64,000 nucleotides of DNA from Alphaproteobacteria bacterium. GTDB lineage: Bacteria; Pseudomonadota; Alphaproteobacteria; SMXP01. The DNA is taken from positions 452,916-516,915 of the forward strand of contig OZ243948.1 of the NCBI GenBank assembly GCA_965214255.1, in the 5' to 3' direction. The notes below the pieces were generated by a model. The model was not told the origin of the DNA. It saw only the letters and a program-made list of their open reading frames with translations, and searched no databases. The translations under genes and the position numbers were made by a program. This document shows, piece after piece, positions 1-64,000 of this stretch; within the stretch, counting starts at the first letter, position 1, and every line of letters starts with the position of its first letter.

Positions 1-242
1 TCGACGGGTCAGTCGAAACTCTGAAAGAAGGCGAATCAGCATTTATCCCTTTGGGAAGCGAGCATCGATTAGCCAACCCTGGTGATGAGCCCCTGATTGT
101 TATTGAAGTACAGTCGGGAAACTACTTGGGTGAGGACGACATTGTTCGCATTGAAGACGACTATAATCGTCTCGGCGACACGAACCCGACCGCTCGGACC
201 CTTAATGCGCGTGATCAAAGTTCTCGAAAAGGTAATCGTTAG
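1..242 (+). CDS. 3' end of mannose-1-phosphate guanylyltransferase / mannose-6-phosphate isomerase (type II PMI C-terminal cupin domain); 5'-partial, in frame 3
   Basis: Frame-3 translation DGSVETLKEGESAFIPLGSEHRLANPGDEPLIVIEVQSGNYLGEDDIVRIEDDYNR matches the conserved C-terminal cupin of ManC/XanB/AlgA-type bifunctional enzymes; the ORF runs off the left edge. Confidence 0.7.
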   Translation, partial: DGSVETLKEGESAFIPLGSEHRLANPGDEPLIVIEVQSGNYLGEDDIVRIEDDYNRLGDTNPTARTLNARDQSSRKGNR

Positions 243-371
243 GAAAGCTGAAAGGATTTGCAAGCCCGTGCAATCCGGTAATGTAGAAGAGACCCTTGCC
301 GAGAGAGTGGCTGGCCGATGCGCTTGGGAAGCGGCGCCAAACATGAGATCAATCCGGTCGGACACTTGTGC

Positions 372-1331
372 CTAGTGCTGTTTGGCCCCGGCCAGCAACT
401 CATCAAAGTACCTAATGGTAGACTTTAATCCCTCATCAAGCGGTGTTTTAGGCGACCAACCGAGTTCTTTTTCCGCCGTAACGATGTCTGGTTGTCTCCG
501 CTTCGGATCGTCTTCCGGTAAGGGTTGTGAAATCACCTTAGATTTTGAACCGACCATCTCGATAATGGTATCGGCCAATTCCCGTATTGATAGTTCCGAG
601 GGATTGCCGAGGTTGAGTGGACCTTGCACATGATCGGGAGCATCCATGAATCCGAGCAGTCCTTCGACCATATCTTCGACATAACAAAATGAGCGTGTTT
701 GTGAACCGTCGCCGAAAATTGTAAGTGGTTGACCGGTCAAAGCCTGAACGATGAAGTTCGATACAACACGACCGTCATTCGGGTCCATTCGCGGACCATA
801 CGTGTTGAATATTCGCGCAACGCGGATATTCACCTTATGTTGGCGTTGGTAATCGAAAAACAGAGTTTCGGCGCAACGTTTGCCCTCGTCATAACAAGCG
901 CGATTTCCTATTGGATTGACGTTACCCCAATAATCCTCGGTTTGAGGATGGATGAGAGGGCTTCCATAAATTTCGCTTGTCGAAGCTTGCAATATTTTTG
1001 CGCCTGTTCGCTTTGCCAATCCCAACATGTTTATGGCGCCATGAACATTTGTTTTGGTGGTCTGAACCGGATCATGTTGATAACGCTTCGGTGAAGCCGG
1101 GCAAGCCAAGTTGAAAATCTCATTAACTTCAACGTAAAGCGGAAGGGTCACGTCATGCCGCATAAATTCAAAGCGGTCATTGTCAAGTAATCCCGCGATG
1201 TTTCGCCGGTTACCTGTAAAAAGATTATCTGCGCATATGACTTCGCAGCCGTTTTCCAGTAATTTTTGACACAAAAAAGAACCAATGAACCCTGCGCCTC
1301 CGGTAACGAGGACTTGGCGAGCACTACGCAT
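372..1331 (-). CDS. uxs: UDP-glucuronate decarboxylase (UDP-xylose synthase), extended SDR family
   Basis: [12 protein letters not shown] Rossmann motif; [27 protein letters not shown] is near-identical to the UXS signature; ATG at 1331 (the ORF-track start at 1370 is TTG); stop of ugd overlaps. Confidence 0.8.
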
Positions 1332-2661
1332 CGATGAATCGGGTCCCTTGCTTGATCGGCTTGCGGCCAATGCTGTGATACTCGATATCGGCGGCGGCCA
1401 TTTCTTCCAACGTGTATATGTTTCGAAGGTCGATCAGCAAAGGCCTTCTTAGTTTTTGCTTGATGCGTTCCTTGTCGAGTGCGCGAAATTCATTCCACTC
1501 CGTAAGTATGACGACCGCATCGGCGCCTTCCATGGCGTCATAGGCATTTATTGAATATTCAATACCCGTCAGCAGTCTTTTCGACTCTTCCATTCCCTCG
1601 GGGTCAAAGGCGCGAATCGAAGCGCCGGCCTTCTGCAAAGCGGGAATGATGACGAGACTCGGACTTTCGCGCATATCGTCGGTGTTTGGTTTAAATGTCA
1701 GCCCTAATATAGCGATGGTTTTGCCGTTTATGCGACCACCACAGGCGTCGATGATCTTTTGTCTCATGCGTTTTTTTCGATCGAGATTGACATCGATAAC
1801 TGTTGCAACAATTTTTGTGGGGGCGCCATGCTCACTCGCGGTCCGTGTCAAGGCCAGAGTGTCTTTGGGAAAGCACGAGCCTCCGAAACCAGGCCCGGCG
1901 TGGAGGAATTTTCGTCCGATGCGGCCATCGAGGCCAATACCTTGACTGACATCTTGAATGTCGGCGCCGACCTTCTCGCATAAGTCCGCCATTTCATTGA
2001 TAAACGTAATTTTCGTGGCCAGGAAAGCGTTGCCGGCATATTTGATGAGTTCCGACGTCTCCCGATCTGTGAACAGGATAGGCGTTTCACTCAAATAGAG
2101 AGGTCGATAGAGTTCTTTGATAATTCGTTCGACGCGTTCGTCGTTGGTGCCTACGATAATGCGATCCGGTCTCTTGAAATCTTCGATCGCCGCACCTTCT
2201 CGTAAAAACTCCGGATTTGATGCGACCGCAAAGTCTGCAAGCGGGTTGCGTTCTCGGATGATGCGTTCGACTTCACGACTCGTTCCGACGGGGACGGTTG
2301 ATTTTGTGACGATGACGGTGAAGCTGTTGAGTGAGTCTGCAATCTCGGTGGCTGCATCGTAAACGAATGACAGATCGGCGTAACCGTCTCCCCGGCGGCT
2401 TGGTGTGCCGACCGCAATAAAGATTACGTGTGCTCCGTGCACGGCATCGGTCAAATCAGTCGTGAAAGTGAGACGCCCGGCCTTCATATTTTCGGCAACG
2501 AGGGCGGCCAAACCGGGCTCAAAGATCGGGATTTCACCCCGTTCAAGCATATCGATTTTGCTTTTATCTTTGTCGACACAAACGACCTCGTGACCGAAGT
2601 CGGAGAAACAACTGCCTGATACCAGCCCCACGTAACCGGTTCCGATCATAGCTACACGCAT
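1324..2661 (-). CDS. ugd: UDP-glucose 6-dehydrogenase
   Basis: [17 protein letters not shown]-terminal NAD fold; [10 protein letters not shown] catalytic-Cys motif; 445 aa typical of Ugd/UDPGDH. Confidence 0.9.
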
Positions 2662-2785
2662 AATATTCGAATCCTAGACCTTCCCGTTGCGACCCGTTTA
2701 CATTTGCGGGTATGTACTATCGCTCATTGATGTCGGTAAAGCCGTTGTGGTTTCTGCTTGACGGCCGTTAACAGACATAGGTGTG

Positions 2786-3658
2786 TTACAAGGGGATGCT
2801 CTTCAAATAGCTCTTAAGATCTTTTCCGACATCCTTTCGGGTAAGTGCGACGGCGATATTTGCTTTCAAAAAACCTATCACGTTGCCGCAGTCGTAGCGT
2901 TCCCCCTGAAATCGATAACCGTGAAAAGGGCCGTCGCCGATCATATGTGTCATTGCATCGGTCAATTGTATCTCCCCTCCAGCCCCCTCGTTTTGTTCTG
3001 ACAAATGACCAAAAATGGAAGGCTGCAATATATACCGGCCCGTTATGCTGAGTGTCGATGGTGCCGCCTCCGGTCTGGGTTTTTCGACGAGATTCTTGAC
3101 TTCTATGAGGCCGTCGGCCTTGAGCGCCCCATCGAGTATTCCATATCGGTTTGTTTGATTGAGAGGTACATCAAAAACAGCCAATAAATTGCCGCCTATT
3201 GCTGAATAAACATCAACCATCTGCTTGAGACATGACGTTTCGTGTAGAATGATTTCGTCAGGCAGCAAGACGGCAAAAGGTTCATCACCGACGATATGCC
3301 GTGCGCACCAGACGGCATGACCTAATCCAAGCGGTTGTTGCTGCCGCGTGTAGATGACGCTGCCTGCTTCCGGTAACCATGATCGCAAGGACGCGAGTTC
3401 GTTCGTTTTTTCACGCTTTTCCAGCATTGCTTCAAGTTCATAGGCCGTGTCGAAGTGATCTTCAAGTTCGGTTTTCCCACGGGCCGTAACAAAAATGAAC
3501 TCCTCAATCCCTGCGGACATGGCCTCTTCAACCACGTACTGAATCAATGGCCGATCTACGATGGTCAACATTTCTTTGGGCATGGTCTTTGTGGCAGGCA
3601 GAAATCTCGTACCCAAACCTGCTACCGGGAACACAGCTTTGCGGATGGCTGAAGTCAT
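2786..3658 (-). CDS. galU: UTP--glucose-1-phosphate uridylyltransferase
   Basis: IRKAVFPVAGLGTRFLPATKTMPKEML nucleotidyltransferase signature; ATG at 3658 (the ORF-track start at 3673 is TTG). Confidence 0.9.
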   Translation of the reverse strand: MTSAIRKAVFPVAGLGTRFLPATKTMPKEMLTIVDRPLIQYVVEEAMSAGIEEFIFVTARGKTELEDHFDTAYELEAMLEKREKTNELASLRSWLPEAGSVIYTRQQQPLGLGHAVWCARHIVGDEPFAVLLPDEIILHETSCLKQMVDVYSAIGGNLLAVFDVPLNQTNRYGILDGALKADGLIEVKNLVEKPRPEAAPSTLSITGRYILQPSIFGHLSEQNEGAGGEIQLTDAMTHMIGDGPFHGYRFQGERYDCGNVIGFLKANIAVALTRKDVGKDLKSYLKSIPL

Positions 3659-3925
3659 CGTTGTGAATCCCAATCAAGAATTTATATTGGTTTTTCGAGG
3701 CTTTCCGTGTCTGCCATGCAGGCTCAGGCAAAGCAAGGGCTCCGCATCGGACTTTGTCCTCCTTTACTCCAAACACGTCAATTGCTCCCCGTAAACGCCA
3801 ACGAGGATAATGTTTCATGGACTTGCAGAGCCCTTAGAGTGACTATAAGTAGTCTCTTGAGTTTTATTGTCTCAGTTCAGACTCGCGTAACGAAATATAA
3901 AGAACCGGATTTACCGGAGATACCG

Positions 3926-4636
3926 ATGGGCAAAAGTTCTCGTTTTCAATGGCATCATTTTTTCAGGTGGGTCAGATCCAGTTTCTTGACGGGGCTGGTA
4001 ATCGCAGCACCAATTTGGATCACGATTTATGTCACGCTGGCTTTCATTTCATTTATTGATGACTTTGTAACGCCCTTCATTCCCGCTCAATATAATCCCG
4101 CCACTTATTTGCCGTTTTCAATTCCTGGACTTGGCGTTCTTGTCGTCTTTGTCCTGTTGACGCTATTAGGCTCACTGACGGCGAACTTGTTCGGTCGGTC
4201 CATAATAAACTTCGGCGAGAAAATGGTCGATCGAATGCCGGTCGTCCGAAACATATACAACGCGCTCAAGCAGATTTTTGAGACCGTGGTGTCGCAAAGT
4301 CGAACCACGTTTCAAGACGTCGGCTTGATCGAATATCCTCGGGAAGGCGTATATGCGATCTGTTTCATCACCACAGACACCGGGGGTGAAATTCAGTCGC
4401 GAATTGGCGATGACTCGGTCAGTGTCTTTTTACCTACAACACCAAACCCGACATCCGGCTTTCTGTTATTCGTTCCACGCAACGATATTCAATTGCTGGA
4501 TATGACTGTCGAAGAGGGAGCGAAACTCGTTATCTCTGCAGGCCTAGTTGAACCAAATCATCAAGGCGTGCCGAAGATCGACCCCGATGAAGTCAAGGTT
4601 AAGGGTGAAGCAGGCGGAGAAACAGCCGCTGAGTAG
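3926..4636 (+). CDS. DUF502-family membrane protein
   Basis: Two N-terminal TM helices followed by a ...DRMPVVRNIYNALKQI... motif typical of DUF502; ATG at 3926 with GGAGA RBS (the upstream 219 nt of the ORF looks non-coding). Confidence 0.6.
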   Translation: MGKSSRFQWHHFFRWVRSSFLTGLVIAAPIWITIYVTLAFISFIDDFVTPFIPAQYNPATYLPFSIPGLGVLVVFVLLTLLGSLTANLFGRSIINFGEKMVDRMPVVRNIYNALKQIFETVVSQSRTTFQDVGLIEYPREGVYAICFITTDTGGEIQSRIGDDSVSVFLPTTPNPTSGFLLFVPRNDIQLLDMTVEEGAKLVISAGLVEPNHQGVPKIDPDEVKVKGEAGGETAAE

Positions 4637-4641
4637 AGTGC

Positions 4642-6723
4642 TCAACCAGATCTCAAATAACGAACGGTCTCGTCACGGCCAAATAAGTATAAGAGGACGC
4701 GCAGGGCTTGACCACGCTCAGACTCCAAATGGGGGTCCTTGGTGATGATGAGTTTGGCATCGTCACGGGCGGTCTGAAGCAGATCTCTGTGGGCCTCAAG
4801 GTCAGCGAGCCGTAACTGAGGGATACCGCTTTGCTTGATACCCAGCAAATCACCCGCGCCCCTGAGCTTTAAATCTTCTTCGGCAATTCGAAATCCGTCT
4901 TCCGTTTCACGCATAATCGATAATCTTGCTTTGGCTGTCGCGCTGAGCGGAGAACCGTACAACAACAGACAAGACGCTTGCGTGTGGCCCCGCCCGACGC
5001 GCCCTCGCAATTGATGAAGTTGGGCCAATCCGAAGCGCTCGGCCCGTTCTATGACGATGACGGTTGCTTCAAGAACGTCCACACCAACTTCAATAACTGT
5101 TGTGGCAACCAATACCTTCAAGTTTCCTGACCTGAAGTTTGCCATGACACCGTCTTTTTCTTCGGGCGTCATCCGGCCGTGAAGCAGCCCCACATCATCT
5201 CCCAGGATGGCATGCAAAGCATTGTATCGGTCCTCGGCGGCTGTAGCATCTACCGCTTCCGATTCTTCTATGAGTGGGCAAACCCAGTAAACGCGGTTGT
5301 TATTCATAATGGTGCGTTTTACGGCACCAACGACTTCATCTAAACGGCTGAGCGGTATGACCCGGGTCTTGATCGGTTTCCGCCCATGGGGTTTCTCAGT
5401 CAAGCGTGAGACGTCCAGATCACCATACAAGGTCAGCATCAACGTTCGCGGAATGGGGGTTGCGGTCATGACCAGCGTTTTGGCGACATTCCCTTTGCCG
5501 GTGAGCTGCAACCTCTGGTGCACCCCGAAACGGTGCTGTTCATCGATGACCGTAAAAGCCAGATCGTGGAAGTGGACGCCTTCCTGAAATAGCGCGTGGG
5601 TGCCGATAAGGATCTTGGTTTGGCCGGCTGCAACCTTGTCGAGAATCTGTCGGCGCTGATCTCCCTTATCCCTGCCTGTCAGTATGGCAACGGGAATATC
5701 AAGGGTTTCGGTTAGAGGTTTGATGAAGGCGTAGTGCTGCTGGGCCAGTATTTCGGTGGGCGCCATAAGCGCCGACTGAGAGCCGGATTCCACTGCACGC
5801 AGCATGGCCAGGAGGGCAACGACCGTCTTACCGGATCCCACATCACCTTGAAGGAGACGAGTCATGTGCGACGGCGAGGCCATGTCCTGATCAATTTCGC
5901 GCATGGCCTGATTTTGTGACGCGGTTAGTTTATAGGGCAGGGCGTCAAGAGCCCGTTTCACGAGATTTCCCGTTCCGGCCAGGGCCCGTCCGCTTCGTTT
6001 TTTCAAGTGCCGTCTCATGAGAGCCAATGCCAATTGGTTGGCGAGTAATTCGTCATAGGCCAGACGTTCTCGTTCCTTGCGGGTAGGGGACAGATCTTCA
6101 AGTGAGCTTGGTTGATGCACCTGGATGAGAGCTTCGCGCCACCGGGTCCAAGCTTTCTTTTCTGAGAGGGCGGAATCCAGCCAGTCAGGTAGATCGGGCG
6201 CGCGTTTGACGGCGGCTTGTACCGCGTGATTCATCTTTTTGGCGGTTAACCCCGCCGTCAGGGGATAGACAGGCTCAATCAAGGGAAATTGGTTTAGCTC
6301 GTTGGACGGAACGACATAGTCGGGATGGGTGATTTGAATTTCCCCTTTATATTCATCAAGGCGCCCGCTTACGATGCGTCGCTCGCCTTCGGGCAAGAGC
6401 TTCGTCAGGTAGTCTGCGCGGGGATGAAAGTAGACGAGTGTCAAGTAGCCTGTTTCATCGAAACACCGGACTTTGTATGGAATTCGTGGGTGTGCTGAGG
6501 GAATATGCCGTTCGACTTCTACCTCCAAGGTAGCGATTCGTCCTCTGTCCGCTTCCGAGACGGCAGGTCTGTAACTGCGATCAATGAGGGTCGTGGGTAA
6601 ATGAAAACACAAGTCGACAACACGTCCGCCTGCCGCCAATTCGATCAGCGCGGCGATGCGCGGTCCGACACCTGGAAGCGTCTTAATCTCGGCGAAAAGT
6701 GGAAAAAGGACATCCGGTCGCAT
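4642..6723 (-). CDS. recG: ATP-dependent DNA helicase RecG
   Basis: 693 aa; N-terminal wedge domain; helicase motifs GDVGSGKT, DEQHRFGV, MTATPIPRTL, QLRGRVGRG. Confidence 0.92.
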   Translation of the reverse strand: MRPDVLFPLFAEIKTLPGVGPRIAALIELAAGGRVVDLCFHLPTTLIDRSYRPAVSEADRGRIATLEVEVERHIPSAHPRIPYKVRCFDETGYLTLVYFHPRADYLTKLLPEGERRIVSGRLDEYKGEIQITHPDYVVPSNELNQFPLIEPVYPLTAGLTAKKMNHAVQAAVKRAPDLPDWLDSALSEKKAWTRWREALIQVHQPSSLEDLSPTRKERERLAYDELLANQLALALMRRHLKKRSGRALAGTGNLVKRALDALPYKLTASQNQAMREIDQDMASPSHMTRLLQGDVGSGKTVVALLAMLRAVESGSQSALMAPTEILAQQHYAFIKPLTETLDIPVAILTGRDKGDQRRQILDKVAAGQTKILIGTHALFQEGVHFHDLAFTVIDEQHRFGVHQRLQLTGKGNVAKTLVMTATPIPRTLMLTLYGDLDVSRLTEKPHGRKPIKTRVIPLSRLDEVVGAVKRTIMNNNRVYWVCPLIEESEAVDATAAEDRYNALHAILGDDVGLLHGRMTPEEKDGVMANFRSGNLKVLVATTVIEVGVDVLEATVIVIERAERFGLAQLHQLRGRVGRGHTQASCLLLYGSPLSATAKARLSIMRETEDGFRIAEEDLKLRGAGDLLGIKQSGIPQLRLADLEAHRDLLQTARDDAKLIITKDPHLESERGQALRVLLYLFGRDETVRYLRSG

Positions 6724-6798
6724 TATTCTTTGACCCGTCGCGGTTACTTTCAGGCCCTGGACCCGCCATTTTCAACTACTAAGATTATATGATACGTC

Positions 6799-7059
6799 AT
6801 GAATGACCGACACAAACGTATACTCTATAAGTCGTGCCGCCGCGGAATGAAGGAAACTGATCTCATTCTCGGCGCTTTTGCGGATCGTCATTTGGCGAGC
6901 CTTACAAAAAACGAACTTGACCAGTTTGAGTCACTGTTGGCCTGTACAGATCAGCAAATTTATCAATGGGTTTTGGGTAGAGAGGTCATTCCGGATAGAT
7001 ATAACAATAAAATCATGGATATCCTTACAAAACTTGAGATTAAATCTGAGAATAAGTAA
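6799..7059 (+). CDS. sdhE: FAD assembly factor SdhE (DUF339/Sdh5 family)
   Basis: 86 aa with the RRGMKETDLILGAF...LTKNELDQFESLL...IYQWVLG pattern (RGxxE motif); classical position between recG and mfd in Alphaproteobacteria. Confidence 0.8.
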   Translation: MNDRHKRILYKSCRRGMKETDLILGAFADRHLASLTKNELDQFESLLACTDQQIYQWVLGREVIPDRYNNKIMDILTKLEIKSENK

Positions 7060-7095
7060 GTGGCCGCTTGACCATTTGATTTATGGATCGGCCGT

Positions 7096-10000
7096 GTGAA
7101 CGACCACTCGAAATTTCCGAAATTCGAAATGCTTGTCGAGTCCCCGCGTCACCTGACCGTGGCCGGCGTGACCGAGGGGGTTGACGCACTTGTTTTAGTA
7201 GACCTGATTCGCGCTCGATCGAACCGACACGGTATGAGCATGGCGCTCTATGTCGCTCGAGACGATGCGCGCGCAGCGGTCATGCGGTCAACCATCGCGT
7301 TCATATCTCCTGAAGTCGATATTGTTGAATTGCCCGCATGGGACTGTCTTCCCTACGACAGGGTATCACCGAAAGCCGAGATTTGCAGTCAGCGAATGGC
7401 CACTTTAACCGGATTGGCGGCCGGTAGGACGTCAGTAGGCCGGTCGACCGTAGTCATCACGACTGTAAACGCCGTGCTTCAACGTATACCGGTCAGAGAT
7501 TTTGTGACGGCGTCGTCATTTGGCGTTGCGGTCGGCAACTTGTTGAATTCGGATAAGTTGTCGGCCTATTTGATGCGCAGCGGCTATATGCGTGCCAGCA
7601 CGGTTAGAGAGCCCGGTGAATTTGCAATCAGGGGGAATATCATCGACATCTACCCGACGGGTTTCGATCAGCCGGTCCGGTTTGATTTGTTTGGCGATAC
7701 GCTCGACTCCATACGCACATTCGATGCCGAAAGTCAGCGGACTACGGGGCAACGGGCGGCACTTGACTTGTCGCCTGTCAGTGAGGTGCCGCTGGACGAA
7801 GGGGCAATACGACGCTTTCGTCGCGCCTATGTGGACCGCTTTGGGGCAGCGACGGATTCCGATCCGCTTTATGAAGCTGTAAGTGAAGGGCGAAAACATC
7901 AGGGCATGGAACACTGGTTACCGTTGTTCCATGAAGAAATGGCGACCGTCTTCGACTACCTCGACGACAACACTTTGATTCTGTTCGATCATTTGGTTGA
8001 TGACGCCAAGACATCCCGACTCAGTTTGATTGACGACTATTATGAAGCGCGGCGCGAAAGAATGGATACCGATACCAAGTCTAAACTTGTGTCGGACTTT
8101 TCTTATAAAGCATTAAAACCAAGCGAACTTTATCTCTCCGAGGAAGAGTGGCAGAGCCATTCGGCCCGCTTTCCGTCAAGAGCCCTTAGCCTCTTTTCCT
8201 TCCCTCCTCATGAAGATGTCATTGACGTTCAAGCGAAAGCGGGGCGCGAGTTTGCGGCTGAACGGTCTGCACGGAATGTCAATGTATTCGATGCAGTTCG
8301 TGTGCATATAGACGACCTAAGACGCAAGGATAAACGCGTTTTCATTGCCTGTGCATCACATCGCTCGGCGGAACGCATGATCAGCGTTCTGGAAGAACAC
8401 GGCCTCCGCGAGATTCGATATGTGCAAAGCTGGCAGCAGGCGCTCGCTTTACCCCTCGGCGTAGCCGTATTTATCAGATTGGCCCTCAATCGCGGATTTG
8501 AATTTGGCGATCTGGTCATCGTGAGCGAGCAGGACATCTTGGGCGACCGTCTTGTACGCAAGTCTCGCCGGACAAAGCGAACCGAAAACCTTATTGCAGA
8601 GGCGGCGTCTTTGAGCCAAGGCGACCTGGTCGTTCACATAGACCACGGAATAGGGCGCTACGAAGGTCTGCGCACCATCGATGTGGCGGGGGCGCCCCAC
8701 GATTGCCTTCTTCTGCTTTACCGCGATGACGATCGACTTTACTTGCCCGTTGAGAATATTGAGTTGCTCAGTCGATATGGTTCGGATGACGTCAAAATCG
8801 AGTTGGACAGACTGGGGGGTGCAGCTTGGCAATCGAAGAAGGCGAAGCTCAAAAAACGTATACGAGACATGGCCGATCAGTTGATGAAAGTCGCATCGGC
8901 CCGCACGCTGGGCAAAGCTTATATCAATGAACTGCCTAGCGGGCTTTATGAAGAGTTTTGCGCCCGTTTCCCGTATGCGGAGACTGAAGACCAAGACCAC
9001 GCTATTGCGGACGTCATTCAAGATATTGCCCGAGCCCGTCCGATGGATCGGTTGGTGTGCGGCGATGTCGGCTTTGGAAAAACGGAGGTCGCGCTTCGGT
9101 CCGCATTTGTCGCTGCCATGAACGGCCATCAAGTTGCTATCGTTACGCCCACGACATTGCTCTGCCGCCAGCACCATATGACTTTTAACGATCGTTTTGA
9201 CGGCTGGCCGCTTAAAGTGGCTCAGCTCTCTCGCCTGGTGCCTCAAAAACAAGCACGAGAAGTCAAATCACGGCTTGCAAGCGGTGACATAGACATTGTT
9301 ATCGGAACGCACACACTTCTGGACAAAAAAATCGAGTTTCGGGACCTCGGGCTCGTTATCGTAGATGAAGAGCAGCATTTTGGCGTAGCTCATAAGGAAC
9401 GCCTCAAGCAGTTCAGGAGCAATGTTCATGTTCTGACAATGACAGCCACGCCAATCCCGCGGACCCTGCAGCTAGCCATGAGCGGAGTTCGCGAGATGTC
9501 GCTGATTGCGACGCCGCCCGTGGACCGGCTTGCCATAAGAACGTTCGTCACGCCCTTCGACCCCGTTGTCGTACGGGAGGCTCTTTTGCGAGAGAAATAT
9601 CGCGGTGGTCAGAGCTTTTTTGTTTGCCCCCGCATTTCAAATCTCTCCGAAGCCATGAGGTTCTTGACCGAGGAGGTGCCGGAGGTGAGTTTCTCTTCCG
9701 CTCACGGCAAGATGTCGCCGCGCGCCTTGGATGATGTCATGAACGCTTTCTATGAAGGTCGATATGATGTTCTGGTTTCAACCAGTATCATCGAATCCGG
9801 CTTGGATATCCCGACGGCCAACACGCTGATCGTTCAAAACGCGGATATGTTCGGTTTGGCGCAACTGTATCAATTGAGGGGTCGAATAGGACGAGCGAAA
9901 GCGAGGGCTTATGCTTATTTCACCGTTCAACCCAATCGGACCTTGACACCCACCGCGGAAAAGCGGCTCAAAGTTCTGCAATCGTTGGACAGTCTCGGCG

Positions 10001-10635
10001 CAAGCTTCAGTCTCGCAAGCCATGATCTCGACATTCGGGGGGCAGGCAATCTCTTGGGCGAAGAGCAATCCGGTCACATCAAGGAGGTGGGCTTTGAACT
10101 CTATCAGTCCATGCTTGAGGAAGCGGTTGCGTCGTTGCGAGGAGACCGGAGCGAGGACGTGTGTGATGACAAGTGGTCCCCACAGATCAATCTTGGAACG
10201 GCCGTTCTCTTGCCGGAGCACTACATTCCCGATCTCAATGTGCGGCTTGCCCTCTATCGGCGGCTGGCCGATCTTCAATCAGCGGCTGACATCGCCGGCT
10301 TCAAGGCCGAACTCGTAGACCGTTTCGGCCCCTATCCGAAGGAAGTCGATCACCTTCTGGAAATCGTTGCTGTTAAGATACTGTGTCGGCGGGCGGGAGT
10401 TGAAAAGGTGAATGCCGGTCCCAAGGGGGTCACATTGGCATTTCGCAACGACGAGTTTAGCAATCCCGCCAAGCTCGTCGAGTTCATCGCCCAAAACACT
10501 GAAGACACGAAACTGCGGCCGGACCATCGCTTGGTCATAAGGCGTGATTGGTCCGATTCCGATGCCAGATTTGAGGGTGTGCAGAAAATTTTAAGCAATC
10601 TTACGGAAATTGCGGAAAGCCTTCCGGCGGCGTGA
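7096..10635 (+). CDS. mfd: Transcription-repair coupling factor Mfd
   Basis: 1179 aa; UvrB-homology N-terminus; RecG-like translocase motifs GDVGFGKTEVA, DEEQHFGV, TMTATPIPRTL, QLRGRIGR; TRCF C-terminal domain; GTG start at 7096 (alternative ATG at 7129). Confidence 0.93.
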   Translation: MNDHSKFPKFEMLVESPRHLTVAGVTEGVDALVLVDLIRARSNRHGMSMALYVARDDARAAVMRSTIAFISPEVDIVELPAWDCLPYDRVSPKAEICSQRMATLTGLAAGRTSVGRSTVVITTVNAVLQRIPVRDFVTASSFGVAVGNLLNSDKLSAYLMRSGYMRASTVREPGEFAIRGNIIDIYPTGFDQPVRFDLFGDTLDSIRTFDAESQRTTGQRAALDLSPVSEVPLDEGAIRRFRRAYVDRFGAATDSDPLYEAVSEGRKHQGMEHWLPLFHEEMATVFDYLDDNTLILFDHLVDDAKTSRLSLIDDYYEARRERMDTDTKSKLVSDFSYKALKPSELYLSEEEWQSHSARFPSRALSLFSFPPHEDVIDVQAKAGREFAAERSARNVNVFDAVRVHIDDLRRKDKRVFIACASHRSAERMISVLEEHGLREIRYVQSWQQALALPLGVAVFIRLALNRGFEFGDLVIVSEQDILGDRLVRKSRRTKRTENLIAEAASLSQGDLVVHIDHGIGRYEGLRTIDVAGAPHDCLLLLYRDDDRLYLPVENIELLSRYGSDDVKIELDRLGGAAWQSKKAKLKKRIRDMADQLMKVASARTLGKAYINELPSGLYEEFCARFPYAETEDQDHAIADVIQDIARARPMDRLVCGDVGFGKTEVALRSAFVAAMNGHQVAIVTPTTLLCRQHHMTFNDRFDGWPLKVAQLSRLVPQKQAREVKSRLASGDIDIVIGTHTLLDKKIEFRDLGLVIVDEEQHFGVAHKERLKQFRSNVHVLTMTATPIPRTLQLAMSGVREMSLIATPPVDRLAIRTFVTPFDPVVVREALLREKYRGGQSFFVCPRISNLSEAMRFLTEEVPEVSFSSAHGKMSPRALDDVMNAFYEGRYDVLVSTSIIESGLDIPTANTLIVQNADMFGLAQLYQLRGRIGRAKARAYAYFTVQPNRTLTPTAEKRLKVLQSLDSLGASFSLASHDLDIRGAGNLLGEEQSGHIKEVGFELYQSMLEEAVASLRGDRSEDVCDDKWSPQINLGTAVLLPEHYIPDLNVRLALYRRLADLQSAADIAGFKAELVDRFGPYPKEVDHLLEIVAVKILCRRAGVEKVNAGPKGVTLAFRNDEFSNPAKLVEFIAQNTEDTKLRPDHRLVIRRDWSDSDARFEGVQKILSNLTEIAESLPAA

Positions 10636-10639
10636 GCCT

Positions 10640-10651
10640 GTCGGGCCCGAC
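10640..10651. promoter_or_regulatory. Perfect 12-bp GC palindrome GTCGGGCCCGAC immediately after the mfd stop
   Basis: Seen directly, 5 nt downstream of TGA (10633–10635); no following T-run, so either a weak terminator stem or a protein-binding palindrome. Confidence 0.3.
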
Positions 10652-10734
10652 GGGCGGGAGATTGGAAATGGGTCCGGTTTCGCCGCGGGTGGTTTCCAAA
10701 AAGGGATTAAAAAGTTGAAGCAGAGCGAGGCTCT

Positions 10735-11466
10735 ATGAGCGAGCTTTCAGGAAAAACGGGGCGCCGCCGGATTTATTTGATGCGTCACGGTCATGTCGAC
10801 TATTTCAGTGAAGACGTCAAAACGAAGCAGCGAGCGGATCATATTACGCTGACGGAGCTTGGCCGCGAACAAGTAACGGTGGCGGCTCAAGCTTTATCCC
10901 ACATTGCCTTCGACCGCGCGGTCTGTTCGGGACTGCCAAGAACACGGGAGACGGCGGAAATTATCCTCGGTCAAGTTGTATCGTCGGCCCCCTTGCTTGA
11001 ACATCGTGCAGGTTTGAAAGAGATCACCATGGGCCGACTTGTGAAAAAAACCAGTCGCGACCAACTGGCCGCCCTCGTGGCGTTTCACTTCGACAATGCA
11101 GCACAAGATGGTGCCAGCTTCTTGAACGGCGGTGAGAGGTTCGCCGACGCATATGCGCGCGCCGTCGGAGAAGTCGAGATGTTGTTGAAGGAACCGCACT
11201 GGCGCACCATGATCATCGTTGCCCATGAAGGCATCAATCGTATGATTTTAGGCTGGGCGACCGGAAACGGTTTGAGAGCCATTCAAGCGTTCGAACAAGA
11301 TTTGGCTTGTATCAATATTCTGGATTTCGATTTGGTGCCGCGCGCCGACGGCGAGGGAACCGAGATTGAGCGCAAGATCATCAAAGCGGTCAATCTCACG
11401 CCTTACAACTTCGTAAAACACGGTATGAATCTGACCAGCATCGAAACGATCTTCACAGAACCGTGA
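10735..11466 (+). CDS. Histidine phosphatase family protein (phosphoglycerate-mutase-like)
   Basis: LMRHGHVDYF RHG catalytic motif near the N-terminus and a later ...IIVAHEG... motif; 243 aa. Confidence 0.7.
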   Translation: MSELSGKTGRRRIYLMRHGHVDYFSEDVKTKQRADHITLTELGREQVTVAAQALSHIAFDRAVCSGLPRTRETAEIILGQVVSSAPLLEHRAGLKEITMGRLVKKTSRDQLAALVAFHFDNAAQDGASFLNGGERFADAYARAVGEVEMLLKEPHWRTMIIVAHEGINRMILGWATGNGLRAIQAFEQDLACINILDFDLVPRADGEGTEIERKIIKAVNLTPYNFVKHGMNLTSIETIFTEP

Positions 11467-11485
11467 TCTTGAAACAATTTCGGTT

Positions 11486-13351
11486 TTAGTTGGCCGGCCG
11501 CATCCACCACGTATCGATTTTTGTACCTGTCAATGGCACGCGGTTCGGCGGTTGAAGTTGAGACCAGTAGGCGATGCGGTCTGCCGGCGAGTAGTAAAAG
11601 GGAATGACATAATGACCCGACAACAAAACGCGGTCGAGCGCGCGGGTAGCGGCTACGAGTTCCTCGCGCGTCTGGGCGTTCGTCATGGCCGCGACCATCG
11701 TGTCAACCGCATCGCTTTTGACGCCTGCATAATTGAATGTTCCCTCGATATCGGCCTCCTTGGAGCCGAAGCGAAATAGCTGTTCGTTTCCCGGGGAAAG
11801 TGTTCCCTGCCATCGCTCGGGCAACATGTCGAAATCATACGTTTGCTGACGTTCAATGAACTGTGAATTGTCCACCATTCTGATGTTGACATCGAGTCCC
11901 AGATTTTCCAGTGATTTGGCGAAAATCAAGGCAATCCTCTGATGAAGCGCCAACTGCACCATGATCTCGAATTCGAAGGGTTCGCCGGTTGCCTGATTAA
12001 CTAGCCGGCCATCGCTGACGCTCCAACCGGCTTCCCCAAACAATTGAAGCGCCTTTCGTCTGTTGTTCCGCACCGCCGCGGGAGAGCCGCCTTGTGGCGC
12101 TTGCCATCCATTCGCCAATATTTTCGGCTTTACGGACTCAAGGTATGGACTCAGGAGTTTCAGTTCCAACGGATCGGCAGGTTTTCCGTTCGAGCTCAGG
12201 TCCGAATTGCCGAAATAACTTTTTACTCTTTCGTATGTTCCGTAAAAGAGGTTTTTATTCATCCATTCAAAATCGAATAGATGAATCAGCGCGTTTCGCA
12301 CTCTTTCATCCTTAAAGACCTCTTTTCTTGTGTTGAAAACGAAACCATACATGTCAGCCGTGCGTCCGTGCGGAAACTGTCGTCTTTGAATACGGCCGTC
12401 CTTTATTGCCGGAGAGTCGTATGCGGTCGCCCAATTTTTAGCCGAGCGTTCGTAGCGAATTAAAACCTCTCCTTTTTTGAAGGCTTCAAGCAAAGAAGCT
12501 TCATCTCGGAAGAACTCGTAACGGATTGAATCGAAATTGTGGTGCCCTCTTTTTACCGCCAGGTTTTCGGCCCAATAGTTCGGATTACGCGTGAACACCA
12601 AGCGTCTTCCCGGGACCACCTCGGAGATCGTATAAGGCCCGCTGCCGATTGGCGGGTCGAGACTGCTCTTGCCGAAATCCCGAGGCTCATGGAATGACTT
12701 CGACAGAATAGGCATAAGACCCATGATCAGCGGCAGTTCACGATTACCGGTCTCTTCGAATACGAAGCGCACTTTGTTTGGCGCCGTGCGTTGAACGTCA
12801 CGAACGAGCGAATAGAAACGCCGCATGTTGGGGCGCCCCTGTTCCTTGAGCGTTGCCCAAGAAAAAATCACGTCTTCTATCGTGATTGATGAGCCGTCGG
12901 AAAAACGCGCCTCGGGGCGCAACTCGAACTCGACCCAGCTTCTGTCATCCGGGACTTCGACCGTTCGGGCAATTAATCCGTACAGTGAGAAAGGTTCATC
13001 TTGTCCTCGCATCATCAGGGATTCAAACGTGTGAAGTTGGACAACCAAATAGTTGAGTTCGAAGTCAAATCGGACTTTTGGAGAGTTGCCTTGCACGATG
13101 AACGGATTGAGGCTGTCGAATGTGCCGACTTCTCCAACCGCGAGTTCTCCGCCTTTTATGGCGAACGGGTCCACATGGTCAAAGCCCGAAAAGCCCGCTT
13201 CATAGCGCGGCGCGCCGTGCATGGCGATAGCATGCTTGGCGCCGGTGCCGGGGGAGGAGGTTTCATTGTCGGCTGCCAGAGGCGCCTTCGACAGCGACCC
13301 GACAATCACGTTGACACACAGACCGAGAGCTATGGCATGAGTCCGGTTCAT
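11486..13351 (-). CDS. ABC transporter substrate-binding protein, family 5 (oligopeptide/YejA-like), periplasmic
   Basis: About 620 aa mature size; signal peptide MNRTHAIALGLCVNVIVGSLSKAPLAA after trimming the long ORF; overall SBP_bac_5 architecture; no adjacent permease or ATPase genes. Confidence 0.7.
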   Translation of the reverse strand: MNRTHAIALGLCVNVIVGSLSKAPLAADNETSSPGTGAKHAIAMHGAPRYEAGFSGFDHVDPFAIKGGELAVGEVGTFDSLNPFIVQGNSPKVRFDFELNYLVVQLHTFESLMMRGQDEPFSLYGLIARTVEVPDDRSWVEFELRPEARFSDGSSITIEDVIFSWATLKEQGRPNMRRFYSLVRDVQRTAPNKVRFVFEETGNRELPLIMGLMPILSKSFHEPRDFGKSSLDPPIGSGPYTISEVVPGRRLVFTRNPNYWAENLAVKRGHHNFDSIRYEFFRDEASLLEAFKKGEVLIRYERSAKNWATAYDSPAIKDGRIQRRQFPHGRTADMYGFVFNTRKEVFKDERVRNALIHLFDFEWMNKNLFYGTYERVKSYFGNSDLSSNGKPADPLELKLLSPYLESVKPKILANGWQAPQGGSPAAVRNNRRKALQLFGEAGWSVSDGRLVNQATGEPFEFEIMVQLALHQRIALIFAKSLENLGLDVNIRMVDNSQFIERQQTYDFDMLPERWQGTLSPGNEQLFRFGSKEADIEGTFNYAGVKSDAVDTMVAAMTNAQTREELVAATRALDRVLLSGHYVIPFYYSPADRIAYWSQLQPPNRVPLTGTKIDTWWMRPAN

Positions 13352-13605
13352 ATTTATTAAATTGTCTCCCATTTTTCGCGCGCTGCACGGCTGCAACAAA
13401 TTAACATATGACTTTTGCTCTAAACGAAGACCTCGCCAATACCGCTTCAAGCCGGAACTCTGATTCGCGGCCCGTTCGAGAGGCACCCGAACAAGGTCGT
13501 ATTTCCGTGGCTTGTCAATCGGGACTAAAGAAGTTTGAACGACGGCCCGGTTAGAGTGCCGTCGCTTCGGTAAACGGCCTTGAACAGGCGGCAAACGGCC
13601 GGGGC

Positions 13606-13935
13606 CTAGTGGGTATTCCCGTGCAGAAGTTCGTACACGCCGTTATCCAGCTTGCCGAATATTTCCTTGACCTGTGGATGGCGTACCGGTTCGCCGCTAT
13701 CGTCGGGCAACAAGTTCTGCTCGGAGACGTAGGCAATGTAGTCCGTTTCTTCGTTTTCAGCGAGCAAGTGATAGAACGGCTGATCTTTTCGCGGGCGTAT
13801 GTTTTCGGGGATCGACAGCCACCATTCCTCGGAATTGCTGAAAGTAGGGTCGACGTCAAAGATCACACCCCGAAAGAGAAAAATGCGATGCCGGACGACT
13901 TGGCCGATATTGAATTTTGCAAACCGATTATTCAT
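13606..13935 (-). CDS. hspQ: Heat-shock protein HspQ (YccV-like hemimethylated-DNA-binding domain)
   Basis: FNIGQVVRHRIFLFRGVIFDVDP matches the HspQ/YccV core; ATG at 13935 (the ORF-track start is GTG). Confidence 0.75.
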   Translation of the reverse strand: MNNRFAKFNIGQVVRHRIFLFRGVIFDVDPTFSNSEEWWLSIPENIRPRKDQPFYHLLAENEETDYIAYVSEQNLLPDDSGEPVRHPQVKEIFGKLDNGVYELLHGNTH

Positions 13936-14209
13936 TTTCGACACCCTTCAATAATGGCAACCTAATTAAAAAGTCTCTCACGGCAAGATAAATTTGTCGC
14001 AAGTTGGCGAGGCCTTGTTTTGACAACGATATATCGCGCTTGGCCGGACCGAGTCGCCGATTTTATGAAAAAATAAATGAATGAATATCAATGACTTAGA
14101 GTTGTTAAGTTAAGGTATGGTCTCAATATATTAACCGTCTTTGGATCATTGTGTACGCTTGCGTATGGTTAACGCGGCCGCATCGTTACTTATCGAGAAT
14201 GGTGTTCAA

Positions 14210-14235
14210 AACCGTTTTTCCGCTCAGAGACGGTT
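14210..14235. promoter_or_regulatory. Inverted repeat AACCGT-N14-ACGGTT in the hspQ/amidase divergent intergenic region
   Basis: aaccgtttttccgctcagagacggtt, about 60 nt upstream of the amidase start, inside a locally AT-rich 330-bp non-coding stretch. Confidence 0.25.
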
Positions 14236-14295
14236 AAAGAGATTCGGTAACATCCGCGTCTTTTGCGCCGATGTACTCTCAAGAGAGGACGTATT

Positions 14296-15834
14296 ATGGA
14301 GACGCGGGAATGGACGCGGCGCGATGCCTTACGGCAGGGCGCTGCCATAGTCGGGACATTGAACGGGTTTGCGCAAGGAGCACGGGCCATGAACGCAGGG
14401 CCGCCACCGGTTATCGATGCCTATGAAACCTATGATGGTCTGGGTCTGGCGGATCTGATCTCTCGGCGTGAGGTCAGCGCCGAAGAATTGCTCGACATCG
14501 CGATCGAGCGAACGGAGACGATCAATCCTCGGATCAATGCCGTTGTTCTGAAATATTATGAGCTTGCGCGTGAACAAATCGAAGCGGGGTTGCCGGACGG
14601 GCCGTTCACGGGTGTTCCGTTTTTGCTCAAAGATTTGGGTCTGGATTTGTTGGGCGCACGAACGACATCGGGCAGTCGATCCAGTGTCGATCTCCCCGCC
14701 GCTACTGCAGACAGCACACTGGTGTCGCGATACAAACAGGCGGGTTTGGTCATCTTCGGAAAAACGGCAACGCCGGAATTCGGCTTGACGGCGACGACGG
14801 AATCCAAACTTCATGGTCTGACAAGGAACCCTTGGGACTTGGAATTGACGGCGGGCGGGTCGTCGGGCGGCGCCGCGGCCGCGGTTATTGCCGGATTGGT
14901 TCCCATGGCTCATGCCAGCGACGGCGGCGGCTCCATTCGCACACCGGCGTCATGCTGCGGTGTGTTCGGAATGAAGCCGACGCGGGCGCGAACTCCCATG
15001 GGCCCTGATTATCTCGAAGCCTGGCAAGGGTTGAGCACCAATCACGTCGTCACCATGAGCGTGCGTGACAGTGCGGCGCTCATGGATATATCGCACGGCC
15101 CCGAGCCCGGTTCTCCTTATCGGGCGCCGCCTCCAAGGCGTCCGTATTTGCAGGAAGTTGAGCGGAGTCCGGGCCGGCTTCGCATCGCTCTCGTCAAAAG
15201 TCCGCCGTCAGGCAGTGAGGTCAGCGAGGTGTGTTTGAAGGGCGCCGAAGAAACCGCAAGGCTTTGCGAATCTCTTGGACATGAGGTCGAAGAGGCCCAG
15301 CCGCTGCTCGATTTTGAGGCGATCAACAAAGGCATGTTGGATACTCTGGGCGTGTCGGTTCAGCAAAGACTCGAAGATGTCGGCGCGGCGCGGGGAAAAC
15401 CTGTAACGGAAGAGGAAGTCGAGCCTGTTACCTGGCTGTTTGCCGAACAGGGCAAGACCGTAAGCGGCAGTGACTATGCGCGGGCGCGCTCGGTCTTCGA
15501 CAAGGCGGGCCAGACCATGGATCGGTTCATGGAAAGCTGCGATGTGATCTTGTCGCCTACTTTGGCAAAGCCGCCCGTCAGGCTCGGGCTCTTAAGTCTG
15601 TCGCCGCTCGACTTTAACGCCTATGTGGAGGATGTCACGACATTCGGGCCCTTCACCGCCATTTACAACCAAACGGGTCAACCCTCGATGTCCGTGCCGC
15701 TCTGCGAAAGCGAAGCCGGTCTGCCCATAGGCATGATGTTTTCGGGGCGGTTCGGTGACGAAGCGACGCTCTATCGTCTTGCCGGTCAATTGGAGCGGGC
15801 AAAGCCGTGGAGAGACCGGCGGCCGTCGCTTTGA
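14296..15834 (+). CDS. Amidase (amidase-signature family), Tat-secreted
   Basis: [11 protein letters not shown] amidase signature plus K/S/S catalytic context; N-terminal twin-arginine motif [14 protein letters not shown]; ATG at 14296 (the ORF-track start is TTG). Confidence 0.8.
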
Positions 15835-15845
15835 AAGATCGGGTT

Positions 15846-16541
15846 TCAAAAGATTGGAGCAAGGCTGTAGACAAGCCTGCCTTCGGCGGCTTTGCTCGTC
15901 GGGGGACTGCGATGCACCAGGCCCTTGCCTTGTGCGCCGGGATACGTCCGCCCTTTGAGGACGGCCACCGCAAATCTATCGATGCGGTGTATCCGTTCGC
16001 GATCAAATCGGTGACCGCCGCTCGAATCCTGCTCATTCGAGGGTCGGCAGTCCGTACTTGAACCTTCGAGCCACTCGGTGCCCGCGCCGGCATAGATTGT
16101 CAACAGGCGCAGCGGAACATCGTCCATATGAAATCGGCTTTCAGGTCTCGTTCTATTGAGTTCCAGCCGTGCTTTGAAACGTTTGGCTTTCGCTATGCCG
16201 GCAAAGAGATCGACAAGAGCCGCCAGATTCGAGGCGAAAATTCGCTTGCCCGGCGATTCGCCGTTCCAATACAAATCGACGACTTGACCGATCTTGGCCG
16301 CCGCGTTCTGCGGTGTAACTTCGAACACGCTCTGCTGAAAACCCGAGGGTATTTCGCGGTCAAGCCATTGAACGAGACTCGGCAGAACCGACCTGTTCCA
16401 AATCACAAGGTTGATATCTTCGCGATGAATCTGCGCCAGATCATCAGGTTGAACGACTTGAAGATGTCCGGATTTATGCGCCCGCTCCTTTTGAAGCTCG
16501 ATGAGATAAATATCGCTTGCGTCACTTTGCACGATGCGCAC
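15846..16541 (-). CDS. Hypothetical protein (possibly DUF1826-like)
   Basis: 231-aa ORF with protein-like composition in its first ~170 aa (…RLLTIYAGAGTEWLEG…); the C-terminal tail is low-complexity; no recognisable catalytic motif. Confidence 0.4.
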   Translation of the reverse strand: MRIVQSDASDIYLIELQKERAHKSGHLQVVQPDDLAQIHREDINLVIWNRSVLPSLVQWLDREIPSGFQQSVFEVTPQNAAAKIGQVVDLYWNGESPGKRIFASNLAALVDLFAGIAKAKRFKARLELNRTRPESRFHMDDVPLRLLTIYAGAGTEWLEGSSTDCRPSNEQDSSGGHRFDRERIHRIDRFAVAVLKGRTYPGAQGKGLVHRSPPTSKAAEGRLVYSLAPIF

Positions 16542-16598
16542 TATCTCGAATAGCGGGCCATGACGTCTATTTCAGGCGTATATGGTTCGCGAGACATT

Positions 16599-17456
16599 CT
16601 ATTTCTTCAGCCTCACCAGCCCCTCTTGCGCCACGGATGCGATCAGAGTTCCGTCGCGCTTATAGATGGTTCCCCGGTTAAACCCGCGCGAACCGAAAGA
16701 GGACGGGCTGTCCTGTGCATATAGCAACCAGTCGTCGGCTCGAAACGGGCGGTGAAACCACATGCCATGGTCGAGGCTGGCTAGCTGGGTTCGTTGATCG
16801 AGAAAACTCAACCCGTGAGGTAAAAGGCTTGTGTCAAGCAAGGTCATGTCCGAAGCGTACGCCAGGACGCATTGATGAATGGCGATGTCGTCCTGAAGCG
16901 CTCCTCTTGCACGCACCCAGACATGCTGCACGGGGTCCCGTTTCTCGGGTTTGTCGAGTGAGCGAGGATGAACCGGCCGCAATTCGATGGGGCTCTCCCG
17001 CCGCAGCCATCGCGCTATTTCCGAAGCCGGATTTTTCTCATACTGCGAGAACAATTCGGTTTCCGCCGGCAGGTCTTCCGGCGGCGGCACGTCAGGCATG
17101 GCCACTTGGTGTTCGACTCCCTCTTCTTCCACATGAAACGAGACCGACATGGTGAAAATAGGACGACCATGCTGTATGGCGACGACGCGACGGGTCGTGA
17201 AGCTTCTGCCGTCGCGCGCCCGGTCCACCTCGTACAGAATCGGAACCTTCGGGTCGCCGGGGCGTATGAAGTAAGCGTGCAGCGAATGTGCGCTTCGTTT
17301 GTCGACGGTACGGGTTGCGGCGACGAGCGCCTGACCCAATACTTGCCCGCCAAAGACCCGTTGCCAGCTGTCCTGAGGGCTCCGGCCGCGAAATATATTG
17401 ACTTCAATCAGTTCCAGATCGAGAAGTTGAAGAAGTTTGTTAACGGCTTGGCCCAT
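16599..17456 (-). CDS. tesB: Acyl-CoA thioesterase II
   Basis: 285 aa starting MGQAVNKLLQLLDLELIEVNIFRGRSPQD…RVFGGQVLGQAL, collinear with E. coli TesB including the double hot-dog fold; the upstream 158 codons of the ORF look non-coding. Confidence 0.85.
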   Translation of the reverse strand: MGQAVNKLLQLLDLELIEVNIFRGRSPQDSWQRVFGGQVLGQALVAATRTVDKRSAHSLHAYFIRPGDPKVPILYEVDRARDGRSFTTRRVVAIQHGRPIFTMSVSFHVEEEGVEHQVAMPDVPPPEDLPAETELFSQYEKNPASEIARWLRRESPIELRPVHPRSLDKPEKRDPVQHVWVRARGALQDDIAIHQCVLAYASDMTLLDTSLLPHGLSFLDQRTQLASLDHGMWFHRPFRADDWLLYAQDSPSSFGSRGFNRGTIYKRDGTLIASVAQEGLVRLKK

Positions 17457-17585
17457 ATGCCGCACCTCCATCGACACTGTTTCCCCGTCCGTATAGCATA
17501 GAACGCCGATATCCGTTGATGATTGGCGTGATACTCGACTAAAGATATACCTGTCGTCGCTTTCATATCGAATAAGGAGACGCTT

Positions 17586-18569
17586 ATGTCCCGATCCGGC
17601 AGCCCCCTGCACGCGGCGGTAATCGGCACGAGTGATATAGTCAAATCTCTGTCCTTCTATCGCGACGTGATCGGCATGGCGGTCATTGTCGATGAAACGT
17701 GGCGGGGCGAGGCCTTCGAACATCACTGGCAAGTGCCGCGCGGCATGTCGGCTCACGCCGTTTTGTTGCGGGCCGACGATTCCGGCGTAGGTCAAGTCTT
17801 GTTGCTGCAATTCGACGCCGACGGCAGCCGACGCATTAGAGACGAGGGCGTTCGTTCCGCCTACGGCCTCTTCAATCTCAATCTCTATGTGGACGACGTT
17901 CATAAAGTTGCCGGCGAGTTGAAAAAACAAGGGTTCGATTTATGGGCCGAGCCGGTAGAGCCCGATTTCGAAAACAAGGAGGGCCACTCCATCGAAGCCG
18001 TCTTCGATGACCCCGACGGCGTGGCCATGAATCTGATTCAACTTGTCGGCGGCGATGAAAACTCGTTCATCGGGCGCGTTCGTATGGAAGTTGAGACGAC
18101 GCAAAAGACCAGGACCGGATTCACCCCCGTGGCGACATCGTCGCATATCGCCAAAGGCGGAGAGGCCGCCATTTCTTTTTATCGTGATGTTCTGGGCATG
18201 TCGGTCGCCATGGACCTCGAAATGTCGACACCGGATGCCAATGAAATGCTGGGACGGCCGAGAGACGGCAAGACGCGCACCGCGTTTCTGGAAGGCCCTC
18301 ATCCGTTTGGGAAGATCGTCGTTTCCAGTCCCGTCGATTATGAATTGCCCGACAATGTTCCCGCCGCCGTTGCGCCGAACACGGGTTATATTGCGCAGAC
18401 TTTTCTGGTGCCCGACATCAAACAGGCGTGCACCGAAGCTCTTGACCTCGGCGGCGCGCTATTCTCATCCGCGGCGAGCTTGCATTTTCCCGGTCTTGAT
18501 CGCCGCGATGCGCTGGTTCTCCGTTGCCCCGGAAGCGGCGCGCTCATCGAATTGATATCGGAACACTGA
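17586..18569 (+). CDS. VOC-family protein with two tandem glyoxalase/bleomycin-resistance/dioxygenase domains
   Basis: Two repeats of the β-α-β-β-β VOC pattern (…AAVIGTSDIVKSLSFYRDVIGMAV… and …IAKGGEAAISFYRDVLGMSVA…). Confidence 0.65.
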   Translation: MSRSGSPLHAAVIGTSDIVKSLSFYRDVIGMAVIVDETWRGEAFEHHWQVPRGMSAHAVLLRADDSGVGQVLLLQFDADGSRRIRDEGVRSAYGLFNLNLYVDDVHKVAGELKKQGFDLWAEPVEPDFENKEGHSIEAVFDDPDGVAMNLIQLVGGDENSFIGRVRMEVETTQKTRTGFTPVATSSHIAKGGEAAISFYRDVLGMSVAMDLEMSTPDANEMLGRPRDGKTRTAFLEGPHPFGKIVVSSPVDYELPDNVPAAVAPNTGYIAQTFLVPDIKQACTEALDLGGALFSSAASLHFPGLDRRDALVLRCPGSGALIELISEH

Positions 18570-18626
18570 AGCGTCGTGCGCAAAAGTGTTGCACGCTGCT
18601 GATAGAAGTATTCGCGGAGTGACGAC

Positions 18627-19022
18627 ATGAAGACGTTGAAGGTTGGCATCGCCGACTATGAGAGCATGAAAGCCCGCACGCTTCGCATCGCACGCGGTGA
18701 GGAGCGTCCGCGCCCGAACGGTCCCAAGGTGTGGTTCACGTCCACAGAGTCGTTTGCGCGGATACTCTCGGCGGGCAACCGCGAACTCTTGCTCACGATC
18801 GCCGAGCGGTCTCCCGGCTCGCTGAATGAACTGGCGCAGATGACGGGGCGGGCCAAATCCAATCTGTCACGCACCTTGAAGAAGATGGTGGAATACGGCC
18901 TTGTCGAGATCGAGCCCGGCAAAGGTCGGCGATTGCGACCGAAGGTTACTTGTGAGCGCGTGTCGCTCGAACTGCCCCTGATCGAGCCCAAACCTCGCAA
19001 AGCTGCGGGACAGCGATCATGA
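18627..19022 (+). CDS. Small winged-helix transcriptional regulator (MarR-like/predicted)
   Basis: 131 aa; …SLNELAQMTGRAKSNLSRTLKKMVEYGLVEIE… looks like an HTH recognition helix plus wing; sits immediately downstream of the VOC gene. Confidence 0.5.
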   Translation: MKTLKVGIADYESMKARTLRIARGEERPRPNGPKVWFTSTESFARILSAGNRELLLTIAERSPGSLNELAQMTGRAKSNLSRTLKKMVEYGLVEIEPGKGRRLRPKVTCERVSLELPLIEPKPRKAAGQRS

Positions 19023-19108
19023 GCGCGTCAAGTCGAGCATGGTGTCTTGATCCCCGATCAGCGACGTCAGGGTGAGGCTTGGCGTGAAGCGCGCGGTCAA
19101 GACCCCGT

Positions 19109-19834
19109 CTAGACCAGTCGCCGCCCGCCGTCGCACGGTACGACGAGTCCCGTCAGAAAATCGTTGGTGATGAACGCCGCAACCAGTTGGGCGGCATCGT
19201 CCGCGCTTCCGATCCGGCCCAGCGGCGTCTTCGCGGCGGCCTCTTCGTACATCCGTCCACGGACGGTATCGGGAATTCGATCCCATGCTTCCGTGTCCGT
19301 GAGACCCGGAGACGCGGCGTTGATCCGCCGCGGAGCAACTTCCACGGCCAGCGTTTTGATCATCCCTTCGAGCGCGCCGTTGACGGCCGACAGAGATGAC
19401 GCGCCGGGGGCGGCCGCCAGGGCCGAAGCTCCGGTGACGATTGAGATGGACCCGCGCGCGGATAAGACGTTCGCTGCCGCGTGAATCGCATTCAAACAGG
19501 GCCAGAATTTGCCTTCGAAAGTCATCCGAAAGTCGCTCTCGCCGATGTCGGCGAAGGGGCCGAGCGAAGCATTTCCGGCAAGCGAAACGACCACATGATC
19601 GGGGTGGCCGCACCGCTCGAAGAAGTTTACGCACGCTGCGGCATCGGCGTAATCGACCGAAGCGATGTCCACGGGTCCTTCGATCCTCGCGGCGGCCGCT
19701 TCGAGTTTTGTCTCGGAGCGGCCCGTGATCGTCATCTCCGCACCCATCCGGCTCAGATGCCGCGCCGCGGCGAAACCGATCCCGCTGCCGCCTCCGCAAA
19801 CGACGATTCGTTGTCCACTCAGAAGTCCGGTCAT
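19109..19834 (-). CDS. SDR-family oxidoreductase (short-chain dehydrogenase/reductase)
   Basis: VVCGGGSGIGFAAA glycine-rich NAD(P)-binding motif; NAASPG and downstream catalytic region; ATG at 19834 with RBS (the longer ORF would run through the tRNA). Confidence 0.75.
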   Translation of the reverse strand: MTGLLSGQRIVVCGGGSGIGFAAARHLSRMGAEMTITGRSETKLEAAAARIEGPVDIASVDYADAAACVNFFERCGHPDHVVVSLAGNASLGPFADIGESDFRMTFEGKFWPCLNAIHAAANVLSARGSISIVTGASALAAAPGASSLSAVNGALEGMIKTLAVEVAPRRINAASPGLTDTEAWDRIPDTVRGRMYEEAAAKTPLGRIGSADDAAQLVAAFITNDFLTGLVVPCDGGRRLV

Positions 19835-19913
19835 TCTACGTCTCCAATTGCGGCCGAGAGAGGATCGATCGACATGCGCGAAGCGAAACGGTCCGGACAT
19901 CGACGGTGGATTT

Positions 19914-20003
19914 TGGCGGATGGGGTGGGATTCGAACCCACGAGACGCTCGCACGCCTGCTGGTTTTCAAGACCAGTGCCTTCAACCGCTCGGCCACCCA
20001 TCC
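19914..20003 (-). tRNA. tRNA-Ser (anticodon UGA), class II with long variable arm, CCA encoded
   Basis: Reverse complement reads GGATGGGTGGCCGAGCGGTTGAAGGCACTGGTCTTGAAAACCAGCAGGCGTGCGAGCGTCTCGTGGGTTCGAATCCCACCCCATCCGCCA: 7-bp acceptor stem, D-arm GCCGAGCGGTTGAAGGC, anticodon stem-loop CTGGT-CTTGAAA-ACCAG, long variable arm, T-arm GTGGGTTCGAATCCCAC. Confidence 0.9.
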
Positions 20004-20238
20004 GGTCGATTTCGTTTGTGTTGCCGACTGTGGATCAGCCGCGGTGTGCTATCAGATTGCCGGCATATCGACAAGATATCCATCCGTTTCAGTCTTATTC
20101 ATGCCGCCGATAGGCATTATCGCCGCTTGCCGATTGTCATTGACGTTCCGTGGATGTTATGCCCGGGTTGGCGAGCGTCAGTCTATACTCTCGGCTGAAG
20201 ACTCCCGAGGCCGCAGGCGGACAGCGAAAGGATAAGCG

Positions 20239-21012
20239 ATGAAATTCGTCAACAAGATGCCGGTCGCGTGTTTTCTGGTTTCCGTCCTGTCGACGGCCGC
20301 CTTTGCCATGTCCGAGTCGTTCACGCCTCCGGAAAAAGTTCTCGTAGCGGGATCGACCGGCGAAACCGGATTGGAAGTCGTCAAACTGTTGCGCGCGAGC
20401 GGCGCGGAGGTCGTGGGATTTGCCCGCGAAAGTTCCGACAAGGCGTCCCTGGAAGAGCTGGGGGTCGAAATCGCTGTCGGCGACGCTTTCGATAAATCGA
20501 GTATCGACGACGTATTGAGCGGCGGCGGTTACACGGCCGTCGTCAGCACGTTGGGCAGCGGGTTTCGCGACCGAAAGCGCGTCGATTTCGAAGGCAACAG
20601 GAACCTTATCGATTCCGCGAAAAACGCCGGCGTGGACCGCTTCGTTCTGGTCACCATGATCGGGATCGGCGACAGTTCTCAAGCGGTGCCGGACAACGTG
20701 AAGCGGATGTTCGGCGAGGTCATGGAACTTAAGACATTGGCTGAAGATTATCTGAAAGAAAGCGGATTAAGCTACACGATTTTACGTCCCGGCGGGCTGC
20801 TCTCGAAGCCCGCCACGGGCAACGGCATGCGCTCGCAAGACCCCATGACCATGGGCACCATCCATCGCGCCGACCTCGCTCGGCTGGTAGTCGATGCCCT
20901 GTCTGACGACGCCCAAATCGGCGAGACTTATTCCGTAGTCGATGCAAACATATTGGGCGTTCCGGATAACGAGTTCATTCGCACGGGGCGTCCCCCCGAG
21001 GAGCGGGAGTGA
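20239..21012 (+). CDS. NAD(P)-binding NmrA-like (atypical SDR) protein with N-terminal signal peptide
   Basis: Signal-like MKFVNKMPVACFLVSVLSTAAFA, then VLVAGSTGETGLEVV Rossmann motif; the stop overlaps the start region of the downstream R-M gene (TGA 21010–21012 / ATG 21014). Confidence 0.6.
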   Translation: MKFVNKMPVACFLVSVLSTAAFAMSESFTPPEKVLVAGSTGETGLEVVKLLRASGAEVVGFARESSDKASLEELGVEIAVGDAFDKSSIDDVLSGGGYTAVVSTLGSGFRDRKRVDFEGNRNLIDSAKNAGVDRFVLVTMIGIGDSSQAVPDNVKRMFGEVMELKTLAEDYLKESGLSYTILRPGGLLSKPATGNGMRSQDPMTMGTIHRADLARLVVDALSDDAQIGETYSVVDANILGVPDNEFIRTGRPPEERE

Positions 21013-21013
21013 T

Positions 21014-24000
21014 ATGACGGACGGACAGATCAGCCTCGACCTTGCGGGACGGCCGAGCGCCCGCGTCATCCTCGACCGCATCCGCTCCGAAAGCCGGGAC
21101 GAGTCCGAGAAGGGGCGCTGGTTCGAGCAATTGTTCATGCGGGTCGCGCTTCAACAGCCCGAGTTCGAGATCGACGGGCTGTGGCGCTGGCCCGACTGGC
21201 CCGAGCGCGAGGCGATGACCGGCCTCGATGGCCGCGACATCGGAATCGACCTCGTGGCGCGGCGGACTTCGGGAGAGTGGGTCGCGATCCAGTGCAAGTG
21301 CTACGACGACCGGCACACATTGGGTAAGGGCGAAATCGACAAGTTTCTCGGCGGCTCGCAGCAGCAGGTCTTCCGCCTGCGGTGGGTCGTGGCGACATGC
21401 CGCTGGGGACCGAATGCGGAACGGGCAATCCTGAACGCTTATCCGCAGGTCGCGCAGATCGACTTCCGCGAGTATCTCGACATCCAGGTCGAGGAGGAGA
21501 ACGCCAGCCGCCCGGTACAGGAACCCTGGCCGCTTCAGGCGGAGGCCATCGAAGACGCTGTCGCCGGACTTGGGCCCCACGACCGGGGCCGCCTCATCAT
21601 GGCCTGCGGCACGGGCAAAACTTTCACCGCCCTTCGCATCGCCGAGCAGGTCGTCGAAGACGGGCGGCGAATCCTTTTCGCGGCGCCGACCATCGCGCTG
21701 GTCTCCCAAGCGCGGCGCGAATGGCTGCGGCAGACGACGCGCAAGCTGGAGTGCATCGTCGTGTGCTCGGACCCGACCGCCGGCGGGCGCAACGAGAACG
21801 AAGACATCCGAGTGTCCGAGCTTGAGTGCCCGGTTACGACGAAACCGGCCGAGATCGCCCGCGCGCTCGACGGCGGCGGCCCGACCCGCGTCGTGTTCTG
21901 CACGTACCACTCGCTGGGCAGAGTCACCGAGGCGCAGGCGCTTCACGGCGCCCCGCAGTTCGATCTGGCCATCGCCGACGAGGCCCATCGGACGACCGGC
22001 GCGCTTCTCGGAGAGCGCGGACCCCGCGGCGCCAGGAAAGTGGACTTTCAGGAGTTCCATGACGACGCGCGGCTGCGCGCCCGCAAGCGCCTCTACATGA
22101 CCGCCACGCCGCGGCTCTACACCGAACGGTCCAAGAGCAAGCTCGCCGGACAGGGGATCAAGGTCGTCGACATGGGCGACTTAGGCGTCTACGGCCCCGA
22201 ACTCCACCGGCTGCCGTTCGCCAAAGCGGTGGACCACGGCATGCTCTCCGATTACCGGGTGATCGTTCTCGGCGTCAGCGAGGAAAGCGTGACGCCGGGA
22301 CTGCGCCGCCGGCTGGAAGGACTCGATCAATCGCAGACCCGTAAGCAGGCCCCGACCGTCAACGACATGACGCGCGTGCTCGGCGTCTCGCTCGCGGTCA
22401 ACGGCGTGACCGAAGGCAAGGCCCTGGAGCAGCCGGGCAAGCTGCCGCGCACCATGGCGTTCGCGAACAGCATTCTGCGCTCGAAGTGGTATGCCGATGC
22501 GCTCATGGAAAGCGAGGTTCTGAGGGCCACGACCCGGCGGATGAAGGACGGACGGGCGATGAAGGTCGTCGCCCGTCACCTCGATGCCTCGGCGAGCGCC
22601 CTGAAGCGCAACCGGGAACTGCGCGCGCTGGCCCATGCCGACCGTGACGAGGAATGCCGGGTGGTTTGCAACGTCAAGCTGTTCACCGAAGGGGTGGACG
22701 TGCCGCGGCTCGATGCCGTCGCGTTCCTCGACCCCCGCGACAGCCAGGTCGATGTGGTGCAGGCCGTCGGACGGGTCATGCGCAAGGCGCCGGGCAAACG
22801 TTTCGGCTACATCATCGTCCCTGTCGTCGTCGAACCGGGCCGCGACGTCGCCGCCGCGCTCGAGCACGGCAGCGAAGGCTACAGGACCGTCGGCCGGGTG
22901 CTGCGGGCGCTTCAGGCCCATGACGGACGCCTCGCGGAATCGCTGGCCAGCTTCGTCAAGGTCTACGAACAGAGCAAGGAGACGGCGCCGGGGTCGGTCG
23001 GCGGCTTGGCCGAGACCGGGAGCGAATCCATCCAGCCCGAACTCGACCTGAGGCAGGCCGAGCAGGGGATTTACGCCCATGTCGCCGCCGCTTCGGGGCT
23101 GGGCAAGCCCGGCCGCCTCGTCGCCGACGAGATCGCCGACGCCGTCCGCCGCGCCAGCGCCGTGCTCGCGCAAGAAGAATTGGAAGACCCTCTCGCGTCG
23201 GCCCTCGACCTCGTGCCGGAGGACGACGGCGGGGCGAAGGGCGTTTGCACCGTCGCCGCGCTCATGCTCTGCAACGCCTGCCTGCTCCAGCGCCGCCTGC
23301 GCGACGAGCCGGAAATGAAGATGATCGTGCGGCTCGACAAGGTCGCGGGCGCGGGCAACCCGAGAGAGGTTCTCAGGATCGCCTGGGAGTCGATCCTCGA
23401 AAAGGACTACGCGCCGGTGTTCAGGCCCGCTCTCGCGGTCCTCGCGGCTCTGCGCGACGCCAAGGCCGTCGACGACGCCGTCCGCGCCCTTGCCGAGTGC
23501 GCCAACCGCGTTGCCGATTCCTTGAGCGATCTCGGCTACGACCACGCGGGGCCGCTCTACCATCGCATTCTCGGCTCCGCCAAGAGCGACGGCGCGTTCT
23601 ACACCAACAACCTTTCGGCGGTCATGCTCGCGCGTCTGGCGCTCGGCGAGGACTTCGCCGACTGGTCGAACCGGGACGCGGTGGCGGGACTGCGGATCAT
23701 CGACCCCGCGTGCGGAACCGGGACGCTGCTGATGGCGGCGCTTCGAACCGTCAAGGCGCGCGTCGCCGCTGCCGGAGAGATGACCGCCGAGGACCGCAGC
23801 GTTCTGCACAAGCGGCTGGTGGAAGACGTGCTGTGCGGCCTCGACATCAACCGCCACGGCGTCCAACTCGCCGCCTGCAACATGACCCTCGGCGCCCCGA
23901 GCGTCGACTACGAACGCATGAACCTCGTCACCATGCCCCATGGACCGCAGAGAGACGGAGCGCCGAAGGCCGGCTCGCTGGAAATCCTCACCGCCGCCGA

Positions 24001-24727
24001 CGATGACCGGGACCTGCGCGCGTTGACGAGGCCGCCGCGCTCTCTCGACGGCCTCGACGCCGCCCAGGTCGATGACAGCGAAGACATCCGGTTCCCCCTG
24101 CACGACCTCGACGCCGTGATCATGAACCCGCCGTTCACAGCCAACGAGAACCGGAACAAGAAATACGGCGATGTTGGCCGTAAGGCCATGCAGCGTCATG
24201 AACTTGGAATACAGGAACATGTAGAGGGCAGGGACCCGACGGCGGGCGGCGTCATTACCGCGAACAGCATCCGGACCTTCTTCAGCCCCCTCGCGGACAT
24301 GCTTTTGGACGAGACGCGGGGAACCCTCGCCACGGTGATCCCGACCGCGGCCTGCACCGGGCCGAGCGGCGCGGCGGAACGCAGATTCCTCGCCCGACGC
24401 TTTCACGTCGAAACCGTGGTGACCAGCCACGACCCGCGGCGGCCGAACTTCAGCGAGAACACGAACATCCATGAATCGCTGCTCATATGCCGTCGGCGAA
24501 AAGCGGGCGATGGGGACGACCGACCGACCCGCTTCGTCGCCCTGCGCGCGATGCCCTCGACGCCGGAGGAGGCCGTCGAGGCCGTGAACGCCGTCCGTAA
24601 GGGCGCCGCCGGCAAGTGGACCGCCCCCCCCCAGCTGCGAGCAGCCCGCGGCGCGCATCGCGGAGGGAGACTGGCGCCCGTGCCAGTTTTTCGACGGGAA
24701 GCTCGTAACCGCCGCGATGCGGCTTGA
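21014..24727 (+). CDS. Type ISP-like single-polypeptide restriction-modification enzyme (Mrr_cat nuclease + SF2 helicase-like motor + gamma-class N6-adenine methyltransferase), N-terminal ~1237 aa; truncated by a frameshift at a C9 tract
   Basis: N-terminal PD-(D/E)xK Mrr_cat_2 motif …DIGIDLVARRTSGEWVAIQCKCY…; helicase motif I MACGTGKTF, motif II DLAIADEAHR, motif VI QAVGRVMR; methyltransferase motif I IIDPACGTGTLLMAA and motif IV VIMNPPF; ATG at 21014 with GGGAG RBS; the reading frame decays right after the C9 run (24624–24632). Confidence 0.8.
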   Translation: MTDGQISLDLAGRPSARVILDRIRSESRDESEKGRWFEQLFMRVALQQPEFEIDGLWRWPDWPEREAMTGLDGRDIGIDLVARRTSGEWVAIQCKCYDDRHTLGKGEIDKFLGGSQQQVFRLRWVVATCRWGPNAERAILNAYPQVAQIDFREYLDIQVEEENASRPVQEPWPLQAEAIEDAVAGLGPHDRGRLIMACGTGKTFTALRIAEQVVEDGRRILFAAPTIALVSQARREWLRQTTRKLECIVVCSDPTAGGRNENEDIRVSELECPVTTKPAEIARALDGGGPTRVVFCTYHSLGRVTEAQALHGAPQFDLAIADEAHRTTGALLGERGPRGARKVDFQEFHDDARLRARKRLYMTATPRLYTERSKSKLAGQGIKVVDMGDLGVYGPELHRLPFAKAVDHGMLSDYRVIVLGVSEESVTPGLRRRLEGLDQSQTRKQAPTVNDMTRVLGVSLAVNGVTEGKALEQPGKLPRTMAFANSILRSKWYADALMESEVLRATTRRMKDGRAMKVVARHLDASASALKRNRELRALAHADRDEECRVVCNVKLFTEGVDVPRLDAVAFLDPRDSQVDVVQAVGRVMRKAPGKRFGYIIVPVVVEPGRDVAAALEHGSEGYRTVGRVLRALQAHDGRLAESLASFVKVYEQSKETAPGSVGGLAETGSESIQPELDLRQAEQGIYAHVAAASGLGKPGRLVADEIADAVRRASAVLAQEELEDPLASALDLVPEDDGGAKGVCTVAALMLCNACLLQRRLRDEPEMKMIVRLDKVAGAGNPREVLRIAWESILEKDYAPVFRPALAVLAALRDAKAVDDAVRALAECANRVADSLSDLGYDHAGPLYHRILGSAKSDGAFYTNNLSAVMLARLALGEDFADWSNRDAVAGLRIIDPACGTGTLLMAALRTVKARVAAAGEMTAEDRSVLHKRLVEDVLCGLDINRHGVQLAACNMTLGAPSVDYERMNLVTMPHGPQRDGAPKAGSLEILTAADDDRDLRALTRPPRSLDGLDAAQVDDSEDIRFPLHDLDAVIMNPPFTANENRNKKYGDVGRKAMQRHELGIQEHVEGRDPTAGGVITANSIRTFFSPLADMLLDETRGTLATVIPTAACTGPSGAAERRFLARRFHVETVVTSHDPRRPNFSENTNIHESLLICRRRKAGDGDDRPTRFVALRAMPSTPEEAVEAVNAVRKGAAGKWTAPPQLRAARGAHRGGRLAPVPVFRREARNRRDAA
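24624..24632 (+). repeat. Homopolymeric C9 tract at the frameshift point inside the Type ISP-like R-M gene
   Basis: …GTGGACCGCCCCCCCCCAGCTGCGAGC…; C8 or C11 would give an uninterrupted ORF. Confidence 0.9.
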
Positions 24728-25409
24728 ACGGACGAAGGGGCTCGCGCCGCTCGGCGGGCAATATCGTCTCGGGCCCGCAGGGCAGCGTATTCGCGATGCC
24801 TTCCGTCCCGCCGCCGACGGCGGTTACCGCGTATTCTGGGGCCGCTCGAAGGACTTGCGGACGACCATGGAGGCCGCCCCGGAACGGAATGTCGCCGACA
24901 AGAAAGAAGCGCTCGCCGCGCGTTACCGGCAACAGGCGGGGCACCTGTTGTTGGCGGCGAAGTTCAACACGCAATCCGGTCGGCTGGTGGCGATTTTCAG
25001 CGCCGCGCCCGCTCTGGGCTCGATGTGGGTTCCCGTTCAGGCCCGCGCGATGAGCGTGGAAGAGGCGAAAGCGCTGTGCGCATGGTGCAACGGCACGCTC
25101 GGCATGCTCGGATTCCTCATGAGACGAGGATCAACGCTGATGAATCCGTCGTTCTCGCAGGCCGATCTGGCCACGCTGCCCGTGCCGGACTTCAAGACGG
25201 CGAGCGCCGCCGTCCTCGCCGCGGCCTACGAGGAGACGAAGCGCGCCCCGGTAAAGCCGTGGAAGAACGCCGCCGATGACGACATGCGCGACCGTCTCGA
25301 CAAGGCGGCGGCGCGGACGACGGGGATCGATATCGAAACGATCAGGGACTTGAGAGCGCGGATCGGCCGCGAGCCGACCGTCTCCAACGAACCCATCGCG
25401 TTCGATTAG
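24717..25409 (+). CDS. C-terminal (putative target-recognition) segment of the Type ISP-like R-M enzyme, in the +1 frame relative to the upstream part
   Basis: This frame is open from directly after the C9 tract (…PP|SCEQPAARIAEGDWRPCQFFDGKLVTAAMRLERTKGLAPL…) to 25409; deleting one C fuses it to the upstream ORF, giving a ~1465-aa protein, the size of LlaGI-type enzymes. Confidence 0.6.
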   Translation: MRLERTKGLAPLGGQYRLGPAGQRIRDAFRPAADGGYRVFWGRSKDLRTTMEAAPERNVADKKEALAARYRQQAGHLLLAAKFNTQSGRLVAIFSAAPALGSMWVPVQARAMSVEEAKALCAWCNGTLGMLGFLMRRGSTLMNPSFSQADLATLPVPDFKTASAAVLAAAYEETKRAPVKPWKNAADDDMRDRLDKAAARTTGIDIETIRDLRARIGREPTVSNEPIAFD

Positions 25410-25488
25410 CGTTCGGTTAGCCTTCGACCGCAGCCGGTCTCCGATGTGATATTATCGCGGTTTTTCATGACAATCGGAGAGAAAAGCC

Positions 25489-26385
25489 GTGACGGATATT
25501 CGAAAAGGCATCGACCGGCGTGCGGCGTTGATAGTGGCGGGCGCGGCCGCGGTCAGCGGGACGCCGTCGGCGGCCGCTGCTCGCGCCCTCGATTTGGAAG
25601 ACCCCGTCGATCTGTTGGAAGCCGTGGTCAAGGTCCGAAACGACATTTCGGGCGAACAGGCCATGACCTGGTCGGCCGGTTACGTGTGGAGCCGTATCGA
25701 CGGGCGCGAAAGCCAAATTCTTCTGAGAACCGAGGCGATCACGGTCACGCGCGCGTTGAAGCGCGATTGGGGATATGTCTGGATCAGCAAAGAGGCGCTC
25801 TATTTCGAAGATCCGGACACGGAAGACGTTATCGAATCGTGGCGCAATCCGTTCCTCGACCGCGACGTTCAAGTGTTTCAGTTGCGCAACGACACGGTGA
25901 ACTATGAATATCGTTATGACGCGCCGGGCGCGTGGGCGCCGCGCTATGTCGAGAATTCGGGAGACGTCTTGTTTTACAACGATCTCTTCTTTATGGCGCC
26001 GTCGCCCATGAGTCCCGCGGACTATCCTCGATATGTAGGGAGCGACTATTATCAGGGGGCCGGGATTTACAATTTCGCCGTCAAACGCGCGGACCTCGAC
26101 GACACTGCGGTAACGTCCGCGCCGAGCACGTCGTCGTGGACATCCGTGCGCCAATGGCTGCCGTGGATGGAAATGGGCAGTTGGGCGGGAGGATTGGTCG
26201 TCACCACCCGCGGCAAAAAGCTGCCGAACGGCGCCGCCGATCTGCCGCCCAAGTTCAGACGCTATCTCGAAACCAGCGACCCCGGGTTTTTGGAGGTCTC
26301 GTCCGAGCCCGTGCTCGGAAAGAACCGTTTCTTTTACGAACAGTTCAAAGATTACGTCGATGCGCGGGACAACGCGTCGAATTGA
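25489..26385 (+). CDS. Tat-signal secreted protein of unknown function (DUF)
   Basis: DRRAALIVAGAAAVSG twin-arginine signal; balanced composition, Trp/Tyr-rich (…YVWISKEALYFEDPDTEDVIESWRNPF…) compared with the Arg-rich antisense ORF. Confidence 0.5.
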   Translation: MTDIRKGIDRRAALIVAGAAAVSGTPSAAAARALDLEDPVDLLEAVVKVRNDISGEQAMTWSAGYVWSRIDGRESQILLRTEAITVTRALKRDWGYVWISKEALYFEDPDTEDVIESWRNPFLDRDVQVFQLRNDTVNYEYRYDAPGAWAPRYVENSGDVLFYNDLFFMAPSPMSPADYPRYVGSDYYQGAGIYNFAVKRADLDDTAVTSAPSTSSWTSVRQWLPWMEMGSWAGGLVVTTRGKKLPNGAADLPPKFRRYLETSDPGFLEVSSEPVLGKNRFFYEQFKDYVDARDNASN

Positions 26386-26438
26386 CGGTTCGTCGGCGCT
26401 CGCTTGAGCATAGAGACCTCGCCGGCGAAGGGTCCGTT

Positions 26439-27584
26439 TTATTCGGCGACGGCGCGGACGGTTTGGCCCGCGGGCATGAGGGGCACCGTATCGAATACCC
26501 AGTTGCCCGCTTCCCGCCGCCCCGGGCCGGGGACCGCCATGGCCGCGTCGCCTTGGCGCTCGCGCAAGGCTTTCATGTCTATGCGCCAGCCTCGGTTTTC
26601 CCAGTCCTTGAGGCATGAGCGATAGCGCACGACCGCGTTGTCGCTGGGCAGCAGCAGTTCCTTGACGTTCGTCTCGGGCGTGCGCACCGGATCGAGTTTT
26701 TCCAGAATGTTGATGTCTTCATGAACGACGTTGAGGGTGATTTTTTTGACCTGTTCGTCCATTTCGTCTTCGAGCAGCCAGTTGCGAACGTTCAAAAAGA
26801 ATATCCGCGTATGGCTTTCGTCGACCGGCTGTTCGAAGAAATATTGATGGAAGGCCGTATGCTCGCCGGTGTCGCCGCGGGTGAAGTGAATCCACGTGAC
26901 CAGTTGATTGGGCCCTTGATGCCAGGAGCCCGCCGCAGGTTCCGGCCGCCCGGTCCGCTTGCTGGCGAGCGCCGTGTCTTCGACCTCCTTGCCGCTGAAC
27001 GACATGAAGAATTTGCTGCCCCACGGTATCTCCGTTACCGGCGTTTTTTCGCGTTGCATCTCCGGCGACAATACCGGCGAGCCCTGCAAAGGGTGGACGA
27101 ATTCGTTGTGAATGGGATCGAGGCCGTTTTCGACGGAGCGTTCGAAGTAACAGTTCACGTCGACGATATAGAGTTCGCTCTTCCAGCCTTCCGTTTCGTA
27201 TTCCTCGACGTCGTAAATGGGCGGACGTTCCTCTTCGGGCAGATCGCCCAAAAACGCGAATACGATGCCGTATCGTTCCTCGGTCGGGTAGGCGTCGATT
27301 TTGGCGCGTGCCGGCGGCGCGTCGTCTCCCAGGGACGGGATCTTCCTGACTTTGCCGTCTCCGCCGTACCGCCAGCCGTGATAGGGGCACACCGCGCAGC
27401 CGTCCTTGATCCGGCCGCCGCTCAGGTTTCCGCCGCGGTGAACGCAGGTATTGCTGAGGACGCGGGCCGTGCCCGTTTCGTCGCGAAAGGCGACGAAGGG
27501 CAGGCCGAAAACCTGAGCGGTAAACGGTTTTTCGTCGGTAATTTCGTCGCTTTTGCCGATCGGATACCAGAAATTGATGTACAT
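26439..27584 (-). CDS. Rieske [2Fe-2S] non-heme-iron oxygenase, alpha-subunit-like (aromatic-ring-hydroxylating/KshA/CntA-type)
   Basis: CVHRGGNLSGGRIKDGCAVCPYHGWRY Rieske CxH…CxxH motif; downstream DPIHNEFVH mononuclear-iron His pair; 381 aa. Confidence 0.75.
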   Translation of the reverse strand: MYINFWYPIGKSDEITDEKPFTAQVFGLPFVAFRDETGTARVLSNTCVHRGGNLSGGRIKDGCAVCPYHGWRYGGDGKVRKIPSLGDDAPPARAKIDAYPTEERYGIVFAFLGDLPEEERPPIYDVEEYETEGWKSELYIVDVNCYFERSVENGLDPIHNEFVHPLQGSPVLSPEMQREKTPVTEIPWGSKFFMSFSGKEVEDTALASKRTGRPEPAAGSWHQGPNQLVTWIHFTRGDTGEHTAFHQYFFEQPVDESHTRIFFLNVRNWLLEDEMDEQVKKITLNVVHEDINILEKLDPVRTPETNVKELLLPSDNAVVRYRSCLKDWENRGWRIDMKALRERQGDAAMAVPGPGRREAGNWVFDTVPLMPAGQTVRAVAE

Positions 27585-27713
27585 GCGATCCTCCGCAGCC
27601 TCGATGTCGTTATGGCGTCGCTTTCATGTCTCGACTATACGCCCGCTCCGGCCGAATTTCACCGGGCGGAAATTCGTCCGCGGGCCGAGCGGACGGCTCC
27701 GGCGGAGAGGACC

Positions 27714-29684
27714 TCATCCCGGTAGAGCGAAGGCGATCAAATAATCGCCGACTTTTTGGGGATAGTTCCACATGTGACCGCCGGAAGCGACGACCACGAA
27801 CTGCCTGCCGTCCACTTCGTAGGTCATGGGCGTGGACATGGACGCCGTAGGCGTGGCGGCCGACCAGAGTTCTTCTCCGCTGTCGATATCGAAGGCCCGG
27901 AATTTTTCGTCCATCGTCGCCCCGATGAAAACAAGCCCGCCCGCGGTGGCGATCGGCCCTCCCGCGATGGCCGTGCCGAAGGGGAGCGACAGGGAACCCG
28001 GAACCAGTTTTTCCAACGTGCCGAGGGGAACGCGCCACTTGATCTTACCTTCGCCCATATCGACCGCGACAAGCTCGGCCCAGGGAGGGGCCACGCAGGG
28101 CGCCTGGAGAGGCGACAACAAGGGGCCGTATTGCGACGCCATGTCGGTGCCTTCGATGCGTCCCGGCGGCCCGAACGGCATGCCTGCCATGACGTGCGTC
28201 AAGTCTTGCCTATCGACCTCGGCGACGGGGAGAACGCGAATGAAGGCGGGCGCCAGGCTTACGGGCGCGATCAGCAGGTTCCGCCCCGGAACGAAGGCGC
28301 CGCCGCCCCAATTATTGACGCCGGGGGTGCGTATCGCCGTGCCTTGCCTGCTCGGCGGCGTGTAAAGAGACCCCGTTCGCAAGCCTTCGATCTTGGCCCG
28401 GCATTGCGCCCGATCGTACAGCGTGAATCCCCACGCATCGTCGGGAGAGATCGTCAGCGGCGCGAGCGGCGGCGGGGCCGTCGGAAAGGGCTGTGTCGGC
28501 GACAGGGTCTCGCCTTCGACGCCGTCGGTCGGGACAGGACGTTCTTCGACCGGAAAATACGGTTCGCCGGTTTCACGGTGGAATACGAAAGTCAGCCCTT
28601 GCTTGGTCAATTGAATGACGACGGGTGCGGCGACCCCGTCTTTCGCGATGTCGGCAAGGATCGGCGCGGCCGGCAAGTCCAAATCCCACACGTCATGATG
28701 AAGGGTTTGAAAGTGCCAGACCACTCGCCCCGTCGAACCTCGCACGGCGACCACGGAATTGGCGTAGCGGTTGTCGCCCGGACGGTCGCCGCCGTAGAAG
28801 TTCGGACCCGCGGTCGCCGTCGGCAGGAACACGAGATCGCGCTCCTGATCCACCGTCATCATGCTCCACACATTGGCGCTTCCGGTTCGGGCAAGCGCGT
28901 CGGGCGTCCACGAAGCCGCCTGCGGGTCGCCTTCGTTGCGTGGGATGGGATCGAAAGTCCAAACCCTCTCTCCCGTGCGGGCATCGAAGGCCCGGACCGC
29001 ACCGCTCGGATTGTTCGCCGATTGGAATTTGGTGTTGTCCGACGAACCGAGCACCACGACATCGCCGACGATCGCCGGCGGCGACGAAAAATGCACGTCG
29101 CCGGGCCGGAAATCGGCCATGGTTTTGCTTACCTCGGGTTCGACGTCGACTTCGCCGCCTTGCCCGAAGCCGCGGCAGCGCTCACCATCAAGGGCGTCGA
29201 CGCTGACGACTCGCAGATCTTCCGTTCCCATGAAAACGCGATGAGTACAGGGGCCGCCGCGGGGCGCCGTGAGATTGCGCCAATAGGCGACCCCTCGGCA
29301 GTTGTAGCGCGCAAACGGGCGCACCTCGACTTCGGCGTCGAACTGCCAGCGGACTTCGCCCGTCGTCGGATCGAGGGCGACGATGCGGTTGAGCGGCGTG
29401 CACAAAATAAGGCTTTGACCGGCGTCCGCGGGGACGAGAATCGGTGTCGCGTGAAACGAGCCGAACGAACGGAACGGTTTGGGCAGCTTTTCCAGGTCGC
29501 CGGTTCGATAGGACCAGGCCAATTCGAGACCGCCCACCGTCTCTCGGTCGATTTGCGTGAGCGTTGAAAATCGTTGTCCGCCGTCGTCGCCGCCGTAAGC
29601 GGGCCATGTTTGGGCATGTCCCGCCGCCGCATTGATCGTCCAGAACATGACGCCCGTGACGATACGTCTTATGACGAGGTTCAT
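27714..29684 (-). CDS. PQQ-dependent dehydrogenase (quinoprotein alcohol/glucose dehydrogenase family), periplasmic
   Basis: Signal peptide MNLVIRRIVTGVMFWTINAAAGHA; WPAYGGDDGGQRFSTLTQIDRETVGGLELAWSY N-terminal quinoprotein motif; repeated W-containing β-propeller blades; ATG at 29684 with GGAGGA RBS. Confidence 0.8.
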   Translation of the reverse strand: MNLVIRRIVTGVMFWTINAAAGHAQTWPAYGGDDGGQRFSTLTQIDRETVGGLELAWSYRTGDLEKLPKPFRSFGSFHATPILVPADAGQSLILCTPLNRIVALDPTTGEVRWQFDAEVEVRPFARYNCRGVAYWRNLTAPRGGPCTHRVFMGTEDLRVVSVDALDGERCRGFGQGGEVDVEPEVSKTMADFRPGDVHFSSPPAIVGDVVVLGSSDNTKFQSANNPSGAVRAFDARTGERVWTFDPIPRNEGDPQAASWTPDALARTGSANVWSMMTVDQERDLVFLPTATAGPNFYGGDRPGDNRYANSVVAVRGSTGRVVWHFQTLHHDVWDLDLPAAPILADIAKDGVAAPVVIQLTKQGLTFVFHRETGEPYFPVEERPVPTDGVEGETLSPTQPFPTAPPPLAPLTISPDDAWGFTLYDRAQCRAKIEGLRTGSLYTPPSRQGTAIRTPGVNNWGGGAFVPGRNLLIAPVSLAPAFIRVLPVAEVDRQDLTHVMAGMPFGPPGRIEGTDMASQYGPLLSPLQAPCVAPPWAELVAVDMGEGKIKWRVPLGTLEKLVPGSLSLPFGTAIAGGPIATAGGLVFIGATMDEKFRAFDIDSGEELWSAATPTASMSTPMTYEVDGRQFVVVASGGHMWNYPQKVGDYLIAFALPG

Positions 29685-30039
29685 GGAGTCCTCCAACAAG
29701 GCCGACAGTGGTTGGCGGCGTCGGGTTGAGAAAACTGAAGGAAAACAGTAACCAATGTATCGGTCTTCATCAATCGGCAAGGCCGCCGACGGGCGGAACG
29801 ACGCCGAGTCCGTCGATGATGGGGAAGGCCGCGGCATGCCGCTTGAGGCCGCGTGAAAAGCCGCTCCGGCCGCTTGAAACGTCGAGCGGGCGGGAATAGG
29901 TCTAAATAAACTAAGGAAAGGGCGCTTTTGCGTTGCAACCGTCAGCCGTGCGGCATAGGTTTGCGGCGGCTTTTAAACAGTGATCCGTACAGGCGGCCTG
30001 TTTCGTCCTTCGGGGCGTCGGCCGCATCGGGGCCCGGAG

Positions 30040-30426
30040 ATGAATGAATTTCTGATCGATTGGCAGCCGCAGCTCCTCGACTATCTGCCGATCGTCCTGT
30101 TCATCGCGTTGGCGGCCGTGCTGGGTCTGGGCTTTTTGCTGGCGGCCTGGCTCATTGCGCCGTCCGATCCCGACGCGGAAAAGGTGTCGGCCTACGAATG
30201 CGGCTTTAACGCTTTCGACGACGCGCGGATGAAATTCGATGTCCGGTTTTATCTGGTCGCGATCCTTTTCATCATTTTCGACCTCGAAGTCGCTTTTCTG
30301 TTTCCCATGGTGATTTCGCTCAAAACCATCGGCTGGTTCGGTTACGGCTCGATCATGGTTTTTCTGGGGGTTTTGACCGTAGGCTTTATCTATGAATGGA
30401 AGAAAGGGGCTTTGGAATGGGAGTGA
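30040..30426 (+). CDS. nuoA: NADH-quinone oxidoreductase subunit A
   Basis: [21 protein letters not shown]…YECGF…; three TM helices; first gene of the nuo operon. Confidence 0.9.
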
Positions 30427-30962
30427 CCAAGCCTTCGAGTCCCGTACTACCGCCCTCGACCGTCCCTCACGATCCGTTCGTGGAAACCCTGTCCGATGAG
30501 CTGGCCGACAAGGGGTTTCTTGTCGCCAAGGCGGACGACCTGATCACCTGGGCGCGCACCGGTTCGCTGATGTGGATGACTTTCGGTCTTGCCTGCTGCG
30601 CGGTCGAAATGATGCAAGCCTCCATGCCGCGCTATGACCTCGAGCGTTTCGGATTCGCGCCGCGGGCGTCGCCGCGCCAGTCCGATGTCATGGTCGTCGC
30701 CGGCACGCTGACCAACAAGATGGCGCCGGCCTTGCGCAAGGTTTATGACCAGATGCCTGAGCCTCGTTATGTGATTTCGATGGGCTCGTGCGCAAACGGA
30801 GGGGGCTATTATCATTATTCCTATTCGGTCGTACGCGGCTGCGACCGTATCGTACCGGTGGATATTTACGTGCCGGGTTGCCCGCCGACCGCCGAAGCTC
30901 TGGTCTACGGCGTTTTGCTTCTCCAGAAGAAAATCCGTCGTGACGGCAATATTACCCGGTGA
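30417..30962 (+). CDS. nuoB: NADH-quinone oxidoreductase subunit B
   Basis: [11 protein letters not shown]…[14 protein letters not shown]…PGCPP N2-cluster cysteine motifs. Confidence 0.92.
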
Positions 30963-30984
30963 ATGTATCGGTTGAGAGAAACGC

Positions 30985-31605
30985 GTGGACAAAGAAGCGC
31001 TGACAGACTTGAGCGAACACGTCGCGTCTTCACTCGATGATACGATTGTGGGCGTGGACACGGCGTTCGGTGAACTGTCGATCACGGTTCGCGCGGATCA
31101 GATCAAATCCGTGTTGGCCTTTTTACGGAACGATCCGACCTGCCGATTTCTCGTGCTCATCGACATTTGCGGCGTCGATTATCCGAGTCGCACGCCGCGC
31201 TTCGATGTGGTCTATCACCTGCTCAGCATGCATCAGAACCAACGCATCAGGGTCAAGATTTCGACGGACGAAGCGACCGCCGTGCCCAGCGTCGTCGATG
31301 TCTTCCCGGCGGCCAACTGGTTCGAGCGCGAGGCTTTCGACCTTTACGGCATTTTGTTCTCCGAACACCCCGACTTGCGCCGCCTGCTGACGGACTACGG
31401 CTTTCAGGGCCATCCCTTGAGAAAGGACTTTCCGCTGACGGGTCATCTGGAAGTCCGCTATGACGAGGAACAGAAGCGCGTCGTGTACGAACCCGTTTCG
31501 CTGACTCAGGAATTCCGGAATTTCGACTTCATGAGTCCATGGGAGGGCGCCGAATATATTCAGCCGGACGACGACAAGGCGGAGCGGGATGACGGCGACC
31601 GATAG
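30985..31605 (+). CDS. nuoC: NADH-quinone oxidoreductase subunit C
   Basis: …[38 protein letters not shown]… 30-kDa subunit signature. Confidence 0.92.
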
Positions 31606-31610
31606 AGCGC

Positions 31611-32798
31611 TTGAAAGCCATGGCCGAATCCCAAACTCGTAACTTCAGTATCAATTTCGGGCCTCAGCACCCGGCCGCCCACGGCGTTTTGCGGCTTGTT
31701 CTCGAACTCGACGGTGAAGTCGTCGAGCGCGTCGAGCCGCATATAGGGCTTTTGCATCGGGGCACCGAGAAACTGATCGAACACAAGACGTATTTGCAGG
31801 CCTTGCCGTATTTCGACCGGCTCGATTACGTCGCGCCGATGAATCAAGAACATGCGTTTGCGTTGGCCGTGGAACGGCTTTTGGACCTCGAAGTCCCGCC
31901 GCGTGCGCGTTACATTCGTGTGCTGTTTTCCGAAATCGGCCGTATTCTCTCGCATCTTCTTAACGTTACCACGCAGGCCATGGACGTAGGCGCCCTGACG
32001 CCGCCTCTTTGGGGCTTCGAAGAACGCGAAAAGCTCATGATCTTTTATGAGCGTATTTCAGGGTCGCGCCTCCATGCGGCTTTTTTCCGGCCGGGGGGCG
32101 TTCATCAGGATATGCCCGCCGGTCTTGCGGAAGATATTTACGAGTTCTGTGAAACGTTTCCCGAAGTGGTCGCCGATATCGAGCAACTGGTCACCGACAA
32201 TCGCATTTTCAAGCAGCGCAACGTGGATATCGGGGTCGTCACTGCGGAAGACGCTTTTGCGTGGGGGTTTTCCGGCGTCATGGTGCGGGGGTCGGGGGTC
32301 GCCTGGGATCTGAGGCGGTCCCAACCTTACGAGTGTTACAGCGACCTCGAGTTCGACATACCGGTCGGAAAGCACGGCGATTGTTACGACCGTTATCTCG
32401 TGCGGATCGAAGAAATGCTTCAAAGCGTCGGCATCATGAAGCAATGCCTTGACAACATGCCTGACGGTCCCGTTTTGTCCGACGACGGCAAAGTGACGCC
32501 TCCCAAGCGCGCGGAAATGAAAACGTCCATGGAAGCCCTCATTCATCATTTCAAGCTGTATACGGAGGGGTACCACGTGCCCGAAGGAGAGGTTTACGCG
32601 GCCGTCGAGGCGCCAAAAGGCGAGTTCGGCGTCTATCTGGTATCGGACGGCTCGAATAAACCCTACCGGTGCAAAATCCGGGCGCCGGGCTTTTCGCATC
32701 TGCAAGCCATGGATTACATGTCGAAAGGTCACATGTTGGCCGATGTCTCTGCGATTATTGGTTCGCTGGATATCGTGTTCGGAGAGATTGACAGATGA
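31611..32798 (+). CDS. nuoD: NADH-quinone oxidoreductase subunit D
   Basis: [27 protein letters not shown] 49-kDa subunit signature. Confidence 0.93.
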
Positions 32799-33472
32799 GC
32801 GCGCGGCGTCTGTCTCGAAATCAGCCCGACGGGTTCGCGTTCACAGCGGAGAATTTGGAGTGGGCCGGAAAAGAGACGGCCAAATATCCGCCCGGTCAAG
32901 AGAGAAGCGCGGTCATCTCCTTGCTGTGGCGGGCGCAAAAACAAAACGGCGGATGGGTAAGCGAGCCGGCCATGCGGGCGATCGCCGACATGCTCGGGAT
33001 GGCCTACATACGCGTTTATGAAGTCGCCACATTTTACACCATGTTCAACTTGAAAGCGATCGGGCGGTTTCACGTGCAGCTTTGCGGCACCACGCCCTGC
33101 TGGCTGCGCGGCGCCGATGACCTCAAGCAGGTTTGCACGGAACTTATCGGGGTTGAAGGCGGCACGTCCGAGGACGGCATGTTCACCTGGACGGAGGTCG
33201 AGTGTCTGGGCGCCTGCGTCAACGCGCCGGTGGTCCAGATCGATGAAGATTATTACGAGGACCTGAGCGCTGACGATCTTCGCAAACTCATCGAAGACTT
33301 GCGGCGCGGGCGCGCGCCCGAAGCGGGGTCGGCCCGCGGGCGCACGTCGTCCGAGCCGGAAGGAGGGGCCGGAACCCTTACCGATCAGGACATTTACGAT
33401 CCGCAGGTCGTTGCCGCGCCCGTAGATCTTAAGACGCGCGGCGCGAAGCTCTCCGGGCAAGGGTCGTCGTAA
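32795..33472 (+). CDS. nuoE: NADH-quinone oxidoreductase subunit E (24 kDa), with a low-complexity C-terminal extension
   Basis: …[17 protein letters not shown]…[13 protein letters not shown]… thioredoxin-like 2Fe-2S motif. Confidence 0.92.
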
Positions 33473-34773
33473 TGCTTCAAGACAAAGACCGCATCTTTAC
33501 CAACCTGTACGGCCTTCAGGACTGGCGCCTCGAAGCCGCGCGCGGCCGAGGCGCGTGGAACGGCACGAACGACATGATTGCCATGGGGCGGGACTGGATC
33601 ATCGAGCAGGTGAAAAATTCGGGGCTGCGCGGACGAGGAGGCGCCGGTTTTCCGACCGGACTCAAATGGTCCTTCATGCCGGCGAAAATCGACGGACGCC
33701 CCCACTATTTGGTGGTCAACGCGGATGAATCCGAGCCGGGCACGTGCAAGGACCGCGACATCATGCGCCACGACCCCCATTTGCTCATCGAAGGCTGTCT
33801 CGTGGCCTCTTACGCCATGCGCGCGCACGTCTGTTACATCTATATAAGAGGCGAGTACGTTCGCGAACGCGAGCGCTTGCAAACCGCCATTGACGAGGCT
33901 TATGCCGCGGGGCTCGCGGGTAAGAACGCCTGCGACAGCGGTTGGGATTTCGATATCCATGTCCATCACGGGGCCGGCGCTTACATATGCGGCGAAGAAA
34001 CGGCCCTGCTCGAAAGTCTTGAGGGTAAAAAAGGCCAGCCTCGCCTGAAGCCGCCGTTTCCCGCGAATGTCGGTCTTTACGGTGCGCCGACGACGGTCAA
34101 CAATGTCGAGAGTATCGCGGTTGTCCCGACCATCATAAGACGCGGCGCCGATTGGTTCGCGAGTTTCGGGCGGCCGAACAACACCGGCACGAAAATCTAT
34201 TGCATCTCCGGCCACGTTAACAAACCGTGCAATGTCGAAGAGGAAATGGGTATCCCGTTGCGCACGCTTATCGAACGTCATGCGGGCGGCGTGCAGGGGG
34301 GATGGGGCAATCTGAAAGCCGTCATTCCCGGAGGCTCGTCGGTGTCTCTGTTGCCGAAAGACATATGCGACACGGTGCTGATGGATTTCGATGCTCTCAA
34401 AGAGGTGCAATCGGGTCTCGGTACCGCCGCGGTCATCGTCATGGCCGAGCCTACGGACATCGTGAAAGCGATCGCGCGCATCTCTTATTTTTACAAGCAC
34501 GAATCGTGCGGCCAGTGCACGCCTTGCCGCGAGGGAACGGGCTGGATGTGGCGCGTCCTGGAGCGCATGGTGCGCGGCGAGGCCAAAACCTCCGAGATCG
34601 AGACATTGTTGACTGTAGCCAATCAGGTCGAAGGCCATACGATATGCGGCCTCGGCGATGCGGCGGCCTGGCCCGTGCAGGGGCTGATCCGGCATTTTCG
34701 AAAAGACATCGAAGACCGTATCGAAAAATATCGAAGCGACAAGCCGATATCCGTGAGTATCGCGGCGGAATAA
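33472..34773 (+). CDS. nuoF: NADH-quinone oxidoreductase subunit F
   Basis: [17 protein letters not shown]-binding motif; [12 protein letters not shown] 4Fe-4S motif. Confidence 0.95.
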
Positions 34774-34779
34774 ACGTCA

Positions 34780-36876
34780 ATGCCGAAATTGAAAATCGAT
34801 GGCAGGGAAGTCGAGGTCGAGCCGGGTACGACGGTTCTGCAGGCGTGCGAGGAGTCGGGCGTCGAAATTCCCAGATTCTGTTATCACGAGCGGCTTTCCA
34901 TTGCCGGCAATTGCCGCATGTGTCTGGTGGAACTTGAGAAGTCCCCTAAACCGATTGCCTCATGCGCGATGCCCGCGGCCGACGGCATGGTCGTCCATAC
35001 GACGACGCCGACGGTCAAAAAAGCGCGCGAGGGGGTTATGGAGTTTCTGCTGATCAATCATCCCTTGGACTGCCCCGTCTGCGACCAGGGCGGCGAATGC
35101 GATTTGCAGGATCAGGCCATGGCCTATGGCATGGACCGCAGCCGCTACGTCGAGAACAAACGCGCGGTCGATGAAAAAAACATGGGGCCGTTGATCAAGA
35201 CGATCATGACCCGCTGTATTCAATGCACGCGTTGCGTGCGTTTTGCCGCTGAAATAGCCGGTGTCGAAGAGCTGGGCGCCGTCGGGCGCGGCGAAGATAT
35301 GGAAATCACCACATATCTCGAACAATCGATGACGTCGGAACTGTCGGGAAACGTTATCGACATTTGCCCGGTCGGTGCGTTGACGTCGAAGCCGTATGCG
35401 TTTACGGCGCGGCCCTGGGAACTGAGAAAGATCGAGACCATAGATGTCATGGACGCGGTGGGGTCCAATATCCGCGTCGATGCCCGCGGTCGTGAAGTCA
35501 TGCGCATCCTGCCGCGCATCCATGAAGATATAAATGAAGAATGGATTTCAGACCGTACGCGGTTCGTTTGGGACGGACTGCGCAGTCAACGTCTGGACTC
35601 GCCGTATGTTCGCAAGAACGGCAGGCTTCTGACTGCGACATGGCAGGAAGCGTTCGAGGCAATCGCCGACCGCGTCATGTCGAGCGCGCCCGACCGCATG
35701 TCCGCTATTGCGGGAGATCTTGCGTGCGCGGAATCGATGTACGCGCTGAAGCATTTGATGAACAAGATCGGCAGTCCTCACACGGACTGCCGTCAGGACG
35801 GCGCGAAACTCGGAACGGGCGTGCGGGAAGGGTATCTTTTCAACACCACGATTGCCGGTATCGAAGACGCCGATGCCTTGCTTCTGATCGGCACGAATCC
35901 GAGATGGGAAGCGCCTCTCGTCAACGCGCGCATTCGAAAAAGATATCTGCGCGGCGGGTTGAAGATTGCCGGCATCGGGCCGCATCTCGATCTTTCCTAT
36001 GACGTTGACTGGATCGGAGCAGGCCCGCAGACCCTCCGGGAAATTTTAAACGGCAACCATTCGTTCGCGCGCACTTTGGCGGAGGCCGACCGTCCCATGT
36101 TGATCGTGGGTATGGGCGCGTTGTCACGGAATGACGGCGCGGCGATTCTTTCGACGGCCGCCGAAATCGCCCAAAATACCGGCATGATCGAATCGGACGG
36201 CGACACCGGCGCCTGGAACGGCTTCAATGTCTTGCATATGGCGGCCGCTCGCGTGGCCGGGCTGGACCTGGGCTTCGTTCCGTCGGACGACGGCCGCGAT
36301 GTGGAAGGCATCACGGCGGCCGCTCGATCAGGCGGCATGGATGTGGTCTATCTCCTGAGCGCCGACGAACTTGAGGCTTATGACTTCGGCGATGCTTTTG
36401 TGGTCTATCAAGGCAGTCACGGCGACAAGGGCGCGAACCGCGCCGACGTGATTTTGCCCGGCGCGGCATATACGGAAAAACAAGCCACATGGGTGAATAC
36501 CGAGGGCCGCGCCCAGCTTGGCAATCGCGCGGCTTATCCGCCGGGACAAGCGCGCGACGATTGGGCCGTCATTCGCGCCCTGTCCGGCGTCCTCGGGCAA
36601 ACGCTGCCCTATGACAACCTCGATCAGTTGCGAGCGGCGATGAGGCAACAGGTTCCCGTGCTTGGATCCATCGATTACGTTGCGGGCGCAGGGGCGGACA
36701 GCTTTGACCCCCAAAAAATCGGCGTGCCGGGCCCGCTTTCGGACGCGCCGTTCGAGCTTCCGATCAAAGACTTCTATTTCACGAATCCGATTACGCGCGC
36801 CTCCCTCATCATGGCTGATTGCAGCGGCCAATATTGGTCCCGGCAGCGCGGGGATATATCGGAAAAGGCGGGGTAA
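34780..36876 (+). CDS. nuoG: NADH-quinone oxidoreductase subunit G
   Basis: N-terminal 2Fe-2S ferredoxin fold ([15 protein letters not shown]), then 4Fe-4S motifs; 698 aa. Confidence 0.95.
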
Positions 36877-36887
36877 AGCCGGACGCA

Positions 36888-37952
36888 ATGGAAGACGTCT
36901 TTATAAGTTTACTGGGAGAATTCTGGGGCTATCCCGCCGCCTGGTTGGTTCAGATCCTCGTGTTGATGATCGTTCTTCTGGTGTCGCTGGCCTTCATTCT
37001 TCTTGCCGATCGAAAAATTTGGGCGGCTGTCCAACTGCGCCGCGGGCCCAATGTGGTCGGGCCGTTCGGTCTGCTTCAATCCTTTGCCGATTTTTTCAAG
37101 TTCATGTTCAAAGAAATTGTCATCCCGGCGGGCGCCAACAAGGTTGTTTTCATTATGGCGCCGCTCATCGCGTTCGTTTTGGCGATGGCCGCATGGGCCG
37201 TCGTGCCTGTTGCGGACGGGTGGGTCATCGCCGACATCAACGTGGGCATACTTTATATATTCGCGATTTCGTCGCTCGGCGTGTATGGCGTGATCATGGG
37301 CGGTTGGGCCTCCAACTCGAAATATCCGTTTTTGGGCGGCTTGAGGTCTGCGGCGCAGATGGTGTCCTATGAAGTTTCAATCGGTTTCGTCATTATCACC
37401 GTTCTCGTCCAAGTGGGCTCACTGCGCCTTTCGGAAATCGTGTTGGCTCAACAAGGTTGGCCGATCGGTTTTGCCTTGGGCTGGATGTTTCCCATGTTCG
37501 TGGTGTTTTTCATTTCGGCGCTGGCCGAAACCAACCGGCCGCCTTTTGACCTTCCCGAGGCGGAATCCGAACTCGTGGCCGGGTATCAGGTGGAATATTC
37601 ATCCACTCCGTATCTGCTGTTCATGATCGGCGAGTATCTGAACATCGTTTTGATGTGTTCGATGCTGACGATCCTGTTCTTTGGAGGTTGGCTGCCGCTT
37701 TTCGACTTTTGGCCCTTGAACGCCGTTCCGGGGGTTGTCTGGTTTGCGGTCAAGGTTTGCTTCTTCTTCTTTCTGTTCGCCATGGTCAAGGCCATGGTGC
37801 CGCGCTATCGCTACGATCAATTGATGCGGCTGGGCTGGAAAATCTTTTTGCCGTTCTCCATTTTTTGGTTAGCCTTGAGCGCGGGGCTCGTGGTCGCGTT
37901 TCCCGAAACGTTTCCGATTTGTGAGATAAGAGACTGCGTCGGCCGGAAATAA
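36888..37952 (+). CDS. nuoH: NADH-quinone oxidoreductase subunit H
   Basis: …[26 protein letters not shown]… ND1 signature; 8 TM helices; ATG at 36888. Confidence 0.93.
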
Positions 37953-37983
37953 CGATAACAGGATCAAAAAGACTCATACGCGA

Positions 37984-38472
37984 ATGTCACGATTCTTGAA
38001 TATAGCCCGCGCCTTCATGCTGATGGACTTCGTAAGCGGCTTCAAGGTCGCTATGCGCTATTTCTTCAAGCCCAAAGCGACGGTGAATTATCCGTTCGAG
38101 AAAGGCGATTTGAGCCCGCGTTTCCGGGGCGAACATGCTTTGAGGCGCTATCCCAACGGAGAGGAGCGCTGCATCGCCTGCAAGCTGTGCGAAGCCGTTT
38201 GTCCGGCCCAGGCCATTACCATCGAAGCGGAACCGCGTGACGACGGAAGCCGGCGTACAACGCGCTATGATATCGACATGGTCAAATGTATTTACTGCGG
38301 CTTCTGCGAGGAATCGTGCCCGGTAGACGCCATTGTCCAAGGTCCCAATTTTGAATTTTCAACGGAAACGCGGGAAGAACTTCTTTATGATAAAGAGAAG
38401 TTGTTGGCGAACGGCGACAGGTGGGAACGTGAGATCGCCAAGAATTTGGAACTCGATATGCCTTATCGATAG
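37984..38472 (+). CDS. nuoI: NADH-quinone oxidoreductase subunit I
   Basis: Two CxxCxxCxxxCP ferredoxin motifs ([24 protein letters not shown]). Confidence 0.95.
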
Positions 38473-38646
38473 GAGTCGGGTGAGAGATGCGGCCGGGCCG
38501 TAATTTGATTCAAGGCGGATTTTTTTCGATGGCCGACAACCTCTGTTTATCGCCGTGGCAAGGCGTTTGCGTGAAGAGACGGCAGGGGTTCGTGAATCCT
38601 GAATAAAGCGGTACGCTCAAATTCGGCAACCGCCCGCCCCCTGGAC

Positions 38647-39276
38647 ATGAAAGAGTCGCCCATGGTTCTGCAAGCCGTCGCCTTCTATGTTTTCGCGGCC
38701 TTTGTCGTGGCCGCGGCCTTTATGGTCATTGCGTCGCGAAATCCCGTTCATTCGGTTTTGTTTCTCATTCTGGCGTTTTTCAATTCGGCCGGTCTTTTTA
38801 TCCTGCTGGGCGCGGAATTTCTGGCCCTTGTTTTGGTGATCGTTTATGTGGGCGCCGTCGCGGTTTTGTTTCTCTTCGTCGTCATGATGCTCGACATCAA
38901 TTTTGTGGAACTGCGTCGGGGATTTCTCCAATATTTGCCCATTGGCGCATTCGTGGGCTTCATCGTGCTTCTCGAACTGCTGCTCGTCTTGAGCGTCGTC
39001 GGCGTTGCGCCGCAGGCGCCGTCTGCGGCGGCGTTTCCCATGCCCCTGTCGACCGAGCAAGCCAATACGGCCGCACTCGGCGACATCATATATACGGATT
39101 ACATATATCTCTTTCAGACTGCCGGCGTGGTTCTGCTGGTGGCGATGATCGGGGCTATCGTCTTGACGCTGCGTTCGCGTGAAGGGGTGAGGAAGCAGGT
39201 GATTGCGGACCAGGTCGGCCGTCGGCGGGAAGAGGGCGTCAGGCTCGTCCGAGTCAAACCCGGTCAAGGCATATGA
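38647..39276 (+). CDS. nuoJ: NADH-quinone oxidoreductase subunit J
   Basis: Hydrophobic 5-TM ND6-like protein, …[16 protein letters not shown]…. Confidence 0.88.
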
Positions 39277-39292
39277 GAGAAAGCTGAAAAGA

Positions 39293-39601
39293 ATGATGAT
39301 TGGGCTTGGTCATTACCTCACCGTTGCGGCAATTCTTTTTACGATCGGTATTTTCGGAATTTTTCTCAACCGTAAGAACGTCATCATCATATTGATGTCG
39401 ATTGAACTGATGTTGCTGGCCGTCAATATCAATCTTGTCGCTTTCTCGGCGTATTTGGGCGACCTGGTCGGTCAAGTTTTCGCGCTCTTCGTGCTGACCG
39501 TCGCCGCCGCCGAGGCGGCCGTCGGTCTTGCAATTCTAGTGGTCTACTTTAGAAACCGCGGCAACATCGATGTTGAAGACGTCAACCTCATGAAGGGCTA
39601 G
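39293..39601 (+). CDS. nuoK: NADH-quinone oxidoreductase subunit K
   Basis: About 102-aa 3-TM ND4L-like protein, [24 protein letters not shown]…; start trimmed to the ATG at 39293. Confidence 0.88.
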
Positions 39602-39616
39602 GGCCGCAGCACTCTC

Positions 39617-41587
39617 ATGCTCTATCAAACAATCGTCTTTTTGCCTGCCATCGGAGCACTGCTCGCCGGCGTGTTCGGCCGCTTGCTGACTCATCGCGGC
39701 TCGGAAATCGTGACCTGCACGTTGATGGTCATCGCGGCGCTCTTGTCGTGCGTCGCTTTTTACCGCGTCACGGTCCTGGGCGTGATACCCGAGGATCCGG
39801 TTACCATATTCCGTTGGTTCGACGCAGGCGCCTTCGAGGCCGATTGGGCCTTGCGCGTCGACGCGTTGACCGTTGTCATGTTGGTCGTGGTCAACGGTGT
39901 GTCGTCTTTGGTGCACATCTATTCGATCGGTTACATGAGCGAAGACCCGCATCGCTCCCGATTCTTTTCCTATTTGTCGATGTTCACCTTCGCCATGTTG
40001 ATGCTGGTGACGGCGGACAACTTCATGCAGTTGTTCTTTGGCTGGGAAGGCGTCGGGTTGGCCTCTTATTTGTTGATCGGCTATTGGTACACTCGCCCGT
40101 CCGCCAATGCCGCCGCGATAAAAGCCTTCGTCGTCAACCGGGTCGGAGACCTCGGCTTCGCGCTCGGAATCATGGCCATTTTCCTGGTCTTCGGGTCCGT
40201 CGATTTCGACACCGTCTTTGAAATGGCGCCCGAAGTGGCCGGTCAAACGTTCAATTTCATCGGATTGGACGTCGATATTTTAACGACGATTTGCCTGTTG
40301 TTGTTCTGGGGGGCGATGGGCAAGTCGGCGCAGTTCCTGCTCCATACCTGGCTGCCCGACGCCATGGAAGGCCCGACGCCCGTCTCGGCCCTGATCCACG
40401 CCGCAACCATGGTGACGGCCGGCGTTTTTCTTGTCTGCAGATGTTCCTATCTTTTCGAATACGCGCCTTTTGCGCTGGCGGTCGTCACGGTCGTCGGAGC
40501 GGTAACGGCTTTCTTCGCGGCCACCGTTGCGCTCGTTCAAAATGACATCAAGCGCGTCGTGGCCTATTCCACATGCAGCCAACTCGGTTACATGTTTTTT
40601 GCCGCGGGTGTGGGCGCCTACCAGGCTGCCATGTTTCACCTGTTTACCCATGCTTTCTTCAAGGCGTTGTTGTTTTTGGGCTCGGGCTCGGTGATACACG
40701 CCCTGAACGGTGAACAGGACATGCGCAACATGGGCGGGACTTTCAGACATTTGCCTTGGACCATGACCGTCATGTTGTTGGCGACGATTTCGATTACCGG
40801 CCTGGGCCTTCCCCATACCGTCTTCGGTTTTTCCGGTTTCGTTTCGAAAGACGCCATTATCGAGGTTGCTTATGCGGTCGATACGCCTGTGGGTACATTT
40901 GCCTTTTGGATGGGACTGACGGCGGCGGCGATGACCGCCTTCTATTCCTGGAGACTTTTCTTCTCGATGTTTTTCGGCAAGGCGCGCGCGCCCGTCGAGG
41001 TCATGAACCGTGCTCATGAGTCGCCAACCGTCATGACGGCGCCGCTCGTTTTACTGGCGTTCGGTTCGGTCTTTGCCGGCATGTTCTTTTACGACGGGTT
41101 TATCGGTGACGGCCGGGAACTCTTCTGGAAGTCCGCCGTCTTGACGGCCGCCGAAACCACCGCCCTGGAACTCAAGGGTCAACTCCGTGAGACCTGGGTT
41201 TTCTATGCGCCGCTTATCGTCAGCATGGCGGGTCTGGGTTGGGCATGGTTGTGGTATGTGCGCCGGCCGGAACTGCCGGCGCGATTCGTCAAAGAAAACA
41301 ATCCGCTCTACCAATTCCTTCTCAACAAATGGTACTTCGACGCCCTTTACGATGTTTTGTTTGTAAAGTCGGCCAAGACTATCGGGCGGTTTCTATGGAA
41401 AGAGGGAGACGGCCGGCTGATTGACGGGTTCGGTCCTCACGGCGTCGCGAACACGGTTCTTCAGACGACCAGACGGGTGGTCAAACTCCAGACGGGTTAC
41501 ATCTACCATTACGCCTTTGCAATGCTCATCGGCATCGCGCTCATGGTGACGTTCTACTACGGACGCGCCGCGGGAGTGATTCAGTGA
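39617..41587 (+). CDS. nuoL: NADH-quinone oxidoreductase subunit L
   Basis: 656-aa ND5-type antiporter-like subunit. Confidence 0.93.
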
Positions 41588-43092
41588 GTGTAGACTGGCT
41601 CGGCATTATCACCTTTGTTCCCCTCGTCGGCGCGCTTTTCATTGCGACCATCAACGGCGAAAAAGAGATCGTGGATCGAAACGCCCGCTATGTCGCGCTA
41701 TGGACGACGACCGTCGTTTTTCTCATTTCGCTTTGGATACTCTTTTCGTTCGATCCCGCCGTACCTGCGTTTCAGTTCGAGGTCAGCCGTTCCTGGCTGG
41801 GCGGGAACATCAACTATCACATGGGCGTCGATGGAATTTCGATACTGTTCGTTATCCTCACGACGTCCTTGATGCCTCTCTGCATTTTAGCGAGTTGGGA
41901 CTCGATTCGAACGAACGTCAAGGAATACATGATCGCGTTTCTTGTTCTGGAAACGCTCATGATCGGCGTCTTTTGCGCGCTTGACCTCGTTCTGTTTTAT
42001 CTCTTCTTCGAAGGCGGGTTGATCCCGATGTTTATCATCATAGGGGTCTGGGGCGGCGACAACCGGGTCTACGCTTCGTTCAAGTTCTTTTTGTACACGC
42101 TGCTCGGTTCGGTGCTGATGCTGGTTGCCCTGATCAGCATGTACGTGGTTTCCGGCACTACCGACATTCCCACGCTCATGGACCACCACTTCGCGCCGGA
42201 GTTTCAGACCTGGCTGTGGCTTGCCTTCTTCGCCTCGTTTGCGGTCAAGCTGCCCATGTGGCCCGTTCACACATGGTTGCCGGATGCTCACGTCGAAGCC
42301 CCGACGGCGGGTTCCGTAGTCCTTGCGGCCATCCTGTTGAAAATGGGGGGATACGGTTTTTTGCGCTTCTCGCTGCCGATGTTTCCGATTGCGTCCGATG
42401 TCTTTGCGCCATTCGTCTTTGCACTGAGTGTGATCGCGATCATATACACGTCGCTTGTCGCGTTGGTTCAGGAAGACATTAAAAAATTGATTGCCTATTC
42501 TTCCGTCGCTCACATGGGGTTTGTCACGCTGGGCGTGTTCGCCGGCAATATCCAGGGCGTTCAAGGGGGCATATTTCAAATGCTCAGCCACGGTGTGATT
42601 TCGAGCGCGCTTTTTTTGTGCGTCGGCGTGATTTACGACCGCATGCACACGCGTAAAATCATGGCCTACGGCGGATTGGTTCACCGCATGCCGATCTATG
42701 CGGCGGTCTTCATGTTGTTCACCTTGGGTAACGTAGGGTTGCCGGGTACAAGCGGCTTTGTCGGAGAAATCATGTCGCTGGTCGGCGTCTATCAGGTCAA
42801 TACGTGGGCGGCCTTTCTGGCGACAACCGGAATCATACTCAGCGCGGGGTACGCGCTTTGGCTCTATCGGAGAGTGATCTTCGGCCCCTTGGAAAAAGAG
42901 AAACTCAGAGCCATTGCCGATCTTGCTCCCCGTGAGATCGCCGTCTTGGCGCCGTTGGTCATTGCCATGCTTTTTCTCGGATTTTATCCCGTGTCCGTCT
43001 TTGACGTAACAAACGCGTCGGTCGAAAATCTGGTCTTTGATTATGTGCAGGCCTTGGAGGCGCACCAAACCGTCGAAGTCACCTCGAACTAG
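41584..43092 (+). CDS. nuoM: NADH-quinone oxidoreductase subunit M
   Basis: 502-aa ND4-type antiporter-like subunit. Confidence 0.93.
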
Positions 43093-43109
43093 GATAACCG
43101 TGGGACAGC

Positions 43110-44588
43110 ATGCAGAACGTTGCCGTATCGACTCAGGACGTGTTTTGGACGAGTTTGGCGCTCGCCGCCCCCGAGTGCATCTTGGCGGTCGGGGCGATAG
43201 CGCTTTTACTGATCGGCGTTTTCGGGGACGACGGACGGACGAGATGGATATTGTGGGCCTCGATTATCGTTCTCGCAATCGCCGCCGTTTTTGTCATTTT
43301 TCCCGAGCCCGTTCGCACTTTGGGTTTCGGCGGCAGTTTCGTTTTTGATCCGTACGGCCGCTTTGTAAAGATTCTCATCTATATCGCGTCCGCAACTTCC
43401 CTTGTCATGTCTCAGGATTTCTTGCGAGACGAAAAGATCGAGCGGTTCGAATATCCCGTTCTCGTTCTATTGGCGACCTTGGGCATGAGCATGATGGTCT
43501 CGGCCAACGACCTTATCGCGCTTTATATGGGGATTGAATTGCAGAGTCTGGCGCTCTATGTCCTGGCCTCGTTCAATCGCGACAGCTTGAGATCAACGGA
43601 GGCGGGGCTCAAATATTTTGTCTTGGGCGCGCTGTCTTCCGGTCTGCTTCTTTACGGTTGTTCGCTGATTTACGGATTTACCGGCACCGTTGACTTCGAG
43701 ACTCTAAGAACCGTGCTGGACGCCGGGGAACTTGACGTTGGCGTCAGCTTCGGTTTGGTGTTTTTATGCGCGGGCTTGGCATTCAAGGTCTCGGCCGTGC
43801 CGTTTCACATGTGGACGCCCGACGTTTACGAAGGGGCGCCGACGCCTGTTGTGGCATTGCTTTCGGCAGCGCCAAAGGCGGCGGCGCTCGCTCTTTTCGT
43901 TCGTGTTCTTGTGTGGCCGTTCGCGAGCGATGAAGCCGCCGCGTCGCCTCAATGGCAGGAAATCATTATCGTAATTTCCGCGTTGAGTATGCTTGTCGGC
44001 GCATTTGCCGCGATCGGACAGCGCAACATCAAACGGCTCATGGCCTATTCGTCGATCGGCCATATGGGATACGCCCTTGTGGGGCTGGCGGCCGGCTCGG
44101 AAGAAGGCGTCCGCGGCGTCCTCATTTATCTTACGATCTATCTTCCCATGACGCTCGGCGTATTTGCCTGTATTTTGGCGATGAGGCGCAAAGAGGGCAT
44201 GGTCGAAGATATCGGGGCGTTGGCGGGCCTGCGCCATAATCAACCCGCGATGGCCCTGGCGCTTCTCGTGTTGATGTTTTCTCTCGCCGGCATTCCCCCG
44301 TTGGCGGGTTTTTTCGCAAAGTTCTACGTGCTCGTAGCTGCCGTGAATTCAGGTCTTTACGCCCTTGCCATCATTGGTGTTTTGGCGAGTGTCGTCGCGG
44401 CCTATTACTATGTACGGATTGTCAAAATCATGTACTTTGACGAACCGGCCGTTCCTTTCGTTCGGCCCGTATCAGGCGGGTTGAATACCGTCGTCGTCGT
44501 TTCCACGGTCTTTACCGTATTCTATGCTTTCTTTGCTTTTTGGCTGCTTGACATTACAAACGCCGTTGCCTCTTTCCTCTTTACATAA
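43110..44588 (+). CDS. nuoN: NADH-quinone oxidoreductase subunit N
   Basis: 492-aa ND2-type antiporter-like subunit; last gene of the nuo operon. Confidence 0.92.
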   Translation: MQNVAVSTQDVFWTSLALAAPECILAVGAIALLLIGVFGDDGRTRWILWASIIVLAIAAVFVIFPEPVRTLGFGGSFVFDPYGRFVKILIYIASATSLVMSQDFLRDEKIERFEYPVLVLLATLGMSMMVSANDLIALYMGIELQSLALYVLASFNRDSLRSTEAGLKYFVLGALSSGLLLYGCSLIYGFTGTVDFETLRTVLDAGELDVGVSFGLVFLCAGLAFKVSAVPFHMWTPDVYEGAPTPVVALLSAAPKAAALALFVRVLVWPFASDEAAASPQWQEIIIVISALSMLVGAFAAIGQRNIKRLMAYSSIGHMGYALVGLAAGSEEGVRGVLIYLTIYLPMTLGVFACILAMRRKEGMVEDIGALAGLRHNQPAMALALLVLMFSLAGIPPLAGFFAKFYVLVAAVNSGLYALAIIGVLASVVAAYYYVRIVKIMYFDEPAVPFVRPVSGGLNTVVVVSTVFTVFYAFFAFWLLDITNAVASFLFT

Positions 44589-45354
44589 AGATTCAGGCGC
44601 GGCCTCCAATTTGGCTGTTCCGGACGGCTATGACCTTCGGTGCTTCGAGGAGATCGACAGCACGAATGAAGAAGCCCTGCGGCTCGCGCGGGGAGGCTTG
44701 ACCCGGCCTACCTGGATTTGGGCGGAGCGTCAGACGGCCGGCCGGGGTCGGCGAGGGCGCGTTTGGGTATCGCAGACGGAAAATCTCTTTTGCACGCTTG
44801 CGCTGCCTGTCGACCGCCCGCCGGCCGTCGCAGCCCAGCTCTCGTTCCTCTCAGCGCTTGCCGTCCGACGGCTTATCGAAACTCATTCAAGCGCCTCCAC
44901 CGTTAAAATGAAGTGGCCCAATGACGTCCTCCTCGAAGGAAAAAAGGTTTCGGGTATTCTTCTCGAATCGGTCACGGGAGGCTCCGATCGACCGTCCCTC
45001 GTTGCCGTGGGCGTCGGCGTTAATTTGATGTCCTGCCCGAGCGGGACCGATTTTCCCGCGACCGCGCTCGCCTCCGTTTGCGACCCGCCGTCGCCGCGCC
45101 GCGCCATGGAAGAGTTGATGCGTCATTTCGATGATTGGTTGGGCATATGGATGACGCGCGGATTTGAACCCATCCGGTACGCCTGGCTTTCGGCGGCCCA
45201 AGGTTTGGGCCGGGAGATAGAGGTGCGGTTACCCGGCAGGACGCTGACCGGTATATTTGATACGATCAGCGAGACAGGCGAACTTGTGCTTATCGATTCC
45301 GACGGTGAAAAGACCGAAATCGCGGCCGGCGACGTCTTCTTTGGAAATGAATGA
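44524..45354 (+). CDS. birA: Biotin--[acetyl-CoA-carboxylase] ligase (group I BirA, no N-terminal HTH domain)
   Basis: …WAERQTAGRGRRGRVWVS… BPL signature GRGRRG; start uncertain because the ORF overlaps the nuoN 3' end; a TTG at 44611 (…AVPDGYDLRCF…) is a plausible true start. Confidence 0.85.
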   Translation: MLSLLFGCLTLQTPLPLSSLHKDSGAASNLAVPDGYDLRCFEEIDSTNEEALRLARGGLTRPTWIWAERQTAGRGRRGRVWVSQTENLFCTLALPVDRPPAVAAQLSFLSALAVRRLIETHSSASTVKMKWPNDVLLEGKKVSGILLESVTGGSDRPSLVAVGVGVNLMSCPSGTDFPATALASVCDPPSPRRAMEELMRHFDDWLGIWMTRGFEPIRYAWLSAAQGLGREIEVRLPGRTLTGIFDTISETGELVLIDSDGEKTEIAAGDVFFGNE

Positions 45355-45370
45355 GAGGGGTGAACCGGAC

Positions 45371-46150
45371 ATGTTGCTGGTTATCGATGCGGGCAATACC
45401 GATACGCTCTTCGCCGTTTTCGACGGCGACCGGCTTCGAGGCAAATGGCGGCTCGCAACGGACGACAGGCGCACCGCCGATGAATACATCGCCGCACTCA
45501 ATCAACTCGTGTTTCTTGGCGGAATCGACCACAAGTCGATTGACGTCGTTGTGGTTGCCAGCGTGGTTCCCCAAGCGCTGAAGCATGTGTCGGAATTTTG
45601 CCAAAAATGGGTCCGCTGCGCGCCCCTGGTCGTCGGGTCGCCTGAACTCTCCCTCAATCTTGAGATTCGCGTGGATGATCCGGCCGCCGTCGGAGCGGAC
45701 CGCCTGGTCAATGCCATAGGCGCTCATGTCAAATATGACGGGGCCTTGATCGTTATCGATTTCGGGACGGCGACCACATTGGACGTCGTTGCCGAAGACG
45801 GCGCTTATGAGGGAGGCGTCATCGCGCCGGGCATCAATTTGTCCGCTCAGGCGCTCTACATGGCGGCCGCTCAGTTGCCGATGATCTCCATCGAGCCGCC
45901 GCAGGCCGTTGTCGGTAAAGATACCGTGGAGGCCATGAAGTCCGGACTATATTGGGGTTACGTGAGTTTGATCGAGGGCCTCGTGGCGCGCATCAAGTCG
46001 GAAATCGACAAACCATGCACGGTCATAGCGACAGGCGGCGTCGCCGGACTGTTCAGGAACGCCTCCCCGGTCATCGATCACATTGAAACGGATTTGACGA
46101 TCTTCGGACTATTGGAGATCTACAAGCGACACAAAACCGCCGATACATGA
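45371..46150 (+). CDS. coaX: Type III pantothenate kinase
   Basis: MLLVIDAGNTDTLFAVFDGD… ASKHA-fold N-terminus; …GTATTLD…; 259 aa. Confidence 0.9.
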   Translation: MLLVIDAGNTDTLFAVFDGDRLRGKWRLATDDRRTADEYIAALNQLVFLGGIDHKSIDVVVVASVVPQALKHVSEFCQKWVRCAPLVVGSPELSLNLEIRVDDPAAVGADRLVNAIGAHVKYDGALIVIDFGTATTLDVVAEDGAYEGGVIAPGINLSAQALYMAAAQLPMISIEPPQAVVGKDTVEAMKSGLYWGYVSLIEGLVARIKSEIDKPCTVIATGGVAGLFRNASPVIDHIETDLTIFGLLEIYKRHKTADT

Positions 46151-46169
46151 ATCGCCCGTCAGCCTGATC

Positions 46170-47858
46170 ATGCCTAAATCCCCATTTCCCAAAAAGGGTG
46201 AAGAACTCGTCTTTCTGCCGTTGGGCGGCGCGGGGGAAATCGGCATGAACCTCAATCTTTACGGTTATGGTCCGAAAGGTCGCTACAAGTGGCTTATGGT
46301 CGATTTGGGGGTCATGTTCGGCAATGAAAAAACACCGGGCATCGAGCTTATCATGGCGGACCCTCAATACATTCTTCCGTTCAAGGATCAACTTCTCGGT
46401 TTAGTCTTGACTCACGGCCACGAGGATCACATTGGAGCCGTGGCGCACCTTTGGCCGATGCTGGGGTGTCCCATATATGCGACGCCTTTCACGGCTTCTC
46501 TTGTGCGCTACAAACTCGAGGAGGCCGGCCTGGTCGATGACGCGGAAATTATCGTCGTGCCGTTGGGCGGGAGGCGCCGACTCGGACCGTTCGACATTGA
46601 ACTGATAACGCTCACTCATTCGATACCGGAACCCAATGCGCTCGCTATTCGCACGCCTTTGGGTTGTGTATTGCACACGGGCGATTGGAAAATCGATCCG
46701 GGTCCGTTGGTCGGTGACGTCGTTGACGAGGACTGTTTGCGTGATCTCGGCCAAAGCGGCGTCGCGGCCATGGTGTGCGATTCGACCAATGTATTCGTCC
46801 CCGGCACGGCAGGGTCGGAAGCGGACGTGCGCCGAAGTCTTTTGGAACTGGTGGGCGGTCTCGAACGGCGTGTTGTGGTCACGTGTTTTGCCTCGAACAT
46901 AGCCCGCCTCGACACCGTCGCACATGTTGCCAAGGCGCATGGTCGTCATTTGTGCGTCGTGGGGCGTTCCATCCATCGCATGGTCGAGGCCGCGCGTTCC
47001 GCCGCCATGCTTCGGGGTTTTCCGTCTCCGGTCACGGAAGAGGACGCCGGACGCCTTCCTCCCGACAAGGTATTGTACCTGTGTACGGGAAGCCAGGGAG
47101 AACCGCGCGCGGCTCTACGACGCATTGTGGACGGAGAACACTCGCATATCGTATTGGAAAAGGGCGATGCGGTCATATTTTCGTCGCGAGTCATTCCGGG
47201 AAACGAGGTCTCGATTTCCGAGATGCAGAATAAACTGGCGGAGAAGGGGGTTCGGATCGTTACGGAACGGGATCACTTTGTTCACGTGTCCGGTCATCCC
47301 TGCCGCGACGAACTGGCGATGATGTATCAATGGGTGCGTCCGAAGTTGGCGATACCCGTCCACGGCGAAGCACGGCATCTCTTCGAGCACGCGGAATTGG
47401 CGCGACAGCTTCAGGTCCCCAAGGCGATCGTACCGAAAAACGGAACCATGATCCGCATCGCGCCGGGGGAAAGCCGTGTCTTGAGGCAGGTCGCCAACGG
47501 GCGGCTCTATTTGGACGGCCACGTCATCGTGAACCGGGATAAAAGTCATGTGAAGGAAAGACGCAAGATGTCCTATTCGGGTTATGTGGGCATAGCCTTG
47601 GCAATCGATCGCGAGAACGGAGTGATCGCGGCTCCCGAGATCAGACTGCAAGGACTGTCCGGCGCCCAAAAGGGCAGCGGAGAAGATCTATGTGACGATA
47701 TCGGACAAACCGTGCTCGATAGTTTTGGCAGGATTCCCAAGAGAAAGCTAAACCAGAACATGGCCATCGAGCAGACCATTCGGCGTGCAACACGACGATT
47801 CTTGACCCGTCGCCTGGGGAAAAAACCCGTGATCGACGTTTCCGTCATCAGGGTCTGA
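46170..47858 (+). CDS. rnj: Ribonuclease J (metallo-β-lactamase/β-CASP family)
   Basis: LTHGHEDHIGA zinc motif; β-CASP region; 562 aa. Confidence 0.9.
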   Translation: MPKSPFPKKGEELVFLPLGGAGEIGMNLNLYGYGPKGRYKWLMVDLGVMFGNEKTPGIELIMADPQYILPFKDQLLGLVLTHGHEDHIGAVAHLWPMLGCPIYATPFTASLVRYKLEEAGLVDDAEIIVVPLGGRRRLGPFDIELITLTHSIPEPNALAIRTPLGCVLHTGDWKIDPGPLVGDVVDEDCLRDLGQSGVAAMVCDSTNVFVPGTAGSEADVRRSLLELVGGLERRVVVTCFASNIARLDTVAHVAKAHGRHLCVVGRSIHRMVEAARSAAMLRGFPSPVTEEDAGRLPPDKVLYLCTGSQGEPRAALRRIVDGEHSHIVLEKGDAVIFSSRVIPGNEVSISEMQNKLAEKGVRIVTERDHFVHVSGHPCRDELAMMYQWVRPKLAIPVHGEARHLFEHAELARQLQVPKAIVPKNGTMIRIAPGESRVLRQVANGRLYLDGHVIVNRDKSHVKERRKMSYSGYVGIALAIDRENGVIAAPEIRLQGLSGAQKGSGEDLCDDIGQTVLDSFGRIPKRKLNQNMAIEQTIRRATRRFLTRRLGKKPVIDVSVIRV

Positions 47859-47929
47859 ATCGTTTGAATGAAAAATCCCGGAAAATGTTGAAAGGTCCAA
47901 TTCATTTCACGATTTGATTCGGAGAACTC

Positions 47930-48349
47930 ATGATCGGCAAGTTGAACCATGTGGCGATTGCAGTGCCTGACGTACAGGCCGCCGCCCGGATATACCGCGA
48001 TGTCCTCGGCGCGCAGGTGTCCCAAGCCGTGCCCCAGCCCGAGCACGGCGTCACGACGGTTTTTGTCGAATTGCCGAACGCCAAACTGGAACTCATCGAA
48101 CCGCTGGGAGACGACTCGCCCATCGCCAATTTTCTTCGTAAGAATACGGTCGGCGGTATTCACCATATTTGTCTCGAAGTCGAAGACATCGACGGGGCCT
48201 GCAGGTCGTTGGAAAAGAAAGGTGTAAGGATCATCGGCGACGGCAAACCGAGAACCGGCGCCCACGGCAAACCCGTCATCTTTTTGCATCCGAAAGATCT
48301 TTGCGGCACGTTGATCGAACTTGAGGAGGTCGGACCGGCGCGGCCCTGA
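47930..48349 (+). CDS. mce: Methylmalonyl-CoA epimerase (VOC family)
   Basis: MIGKLNHVAIAVPDVQAAARIYRDVLGA…GGIHHICLEV…GAHGKPVIFLHPKD matches MCEE throughout. Confidence 0.88.
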   Translation: MIGKLNHVAIAVPDVQAAARIYRDVLGAQVSQAVPQPEHGVTTVFVELPNAKLELIEPLGDDSPIANFLRKNTVGGIHHICLEVEDIDGACRSLEKKGVRIIGDGKPRTGAHGKPVIFLHPKDLCGTLIELEEVGPARP

Positions 48350-48479
48350 AGCGCCGGCGGTTTTGCTTTGGGATGTAAATCCGCCGATATGTTCGTCGCT
48401 TTCGTCTCGATGACCTTCATCCGGATGCGGTATCGCCCGCTCACCGGCGTAGTTTTGTTTACGGATAGGAACCAGGAAA

Positions 48480-49814
48480 ATGAGACTGTCGCGGTTCTTC
48501 TTGCCGACTCTTAGGGAAACGCCCGCGGAAGCTCAGATCGTTTCTCATCGCCTGATGCTGCGTGCGGCCATGATTCGTCAGTCTTCCGCCGGTATCTATT
48601 CCTGGCTGCCGCTGGGCCTGCGCGTTTTGCAAAAGATCGAAGATATCGTCAGAGAGGAACAAAACCGTGCGGGCGCCGTAGAGTTGCTCATGCCCACCAT
48701 ACAGTCGGCGGACCTGTGGAAGGAGAGCGGCCGTTATGACGACTACGGACAGGAAATGCTGCGTATCAATGACCGGCATGATCGAGAGCTTTTGTACGGT
48801 CCGACGAACGAGGAACTGATTACGGATATTTTCCGTTCGACAATTCGCTCCTACAGGGATCTGCCGATAAACCTCTACCATATTCAATGGAAATTCCGTG
48901 ACGAGATCAGGCCCCGATTCGGCGTCATGCGCGGCCGCGAATTTCTGATGAAAGATTCCTATTCATTCGATCTGAGTTTCGAAGCGGCGAGACATTCCTA
49001 CAACCAGATGTTCATCGCGTATTTGCGAACATTCGAACGTATGGGTTTGAAGGCCGTGCCGATGACGGCGGATCCGGGTCCCATAGGCGGCGACATGAGT
49101 CACGAATTCGTGATTCTTGCGGAAACGGGCGAGAGCGAATTTTTCTGTCACAAGGATCTCATGGAGATCGAGGCTCCGGGCGAAAACATCGACTACCGGA
49201 CCGATTTATCGTCTCTGATCGAGGAGCGGACGCGTCTTTATGCGGCGACGGACGAAAAACACGACGCCGGGAAATTCGAAGCCGAGGTTCCCGAGGATAA
49301 GCGGCTGAGCGCGCGCGGCATCGAGGTCGGACACATCTTTTATTTCGGAAAGAAGTATTCGGAGCCCATGGGCGCCGTGGTCGCGGGTCCGGACGGAGAA
49401 CGGACCGCCGTCGAAATGGGCTCCTATGGCATCGGCGTCTCGCGTCTCGCAGGCGCGATCATCGAAGCGAGTCACGATAATGCCGGCATAATTTGGCCTG
49501 TTTCCGTCGCGCCGTTTCACGTCGGACTCATCAATTTGAAAGCGGGGGAGGGCGCAACGGACCGGGCGTGTGAAGACATGTATACGCGATTGTCCAATGC
49601 GAATCTTGACGTGCTCTATGACGACACCGACGCACGGGTAGGGTCGAAATTCAGCAATATGGATTTGATCGGTCTGCCCTGGCAGATCATTGTCGGCCCG
49701 AAGGGGCTTAAAAACGGCGTTGTAGAGGTCAAGAACCGCAAGACCGGTCAACGCCATGAACTGTCCTCCGAGGCCGCCGTGACCAAGCTCGTATCCGAAG
49801 GGCCGGCGTCTTGA
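48480..49814 (+). CDS. proS: Proline--tRNA ligase (short alphaproteobacterial form lacking the editing insertion)
   Basis: Class II aaRS motifs; …[25 protein letters not shown]…; C-terminal anticodon-binding domain. Confidence 0.93.
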
Positions 49815-51067
49815 CCTTTCCGTTCGCACGGTTTGAGTGGATGTTGGCGGGACGCTATTTGCGGGCCCGCAGGCGCGAGAGTTTCATTTCCGTTGCGTCC
49901 GGGTTCTCTTTGGTGGGCATCGCGCTCGGCGTGGCGACGCTGATTGTCGTTATGGCCGTCATGAACGGCTTTCGCATCGAGTTGATGGACCGGGTGTTGG
50001 GGGTCAACGGTCACATCATGATCTACGGCGCCACGGACGGCCGCCTGTATGACTTCGATCGGACTGCGGATCTTGTCGAGTCCTTGGAGGGCGTCGAGCG
50101 CGTCGCGCCTATCGTTCAGGGTCAGGTCATGGCCTCGGCGAACGATCTCTCTTCCGGCGCTCTCGTGCGCGGGGTGAGAGAGGCGGACCTGAAAGCGTTC
50201 AAGGTCGTTTCCGACAAAATTTTATCGGGCACGCTGGACGGTTTCGACGGAGCGGGCGGGATCGCGGTCGGAAGTCGTCTGGCGCAAAGCATGGGAGTCG
50301 GTGTGGACGGGCAAATCACTCTCATATCGCCGCGCGGGGCGGTCACGCCGTTCGGGATGACGCCTCGGATCAAGTCCTATCCGGTCGTCGCGGTCTTTGA
50401 AATCGGCATGTCTGAATATGATGCAAGTTTCGTGTTCATGCCCTTCGACGAAGCGCAGCTTTATTTCAACGTGGAAAATGCCGCGACGGCATTGGAAATC
50501 ATGGTCGATGATCCGGACAACGTGGACTCCCTGCGCGCCCTCATGCAAGCGGAACTGGACCAACCGGCCCGAATATTCGATTGGAAACAAACGAATTCCA
50601 CTTTCGTGAGCGCCCTCGAAGTGGAAAAGAACGTCATGTTTCTGATCTTGACGTTGATCATTTTGGTGGCCTCGCTGAACATTATTTCCGGTCTGATCAT
50701 GCTCGTGAAAGACAAGGGACAGGATATCGCCGTTTTGAGGAGCATGGGGGCGACCAGGGGCGCCGTCATGAGGGTCTTCTTCATTGCGGGGTCCGCCATA
50801 GGCGTCGTGGGAACGTTTGCCGGTTTGACGATCGGGGTCGTGTTCTGCGCCAATATCGAGACATTGCGCCAATGGCTGTCGTCGTTGACGGGAACGGAGC
50901 TTTTTTCACCGGAAATCTATTTTTTGGCGACCATGCCTGCCGAGATAGTGGCGAGCGAGGTGGCGGCCATCGTCTTTATGGCGCTCGGTTTGTCTTTTAT
51001 GGCGACGCTTTATCCGTCTTGGCGCGCGGCGCGCCTGGATCCGGTCGAAGCGCTTAGATATGAATAG
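49811..51067 (+). CDS. lolE: Lipoprotein-releasing system transmembrane permease (LolC/E family)
   Basis: …[47 protein letters not shown]… plus FtsX-like C-terminal TM bundle; TTG start overlapping the proS stop. Confidence 0.88.
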
Positions 51068-51078
51068 AGTGTAAGCGG

Positions 51079-51768
51079 ATGGCGAGGGGGGAAACGCCCG
51101 TATTGGAATTGCGCAACGTCGTGCGATCGTACCCGCAAGGCCGGACACGGCTCGAGGTGTTGAGGGGCGCCAACCTTGCGGTTTTGAAAGGCGAGGCGGT
51201 GGGTTTGCTGGGGCCCTCGGGGTCCGGAAAGTCCACTTTGCTGCATATCGCGGGGTTGCTTGAACGCCCTGACGGCGGCCGGGTACTGTTGCGCGGCAAG
51301 GATTGCGCGTCGCTGAGCGACGGCCAGCGCACGAGGATCCGCCGGGAAGATCTGGGCTTCGTCTATCAGTTCCATCACTTGCTGCCCGAATTCTCCGCCT
51401 TGGAAAATGTCACCCTGCCCCGACTCATCGGCGGACACGACCGCCGCCGCTCGCAAAGGGAAGCCGAGCGTTTGTTGTCGGACCTGGGCCTTTCGGGGCG
51501 CCTGGCCCATCGACCCATGGAGCTTTCAGGGGGCGAGCAGCAACGCGTCGCCATCGCGCGCGCTTTGGCAAACGGGCCCGGCATTCTTTTGGCCGACGAA
51601 CCTACGGGGAACCTCGATCCGACCACCGCGGACTCCGTTTTCGACAGCCTGCTTCACCTTGCCCACGATCAAGGACTGGCGGCGGTCGTCGCCACCCACA
51701 ATATCAATCTCGCCGATCGTTTCGACCGCCTTGTCCATCTTGAAAACGGTGAAATCGTAGAGGCTTAG
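51079..51768 (+). CDS. lolD: Lipoprotein-releasing system ATP-binding protein
   Basis: Walker [10 protein letters not shown]; ABC signature [15 protein letters not shown]; Walker [12 protein letters not shown]. Confidence 0.92.
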
Positions 51769-51914
51769 AAGCTTTACTTGATGTTTATTCAGAACTGAAG
51801 TGCAGCCCTGAAGGCAAGGGTTTTGTCAGGAGTCCGCCGCGTGGGAGAGCGCGGGGCGGGCGCCCATGCGGGCGGCGGCCCGTCCGTTCATGACCGCGTC
51901 TTTTCGGTCCCGGT

Positions 51915-52853
51915 TCATCGCCGCCGTTTCCGACGTCCCTTGATGTCGGCCGTCAGCGGCGCGCGCATGGTTTCATAGAGCTTGAACAGATGCCGGACGC
52001 GCTCGCGTTCGGAGGCGAAGCCGCTACGTCGGTAGAGACGGTCCACGGCGCTATCGAGGCGGGCATGGGCGCGGCGCAAGTCCGGCGGCGTCAGGTCCGG
52101 GTCGTAGAGATTGGCCAGCGCGGCCCCGGCGTGGGCGGCGCGGGCGTCGAGCACGGCTTGGGCGAGCGGTTCCAGCCTCAAAAGGTCGGCGCTTCCGTCC
52201 GCAAAGCCCGGCGGCAGCGGGAAGGTATTGTAGACGAGGCCGATGGAGTAGCGGTAGTCGCTTTTCAGTCGTCCGCCGATCTGGCGCAGCCAGGCCATGT
52301 GCATGGCGGAGGTGAGCAGGGCAAAGTCGGTGAGCGCGGCGTTTTCCAGAATCTTCATGGCATTGCTGGGAATGACCGGCGGTTCAAGCCAGCCGATGGG
52401 CGCGTATTCGCGCCGCTCCGAACTCGTTTCGGGCATGACCAGGAAAGGCGCGTTGGGGATGACGTTGACGTGGTAGAGCGTCGGCGTTGCCGCGAGCTTG
52501 ACCGTGGGTCCGCTCTTGCTGGCCTCGCGGTAGGCGCGGACGGCGGCGATCCGTTCGCGCACCCGCGGCAACTCTGCCAGCACATCAGGCGGCGCGTCGT
52601 GCAAGGCCAGGATCCAGCGCTCGCCGCCTTGCAGATATTCACGCGCGCCGACGAACGGGTGCAGATACGGCGCGGCCCTCGGTTCCGCGTCCAGGAACGC
52701 GGCGCGTTCCGCCTCGTCGAAGATGTAATGCCCGCCGTCGATGGGCTTGGAGCCGATGATCAGCCGCCCCATGCCGTTGATCGGGCGGCTTTCCTCGCGC
52801 ACCGTGAGGTGCGGGTCGCTCAGATCTCCGGCATCGAACAGATAGGGCGACAA
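51915..52853 (-). CDS. C-terminal segment of an MmeI-family (Type IIL/IIG) restriction-modification enzyme; out of frame with the upstream part
   Basis: …GSKPIDGGHYIF…, …VYNTFPLP… and the C-terminal helical region match the conserved MmeI-family C-terminal half; this frame stays open upstream to the G9 tract. Confidence 0.65.
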   Translation of the reverse strand: MSPYLFDAGDLSDPHLTVREESRPINGMGRLIIGSKPIDGGHYIFDEAERAAFLDAEPRAAPYLHPFVGAREYLQGGERWILALHDAPPDVLAELPRVRERIAAVRAYREASKSGPTVKLAATPTLYHVNVIPNAPFLVMPETSSERREYAPIGWLEPPVIPSNAMKILENAALTDFALLTSAMHMAWLRQIGGRLKSDYRYSIGLVYNTFPLPPGFADGSADLLRLEPLAQAVLDARAAHAGAALANLYDPDLTPPDLRRAHARLDSAVDRLYRRSGFASERERVRHLFKLYETMRAPLTADIKGRRKRRR

Positions 52854-54717
52854 CGCCGCGTGGCGGCTTTCCTCCGGCGCGCCCTTGATGTCGGGATAAT
52901 TGAACAGACGCTTCTGCGCTCGTGTACGCCCCCCCCCAACCGAGCCCGACGATCACCACATGCACGTGGGCCTTGCCGCGTGCGTCCGAGCCCCAGACGA
53001 AGGTGCGGTGCGCGAAGGCGATTTCCAGCCCGCAGCGCTCGAACAGCAGCGGCCAAAGCTGCGCCACCTGTTCGCCCTGGCTGATCGAGTTGGTGGCGAC
53101 GAAGCCGATACGGGTACCGCCGCCTCTCACATACTCCCCCGCCTTGATGAACCACGCGGCGACGTAATCCAGCGTCCCCCCGCTCTTGCCCAGCGCCGCG
53201 ATGCGGCGTACCTGCGCGCGCTGCTCCGGCGTCTGAAACTTCGCCCCCGCAAACGGCGGGTTGCCGAACAGGTATGAGCAGGTCTGCGGCGGCAGCACCG
53301 CCCGCCAGTCGATCTCCAGCGCGTCGCCGTGGACGATGCGCGGCGATTTCTCAAGGGGGATGCGCGCATAAGTCCGGCCGAACTCCAGGCTCAGCCGGTT
53401 GTTCATGATGTGGTCCATCATCCACAGCGCGGTCTCCGCGATGCGCGCCGGGAACTCGCCGAGTTCGATCCCGTAGAACCGGTCGACGTCGATCACCGAC
53501 AGGGTCTCAGCCAGAGCGTCGGTCTGCCGTCCGTCCGGCGCCCTCGGGTGGATTTCCTTCAGCACCTCGATTTCCAGAAGCCTCAGTTCGCGGTAGGCGA
53601 TGATGAGGAAGTTGCCGCAGCCGCAGGCGGGGTCGAAAAAACGCATGGCGCCCAGCTTCTCCTGAAACGCCAGCAGGTCGGGGCGCCGGCGGCTGTCGCG
53701 GCGCGCTTGCAGCCGCGCGAACTCGGCGCGCAGATCGTCCAGAAACAGCGGCTCGATCACTTTCAAGATGTTCGTCTCGGTGGTGTAGTGCGCGCCTTGG
53801 GCGCGGCGCTCCGCCGGGTCCATGACCGACTGGAACAGCGCGCCGAAGACCGCGGGCGAGATGTTCGACCAGTCGAAGCGGCAGGCGTCGAGCAGCTTGG
53901 CGCGCATGTCTGAGTCGAAGGAGGGGATGCGCAGGGGCCCGTCGAACAGGTCGCCGTTGATATGGGGGAAGCGGGCCAGATCCTCGTCCAGCGTGGCGAC
54001 CCGCTCGCTCTCCGGCGTGTCCAGCACCTGGAACAGTTGCGCCAGCCAGGGCCCGAGGCCGGCGCCGTCCTCGGCGGTGCGGGTCTCGATGAAATCGAGG
54101 AAGATGTCGCGCGGCTCGAAGATGCCGGTATCGTCCGCGAACAGGCAGAAGACGATGCGCACGAGGAACCGCTCCAGGTCGTGCCCGCGGTAGCCGGCCG
54201 CGTCGAGGGCGTCGTGGAGCCGTCCGACCAGTTCTGCGGCCTCGATATTGGCCGGGTCCTGGTCTCGGAAGGCGCGGCGCTCGACGCCGAGGATGAAGCC
54301 GAACGCCTCGACATGGGCGGGCAGGTCGGCGAGGGCGAAGGCCGTGGTTCGGCGCTGGTCCAGATCGTGAAGCTCGAAGGTCTGAAAATCGCTCACCAGA
54401 ATGTAGCGGGGTCTCTCGCGCTCGGGCAGGGCGTCGAAATACGCCCCCGCCTGGTCCAGAGCCCCGGCGAGACCGCGCCCCGCGCTTTTCTGCTCGACCA
54501 TCAGCACGCCGGGCCAGAACAGGTCGATGAAGCCGCGCCTCTCGTCCAGCTTGGCCACGTGCGCCTCGTAGCGCGCCACCGTGCGGCGGCGGACGCCGAA
54601 CACTTCGAAGAAGTCGTTGTAGAAACTCTGGGTCTCGCCTCTCTCGTAAGACGCCTCGCCCCACTCCCGGGCAAAAGCGGCCGCCCGCGCGCGTACCTCG
54701 TTCCATGACAGGCGCAC
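52639..54717 (-). CDS. MmeI-family Type IIL restriction-modification enzyme, N-terminal nuclease + N6-adenine methyltransferase part; truncated by a frameshift at a G9 tract
   Basis: N-terminus MRLSWNEVRARAAAFAREWGEASYERGETQSFYNDFFEVFGV…FIDLFWPGVLMVEQKSAGRGL closely parallels the MmeI nuclease domain (D-x-E-x-K); methyltransferase motif I FDPACGCGNFLIIAY and motif IV GNPPFAG; the coding sense is lost directly after …HVHVVIVGLGWGG (poly-G). Confidence 0.8.
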   Translation of the reverse strand: MRLSWNEVRARAAAFAREWGEASYERGETQSFYNDFFEVFGVRRRTVARYEAHVAKLDERRGFIDLFWPGVLMVEQKSAGRGLAGALDQAGAYFDALPERERPRYILVSDFQTFELHDLDQRRTTAFALADLPAHVEAFGFILGVERRAFRDQDPANIEAAELVGRLHDALDAAGYRGHDLERFLVRIVFCLFADDTGIFEPRDIFLDFIETRTAEDGAGLGPWLAQLFQVLDTPESERVATLDEDLARFPHINGDLFDGPLRIPSFDSDMRAKLLDACRFDWSNISPAVFGALFQSVMDPAERRAQGAHYTTETNILKVIEPLFLDDLRAEFARLQARRDSRRRPDLLAFQEKLGAMRFFDPACGCGNFLIIAYRELRLLEIEVLKEIHPRAPDGRQTDALAETLSVIDVDRFYGIELGEFPARIAETALWMMDHIMNNRLSLEFGRTYARIPLEKSPRIVHGDALEIDWRAVLPPQTCSYLFGNPPFAGAKFQTPEQRAQVRRIAALGKSGGTLDYVAAWFIKAGEYVRGGGTRIGFVATNSISQGEQVAQLWPLLFERCGLEIAFAHRTFVWGSDARGKAHVHVVIVGLGWGGAYTSAEASVQLSRHQGRAGGKPPRGVVALSVRCRRSERPAPHGARGKPPDQRHGAADHRLQAHRRRALHLRRGGTRRVPGRGTEGRAVSAPVRRRA
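52929..52937 (-). repeat. Homopolymeric G9 (C9 on the + strand) tract at the frameshift point inside the MmeI-family gene
   Basis: + strand …cgtgtacgCCCCCCCCCaaccgag…; a G8 would read …GLGWGGRTRAQKRLFNYPDIKGAPEESRHAALSPYLFDAGD… straight into the downstream ORF. Confidence 0.9.
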
Positions 54718-54720
54718 GGC

Positions 54721-55650
54721 CTACAGTGCTTCCTGATCGAAATAGTCCTCGTCGATCTGCTTGATCTCGTGAGTGACGCGCGTCCGCACGCCGACTCCAT
54801 GCTGAACCATGAGTTGCGCCAGTTTCTCGCCGTCGATGAGCACGATCCGCTTCGGGCTCCGCGCCAAATATTTCTCGGCCGCAGGCGTGAATCTGGCGGT
54901 GGTGACGAATACGCCCTTGGTCATGCCCGCAGCGTCGAGCGCGCCCGCGAAGTCGCGCAGGGCGCTCTCACCGACGGTGTTGCCTTCAGCGTACCTTTTC
55001 GCCTGTATGTAGATCTTATCCAAGCCAAGCGCGTCCTCATTTATTATGCCGTCGATCCCGCCGTCGCCTGAACCCCCGGTCACTTGGCCTCTCTCGGCAA
55101 CGCCTCTACCGTAGCCCATTTTGATCAACAAATCGCGAACCGCGCGTTCAAGAAACGCGGGTTCGGCGCTGCGAACCCGGTCCAGCACGTCGGCTTCCAG
55201 TTCGCCGCGCAATCGCAGGGCGGCGCGTTCCAGCGCTTCCTCCGGCGTTTCAGAAATGTCATCGCTCCGAGTTTCCGTCTCACCCTTGTCGGAAGACGGA
55301 GCGTTCGCCCTGCGCGACCACCCGGCGTAATCCGGGTACTCTCTCAGCAGTTTTATGTCGATGCGCGAAGGGTCGCGGGACAACAAGTCTGCGCCTTCCT
55401 GCGTCAATCTATATACGCCGCGGCCAACGCGTTCCAGAAGACCGGCACTGTGCATGTACTTTACGGCCCAACTCACGCGGTTCACGAATATCGTCTGGCG
55501 GCCGCTCGGGAGCAGTTCCCGAACATCGTCGGCGGAAAGCCCCTCGGCGGCGGCGACCCGGTCGCGAATTTCCGACACCGGCGTATCGGCGCGGGAGGCG
55601 AACGCCTTGAGGACGGGAAGCATCAATGACTGAAAGTCAGGAACGGGCAT
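54721..55650 (-). CDS. mrr: Type IV (modification-dependent) restriction endonuclease Mrr
   Basis: Mrr_N winged-helix N-terminus MPVPDFQSLMLPVLKAF…; C-terminal Mrr_cat …GGIDGIINEDALGLDKIYIQAKRY… PD-(D/E)xK/QxK motif. Confidence 0.85.
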   Translation of the reverse strand: MPVPDFQSLMLPVLKAFASRADTPVSEIRDRVAAAEGLSADDVRELLPSGRQTIFVNRVSWAVKYMHSAGLLERVGRGVYRLTQEGADLLSRDPSRIDIKLLREYPDYAGWSRRANAPSSDKGETETRSDDISETPEEALERAALRLRGELEADVLDRVRSAEPAFLERAVRDLLIKMGYGRGVAERGQVTGGSGDGGIDGIINEDALGLDKIYIQAKRYAEGNTVGESALRDFAGALDAAGMTKGVFVTTARFTPAAEKYLARSPKRIVLIDGEKLAQLMVQHGVGVRTRVTHEIKQIDEDYFDQEAL

Positions 55651-55860
55651 CGGCGACCACTCCCTTATGCCAAAGCTTCGAGATGCGGCGATGCGCCGAC
55701 CGTTGAAGAGAAGATTCGTATCATGCGCGCCAACTGTAATCTCCGTTGCGAATGAGGTAAAGGACTCCGGACACGGGATGTAAGCCGGTCATTCGACGGG
55801 GGGATTCGAAGTTTGGTTTGACAACGCTGCAAGGCGCCCATATGCCGGACAAGGAAAACA

Positions 55861-58800
55861 ATGGCGCAACTCGCATCCAATCACAGTTCATTCGTACATC
55901 TGCGCCTTCATACCGCTTACTCGCTGTCCGAGGGCGCGATACACATCGCACGGCTGCCGGATTTCTGTCGGGAATTCGGAATGCCGGCGCTCGCGATAAC
56001 GGATAAGAACAATCTTTTCGGAGCCTTGGAGTTTTCTACGACACTCGCGGCCGAAGGCATTCAACCCATCGTCGGCTGCAGTTTGGCGCTTGGTCTGGGA
56101 AATGAGTCTTCCGGTGGCGCCGGCTCTTCGGAACAGGAGGGGGGCGATCGGCCGGCATATCCCTCGATTGCGCTCCTTGTCAAAAACGAAACCGGTTATT
56201 TGAATCTTCTGCGGCTTTCGAGCAAAGCGTTCGAGCGGGCGCGCGGGGCGCGCGGACCTCACGTCACGCTCAAGGAGTTGGAGTCTCGCGCCGCCGGTCT
56301 GATCGCGCTTACGGGAGGACGGGAAGGGCCCATCGATCAGGCCTTGCTGGACGGCGCGCACGGGCGGTCCAAACATCTGTTGGATAGGCTCGGGAACATC
56401 TACCCGGACAACCTTTATGTCGAGTTGCAACGGCATGGGGACGAACGCTTTGAAGCGGTCAATAACGACCTGGTCGAATTGGCCTATGATTTCGACCTTC
56501 CTCTTGTCGCTACGAACGAACCCTACTTCCTGACCGGAGACTTGGCCGAAGCGCACGATGTTCTTTTGTGTATTTCTCAAGGGGCATACGTGACCCAACA
56601 GCATCGCCGCCGTCTGACTCCCGAACACTATATCAAGTCCCCGCAGGACATGGTCGATCTCTTCGAGGATCTGCCCGAAGCGATCGACCATACGATCGAG
56701 ATTTCACAACGCTGCTCATACATTCCGGAGCCGCGCGAGCCCATACTGCCCAAATACCGGTCCCGGACGGAAAAAACGGAGTCGGAAGACCTCCGCGAGC
56801 AGGCCGAGGCCGGTCTGCGCGCACGGCTTTCGGAATTCGAATTGGCCGACTCGGAGGACACTTATTGGCAGCGTTTGAATTTCGAACTTGATGTCATAAC
56901 CCGAATGGATTTTACCAGCTATTTTTTGATCGTCGCCGATTTCATCAAATGGGCCAAACAGCAGGGTATACCGGTCGGTCCCGGCCGCGGATCCGGCGCC
57001 GGCTCCGTTGTGGCGTGGGCTTTGACCATTACGGACCTGGACCCGCTGCGATTCGGTCTTCTTTTCGAAAGATTTCTCAATCCCGACCGGGTGTCGATGC
57101 CCGATTTCGATATCGACTTTTGTCAGGAACGCCGCGACGAAGTGATCCGCTATGTACAGGAAAAATACGGCAGCGACCATGTGGCGCAGATCATCACGTT
57201 CGGAAAGCTTCAAGCGCGAGCGGTTGTGCGAGACGTCGGCCGCGTCCTGGAGGTATCGTACGGGCAGGTCGACCGCATTTCCAAACTCATTCCGAACAAT
57301 CCCGCCAATCCGGTGTCGCTCGGTCGAGCGATCGACGGCGAACCCGATCTTCAACACCAGATACGAACCGACGAAACGGTCGCACGGTTGACCGAGATCG
57401 CCTTGAAGTTGGAAGGACTTTACCGGCATGCGTCGACGCATGCCGCCGGCGTCGTCATCGGCGATCGTCCGCTCGATGAGCTGGTCCCCATCTATTTTGA
57501 TCCCCGGTCCGATATGCCGGTGACCCAATTCAATCTCGAATGGGTCGAGCGTGCGGGGCTCGTGAAATTCGATTTCCTGGGATTGAAGACGCTTACGGTT
57601 TTGGAGCGGGCGAAGCGGCTGCTCGCGGCGCGGGGCGTGGAGATCGATCTGAACCGTTTGCCTCTCGATGACGAAAAAACCTATGCCATGCTGGCGCGGG
57701 GAGACGCCATCGGGGTGTTTCAGTTCGAAGGCAGCGGCATGCGGGAGCTTCTCCGGCAGGCCGAGCCCGGTAATTTCGAGGATCTGGTTGCCCTGGTCGC
57801 CCTGTTTCGCCCGGGACCCATGGAAAACATTCCGAAATATTTGGCCTGCAAACACGGGCGGGAAAAACCGGAGTTTCTTCACGAGTCCGTCGAGCCCATT
57901 GTTGCCGACACGTATGGCGTCATCATTTACCAAGAGCAGGTCATGCAAATTGCTCAGGTTCTTTCCGGCTATTCCCTGGGAGAGGCCGATTTGCTTCGTC
58001 GCGCCATGGGAAAGAAAAAGAAAGATGAGATGGCAAAACAGAAAAGCCGTTTTATCGATGGGGCGGTTGCAAGAGGCGTCGATCGCCGCCGCGCCGATTA
58101 TATTTTCGAATTGGTGGCCAAATTTGCAGGTTACGGTTTCAACAAGAGTCACTCGGCGGGCTACGCGTTGGTGGCGTATCAGACGGCCTATATCAAGGCC
58201 AATTATCCGATTGAATTTTTTGCCGCCTCGATGACTTTGGATAAGGGCAATACGGACAAACTGAGCACCTTCAGACAAGACGCCGAGAAGCAGAAGATCC
58301 GGATTCTACCGCCGGATATCAATCGGTCGGACGTGGATTTCACCGTTATCGAGGGACAGATCGTTTATGCGCTCTCAGCCATTAAAAATGTCGGCGAGCA
58401 GGCCATGCGCAAATTGGTCGAAGCGCGGGAAGAAGGCGGTCCGTTCAAGGATCTTGGCGATTTCGCAAGGCGGATTGATCCGAGGTTTCTCAACAAACGC
58501 GCGATCGAGAATCTGGCAAGGGCGGGAGCGTTCGACTGTCTGTTCACCAATCGCGCGCAAATCTTGGCCGGATGCGAGGTGCTTTTAAGCCAGGCCGTGC
58601 ATGCGGCGGAAGAACGGGCGAGTTCGCAATCCAACCTGTTCGGCGGGGACGTGACCGCACTCACGAAACTTGATCTTCCGCCTGCTGAGGAATGGACTCC
58701 TCATGAGAGCCTGGATCAGGAAATGCAAGCGGTTGGCTTCTATCTGTCGGGGCATCCGCTTGACGATCATCGCGACATTTTGCGCGACCGAAACGTTGTC

Positions 58801-59352
58801 CTCTTTTCGGAACTTCAGGACCGGACGGAACGACAATCCGGCATAGTCAATCTGGCGGGTACGATTCTCAAACGGCGGAATCGCCGGTCTCAGCGAAGCG
58901 ATCGCCAATTTGCCCATATTCTGCTTTCCGATCCCACGGGAAGCTTTGAAGTCACCTTCTTTTCGGACACTCTTTTACGGGCCTCGGAACTGCTCAATCC
59001 CGGCAGGTCCGTTGTCGTAACGACAGCGGTGGAACGGGAGGGGGACGACCTCAGGCTGACGGCAAAAGCGGTCAGGTCTCTCGATGAGGTTCTTGCCAAG
59101 GCGTTTGACGGATTTCGCGTATTCATCAATAAGCCGGAAAGCGTGGAATCGATCAGAAAGACGCTGCAATCAATCACGGACAAGAAAAGTGACCGGGATT
59201 TATCCACCTCCGGCCGTATCAACCTCGTTCTGTTGGTGGAATCCGAAAAGCACGAAGTCGAGATCAGATTGCCGGGCCAAATCCCGATGGCGCCCGGGCT
59301 CAAAGGCGCGCTGATGGCGCTGGGAGGCGTGATCGACGTCCAGGAACTTTAG
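55861..59352 (+). CDS. dnaE: DNA polymerase III subunit alpha
   Basis: 1163 aa; PHP domain FVHLRLHTAYSLSEGA; polymerase core …FDFLGLKTLTV…; OB-fold C-terminus. Confidence 0.95.
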   Translation: MAQLASNHSSFVHLRLHTAYSLSEGAIHIARLPDFCREFGMPALAITDKNNLFGALEFSTTLAAEGIQPIVGCSLALGLGNESSGGAGSSEQEGGDRPAYPSIALLVKNETGYLNLLRLSSKAFERARGARGPHVTLKELESRAAGLIALTGGREGPIDQALLDGAHGRSKHLLDRLGNIYPDNLYVELQRHGDERFEAVNNDLVELAYDFDLPLVATNEPYFLTGDLAEAHDVLLCISQGAYVTQQHRRRLTPEHYIKSPQDMVDLFEDLPEAIDHTIEISQRCSYIPEPREPILPKYRSRTEKTESEDLREQAEAGLRARLSEFELADSEDTYWQRLNFELDVITRMDFTSYFLIVADFIKWAKQQGIPVGPGRGSGAGSVVAWALTITDLDPLRFGLLFERFLNPDRVSMPDFDIDFCQERRDEVIRYVQEKYGSDHVAQIITFGKLQARAVVRDVGRVLEVSYGQVDRISKLIPNNPANPVSLGRAIDGEPDLQHQIRTDETVARLTEIALKLEGLYRHASTHAAGVVIGDRPLDELVPIYFDPRSDMPVTQFNLEWVERAGLVKFDFLGLKTLTVLERAKRLLAARGVEIDLNRLPLDDEKTYAMLARGDAIGVFQFEGSGMRELLRQAEPGNFEDLVALVALFRPGPMENIPKYLACKHGREKPEFLHESVEPIVADTYGVIIYQEQVMQIAQVLSGYSLGEADLLRRAMGKKKKDEMAKQKSRFIDGAVARGVDRRRADYIFELVAKFAGYGFNKSHSAGYALVAYQTAYIKANYPIEFFAASMTLDKGNTDKLSTFRQDAEKQKIRILPPDINRSDVDFTVIEGQIVYALSAIKNVGEQAMRKLVEAREEGGPFKDLGDFARRIDPRFLNKRAIENLARAGAFDCLFTNRAQILAGCEVLLSQAVHAAEERASSQSNLFGGDVTALTKLDLPPAEEWTPHESLDQEMQAVGFYLSGHPLDDHRDILRDRNVVLFSELQDRTERQSGIVNLAGTILKRRNRRSQRSDRQFAHILLSDPTGSFEVTFFSDTLLRASELLNPGRSVVVTTAVEREGDDLRLTAKAVRSLDEVLAKAFDGFRVFINKPESVESIRKTLQSITDKKSDRDLSTSGRINLVLLVESEKHEVEIRLPGQIPMAPGLKGALMALGGVIDVQEL

Positions 59353-59564
59353 CCAACGCGGTGTTCCCGATATCGCGCGCTACGTCTTCAATAAGTCTTG
59401 GACAAGCCATGCCTTATCGCCTATAAGCTGCGTATCCCACACACGAGGCTTCGGCCCCTTGGCCCATATTGCCAGGGATGCGGCTCAAAAGGGTTGCAGG
59501 TCGTTCCGGTGTTTCGCCATGTCGAGACCAGCCTTGTGGAGGTCGAACCGGAGAAGGAAAGAGA

Positions 59565-60464
59565 ATGTCGCTGCCTGAATATTCCATGCGCCAGCTTCTG
59601 GAAGCCGGCGTTCACTTTGGCCACCAGACGCACCGGTGGAATCCGAAAATGGAACCCTACATTTTCGGAACTCGCAACAATATCCACATTATCGATCTGT
59701 CGAAAACGGTGCCGCTGTTGCATCAGGCCCTTGTTGCGATGCGCGACGTCGTGGCGGGCGGCGGCCGCGTTCTTTTTGTCGGCACGAAGCGTCAAGCTAC
59801 GGACAATTTATCCGAGGCCGCGAAGCGTTGCGCTCAATATTACATAAATCACCGGTGGCTCGGCGGGACGCTGACGAATTGGAAGACCATTTCACATTCG
59901 ATCGAGCGGCTTCGGCATCTGGAAGGATACTTGGCTGAGGACGACACGGGGCTGACTAAAAAAGAACTGCTCAAACTGACGAGAGAGAAAGACAAGCTCG
60001 ACCGCGCTCTCGGTGGAATCAAGGACATGGGCGGCATACCTGACATCATTTTCGTCATCGATACCAATAAAGAAACGATCGCCATCAAAGAGGGCATCAA
60101 GCTCAACATACCGGTTGTGGCTATCGTCGATACGAACTCGGACCCTGAAGGCATTACCTATCCCATTCCCGGCAATGACGATGCCACGCGCGCAATTACG
60201 CTCTATTGTGATCTCGTCGCCCGCGCGGTGCTTGACGGAATTTCCGAGAGTCAGGTGACTTCAGGCGTGGATATCGGCGCGGCGCAAGAACCGTCCGAGG
60301 AAGGATTGCCCGATCCTCAAACGACGGAGGCGGTAGGCGATCCGGCTTTGGAAAACACTGCGGATCAGACCGGTCAATCGACCCCGGCGTCAGACATGCC
60401 GGAGTCCATCGAAGACGCAGGCGACTCGTCCGCGGACAAGGAAGCGAAGGAAGCGTCGGCTTGA
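59565..60464 (+). CDS. rpsB: 30S ribosomal protein S2
   Basis: …[19 protein letters not shown]… S2 signature; acidic C-terminal tail; ATG at 59565 with RBS. Confidence 0.93.
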
Positions 60465-60527
60465 AAGAAGTTTTCGTCCGCCGTGAAAAGTAGTGCGGCA
60501 CCAATCTATGGACAGGGCAGGCAAGAG

Positions 60528-61475
60528 ATGTCGAATATTTCCGCTTCATCGGTGAGGGCGCTGAGGGAAAAGACCGGCGCCGGTATCATGGATTGCAAAA
60601 CCGCGCTCACGGCAACCAATAGTGACATGGCGGCCGCCGTCGACTGGTTGAGGACGAAAGGTTTGGCCGAGGCGGCGAAAAAGGCAGGCCGGGTTGCCGC
60701 GGAGGGCTTGGTGGTCGTGGCGCTGGAAAACGCTCAACCGCCGCGTCGGGGGGCGGTCGTGGAGATAAACTCCGAGACGGATTTCGTCGCGCGGAATAAG
60801 ACTTTTCAGGAGTTTGCCGGCACTGTGGCTCAACTTGCTTTACAAGCCGGAGGCGACCTGGACAAACTTTTGAGAATGCGGTTTCCGGGTACGGACGTGC
60901 CGGTTTCGGAACATGTAAAGAGCATGGTGGCCACCGTAGGCGAAAATATCTCGGTGCGTCGTTGCGCTCTGACCGAGATTGCGGAAGGTACGATCGTTCC
61001 TTATGTCCATAATAAGATCGCCGCCGATATGGGAAAAATCGCCGTGCTGGTGGCGCTCAATTCACGCGCAGATCCTTCGGGTCTGTATGAACTGGGAAGG
61101 CAATTGGCCATGCACGTGGCCTCCGCGGATCCTTTGTCTCTGAGAGAAGATGATTTGGACCGCGATGTCATTGCCAGGGAAAGGGCGGTTTTCACCGAAC
61201 AGGCCCGGGCATTGGGAAAACCTGAAAATATCGTCGAGAATATAGTCAAAGGACGCCTTGGGAAGTTCTTCAAAGAGCGGGTCCTGCTTGCGCAGACTTT
61301 TGTGATCGACGGCGAAACCAGTATCGGCGACGTTCTGGAGACGGCTTCGCAAAACCTCGGTGCGTCCGTCGCAATCGACAGTTTTATTCGTTTTCAACTG
61401 GGCGAGGGTATCGAGAAGAGTGGATCCGATCCCCGCGATTTTGCCGACGAAGTCGCCGCCATTGCCGGGACGTGA
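60528..61475 (+). CDS. tsf: Elongation factor Ts
   Basis: …VRALREKTGAGIMDCKTAL… UBA-like N-terminus; dimerisation core. Confidence 0.93.
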   Translation: MSNISASSVRALREKTGAGIMDCKTALTATNSDMAAAVDWLRTKGLAEAAKKAGRVAAEGLVVVALENAQPPRRGAVVEINSETDFVARNKTFQEFAGTVAQLALQAGGDLDKLLRMRFPGTDVPVSEHVKSMVATVGENISVRRCALTEIAEGTIVPYVHNKIAADMGKIAVLVALNSRADPSGLYELGRQLAMHVASADPLSLREDDLDRDVIARERAVFTEQARALGKPENIVENIVKGRLGKFFKERVLLAQTFVIDGETSIGDVLETASQNLGASVAIDSFIRFQLGEGIEKSGSDPRDFADEVAAIAGT

Positions 61476-61549
61476 GCAATATCATGGTCCGCTACCGGAG
61501 TTTTAATGTTTTATTTCAATATATCCATTTAAATATTTGAATTTAATAA

Positions 61550-62305
61550 ATGAAATCGCTCAAGAAAACGGCGGATGATCTTGTTCGCTCTGAAAATCCG
61601 GAATATGCCAGAGTTCTTTTGAAGATATCCGGTGAAGCCCTTGTGGGCGAAGACTCCTTCGGGATCGATCTGGGTACGGTGACTCGTGTTGCCGGTGAGA
61701 TGCGCGACGCCGTCAATGAAGGTGTCCAGGTATGTATGGTGATCGGCGGCGGCAACATATTCCGGGGCCTGTCGGGAGCCGCCAAAGGCATGGATCGAGC
61801 GAGCGCCGATTATATGGGGATGCTGGCCACGGTCATGAACGCTCTGGCCATGCAAAATGCGCTCGAAGGTCTTGGTATTCAGACCCGCATCCAGTCCGCG
61901 ATTCCCATGTCCAGCGTTTGCGAGCCGTTTATTCGCCGCCGCGCCGTGCGGCATATGGAGAAGGGCCGCCTCGTTATTTTCGCGGCGGGGACGGGCAATC
62001 CCTTTTTTACTACGGATACGGCCGCCGCCCTTCGCGCGGCTGAAATGAGCTGCGATGCGTTAATCAAAGGCACCCGGGTCGACGGTGTTTATTCGGCGGA
62101 CCCCAAGCTGGACAAGTCGGCAGTACGTTATGACGAGTTGTCATATTTGGACGTTTTGTCACGGGATCTTAAAGTGATGGACGCCTCGGCCATAAGCATC
62201 GCAAGGGAGAACAACGTGCCGATTGTCGTGTTCGATATCAAGGAAAAAGGCGGGTTTGTTCGCGTCCTCAAAGGCGAGGGAAGATCTACTGTCATTAGAG
62301 GATAG
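61550..62305 (+). CDS. pyrH: UMP kinase
   Basis: …LLKISGEAL…[10 protein letters not shown]… amino-acid-kinase-fold motifs. Confidence 0.93.
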
Positions 62306-62355
62306 CCTTGGCGTGGATTGGCTTGTACCGTTTTGTTTTTATTCGGAGTTAGGTT

Positions 62356-62922
62356 ATGTCCGAAGCAGATGAACCGGATATCGATGACATCACGCGGCGC
62401 ATGGACGGGGCCATAAAGGCGCTGAAGTCCGAATTGGCGGGACTGCGAACCGGCCGGGCCTCCGTCAGTTTGTTGGAGCCGGTCACCGTTGACGCTTATG
62501 GCGGTCGGATGCCCCTCAATCAGGTGGGGACGATCGGTGTCCCGGAATCGAGGCTCTTGACAGTCCAGGTTTGGGATAAAGGCCTTGTCGGCGCGGTGGT
62601 CAAAGCGATCCAAAATGCCGGATTGGGCATCAATCCCATAGTCGATGGGCAATTGATTCGCATTCCCATCCCGGAACTAAACGAAGAGCGGCGACGGGAG
62701 CTTTCCAAAGTAGCGGCCAAATATACGGAGCAGGCCCGGATAGCCGTGCGAAATGTACGCAGAGACGGAATGGAGAAACTCAAACGTCTCGAGAAAGATA
62801 GTCACATGAGCGAGGATGAGCACAAGCTCTGGTCCGAAGAAATCCAAACCATTACCGATGACCACATAAAAGACATAGACGAGATATTTGTTAAGAAAGA
62901 AGCCGAGATCATGCAGGTGTAG
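62356..62922 (+). CDS. frr: Ribosome recycling factor
   Basis: 188 aa; …[20 protein letters not shown]…VRNVRRD…. Confidence 0.93.
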
Positions 62923-62994
62923 GCAGCGGCTTCCGGAACGGAAAACCGGGGCACCTTTGAGATCAAGGCAGTTGAAGCGGCAAGATCAACCAAA

Positions 62995-63720
62995 ATGGAG
63001 AAGTTTTCGAAGCCTCGGCATATTGCCATCATCATGGATGGCAACGGCCGATGGGCCAAGGCTCATGGCGTGCCGCGAAAAACCGGGCATCGTCAAGGCG
63101 TACAGGCCGTTCGGCGGCTTGTTCGATCAATCGAAGACATCGGCTTGGAGTGTCTGACCCTCTACAGTTTTTCATCCGAGAACTGGAATCGGCCGGAAAC
63201 AGAGATCAATGACCTCATGGGTCTGCTGAGGTCTTATATACGCAAAGATCTTTTAGAACTGGTCGACAATGGCGTCCGTATTCGCGTCATCGGCGCGCGC
63301 GACAACTTGGCGGATGATCTGGTAGAATTGATTGAGGACGCCGAGGCCCGCTCAGTAAAAAATGATCGGTTTACCCTTGTTTTCGCATTCAATTATGGTG
63401 CTCGTGACGAAATCGCCGTCGCTGCCAAAAAGATAGCTCATGACGTTCAGGCGGGGCGTTTGTCGCTTGATGAGATTGATGCTCGAACTTTCGAGAAATA
63501 CTTGTACACACATGGGCTGCCGGACCCCGATATCATTATCCGGACGAGCGGTGAGAAGCGTCTAAGCAATTTCTTGACATGGCAATCCGTTTATTCGGAA
63601 TTGGTTTTTATCGATACGCTTTGGCCGGATTTTAACAGGAGTGATCTGGAACTTGCGATCGAGGAGTATCACCGACGCGAGCGACGTTTCGGGGCCCGGC
63701 CAAAGGAAGCGGTCGATTAG
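62995..63720 (+). CDS. uppS: Ditrans,polycis-undecaprenyl-diphosphate synthase
   Basis: HIAIIMDGNGRWA cis-prenyltransferase motif; …LTLYSFSSENWNRP…. Confidence 0.93.
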   Translation: MEKFSKPRHIAIIMDGNGRWAKAHGVPRKTGHRQGVQAVRRLVRSIEDIGLECLTLYSFSSENWNRPETEINDLMGLLRSYIRKDLLELVDNGVRIRVIGARDNLADDLVELIEDAEARSVKNDRFTLVFAFNYGARDEIAVAAKKIAHDVQAGRLSLDEIDARTFEKYLYTHGLPDPDIIIRTSGEKRLSNFLTWQSVYSELVFIDTLWPDFNRSDLELAIEEYHRRERRFGARPKEAVD

Positions 63721-63783
63721 GCTCTAATCTCAAGTCGGGAATTCTAAAAGAGCAGCGCGACGATCAATTCAAGCCGGCAGGAT

Positions 63784-64000
63784 ATGTCCACCTCAAGATC
63801 TCCAGTTGAACCGTATACGCTCGCATCCTTGGGGCTGCGGTGGCTATCGGCGTTTGTCTTGATCCCGACCGCCGTTTTGGTGACGTGGCAAGGGGGATGG
63901 CTGCTGAGTTCGCTGGTTGCCGTAATTGCCGTGCTTATGGCGTTCGAATGGAACAGATTGATCTACGGCAGTTCGGTAACGATCTATTTCAGCACTCATG
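63784..64000 (+). CDS. cdsA: Phosphatidate cytidylyltransferase, 5' part (runs off the window)
   Basis: Hydrophobic N-terminus …RWLSAFVLIPTAVLVTWQGGWLLSSLVAVIAVLMAFEW…; canonical position after frr–uppS. Confidence 0.7.
   Translation, partial: MSTSRSPVEPYTLASLGLRWLSAFVLIPTAVLVTWQGGWLLSSLVAVIAVLMAFEWNRLIYGSSVTIYFSTH

What the first reader, a model, noticed from the sequence alone, without database searches (positions are those of the whole stretch)
21014..25409. Giant Type ISP-like R-M gene switched off by a C9 homopolymer; one-base slippage restores a ~1465-aa enzyme
The ORF from 21014 encodes an Mrr_cat PD-(D/E)xK nuclease, an SF2 helicase-like motor (GTGKT/DEAH/QxxGRxxR) and a gamma-class N6-adenine methyltransferase (DPACGTGT…NPPF). 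Immediately after a run of nine C (24624–24632) the frame decays into Arg/Ala-rich nonsense and stops at 24727. The +1 frame, by contrast, is open from the C-tract through 25409 and reads like a genuine globular C-terminal domain (the expected target-recognition domain). A C8 or C11 tract would yield one continuous protein of LlaGI-like size. Long mononucleotide tracts inside mod/res genes are the classic phase-variation switch in host-adapted pathogens, but are not something I would expect in a free-living alphaproteobacterial-type genome. No other gene in this window carries a homopolymer this long, so the tract is not generic to the sequence. Because the single polypeptide supplies both restriction and modification, OFF is a safe state, and switching would toggle the whole methylome and phage barrier.
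Basis: partly seen in the sequence, partly recalled or inferred. Interest (0 to 1): 0.85.

Follow-up and report, generated by a model that had tools for sequence, protein, structure and literature searches.

The report
Frameshifted Type ISP restriction gene, C9 tract
A giant one-protein restriction-modification gene in an uncultured marine alphaproteobacterium is cut off from its DNA-recognition domain by a run of nine C's, and relatives of this gene in other uncultured marine bacteria (many from sponge microbiomes) have repeatedly gained similar G/C runs, which points to an on/off slippage switch that has not been shown directly.

Summary
C9 sits at 24624-24632. The 1237-aa ORF (21014-24727) stops after the tract, and the +1 frame is open to 25409. 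Removing one C gives a 1464-aa protein that aligns end to end with about 1465-aa homologues (up to 83% identity).

C9 is not a sequencing error: an independent Illumina contig of a 98.5%-identical strain carries the same C9 and the same split. No homologue has a C-run at this site, so it is a lineage-specific ~7-nt insertion.

Seven of 48 homologous genes in other MAGs carry their own G/C runs (G9 to G26, C15, C19) at inter-domain linkers. These arose independently. Two are in frame and five are out of frame; four of those five are otherwise intact.

One claim is wrong: a second C9 (52929-52937) frameshifts an MmeI-type R-M gene, and a sister strain has an in-frame allele.

Best reading: a slippage-prone contingency switch, currently OFF (about 0.5). 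Length variation at this tract was not seen (n=2), so a plain pseudogene remains a serious rival. It would be a new member of a known kind.

The parts
21014..24727 (+). Upstream reading frame of the Type ISP-like gene (1237 aa): nuclease, motor and methyltransferase, followed by 31 out-of-frame codons and a stop
   Evidence: It is identical to the source genome's gene call P0363.
21167..21502 (+). Mrr_cat_2 PD-(D/E)xK nuclease domain (aa 52-163)
   Evidence: Pfam PF13156, E=5e-26.
21527..22939 (+). SF2 helicase-like ATPase (aa ~172-642), with Walker A 21602-21622, DEAH 21977-21988 and motif VI 22760-22783
   Evidence: Pfam ResIII/DEAD/Helicase_C. phmmer gives 4xqk_A LlaBIII E=6.5e-91 over aa 20-642 and 5ffj_A LlaGI E=2.1e-77.
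23576..24496 (+). Gamma-class N6-adenine methyltransferase domain, with motif I DPACGTGT 23702-23725 and motif IV NPPF 24125-24136. It ends at the conserved HESLLICRR.
   Evidence: Pfam N6_Mtase, E=4e-7.
24497..24523 (+). Hypervariable MTase-TRD linker ('site B'). No run is present here in the window, but homologues L007, L019, L030 and L042 carry G12, G9, G18 and C15 here, and L056 carries C19 at the equivalent position by query coordinates.
   Evidence: all five; sequences; DNA alignment of L007, L019, L030, L042.
24624..24632 (+). C9 homopolymer. It is a ~7-nt insertion relative to all homologues, and it shifts the frame by +1. C8 or C11 would be in frame.
   Evidence: The same C9 is present in the independent contig L155.
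24633..25409 (+). Target-recognition domain in the +1 frame (258 codons plus stop), intact, with the conserved GDWRPCQF at 24666-24689. The source genome annotates its last 230 aa (24717-25409) as a separate gene.
51915..54717 (-). Second frameshifted fused R-M gene, of the MmeI family (Type IIG/IIL). It is 933 aa when one base is removed.
   Evidence: about 80% identity and 100% coverage to ~930-aa homologues whose precomputed Pfam hits are five MmeI-family domains, PF20464-PF20467 and PF20473. PADLOC REase_MTase_IIG, E=0.
52929..52937 (-). Second 9-base run (G9 on the coding strand), in the loop after the ...HVHVVIVGL strand. The frame is shifted by +1.
   Evidence: Sister strain L152 keeps G9 but lacks one adjacent T and is in frame. 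L151 is identical to the window.
54721..55650 (-). Intact Mrr-type (Type IV) restriction gene next to the MmeI-like gene. It belongs to the same small defence islet between lolD and dnaE.
   Evidence: Pfam Mrr_N + Mrr_cat. PADLOC mREase_IV, E=1.1e-78.

Best explanation
The locus is a horizontally acquired, single-polypeptide Type ISP-like restriction-modification gene. Its order is Mrr nuclease, SF2 translocase, gamma N6-adenine methyltransferase, then a C-terminal target-recognition domain (TRD).

A C-run has been inserted in the flexible stretch just before the TRD. With nine C's the ribosome leaves the frame, and the product is a 1237-aa protein without a TRD. That protein cannot find a target, so neither restriction nor methylation occurs. 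This is a safe OFF state.

I infer that slipped-strand mispairing at the run (C9 to C8, or to C11) restores the 1464-aa enzyme. On that view the run acts as a heritable, reversible contingency switch for a phage barrier and its methylation mark.

Shown: the anatomy, the frameshift, the intact TRD, the reality of C9, its lineage-specific origin, and the recurrence of such runs in homologues in both ON and OFF states.

Inferred: that the run actually changes length at a useful rate in this organism, and that switching is selected.
For: 1. Removing one C gives a protein that is collinear (100% coverage, up to 83% identity) with about 1465-aa homologues.
3. Between the two C9-bearing strains, dN/dS in the TRD frame is about 0.42, without stops or indels.
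4. C9 is found in two independent assemblies of diverged strains, one of them an Illumina (SPAdes) contig.
5. All ~50 homologues covering the site read W-x-T|V-Y-E-Q-P, with a 2-aa gap relative to the window. The run is therefore a de novo ~7-nt insertion in a linker where length varies.
6. Seven of 48 homologous loci have in-gene G/C runs of 9 or more at inter-domain linkers: aa ~920 (L004, L036) and aa ~1165 (L007, L019, L030, L042, L056). Separately, in-frame GGGG/GGGGG stretches at aa ~660-670 occur in proteins P0051, P0054, P0079 and P0103 (DNA not examined). The runs are G20 and G12 in frame; G26, G9, G18, C15 and C19 out of frame. In 4 of the 5 OFF cases the run is the only lesion.
7. 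For the six run-bearing loci that could be tested, the nearest relative of each is run-less or carries its run at a different site. For the window, L001 at 88.5% is run-less. This implies independent origins (L056 could not be included).
8. Non-run lesions in the family are deletions, duplications or large insertions, not homopolymer errors. The assemblies are therefore not error-ridden.
9. A second fused R-M gene in the same window has a 9-run frameshift. An in-frame allele exists in a strain that is 99.9% identical.
10. The chromosomal slot is a strain-variable defence hotspot, holding a DISARM-like island in a sister strain.
Against: - No tract-length variation was observed. Both assemblies covering tract 1 have C9.
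- All three assemblies covering tract 2 have a 9-run. There the ON/OFF difference is a single T next to the run, not a change in run length.
- Half of the family's copies in other MAGs are broken in various ways, so gene decay is common and a frameshift at a run may simply be one more route to it.
- ON:OFF among run-bearing homologues is 2:5 (2:6 counting the window). That is what random lengths would give, so there is no sign of selection for ON.
- Consensus assemblies hide minority lengths, and I had no reads.
- The mismatch-repair status and slippage rate of this organism are unknown.
Confidence: 0.5

Rival explanations
1. Plain pseudogene. The run is a mutational hotspot that happened to expand and inactivate a dispensable, horizontally acquired R-M gene. 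The gene is on its way to decay, and reversion is irrelevant.
For: - 34 of 67 related loci are broken by deletions, duplications, large insertions or stops.
- L019 has both a run frameshift and a ~2.4-kb insertion near its 3' end.
- C9 is shared by two strains that differ at 21 sites in 1.4 kb. This fits an old, fixed lesion.
- The slot is replaceable: a sister strain carries a DISARM-like island there instead.
Against: - It does not explain why runs arose independently several times, always in linkers, and grew to 12-26 bases in a coding sequence.
- In 4 of 5 OFF homologues, and in the window, the run is the only lesion.
- Two run-bearing homologues are in frame.
- The TRD frame shows no stop in 258 codons, and dN/dS is about 0.42.
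Confidence: 0.3
2. The gene is expressed despite the frameshift. RNA polymerase slippage, or ribosomal frameshifting, on the C9 run yields a fraction of full-length enzyme, so the gene is constitutively 'low' rather than OFF.
For: - Transcriptional slippage on runs of 9 or more is established for A/T runs in other bacteria (general knowledge).
- The downstream frame is conserved.
- Very long runs (G18-G26) in homologues would give heterogeneous mRNA whatever the DNA length.
Against: No data here bear on RNA. Slippage on C/G runs of 9 is, to my knowledge, less efficient than on A/T runs. The in-frame alleles (L004, L007) show that the normal state is a direct read-through.
Confidence: 0.1
3. 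Two-piece enzyme. The truncated R-motor-M protein and the separately translated 230-aa TRD fragment (ATG 24717) reassemble, like an S subunit in Type I or Type IIB systems.
For: - The source annotation calls two genes.
- TRDs function as separate subunits in Type I and Type IIB systems (fold matches to HsdS and BsaXI S).
- An H. pylori Type ISP fragment consisting of the methyltransferase and specificity domains alone is an active methylase (PMC3936762).
Against: - All intact homologues are fused.
- The 230-aa fragment would lack the first 28 residues of the domain, including the near-invariant GDWRPCQF motif.
- No convincing ribosome-binding site precedes 24717 (sequence).
Confidence: 0.05
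4. Sequencing or assembly error: the true tract is C8 and the gene is simply intact.
For: Homopolymer length is the commonest error of long-read platforms. Both 9-runs in the window would be corrected by removing one base.
Against: - An independent Illumina SPAdes contig from another strain has C9 and the same split ORFs.
- L151 reproduces the second run exactly.
- A7 and T7 runs inside other genes of the window are in frame.
- Lesions in other MAG copies are not at homopolymers.
Confidence: 0.03

Closest known systems
Type ISP restriction-modification enzymes LlaGI and LlaBIII (PDB 5FFJ, 4XQK)
   Same: One polypeptide with an N-terminal Mrr-like nuclease, an SF2 translocase, a gamma N6-adenine methyltransferase and a C-terminal TRD. 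Residues 20-642 match LlaBIII at E=6.5e-91. The size is similar (1464 aa against 1406 and 1578 residues for the deposited LlaGI and LlaBIII chains).
Cj0031, the phase-variable Type IIG R-M enzyme of Campylobacter jejuni with an intragenic polyG tract (PMC4889913)
   Same: A fused restriction-plus-methylation polypeptide is switched by a G/C homopolymer inside the ORF, and OFF removes both activities at once.
   Different: Cj0031 has no helicase motor. Its host is a pathogen with well-documented tract-length variation. Here the enzyme class is Type ISP-like, the host is an uncultured marine alphaproteobacterium, the run sits at the MTase-TRD junction, and switching is not demonstrated.
Phasevarions: phase-variable Type III mod and Type I hsd genes of Haemophilus, Neisseria, Helicobacter and others (reviewed in PMC12707154)
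   Same: A simple-sequence repeat in an R-M gene causes reversible frameshifting, a bet-hedging logic.
   Different: Those are multi-subunit systems in host-adapted pathogens, and a regulon effect has been demonstrated for them. Nothing here bears on gene regulation.
Helicobacter pylori Type ISP loci HP0667-0669 and JHP0612-0613 (PMC3936762)
   Same: Type ISP genes found frameshifted in natural strains. Correcting the frameshifts restored an m6A methylase.
   Different: The paper states that those frameshifts are 'not due to sequence repeats'. Here the lesion is exactly at a 9-base run.
MmeI family Type IIL/IIG enzymes (for the second gene, 51915-54717)
   Same: The reconstruction aligns over its full length to homologues whose precomputed Pfam hits are five MmeI-family domains (PF20464-PF20467, PF20473), and to one PADLOC REase_MTase_IIG model over residues 3-919 (E=0).
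   Different: It carries a G9 run in a loop where 120 protein homologues and 80 metagenome loci have none.

Membership tests
Type ISP R-M enzymes (LlaGI/LlaBIII type) | N-terminal Mrr-like PD-(D/E)xK nuclease on the same polypeptide | tested here: met
   Pfam Mrr_cat_2 E=5e-26, aa 52-163.
Type ISP R-M enzymes (LlaGI/LlaBIII type) | SF2 helicase-like ATPase homologous to the LlaGI/LlaBIII motor | tested here: met
   phmmer against PDB: 4xqk_A E=6.5e-91 (aa 20-642) and 5ffj_A E=2.1e-77. GTGKT, DEAH and QxxGRxxR motifs are present.
Type ISP R-M enzymes (LlaGI/LlaBIII type) | Gamma-class N6-adenine methyltransferase domain following the motor | tested here: met
   Pfam N6_Mtase E=4e-7. Motif I DPACGTGT (aa 897) precedes motif IV NPPF (aa 1038).
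Type ISP R-M enzymes (LlaGI/LlaBIII type) | C-terminal target-recognition domain | tested here: met
Type ISP R-M enzymes (LlaGI/LlaBIII type) | Sequence homology of the coupler/MTase/TRD half to LlaGI or LlaBIII | tested here: inconclusive
   The phmmer match stops at aa ~642. Only generic MTase and TRD similarity is seen. PADLOC places the N-terminal half in REase_MTase_IIG/REase_MTase_I models.
Type ISP R-M enzymes (LlaGI/LlaBIII type) | ATP-driven translocation, cleavage on head-on collision, asymmetric target, one-strand methylation | not testable with these tools
   This is biochemistry, and no data are available here.
Simple-sequence-repeat phase-variable R-M genes (contingency loci) | Repeat inside the ORF whose unit gain or loss shifts the frame | tested here: met
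   C9 at 24624-24632. C8 or C11 gives a continuous 1464-aa ORF.
Simple-sequence-repeat phase-variable R-M genes (contingency loci) | Gene otherwise intact, so the lesion is reversible in principle | tested here: met
   258 open codons follow the tract, the TRD fold is predicted with high confidence, and dN/dS is about 0.42 between two strains.
Simple-sequence-repeat phase-variable R-M genes (contingency loci) | Repeat-length polymorphism within the species or population | tested here: not met
   Only two assemblies cover the tract (the window and L155), and both have C9. A metagenome scan allowing any length found nothing further. Reads were not available, so this is a weak test.
Simple-sequence-repeat phase-variable R-M genes (contingency loci) | ON and OFF alleles among close relatives | tested here: inconclusive
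   Not seen for this gene in the same species. Seen at family level: L004 and L007 are ON, while L036, L030, L042, L056 and L019 are OFF. Seen also for the neighbouring MmeI-like gene within the species: L152 ON, window and L151 OFF.
Simple-sequence-repeat phase-variable R-M genes (contingency loci) | Measured switching, with the methylation motif appearing and disappearing | not testable with these tools
   Needs reads, kinetics data or cultures.
MmeI-family Type IIL/IIG enzymes (second gene) | Full-length match to the MmeI-family domain set (N-terminal, helical, methyltransferase, TRD and C-terminal domains) | tested here: met
   Homologues at ~80% identity and 100% coverage carry five MmeI-family Pfam domains, PF20464-PF20467 and PF20473 (domain names for four of them appear in the gene table). 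PADLOC PDLC03598 E=0 over aa 3-919.

The most novel reading that the evidence does not exclude
G/C homopolymer runs at the module junctions of this Type ISP-like family are a convergently evolved contingency mechanism shared by uncultured, largely sponge-associated bacteria of many phyla (Alpha- and Gammaproteobacteria, Binatia, Acidobacteriota, Thermodesulfobacteriota, Actinomycetota). This would be the first phase-variable Type ISP enzymes, and a case of phasevarion-like bet-hedging in a mutualistic animal microbiome rather than in pathogens. The runs sit where N-terminal and C-terminal identity decouple, so long G runs might also promote TRD swapping by recombination.
Probability: 0.3. Interest if true: 0.75.

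Novelty: new member of a known kind. Interest (0 to 1): 0.55.

Why it matters
Phase-variable R-M systems are known almost only from host-adapted pathogens and from Type I, Type III and Type IIG enzymes. If the runs found here do switch, they would extend the principle in two ways. First, to the motor-driven Type ISP class. Second, to the dense, phage-exposed microbiome of sponges, where R-M systems are known to be enriched and laterally exchanged (PMC8163846).

Such switching would also mean that methylomes and phage barriers of these symbionts are heterogeneous within populations. That matters for methylation-based binning and for models of phage-host dynamics.

There is a practical consequence as well. 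Annotation pipelines currently report these genes as two ORFs or as pseudogenes.

Tried and rejected
- Exact look-ups of the window's ORFs in the contig index failed at first, because the source genome is not indexed there. The route that worked went through cluster mates to sister-strain contigs.
- A metagenome scan for the same locus with any tract length (flanks plus N{5,20}) found nothing.
- The sequencing-error explanation was rejected because an independent Illumina contig has C9.
- I first read the high conservation of the C-terminal 258 aa among the top hits as evidence against a TRD (note). That was rejected after finding two allelic classes (61-76% against 31-38% identity) and the TRD fold.
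- I asked whether the MmeI family also carries runs generally. None of 80 metagenome loci or 120 proteins has one at or near the site. The second run is therefore specific to this organism, not a family trait.
- The poly-C/G at the start of L018 is an Illumina contig-end artefact and was excluded.
- Literature searches for phase-variable Type ISP enzymes, or for homopolymer switching in sponge symbionts, found no report.
Full report
**1. What is in the sequence**

The run of nine C's is at 24624-24632, exactly as reported. The ORF from 21014 ends at 24727 after 31 out-of-frame codons. The frame shifted by +1 is open from the run to 25409. Deleting one C gives a single 1464-aa ORF, and adding two would do the same.

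The source genome's own annotation calls the two pieces as separate genes: 21014-24727 (1237 aa) and 24717-25409 (230 aa).

The window holds a second 9-base C run at 52929-52937, and it also shifts the frame of a gene.

**2. What the gene is**

Pfam finds Mrr_cat_2, ResIII/DEAD, Helicase_C and N6_Mtase on the repaired protein. Residues 20-642 match the solved Type ISP enzymes LlaBIII (E=6.5e-91) and LlaGI (E=2.1e-77). PADLOC files this half under fused REase-MTase models. The methyltransferase motifs are in gamma order: DPACGTGT at aa 897 and NPPF at aa 1038.

- CamA, M.BseCI, PglX, HsdS, BsaXI-S, MmeI and TaqI

Among homologues that are 70% or more identical overall, this domain falls into two classes, 61-76% and 31-38% identical to the window. 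That is the behaviour expected of a swappable specificity module.

The gene is therefore Type ISP-like in architecture and motor, with a TRD closer to Type IIG enzymes. The frameshift separates the enzyme from its TRD.

**3. Where it lives**

The window is chromosomal. It carries mfd, the nuo operon, proS, lolCD, dnaE and rpsB. The organism is an uncultured alphaproteobacterium. Its DnaE is 100% identical to a protein on a 2.79-Mb contig, and the nearest named relatives (Parvibaculaceae, Rhodobiaceae) are only about 58-60% identical.

The R-M gene sits in a GC-rich insert (0.63-0.69, against 0.50-0.58 nearby), between an NAD-binding protein gene and a DUF1838 gene. In the dominant sister strain of an independent metagenome, the same slot holds a DISARM-like island plus Vsr and a C5 methylase instead. 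The slot is thus a strain-variable defence hotspot.

All 68 related loci found in the genome collection are MAGs of many phyla, with up to 83% amino-acid identity. Many carry bin names of published sponge-microbiome sets; I recognise these prefixes from my own knowledge, and the sponge species of that study are named in PMC8163846. That paper also reports enrichment of R-M systems in sponge symbionts and lateral transfer among them.

**4. Is C9 real?**

Yes. Contig NODE_59206 of ENA assembly ERZ21849000 (SPAdes, 2.2x coverage) covers window 24141-25514. It has 21 mismatches, no gaps, the same C9 and the same two ORFs.

Other genes in the window read through A7 and T7 runs in frame. The lesions in other MAG copies of the family are deletions, small duplications or large insertions, not homopolymer slips.

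**5. How the run arose**

About 50 homologous genes cover the site. All read W-x-T followed directly by V-Y-E-Q-P, where the window (as C8) has W-T-A-P-P-S-C-E-Q-P. The run is thus a lineage-specific insertion of about seven bases. It lies in a stretch whose length varies in other homologues: one has an 18-aa insert just upstream.

**6. The key comparative result**

Scanning the 68 loci for G/C runs showed that this gene family is a repeated target.

| Site (query aa) | Locus | Run | State |
|---|---|---|---|
| ~920, loop after MTase motif I | L004 | G20 | ON, gene intact |
| ~920 | L036 | G26 | OFF |
| ~1165, linker HESLLICRR to PTRFVALR | L007 | G12 | ON, gene intact |
| ~1165 | L019 | G9 | OFF |
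| ~1165 | L030 | G18 | OFF |
| ~1165 | L042 | C15 | OFF |
| ~1165 | L056 (only 34% identical) | C19 | OFF |

- In four of the five OFF genes the run is the only lesion. L019 also carries a ~2.4-kb insertion near its 3' end.
- Proteins from the wider database add in-frame Gly runs at aa ~660-670, ~920 and ~1183.
- One contig (L034) ends in a G run exactly at the first site.
- For the six run-bearing loci that could be compared, the nearest relative of each is run-less or carries its run at a different site. For the window, L001 at 88.5% is run-less. The runs therefore arose independently (L056 could not be included).
- In total, 7 of 48 loci that span the gene carry an in-gene run of 9 or more. 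Six such runs lie in about 670 kb of flanks away from the gene, and three more lie within 100 nt of it.

**7. The second gene**

The run at 52929-52937 is G9 on the coding strand of a complete MmeI-family gene (54717 to 51915, minus strand). With one base removed it aligns without gaps to ~930-aa homologues. The window reads GLGWGGRTRAQKRLF where the homologues read GLDRRKAARAEKRLF. None of 120 proteins or 80 metagenome loci has a run there.

Two sister-strain contigs cover it. L151 is identical to the window and is OFF. L152 is 99.9% identical, keeps the 9-run, and lacks one adjacent T. It reads straight through to the normal stop.

Frame state at this locus is therefore polymorphic within the species. 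The run length is not: it is 9 in all three assemblies.

**8. Weighing the evidence**

For a contingency switch:
- the run was gained de novo in a tolerant linker
- runs arose convergently in homologues, up to 26 bases long, in both states
- the run is the only lesion, and the TRD frame is intact and apparently still constrained (dN/dS about 0.42 from 17 substitutions)
- a second fused R-M gene in the same genome has the same kind of lesion and a live ON allele

Against:
- no length variation was seen in the few assemblies available (n=2 here, n=3 for the second run)
- the family decays often (34 of 67 loci are broken)
- the ON:OFF ratio of 2:5 among run-bearing homologues is what chance lengths would give

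Composition alone does not make two 9-runs significant (P=0.125 under a local Markov model). However, the window has no G/C runs of 7 or 8 at all, while having 12 of length 6.

I put the switch at about 0.5, a plain pseudogene at 0.3, expression by transcriptional or ribosomal slippage at 0.1, a two-piece enzyme at 0.05 and sequencing error at 0.03.

**9. Novelty**

The mechanism is the classical one. It is known for Type III mod genes, Type I hsd genes and the Type IIG enzyme Cj0031 of Campylobacter (PMC4889913; review PMC12707154). My searches found no phase-variable Type ISP enzyme and no report of homopolymer switching in sponge symbionts. The frameshifted Type ISP genes of H. pylori are explicitly not at repeats (PMC3936762).

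I therefore file the finding as a new member of a known kind. The family-wide, cross-phylum recurrence of the runs is its most interesting aspect and has not been followed up.

Noticed in passing
window 51915-54717 (minus strand), run at 52929-52937; L151 and L152 at 11851-11859: A second fused R-M gene (MmeI family) is frameshifted at a 9-base G run that no homologue has. Sister strain L152 keeps G9 but lacks one adjacent T and is in frame. L151 is OFF like the window. The ON/OFF difference comes from an indel next to the run, not from a change in run length.
   Followed up: yes
L153 1-9887 (ENA ERZ21849000 NODE_378), equivalent to the slot at window ~21013-25460: In the dominant sister strain, the slot upstream of the DUF1838 gene holds a DISARM-like island (DrmE_C, NERD/UvrD-like helicase, a 1143-aa Helicase_C protein, MZB/DUF1998) plus Vsr and a C5 DNA methylase, instead of the Type ISP gene. 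The contig of a third assembly (L154, GCA_964347375.1) ends at the same boundary. This is a strain-variable defence hotspot.
   Followed up: partly
L001-L068 (genome-contig hits): The Type ISP-like gene is 70-83% identical across MAGs of very different phyla (Alpha- and Gammaproteobacteria, Latescibacterota, Binatia, Chloroflexota, Gemmatimonadota, Acidobacteriota, Thermodesulfobacteriota). Several genomes hold 2-3 copies. About half of the copies are broken by deletions, duplications or large insertions. The pattern suggests rampant lateral transfer and rapid turnover.
   Followed up: partly
L030 5912-5926 (G15), L019 5949-5957 (C9), L038 5850-5857 (C8): G/C runs also lie 45-150 nt upstream of the start of the family gene in three loci. 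They may be promoter or 5'-UTR tracts that affect expression rather than reading frame.
   Followed up: no
L057 2697-2708 (C12 on the coding strand): A 12-base run lies just upstream of the likely lipoprotein signal peptide of a large ORF that, from reading its translation, looks like a surface subtilisin-like protease. No domain search was run on it. This may be another tract-controlled surface gene in a related MAG.
   Followed up: no
L019 10258-12628; 12608-12615 and 13855-13862: The homologue in L019 is interrupted near its 3' end by a ~2.4-kb insertion (its content was not examined). A G8 run at 12608-12615, near the insertion's downstream end, and a C8 run at 13855-13862, about 1.1 kb beyond the end of the gene, sit in sequences that are reverse complements of each other (...ATCAGTAGGGGGGGGTGAGTAGATAC...). 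These may be repeats of a mobile element that carry G/C runs.
   Followed up: no
L151 13639-18336: The sister-strain contig matches the window up to 54716 (the start of the MmeI-like gene). It then continues into NmrA-like, CN_hydrolase and other genes instead of mrr-dnaE, while other contigs of the same samples (L149, L150) start inside or next to mrr. This is either a rearrangement or an assembly join through the multi-copy R-M gene.
   Followed up: no
window 54721-55650 (minus strand): An intact Mrr (Type IV, methyl-directed) restriction gene lies directly beside the frameshifted MmeI-like gene. A methyl-dependent nuclease next to a switchable methylase raises a compatibility question.
   Followed up: no
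L091 7619-7672; L092 618-661; L002 14754-14845: Paired G9...C11 (and C9...G14) runs lie in the flanks of other loci. In L002 they lie outside any long ORF; ORF context was not checked for L091 and L092. They look like G/C-run hairpins, and their function is unknown.
   Followed up: no
L018 1-102: This contig starts with C36/C12/C9/C17/G12. It is a typical poly-G artefact at the end of an Illumina contig and was excluded from all counts.
   Followed up: yes

Follow-up and report, generated by a model that had tools for sequence, protein, structure and literature searches.

A possible homopolymer contingency locus in the OFF state: an apparently otherwise intact MmeI-family restriction-modification gene frameshifted at a nine-guanine tract

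The window analysed here, a stretch of 64,000 nucleotides of DNA from an uncultured alphaproteobacterium, carries on its minus strand an MmeI-family (Type IIL) restriction-modification (R-M) gene, hereafter called copy A, the reading frame of which is broken at a run of nine guanines (G9). The genes and features concerned are the following.

51915..54717, minus strand: MmeI-family Type IIL R-M gene, copy A; a +1 frameshift breaks the chain of nuclease, helical spacer, N6-adenine methyltransferase, TRD and C-terminal domain
52639..54717, minus strand: upstream ORF as sequenced, 692 aa (592 native residues and a 100-aa out-of-frame tail), without the TRD
51915..52853, minus strand: downstream ORF, 312 aa, with the TRD and the C-terminal domain; its frame is reached by a 1-base deletion
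52929..52937, minus strand: G9 homopolymer (C9 on the plus strand), codons 590-593, where the methyltransferase domain ends, ahead of the TRD; site of the frame break
54721..55650, minus strand: Mrr-type (Type IV, methyl-directed) restriction endonuclease gene; Pfam Mrr_N and Mrr_cat, PADLOC mREase_IV (E 1e-78)
21014..25409, plus strand: Type ISP-like single-chain R-M gene with Mrr-like nuclease, SF2 helicase, N6-adenine methyltransferase and C-terminal region; +1 frameshift at a 9-nt tract
24624..24632, plus strand: C9 homopolymer in the Type ISP-like gene; encodes an insertion of two residues (PP) that none of the 15 aligned homologues has

The homology of the 692-aa ORF to MmeI ends at ...VIVGLGWGG, and the 312-aa ORF matches the PADLOC profile REase_MTase_IIG (PDLC03598) over profile positions 621-909 (E 5.9e-96). 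Removal of one base from copy A joins the two ORFs into a protein of 933 aa with a single terminal stop; the original prediction had foreseen the joining and had put the product at about 950 aa. The G8-repaired protein contains the five domains of MmeI (Pfam MmeI_N, MmeI_hel, MmeI_Mtase, MmeI_TRD and MmeI_C; PF20464, PF20465, PF20473, PF20466 and PF20467), all above their cut-offs with E values from 1e-22 to 1e-83, and it aligns end to end (residues 2-924) with MmeI of PDB entry 5HR4 (phmmer, E 2.9e-264). It also carries GFIDLFWPGVLMVEQK, FDPACGCGNF, GNPPFAG, GSKPIDGG and VYNTFPLP, the motifs which had been predicted to be rejoined by a -1 change. The GFIDLFWPGVLMVEQK segment aligns with GFVDLFWPGILLIEMK of MmeI, placing its D-x9-E-x-K residues on D70/E80/K82 of MmeI, and methyltransferase motifs I (FFDPACGCGNF) and IV (GNPPFAG, NPPF) are intact. 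Members of this family modify one strand only (m6A) and cleave about 20/18 nt from an asymmetric site.

The ORFs, the Pfam matches and the 5HR4 alignment confirm that a single-chain MmeI-family gene is broken at G9, and the locus is a genuine and otherwise intact gene of this type. An uninterrupted frame is missing: the window and all related copies but one (contig L002, described below) have the +1 frameshift, and copy A is a family member by descent that currently lacks coding for a single polypeptide. That the 312-aa ORF, translated separately as a TRD fragment, might complement the truncated protein in trans was considered and rejected as unsupported; the two ORFs overlap out of frame, and we know of no precedent for it in the MmeI family. 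The 692-aa protein is identical to P0391 on a 2.79-Mb NCBI/ENA contig. No records came from exact-protein look-ups with Mrr, the 312-aa ORF, DnaE, NuoF, NuoE, the Rieske protein, P0391 and P0475.

The stop codon of the Mrr gene lies 3 nt ahead of the MmeI start. This pairing of Mrr and MmeI genes was seen in five of 80 homologue loci, and a remnant of Mrr in a sixth. The gene order in the organism, nuo-birA-coaX-rnj-proS-lolCD-dnaE, may point to a proteobacterium.

The minus strand reads ...CTC GGT TGG GGG GGG GCG TAC... at the tract. Read as G8, the local peptide is GLGWGGRTRAQKRLF, equal in length to GLDRREAARAEKRLF in 120 homologues, in which the tract position is occupied by a variable hexapeptide (DRREAA and similar). 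No G/C run of at least 8 nt was present in the homologue genes of 80 species representatives, one of which (L010) carries G7 in the same loop. Exact DNA-pattern scans of genome_contigs and metagenome_contigs for the tract with a variable middle gave no matches, and a search with a 288-aa segment across it returned only matches of at most 83 % identity. The tract is a lineage-specific innovation at a tolerant site, a variable loop that separates the methyltransferase domain from the TRD (target-recognition domain). Full-length protein is obtained with G8 and with G11, whereas G9 truncates the protein before the TRD, which is the behaviour expected of a contingency locus toggled by an intragenic homopolymer of at least about 7-8 G/C. 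The frame is restored equally by the loss of either T before the run or of the T after GCG; whether the extra base is a G is not decidable from the sequence alone, and the sole in-frame variant differs by a T.

A second MmeI paralogue (copy B), with a TRD different from that of copy A, was found on the 2.79-Mb contig, and its repair to G8 gives an intact ORF of 938 aa. The window shares an identical GGTT-G9 sequence with the SPAdes contig L001 (ERZ21849000) and with L087 (ERZ25070786), a long-read-style contig from a third sample, and copy B on the 2.79-Mb contig has it at the protein level. No tract-length polymorphism was observed among five consensus sequences (the window for copy A, two sequences of copy B, L001 and L002), a small and non-independent set representing two paralogues from at least three samples; all are G9. 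There are no indel differences between the window and L001 across 13.6 kb. The only variant in reading frame is L002, which has GGT-G9 and differs by the T adjoining the tract. It lies 300 nt from a contig end in a region that is a mosaic of copies A and B, and it has an H-to-N change, seen in no other sequence, at a residue that is otherwise invariant; we consider it doubtful. Thus the gene, proposed to be looked for intact in other assemblies, is frameshifted in L001, L087 and copy B, and in frame only in this doubtful variant. In view of the paralogue, the readings of L001 as an allele in its own right and of L002 as a clean allele in frame were rejected; both contigs are A/B mosaics, in which the copies either were collapsed by the assembler or do recombine. 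No sign of a recent gene-conversion tract was seen around G9, the identical block of 147 nt there being no longer than other blocks identical between A and B.

Between copies A and B, dN/dS (NG86) before the tract is 0.107 (38 synonymous and 13 non-synonymous changes, dS 0.092), and in the 58 codons after the tract it is 0.117. Four changes are visible after the tract between the two frameshifted copy-B alleles, and read in the G8 frame three of them are synonymous. The post-tract counts are small (5:2 and 3:1). Neither copy A nor copy B has a second lesion, contrary to what would be found if the frameshift had been fixed together with additional disabling lesions. Because dN/dS is close to 0.1 on both sides of the tract between the paralogues, the MmeI gene is not a decayed pseudogene; both halves are intact and, with the reservation of the small post-tract counts, under purifying selection. 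Purifying selection on a gene found in the OFF state is as expected for a contingency locus.

The second single-chain R-M gene predicted to be broken at a homopolymer is unrelated to MmeI. It matches LlaBIII (4XQK, E 4e-91) and LlaGI (5FFJ, E 1.3e-77), and its Pfam domains (Mrr_cat_2, ResIII, Helicase_C and N6_Mtase) are those of a Type ISP enzyme. Its start was placed by alignment to P0241. A -1 change to C8 rejoins it and makes it collinear with full-length homologues of about 1470 aa, such as P0241, with 60 % identity in one stretch; its C-terminal region may function as a TRD.

No homopolymer in the window exceeds 7 nt apart from the two C9 runs (24624-24632 and 52929-52937), and the G/C run next in length has 6 nt; it is correct, as claimed, that the two longest homopolymers of the 64 kb each interrupt an R-M gene and need a -1 change. 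First-order Markov expectations for G/C runs per 64 kb are 21 of 6 nt, 5.2 of 7 nt, 1.5 of 8 nt and 0.34 of 9 nt, and 12, 0, 0 and 2, respectively, were observed; at least two 9-mers arose in 17 of 100 dinucleotide shuffles. Over 86 kb, the organism has G/C runs of 9 nt at four places and lacks runs of 7-8 nt. The four lie in the Type ISP gene, both MmeI paralogues and the gene of one multi-pass membrane protein, which needs -1 only if an upstream ATG preceded by an SD sequence, rather than the called in-frame ATG, is the start. Homologous loci of other genomes, 802 kb with 58 % GC, contain no run of 8-9 nt and one of 15 nt. Nine-base G/C runs are thus unusual for the lineage, and the genes that carry them belong to classes that are typically phase-variable. 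As the MmeI gene is duplicated, its two tracts are not independent events, and the repertoire is larger than was originally proposed.

The interpretation which we favour, at about an even chance of being right, is that copy A is a homopolymer contingency locus sitting OFF. In the GGTT-G9 state translation would leave the frame after residue 592, giving a product with nuclease and methyltransferase but without the TRD. Since one polypeptide uses the same TRD for cutting and for methylation, restriction and modification would be lost together, which would make the OFF state safe. Slipped-strand mispairing at replication would restore an enzyme of 933 aa by loss of one G (G8) or of 934 aa (935 codons with the stop) by gain of two (G11), so that the tract would act as a stochastic ON/OFF switch. 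The tract length would change often and reversibly. The switch would be one within a small set of 9-nt G/C tracts, shared with the Type ISP gene, the paralogue with its different TRD and the multi-pass membrane protein. The modal length of poly-G tracts in Campylobacter jejuni is nine, and G8 tracts there mutate mostly by insertion (PMC3401435); a similar bias of G8 tracts toward a modal nine would fit both the common length of 9 and the common need for -1. Against a contingency locus, copies A and B, at dS 0.09, share the same OFF state; highly mutable tracts should have come to differ between them, were the length not kept at 9 by mutational bias or by selection. Every tract is also OFF-like, with no ON allele among the sequences found. 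The coordinated phase-variable repertoire of the original prediction is strengthened by two further 9-nt tracts, by the lineage-specificity of the tracts and by selection on both sides of the break, and lacks the length variation, the five sequences all being G9.

Plain inactivation at a mutational hot spot, by a one-base insertion into G8 (or T-G9) which became fixed, would leave young pseudogenes with no adaptive switching; gene conversion or recombination would have carried the insertion into both paralogues. We regard this as a possible but rather unlikely explanation. R-M genes are often lost, and frameshifted MmeI homologues, broken at non-repeat positions, were common among the metagenome proteins retrieved, as were truncated ones, which gives plain inactivation a sizeable prior. 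It would also account for the identical GGTT-G9 in both paralogues and all strains without length variation, and the mosaic L001 and L002 show copies that are assembler-collapsed or recombining. Against this, neither copy has acquired a second lesion, dN/dS remains about 0.1 on both sides of the tract, most changes between the frameshifted copy-B alleles are synonymous when read in the G8 frame, and the unexceptional 147-nt block gives no sign of recent conversion. Inactivation further leaves unexplained why 9-nt runs occur only in R-M or surface-type genes, with none of 7-8 nt elsewhere.

The same downstream selection between alleles which both carry the frameshift could also be explained if G9/C9 were decoded to full length with no change in the DNA, by slippage of RNA polymerase or by +1 ribosomal slippage on GGG-G or CCC-C. 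Such recoding would provide a constitutive, low and safe level of the potentially toxic Type IIL paralogues, the Type ISP enzyme and the membrane protein. If true, it would account for the exact length of 9 at four loci (a 9-nt run is about the length of the RNA-DNA hybrid), for the -1 common to the Type ISP gene and both MmeI copies (and to the membrane-protein gene only if the upstream ATG is the start), and for a state kept between paralogues at dS 0.09 with a selected downstream frame. We nevertheless consider it improbable. The slippery run is present, but neither a stimulatory element nor conservation was found: the tract is followed neither by a rare codon nor by a stop in the 0 frame, which stays open for 100 codons; RNA folds flanking the tracts are unremarkable (z-scores -0.3 to +1.4); and the tract is absent from the 120 protein homologues and the 80 homologue loci. 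The post-tract selection rests on few substitutions, and efficient slippage is documented mainly for A/T runs. Least probable of all is a sequencing or assembly artefact in which a true G8 was over-called. That each 9-nt tract needs -1 would be consistent with it, long-read assemblies are more error-prone in homopolymers, the contig name of L087 suggests such an assembly, and the source of the window may be of the same kind. L002 (C9 then A), equal in total length to C8 then AA, could represent a post-homopolymer substitution error. The systematic over-call raised in the original prediction is however largely excluded by the presence of GGTT-G9 in the independent, short-read style SPAdes contig L001, in L087 from the third sample and in the paralogous copy, and by the agreement in indels between the window and L001. 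As the 802 kb of similar MAG sequence has no 8- or 9-nt runs, shorter runs are not generally over-called into 9-mers.

R-M enzymes switched by homopolymers are textbook examples from a handful of host-adapted pathogens with small genomes (Campylobacter, Helicobacter, Neisseria and Haemophilus); they are known in pathogens and not in this kind of uncultured bacterium. If copy A is a contingency locus, 9-nt G/C tracts would make up a small "phasome" in a GC-rich, uncultured bacterium as well, with three single-chain R-M enzymes in it, one of Type ISP and two Type IIL paralogues that differ in their specificity domains. The MmeI relatives of copy A come overwhelmingly from MAGs of sponge symbionts, and defence and genome-wide methylation would then be switched stochastically in a community of symbionts that is known to face dense phage pressure. 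Such genes are annotated in MAGs as pseudogenes or split "methyltransferases", and defence inventories would therefore undercount them.

The Type ISP-like gene resembles LlaGI and LlaBIII (5FFJ, 4XQK) in combining a nuclease, an SF2 helicase-like motor, an N6-adenine methyltransferase and a C-terminal region in one chain, the match covering only the nuclease-helicase part (residues 44-667), and differs from them in the C9 tract encoding the PP insertion. We know of no described phase-variable Type ISP enzyme, although our search was not exhaustive. MmeI of Methylophilus methylotrophus (5HR4), the Type IIL prototype, shares with copy A the five-domain architecture (919 aa, and 933 aa in copy A), the PD-ExK residues, methyltransferase motifs I and IV, the TRD and the C-terminal helices. 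MmeI has no poly-G tract, and its loop at the tract position, where the frame of copy A is broken, is two residues shorter; copy A, unlike MmeI, has an Mrr gene as partner and a duplicate in which the TRD is swapped. For cj0031 (cj0031c) of Campylobacter jejuni, a phase-variable Type IIG enzyme, switching, changes in methylation and phage restriction were shown experimentally (PMC4889913), whereas no length variants of copy A were found. Both are single-polypeptide R-M enzymes with an intragenic poly-G tract, G9 in cj0031, of about nine, on which expression depends in cj0031 and would depend in copy A (PMC4889913; PMC3401435), but cj0031 belongs to a different Type IIG family and the host of copy A is an uncultured bacterium of 57 % GC. 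The Type IIG/IIL-like JHP1272 and HP1353-HP1354 (HP1353-54) of H. pylori are switched on and off at homopolymers, a poly-C tract (PPPP) within the single-chain R-M gene; strains vary in frame, activity returns on repair of the frameshift, and a second tract alters specificity through an extra C-terminal TRD (PMC3936762). Copies A and B, in contrast, have one tract per gene, and the alternative specificity would come from the second paralogue with its different TRD.

The MmeI-family Type IIL restriction-modification (R-M) gene at window 51915-54717 (minus strand), hereafter copy A, is split at a G9 tract (C9 at 52929-52937 on the plus strand), where the minus strand reads CTC GGT TGG GGG GGG GCG TAC.

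54717..52639, minus strand: upstream ORF, 692 aa, likeness to MmeI ending at ...VIVGLGWGG
52853..51915, minus strand: downstream ORF, 312 aa, in the frame gained by removal of one base

Removal of one base gave a 933-aa protein with a single terminal stop, and addition of two bases a 934-aa protein (935 codons with the stop). The repaired protein matched all five Pfam MmeI domains (N-terminal, helical spacer, methyltransferase, target-recognition (TRD) and C-terminal) and was aligned with MmeI (PDB 5HR4) over residues 2-924 (E 2.9e-264), with MmeI D70, E80 and K82, methyltransferase motif I and the NPPF motif all kept. The ORFs, one-base repair, domain matches and alignment all agree with the motifs, coordinates and frame logic of the original prediction, which were correct. 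A 30-aa ORF (51826-51918, minus strand), called as a gene in related ENA contigs, overlaps the MmeI stop codon (ATGA).

Only one further homopolymer in the window exceeds 7 nt, C9 at 24624-24632; it splits a Type ISP-like enzyme (21014-25409, plus strand) that combines an Mrr-like nuclease with SF2 helicase and N6-adenine methyltransferase domains and matches LlaBIII (4XQK, E 4e-91). This C9 encodes PP, a two-residue insertion missing from 15 homologues, and a -1 change there restores collinearity with homologues of ~1470 aa. The domains and the collinearity bear out the claim that a second, unrelated single-chain R-M enzyme is split at the other longest homopolymer and that both need -1.

An exact match to the neighbouring LolD protein identified two SPAdes-named ENA metagenome contigs, L001 (ERZ21849000 NODE_378) and L002 (ERZ21848999 NODE_1407), with 99.75-99.9% identity to window 41079-54716. 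L001 has the same C9+AA (minus strand GGTT-G9) and 0 indel differences from the window over 13.6 kb. Used as a query, the 692-aa ORF matched an identical protein, P0391, encoded on a 2,787,154-bp NCBI/ENA contig; its 90% cluster contains three further proteins, every one reading GLGWGG followed by AYTSAEAS, of which one shares the P0391 contig and another is encoded by L087 (53 kb, third sample, ERZ25070786), where the DNA is also GGTT-G9. The alternative that G9 is a homopolymer over-call is thus very improbable, because the same error would have to arise again in different samples and assemblers.

The genome carries a second MmeI-family paralogue.

L087:5219-8036: copy B, gene order CN-hydrolase, NmrA, MmeI-B, PNPOx

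Homology between copies A and B sets in right at the start codon (GTG for A, ATG for B), with 96-98% DNA identity over nt 1-1950 and only 50-60% in the TRD core (nt 1950-2550); the copies are alike again near the 3' end and differ at its extreme. The low TRD-core identity indicates a TRD swap, and the specificity of the two copies is therefore probably different. Read with G8, copy B forms one unbroken ORF of 938 aa. Both L001 and L002 change between copy-A and copy-B sequence within the MmeI gene: L001 is a mosaic, since it runs into NmrA right at the MmeI start, and L002 is B-like immediately upstream of the tract. This mosaicism would reflect either assembly collapse (repeat-induced chimerism) or real recombination. 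Among the other assemblies, where the original prediction had proposed to look for an intact gene, L002 was the single in-frame variant found, reading GGT-G9 and encoding GLGGGGRT. It differs by one T adjoining the run, not in run length, and does not demonstrate slippage within the G run; provided that the variant is real, it would show frame polymorphism at the tract site. L002 ends 300 nt beyond the tract, is A/B mosaic in the tract region and, uniquely, has H changed to N at an otherwise invariant histidine.

The dN/dS between copies A and B (Nei-Gojobori) was 0.107 for the part ahead of the tract (dS 0.092; 38 synonymous, 13 non-synonymous changes) and 0.117 after it (5 and 2 in 58 alignable codons, small numbers). 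In two copy-B alleles, both frameshifted, 3 of 4 inferred post-tract substitutions, again few, were synonymous in the G8 frame. The additional disabling lesions expected of a plain pseudogene were found in neither copy. Judged from these substitutions, of which the post-tract counts are small yet agree in direction, the MmeI gene is not a decayed pseudogene.

In 120 homologues (78-81% protein identity, all ~930 aa) the tract position reads GL-DRREAA-RAEKRLF with a variable hexapeptide, exactly the length of the G8 reading, GL-GWGGRT-RAQKRLF. No G/C run of at least 8 nt was present within the MmeI-family gene at 80 species-representative loci, and none of these is frameshifted, since each matches as one tblastn segment spanning nearly the whole protein. 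In one of the 80, the gammaproteobacterial L010, the corresponding loop contains G7 in frame, at about 5805 (gene nt 1805; GLDRRGGQALAGKRLF). The G-rich codon context CGG-CGG-GAG seems to make the loop prone to turn poly-G. By this comparison G9 is specific to the lineage, added where the protein tolerates change. Frameshifts affect many metagenome homologues (P0392-P0401, P0427, P0440, P0448), at various non-homopolymer positions within ~50 codons downstream of this loop, and stem either from frequent pseudogenisation or from indels introduced in error by the source assemblies.

Many of the 80 loci are titled as sponge-symbiont MAGs, across many phyla. The subfamily (L005-L084) has 70-80% protein identity across MAGs of Alpha- and Gammaproteobacteria, Cyanobacteria, Acidobacteriota, Gemmatimonadota, Bacteroidota, Chloroflexota, Nitrospirota, Binatia, Latescibacterota and others, a spread which implies putative extensive horizontal transfer within the sponge-symbiont community. 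A Bryobacterales MAG has a tandem pair of full-length genes (L038:4001-6787 and 6984-9770).

54721-55650: gene for a Type IV endonuclease of Mrr type, directly next to copy A on its upstream side

The same arrangement was seen in 5 of the 80 loci, from different phyla (L005, L008, L009, L019 and L031, Mrr about 3068-3995), with an Mrr remnant in L020. The pair resembles a recurrent cassette of two genes in which, oddly, a methyl-directed nuclease accompanies an m6A methyltransferase.

G/C runs by length (nt)
This organism, 86 kb: 6, 13; 7, 0; 8, 0; 9, 4; longer, 0
Other genomes, 802 kb at 58% GC: 6, 125; 7, 18; 8, 0; 9, 0; longer, one of 15
Markov-1 expectation per 64 kb: 6, 21; 7, 5.2; 8, 1.5; 9, 0.34; longer, about 0.13

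L087:16794-16802: fourth 9-nt tract, in the minus-strand gene 14834-16804, ATG-G9, right after the called ATG

The fourth tract is at the 5' end of a gene for a 656-aa multi-pass membrane protein, for which Pfam and NCBIfam gave no match. The length giving full-length product may again be G8, since an ATG 31 nt upstream of the called one, preceded by a GAAGGA Shine-Dalgarno, is out of frame by one. R-M genes make up ~13% of the window, and the chance of both window tracts lying in them is ~1.6%. A possible phase-variable tract at a promoter is an intergenic C15 run (L024:6908-6922), which lies 136 nt past the stop of an MmeI homologue, with a 662-aa ORF following ~120 nt downstream of the run.

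The frameshift at G9 strips the TRD, which one polypeptide uses for methylation and cleavage, and both activities would therefore vanish together; both would return if slipped-strand mispairing turned the tract into G8 or G11. The phase-variable reading in the original prediction is favoured by experimental precedents, the enrichment and dN/dS. Against it, no tract-length polymorphism was found among the sequences compared, even between paralogues at dS 0.09, and the chances that the MmeI G9 is a contingency locus are about even. A frameshift fixed at a hotspot is possible, if rather unlikely. Recoding, in which the 9-nt tracts are decoded to full length, would fit a tract length kept at exactly nine and a -1 change needed in common, but is improbable: the tracts lack a stimulatory signal, the 0 frame is open for 100 codons past the tract and folding of the flanking RNA is unremarkable.

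For the contingency locus, C. jejuni offers a parallel in tract length: its poly-G tracts have a modal length of nine, with insertions prevailing at G8 and deletions at G11 (PMC3401435). A similar insertion bias would account for all tracts being at 9 and for genes with an ON length of 8 occurring one base too long. Homopolymer-switched single-chain R-M enzymes are already established, with experimental precedents in the C. jejuni Type IIG enzyme cj0031c, which has a G9 tract (PMC4889913), and in H. pylori JHP1272 and HP1353-54 (PMC3936762); new here are the host type, a homopolymer tract in the MmeI-proper family, a duplication with swapped TRDs and a tract in each copy, and the presence of such a tract in a Type ISP enzyme as well.
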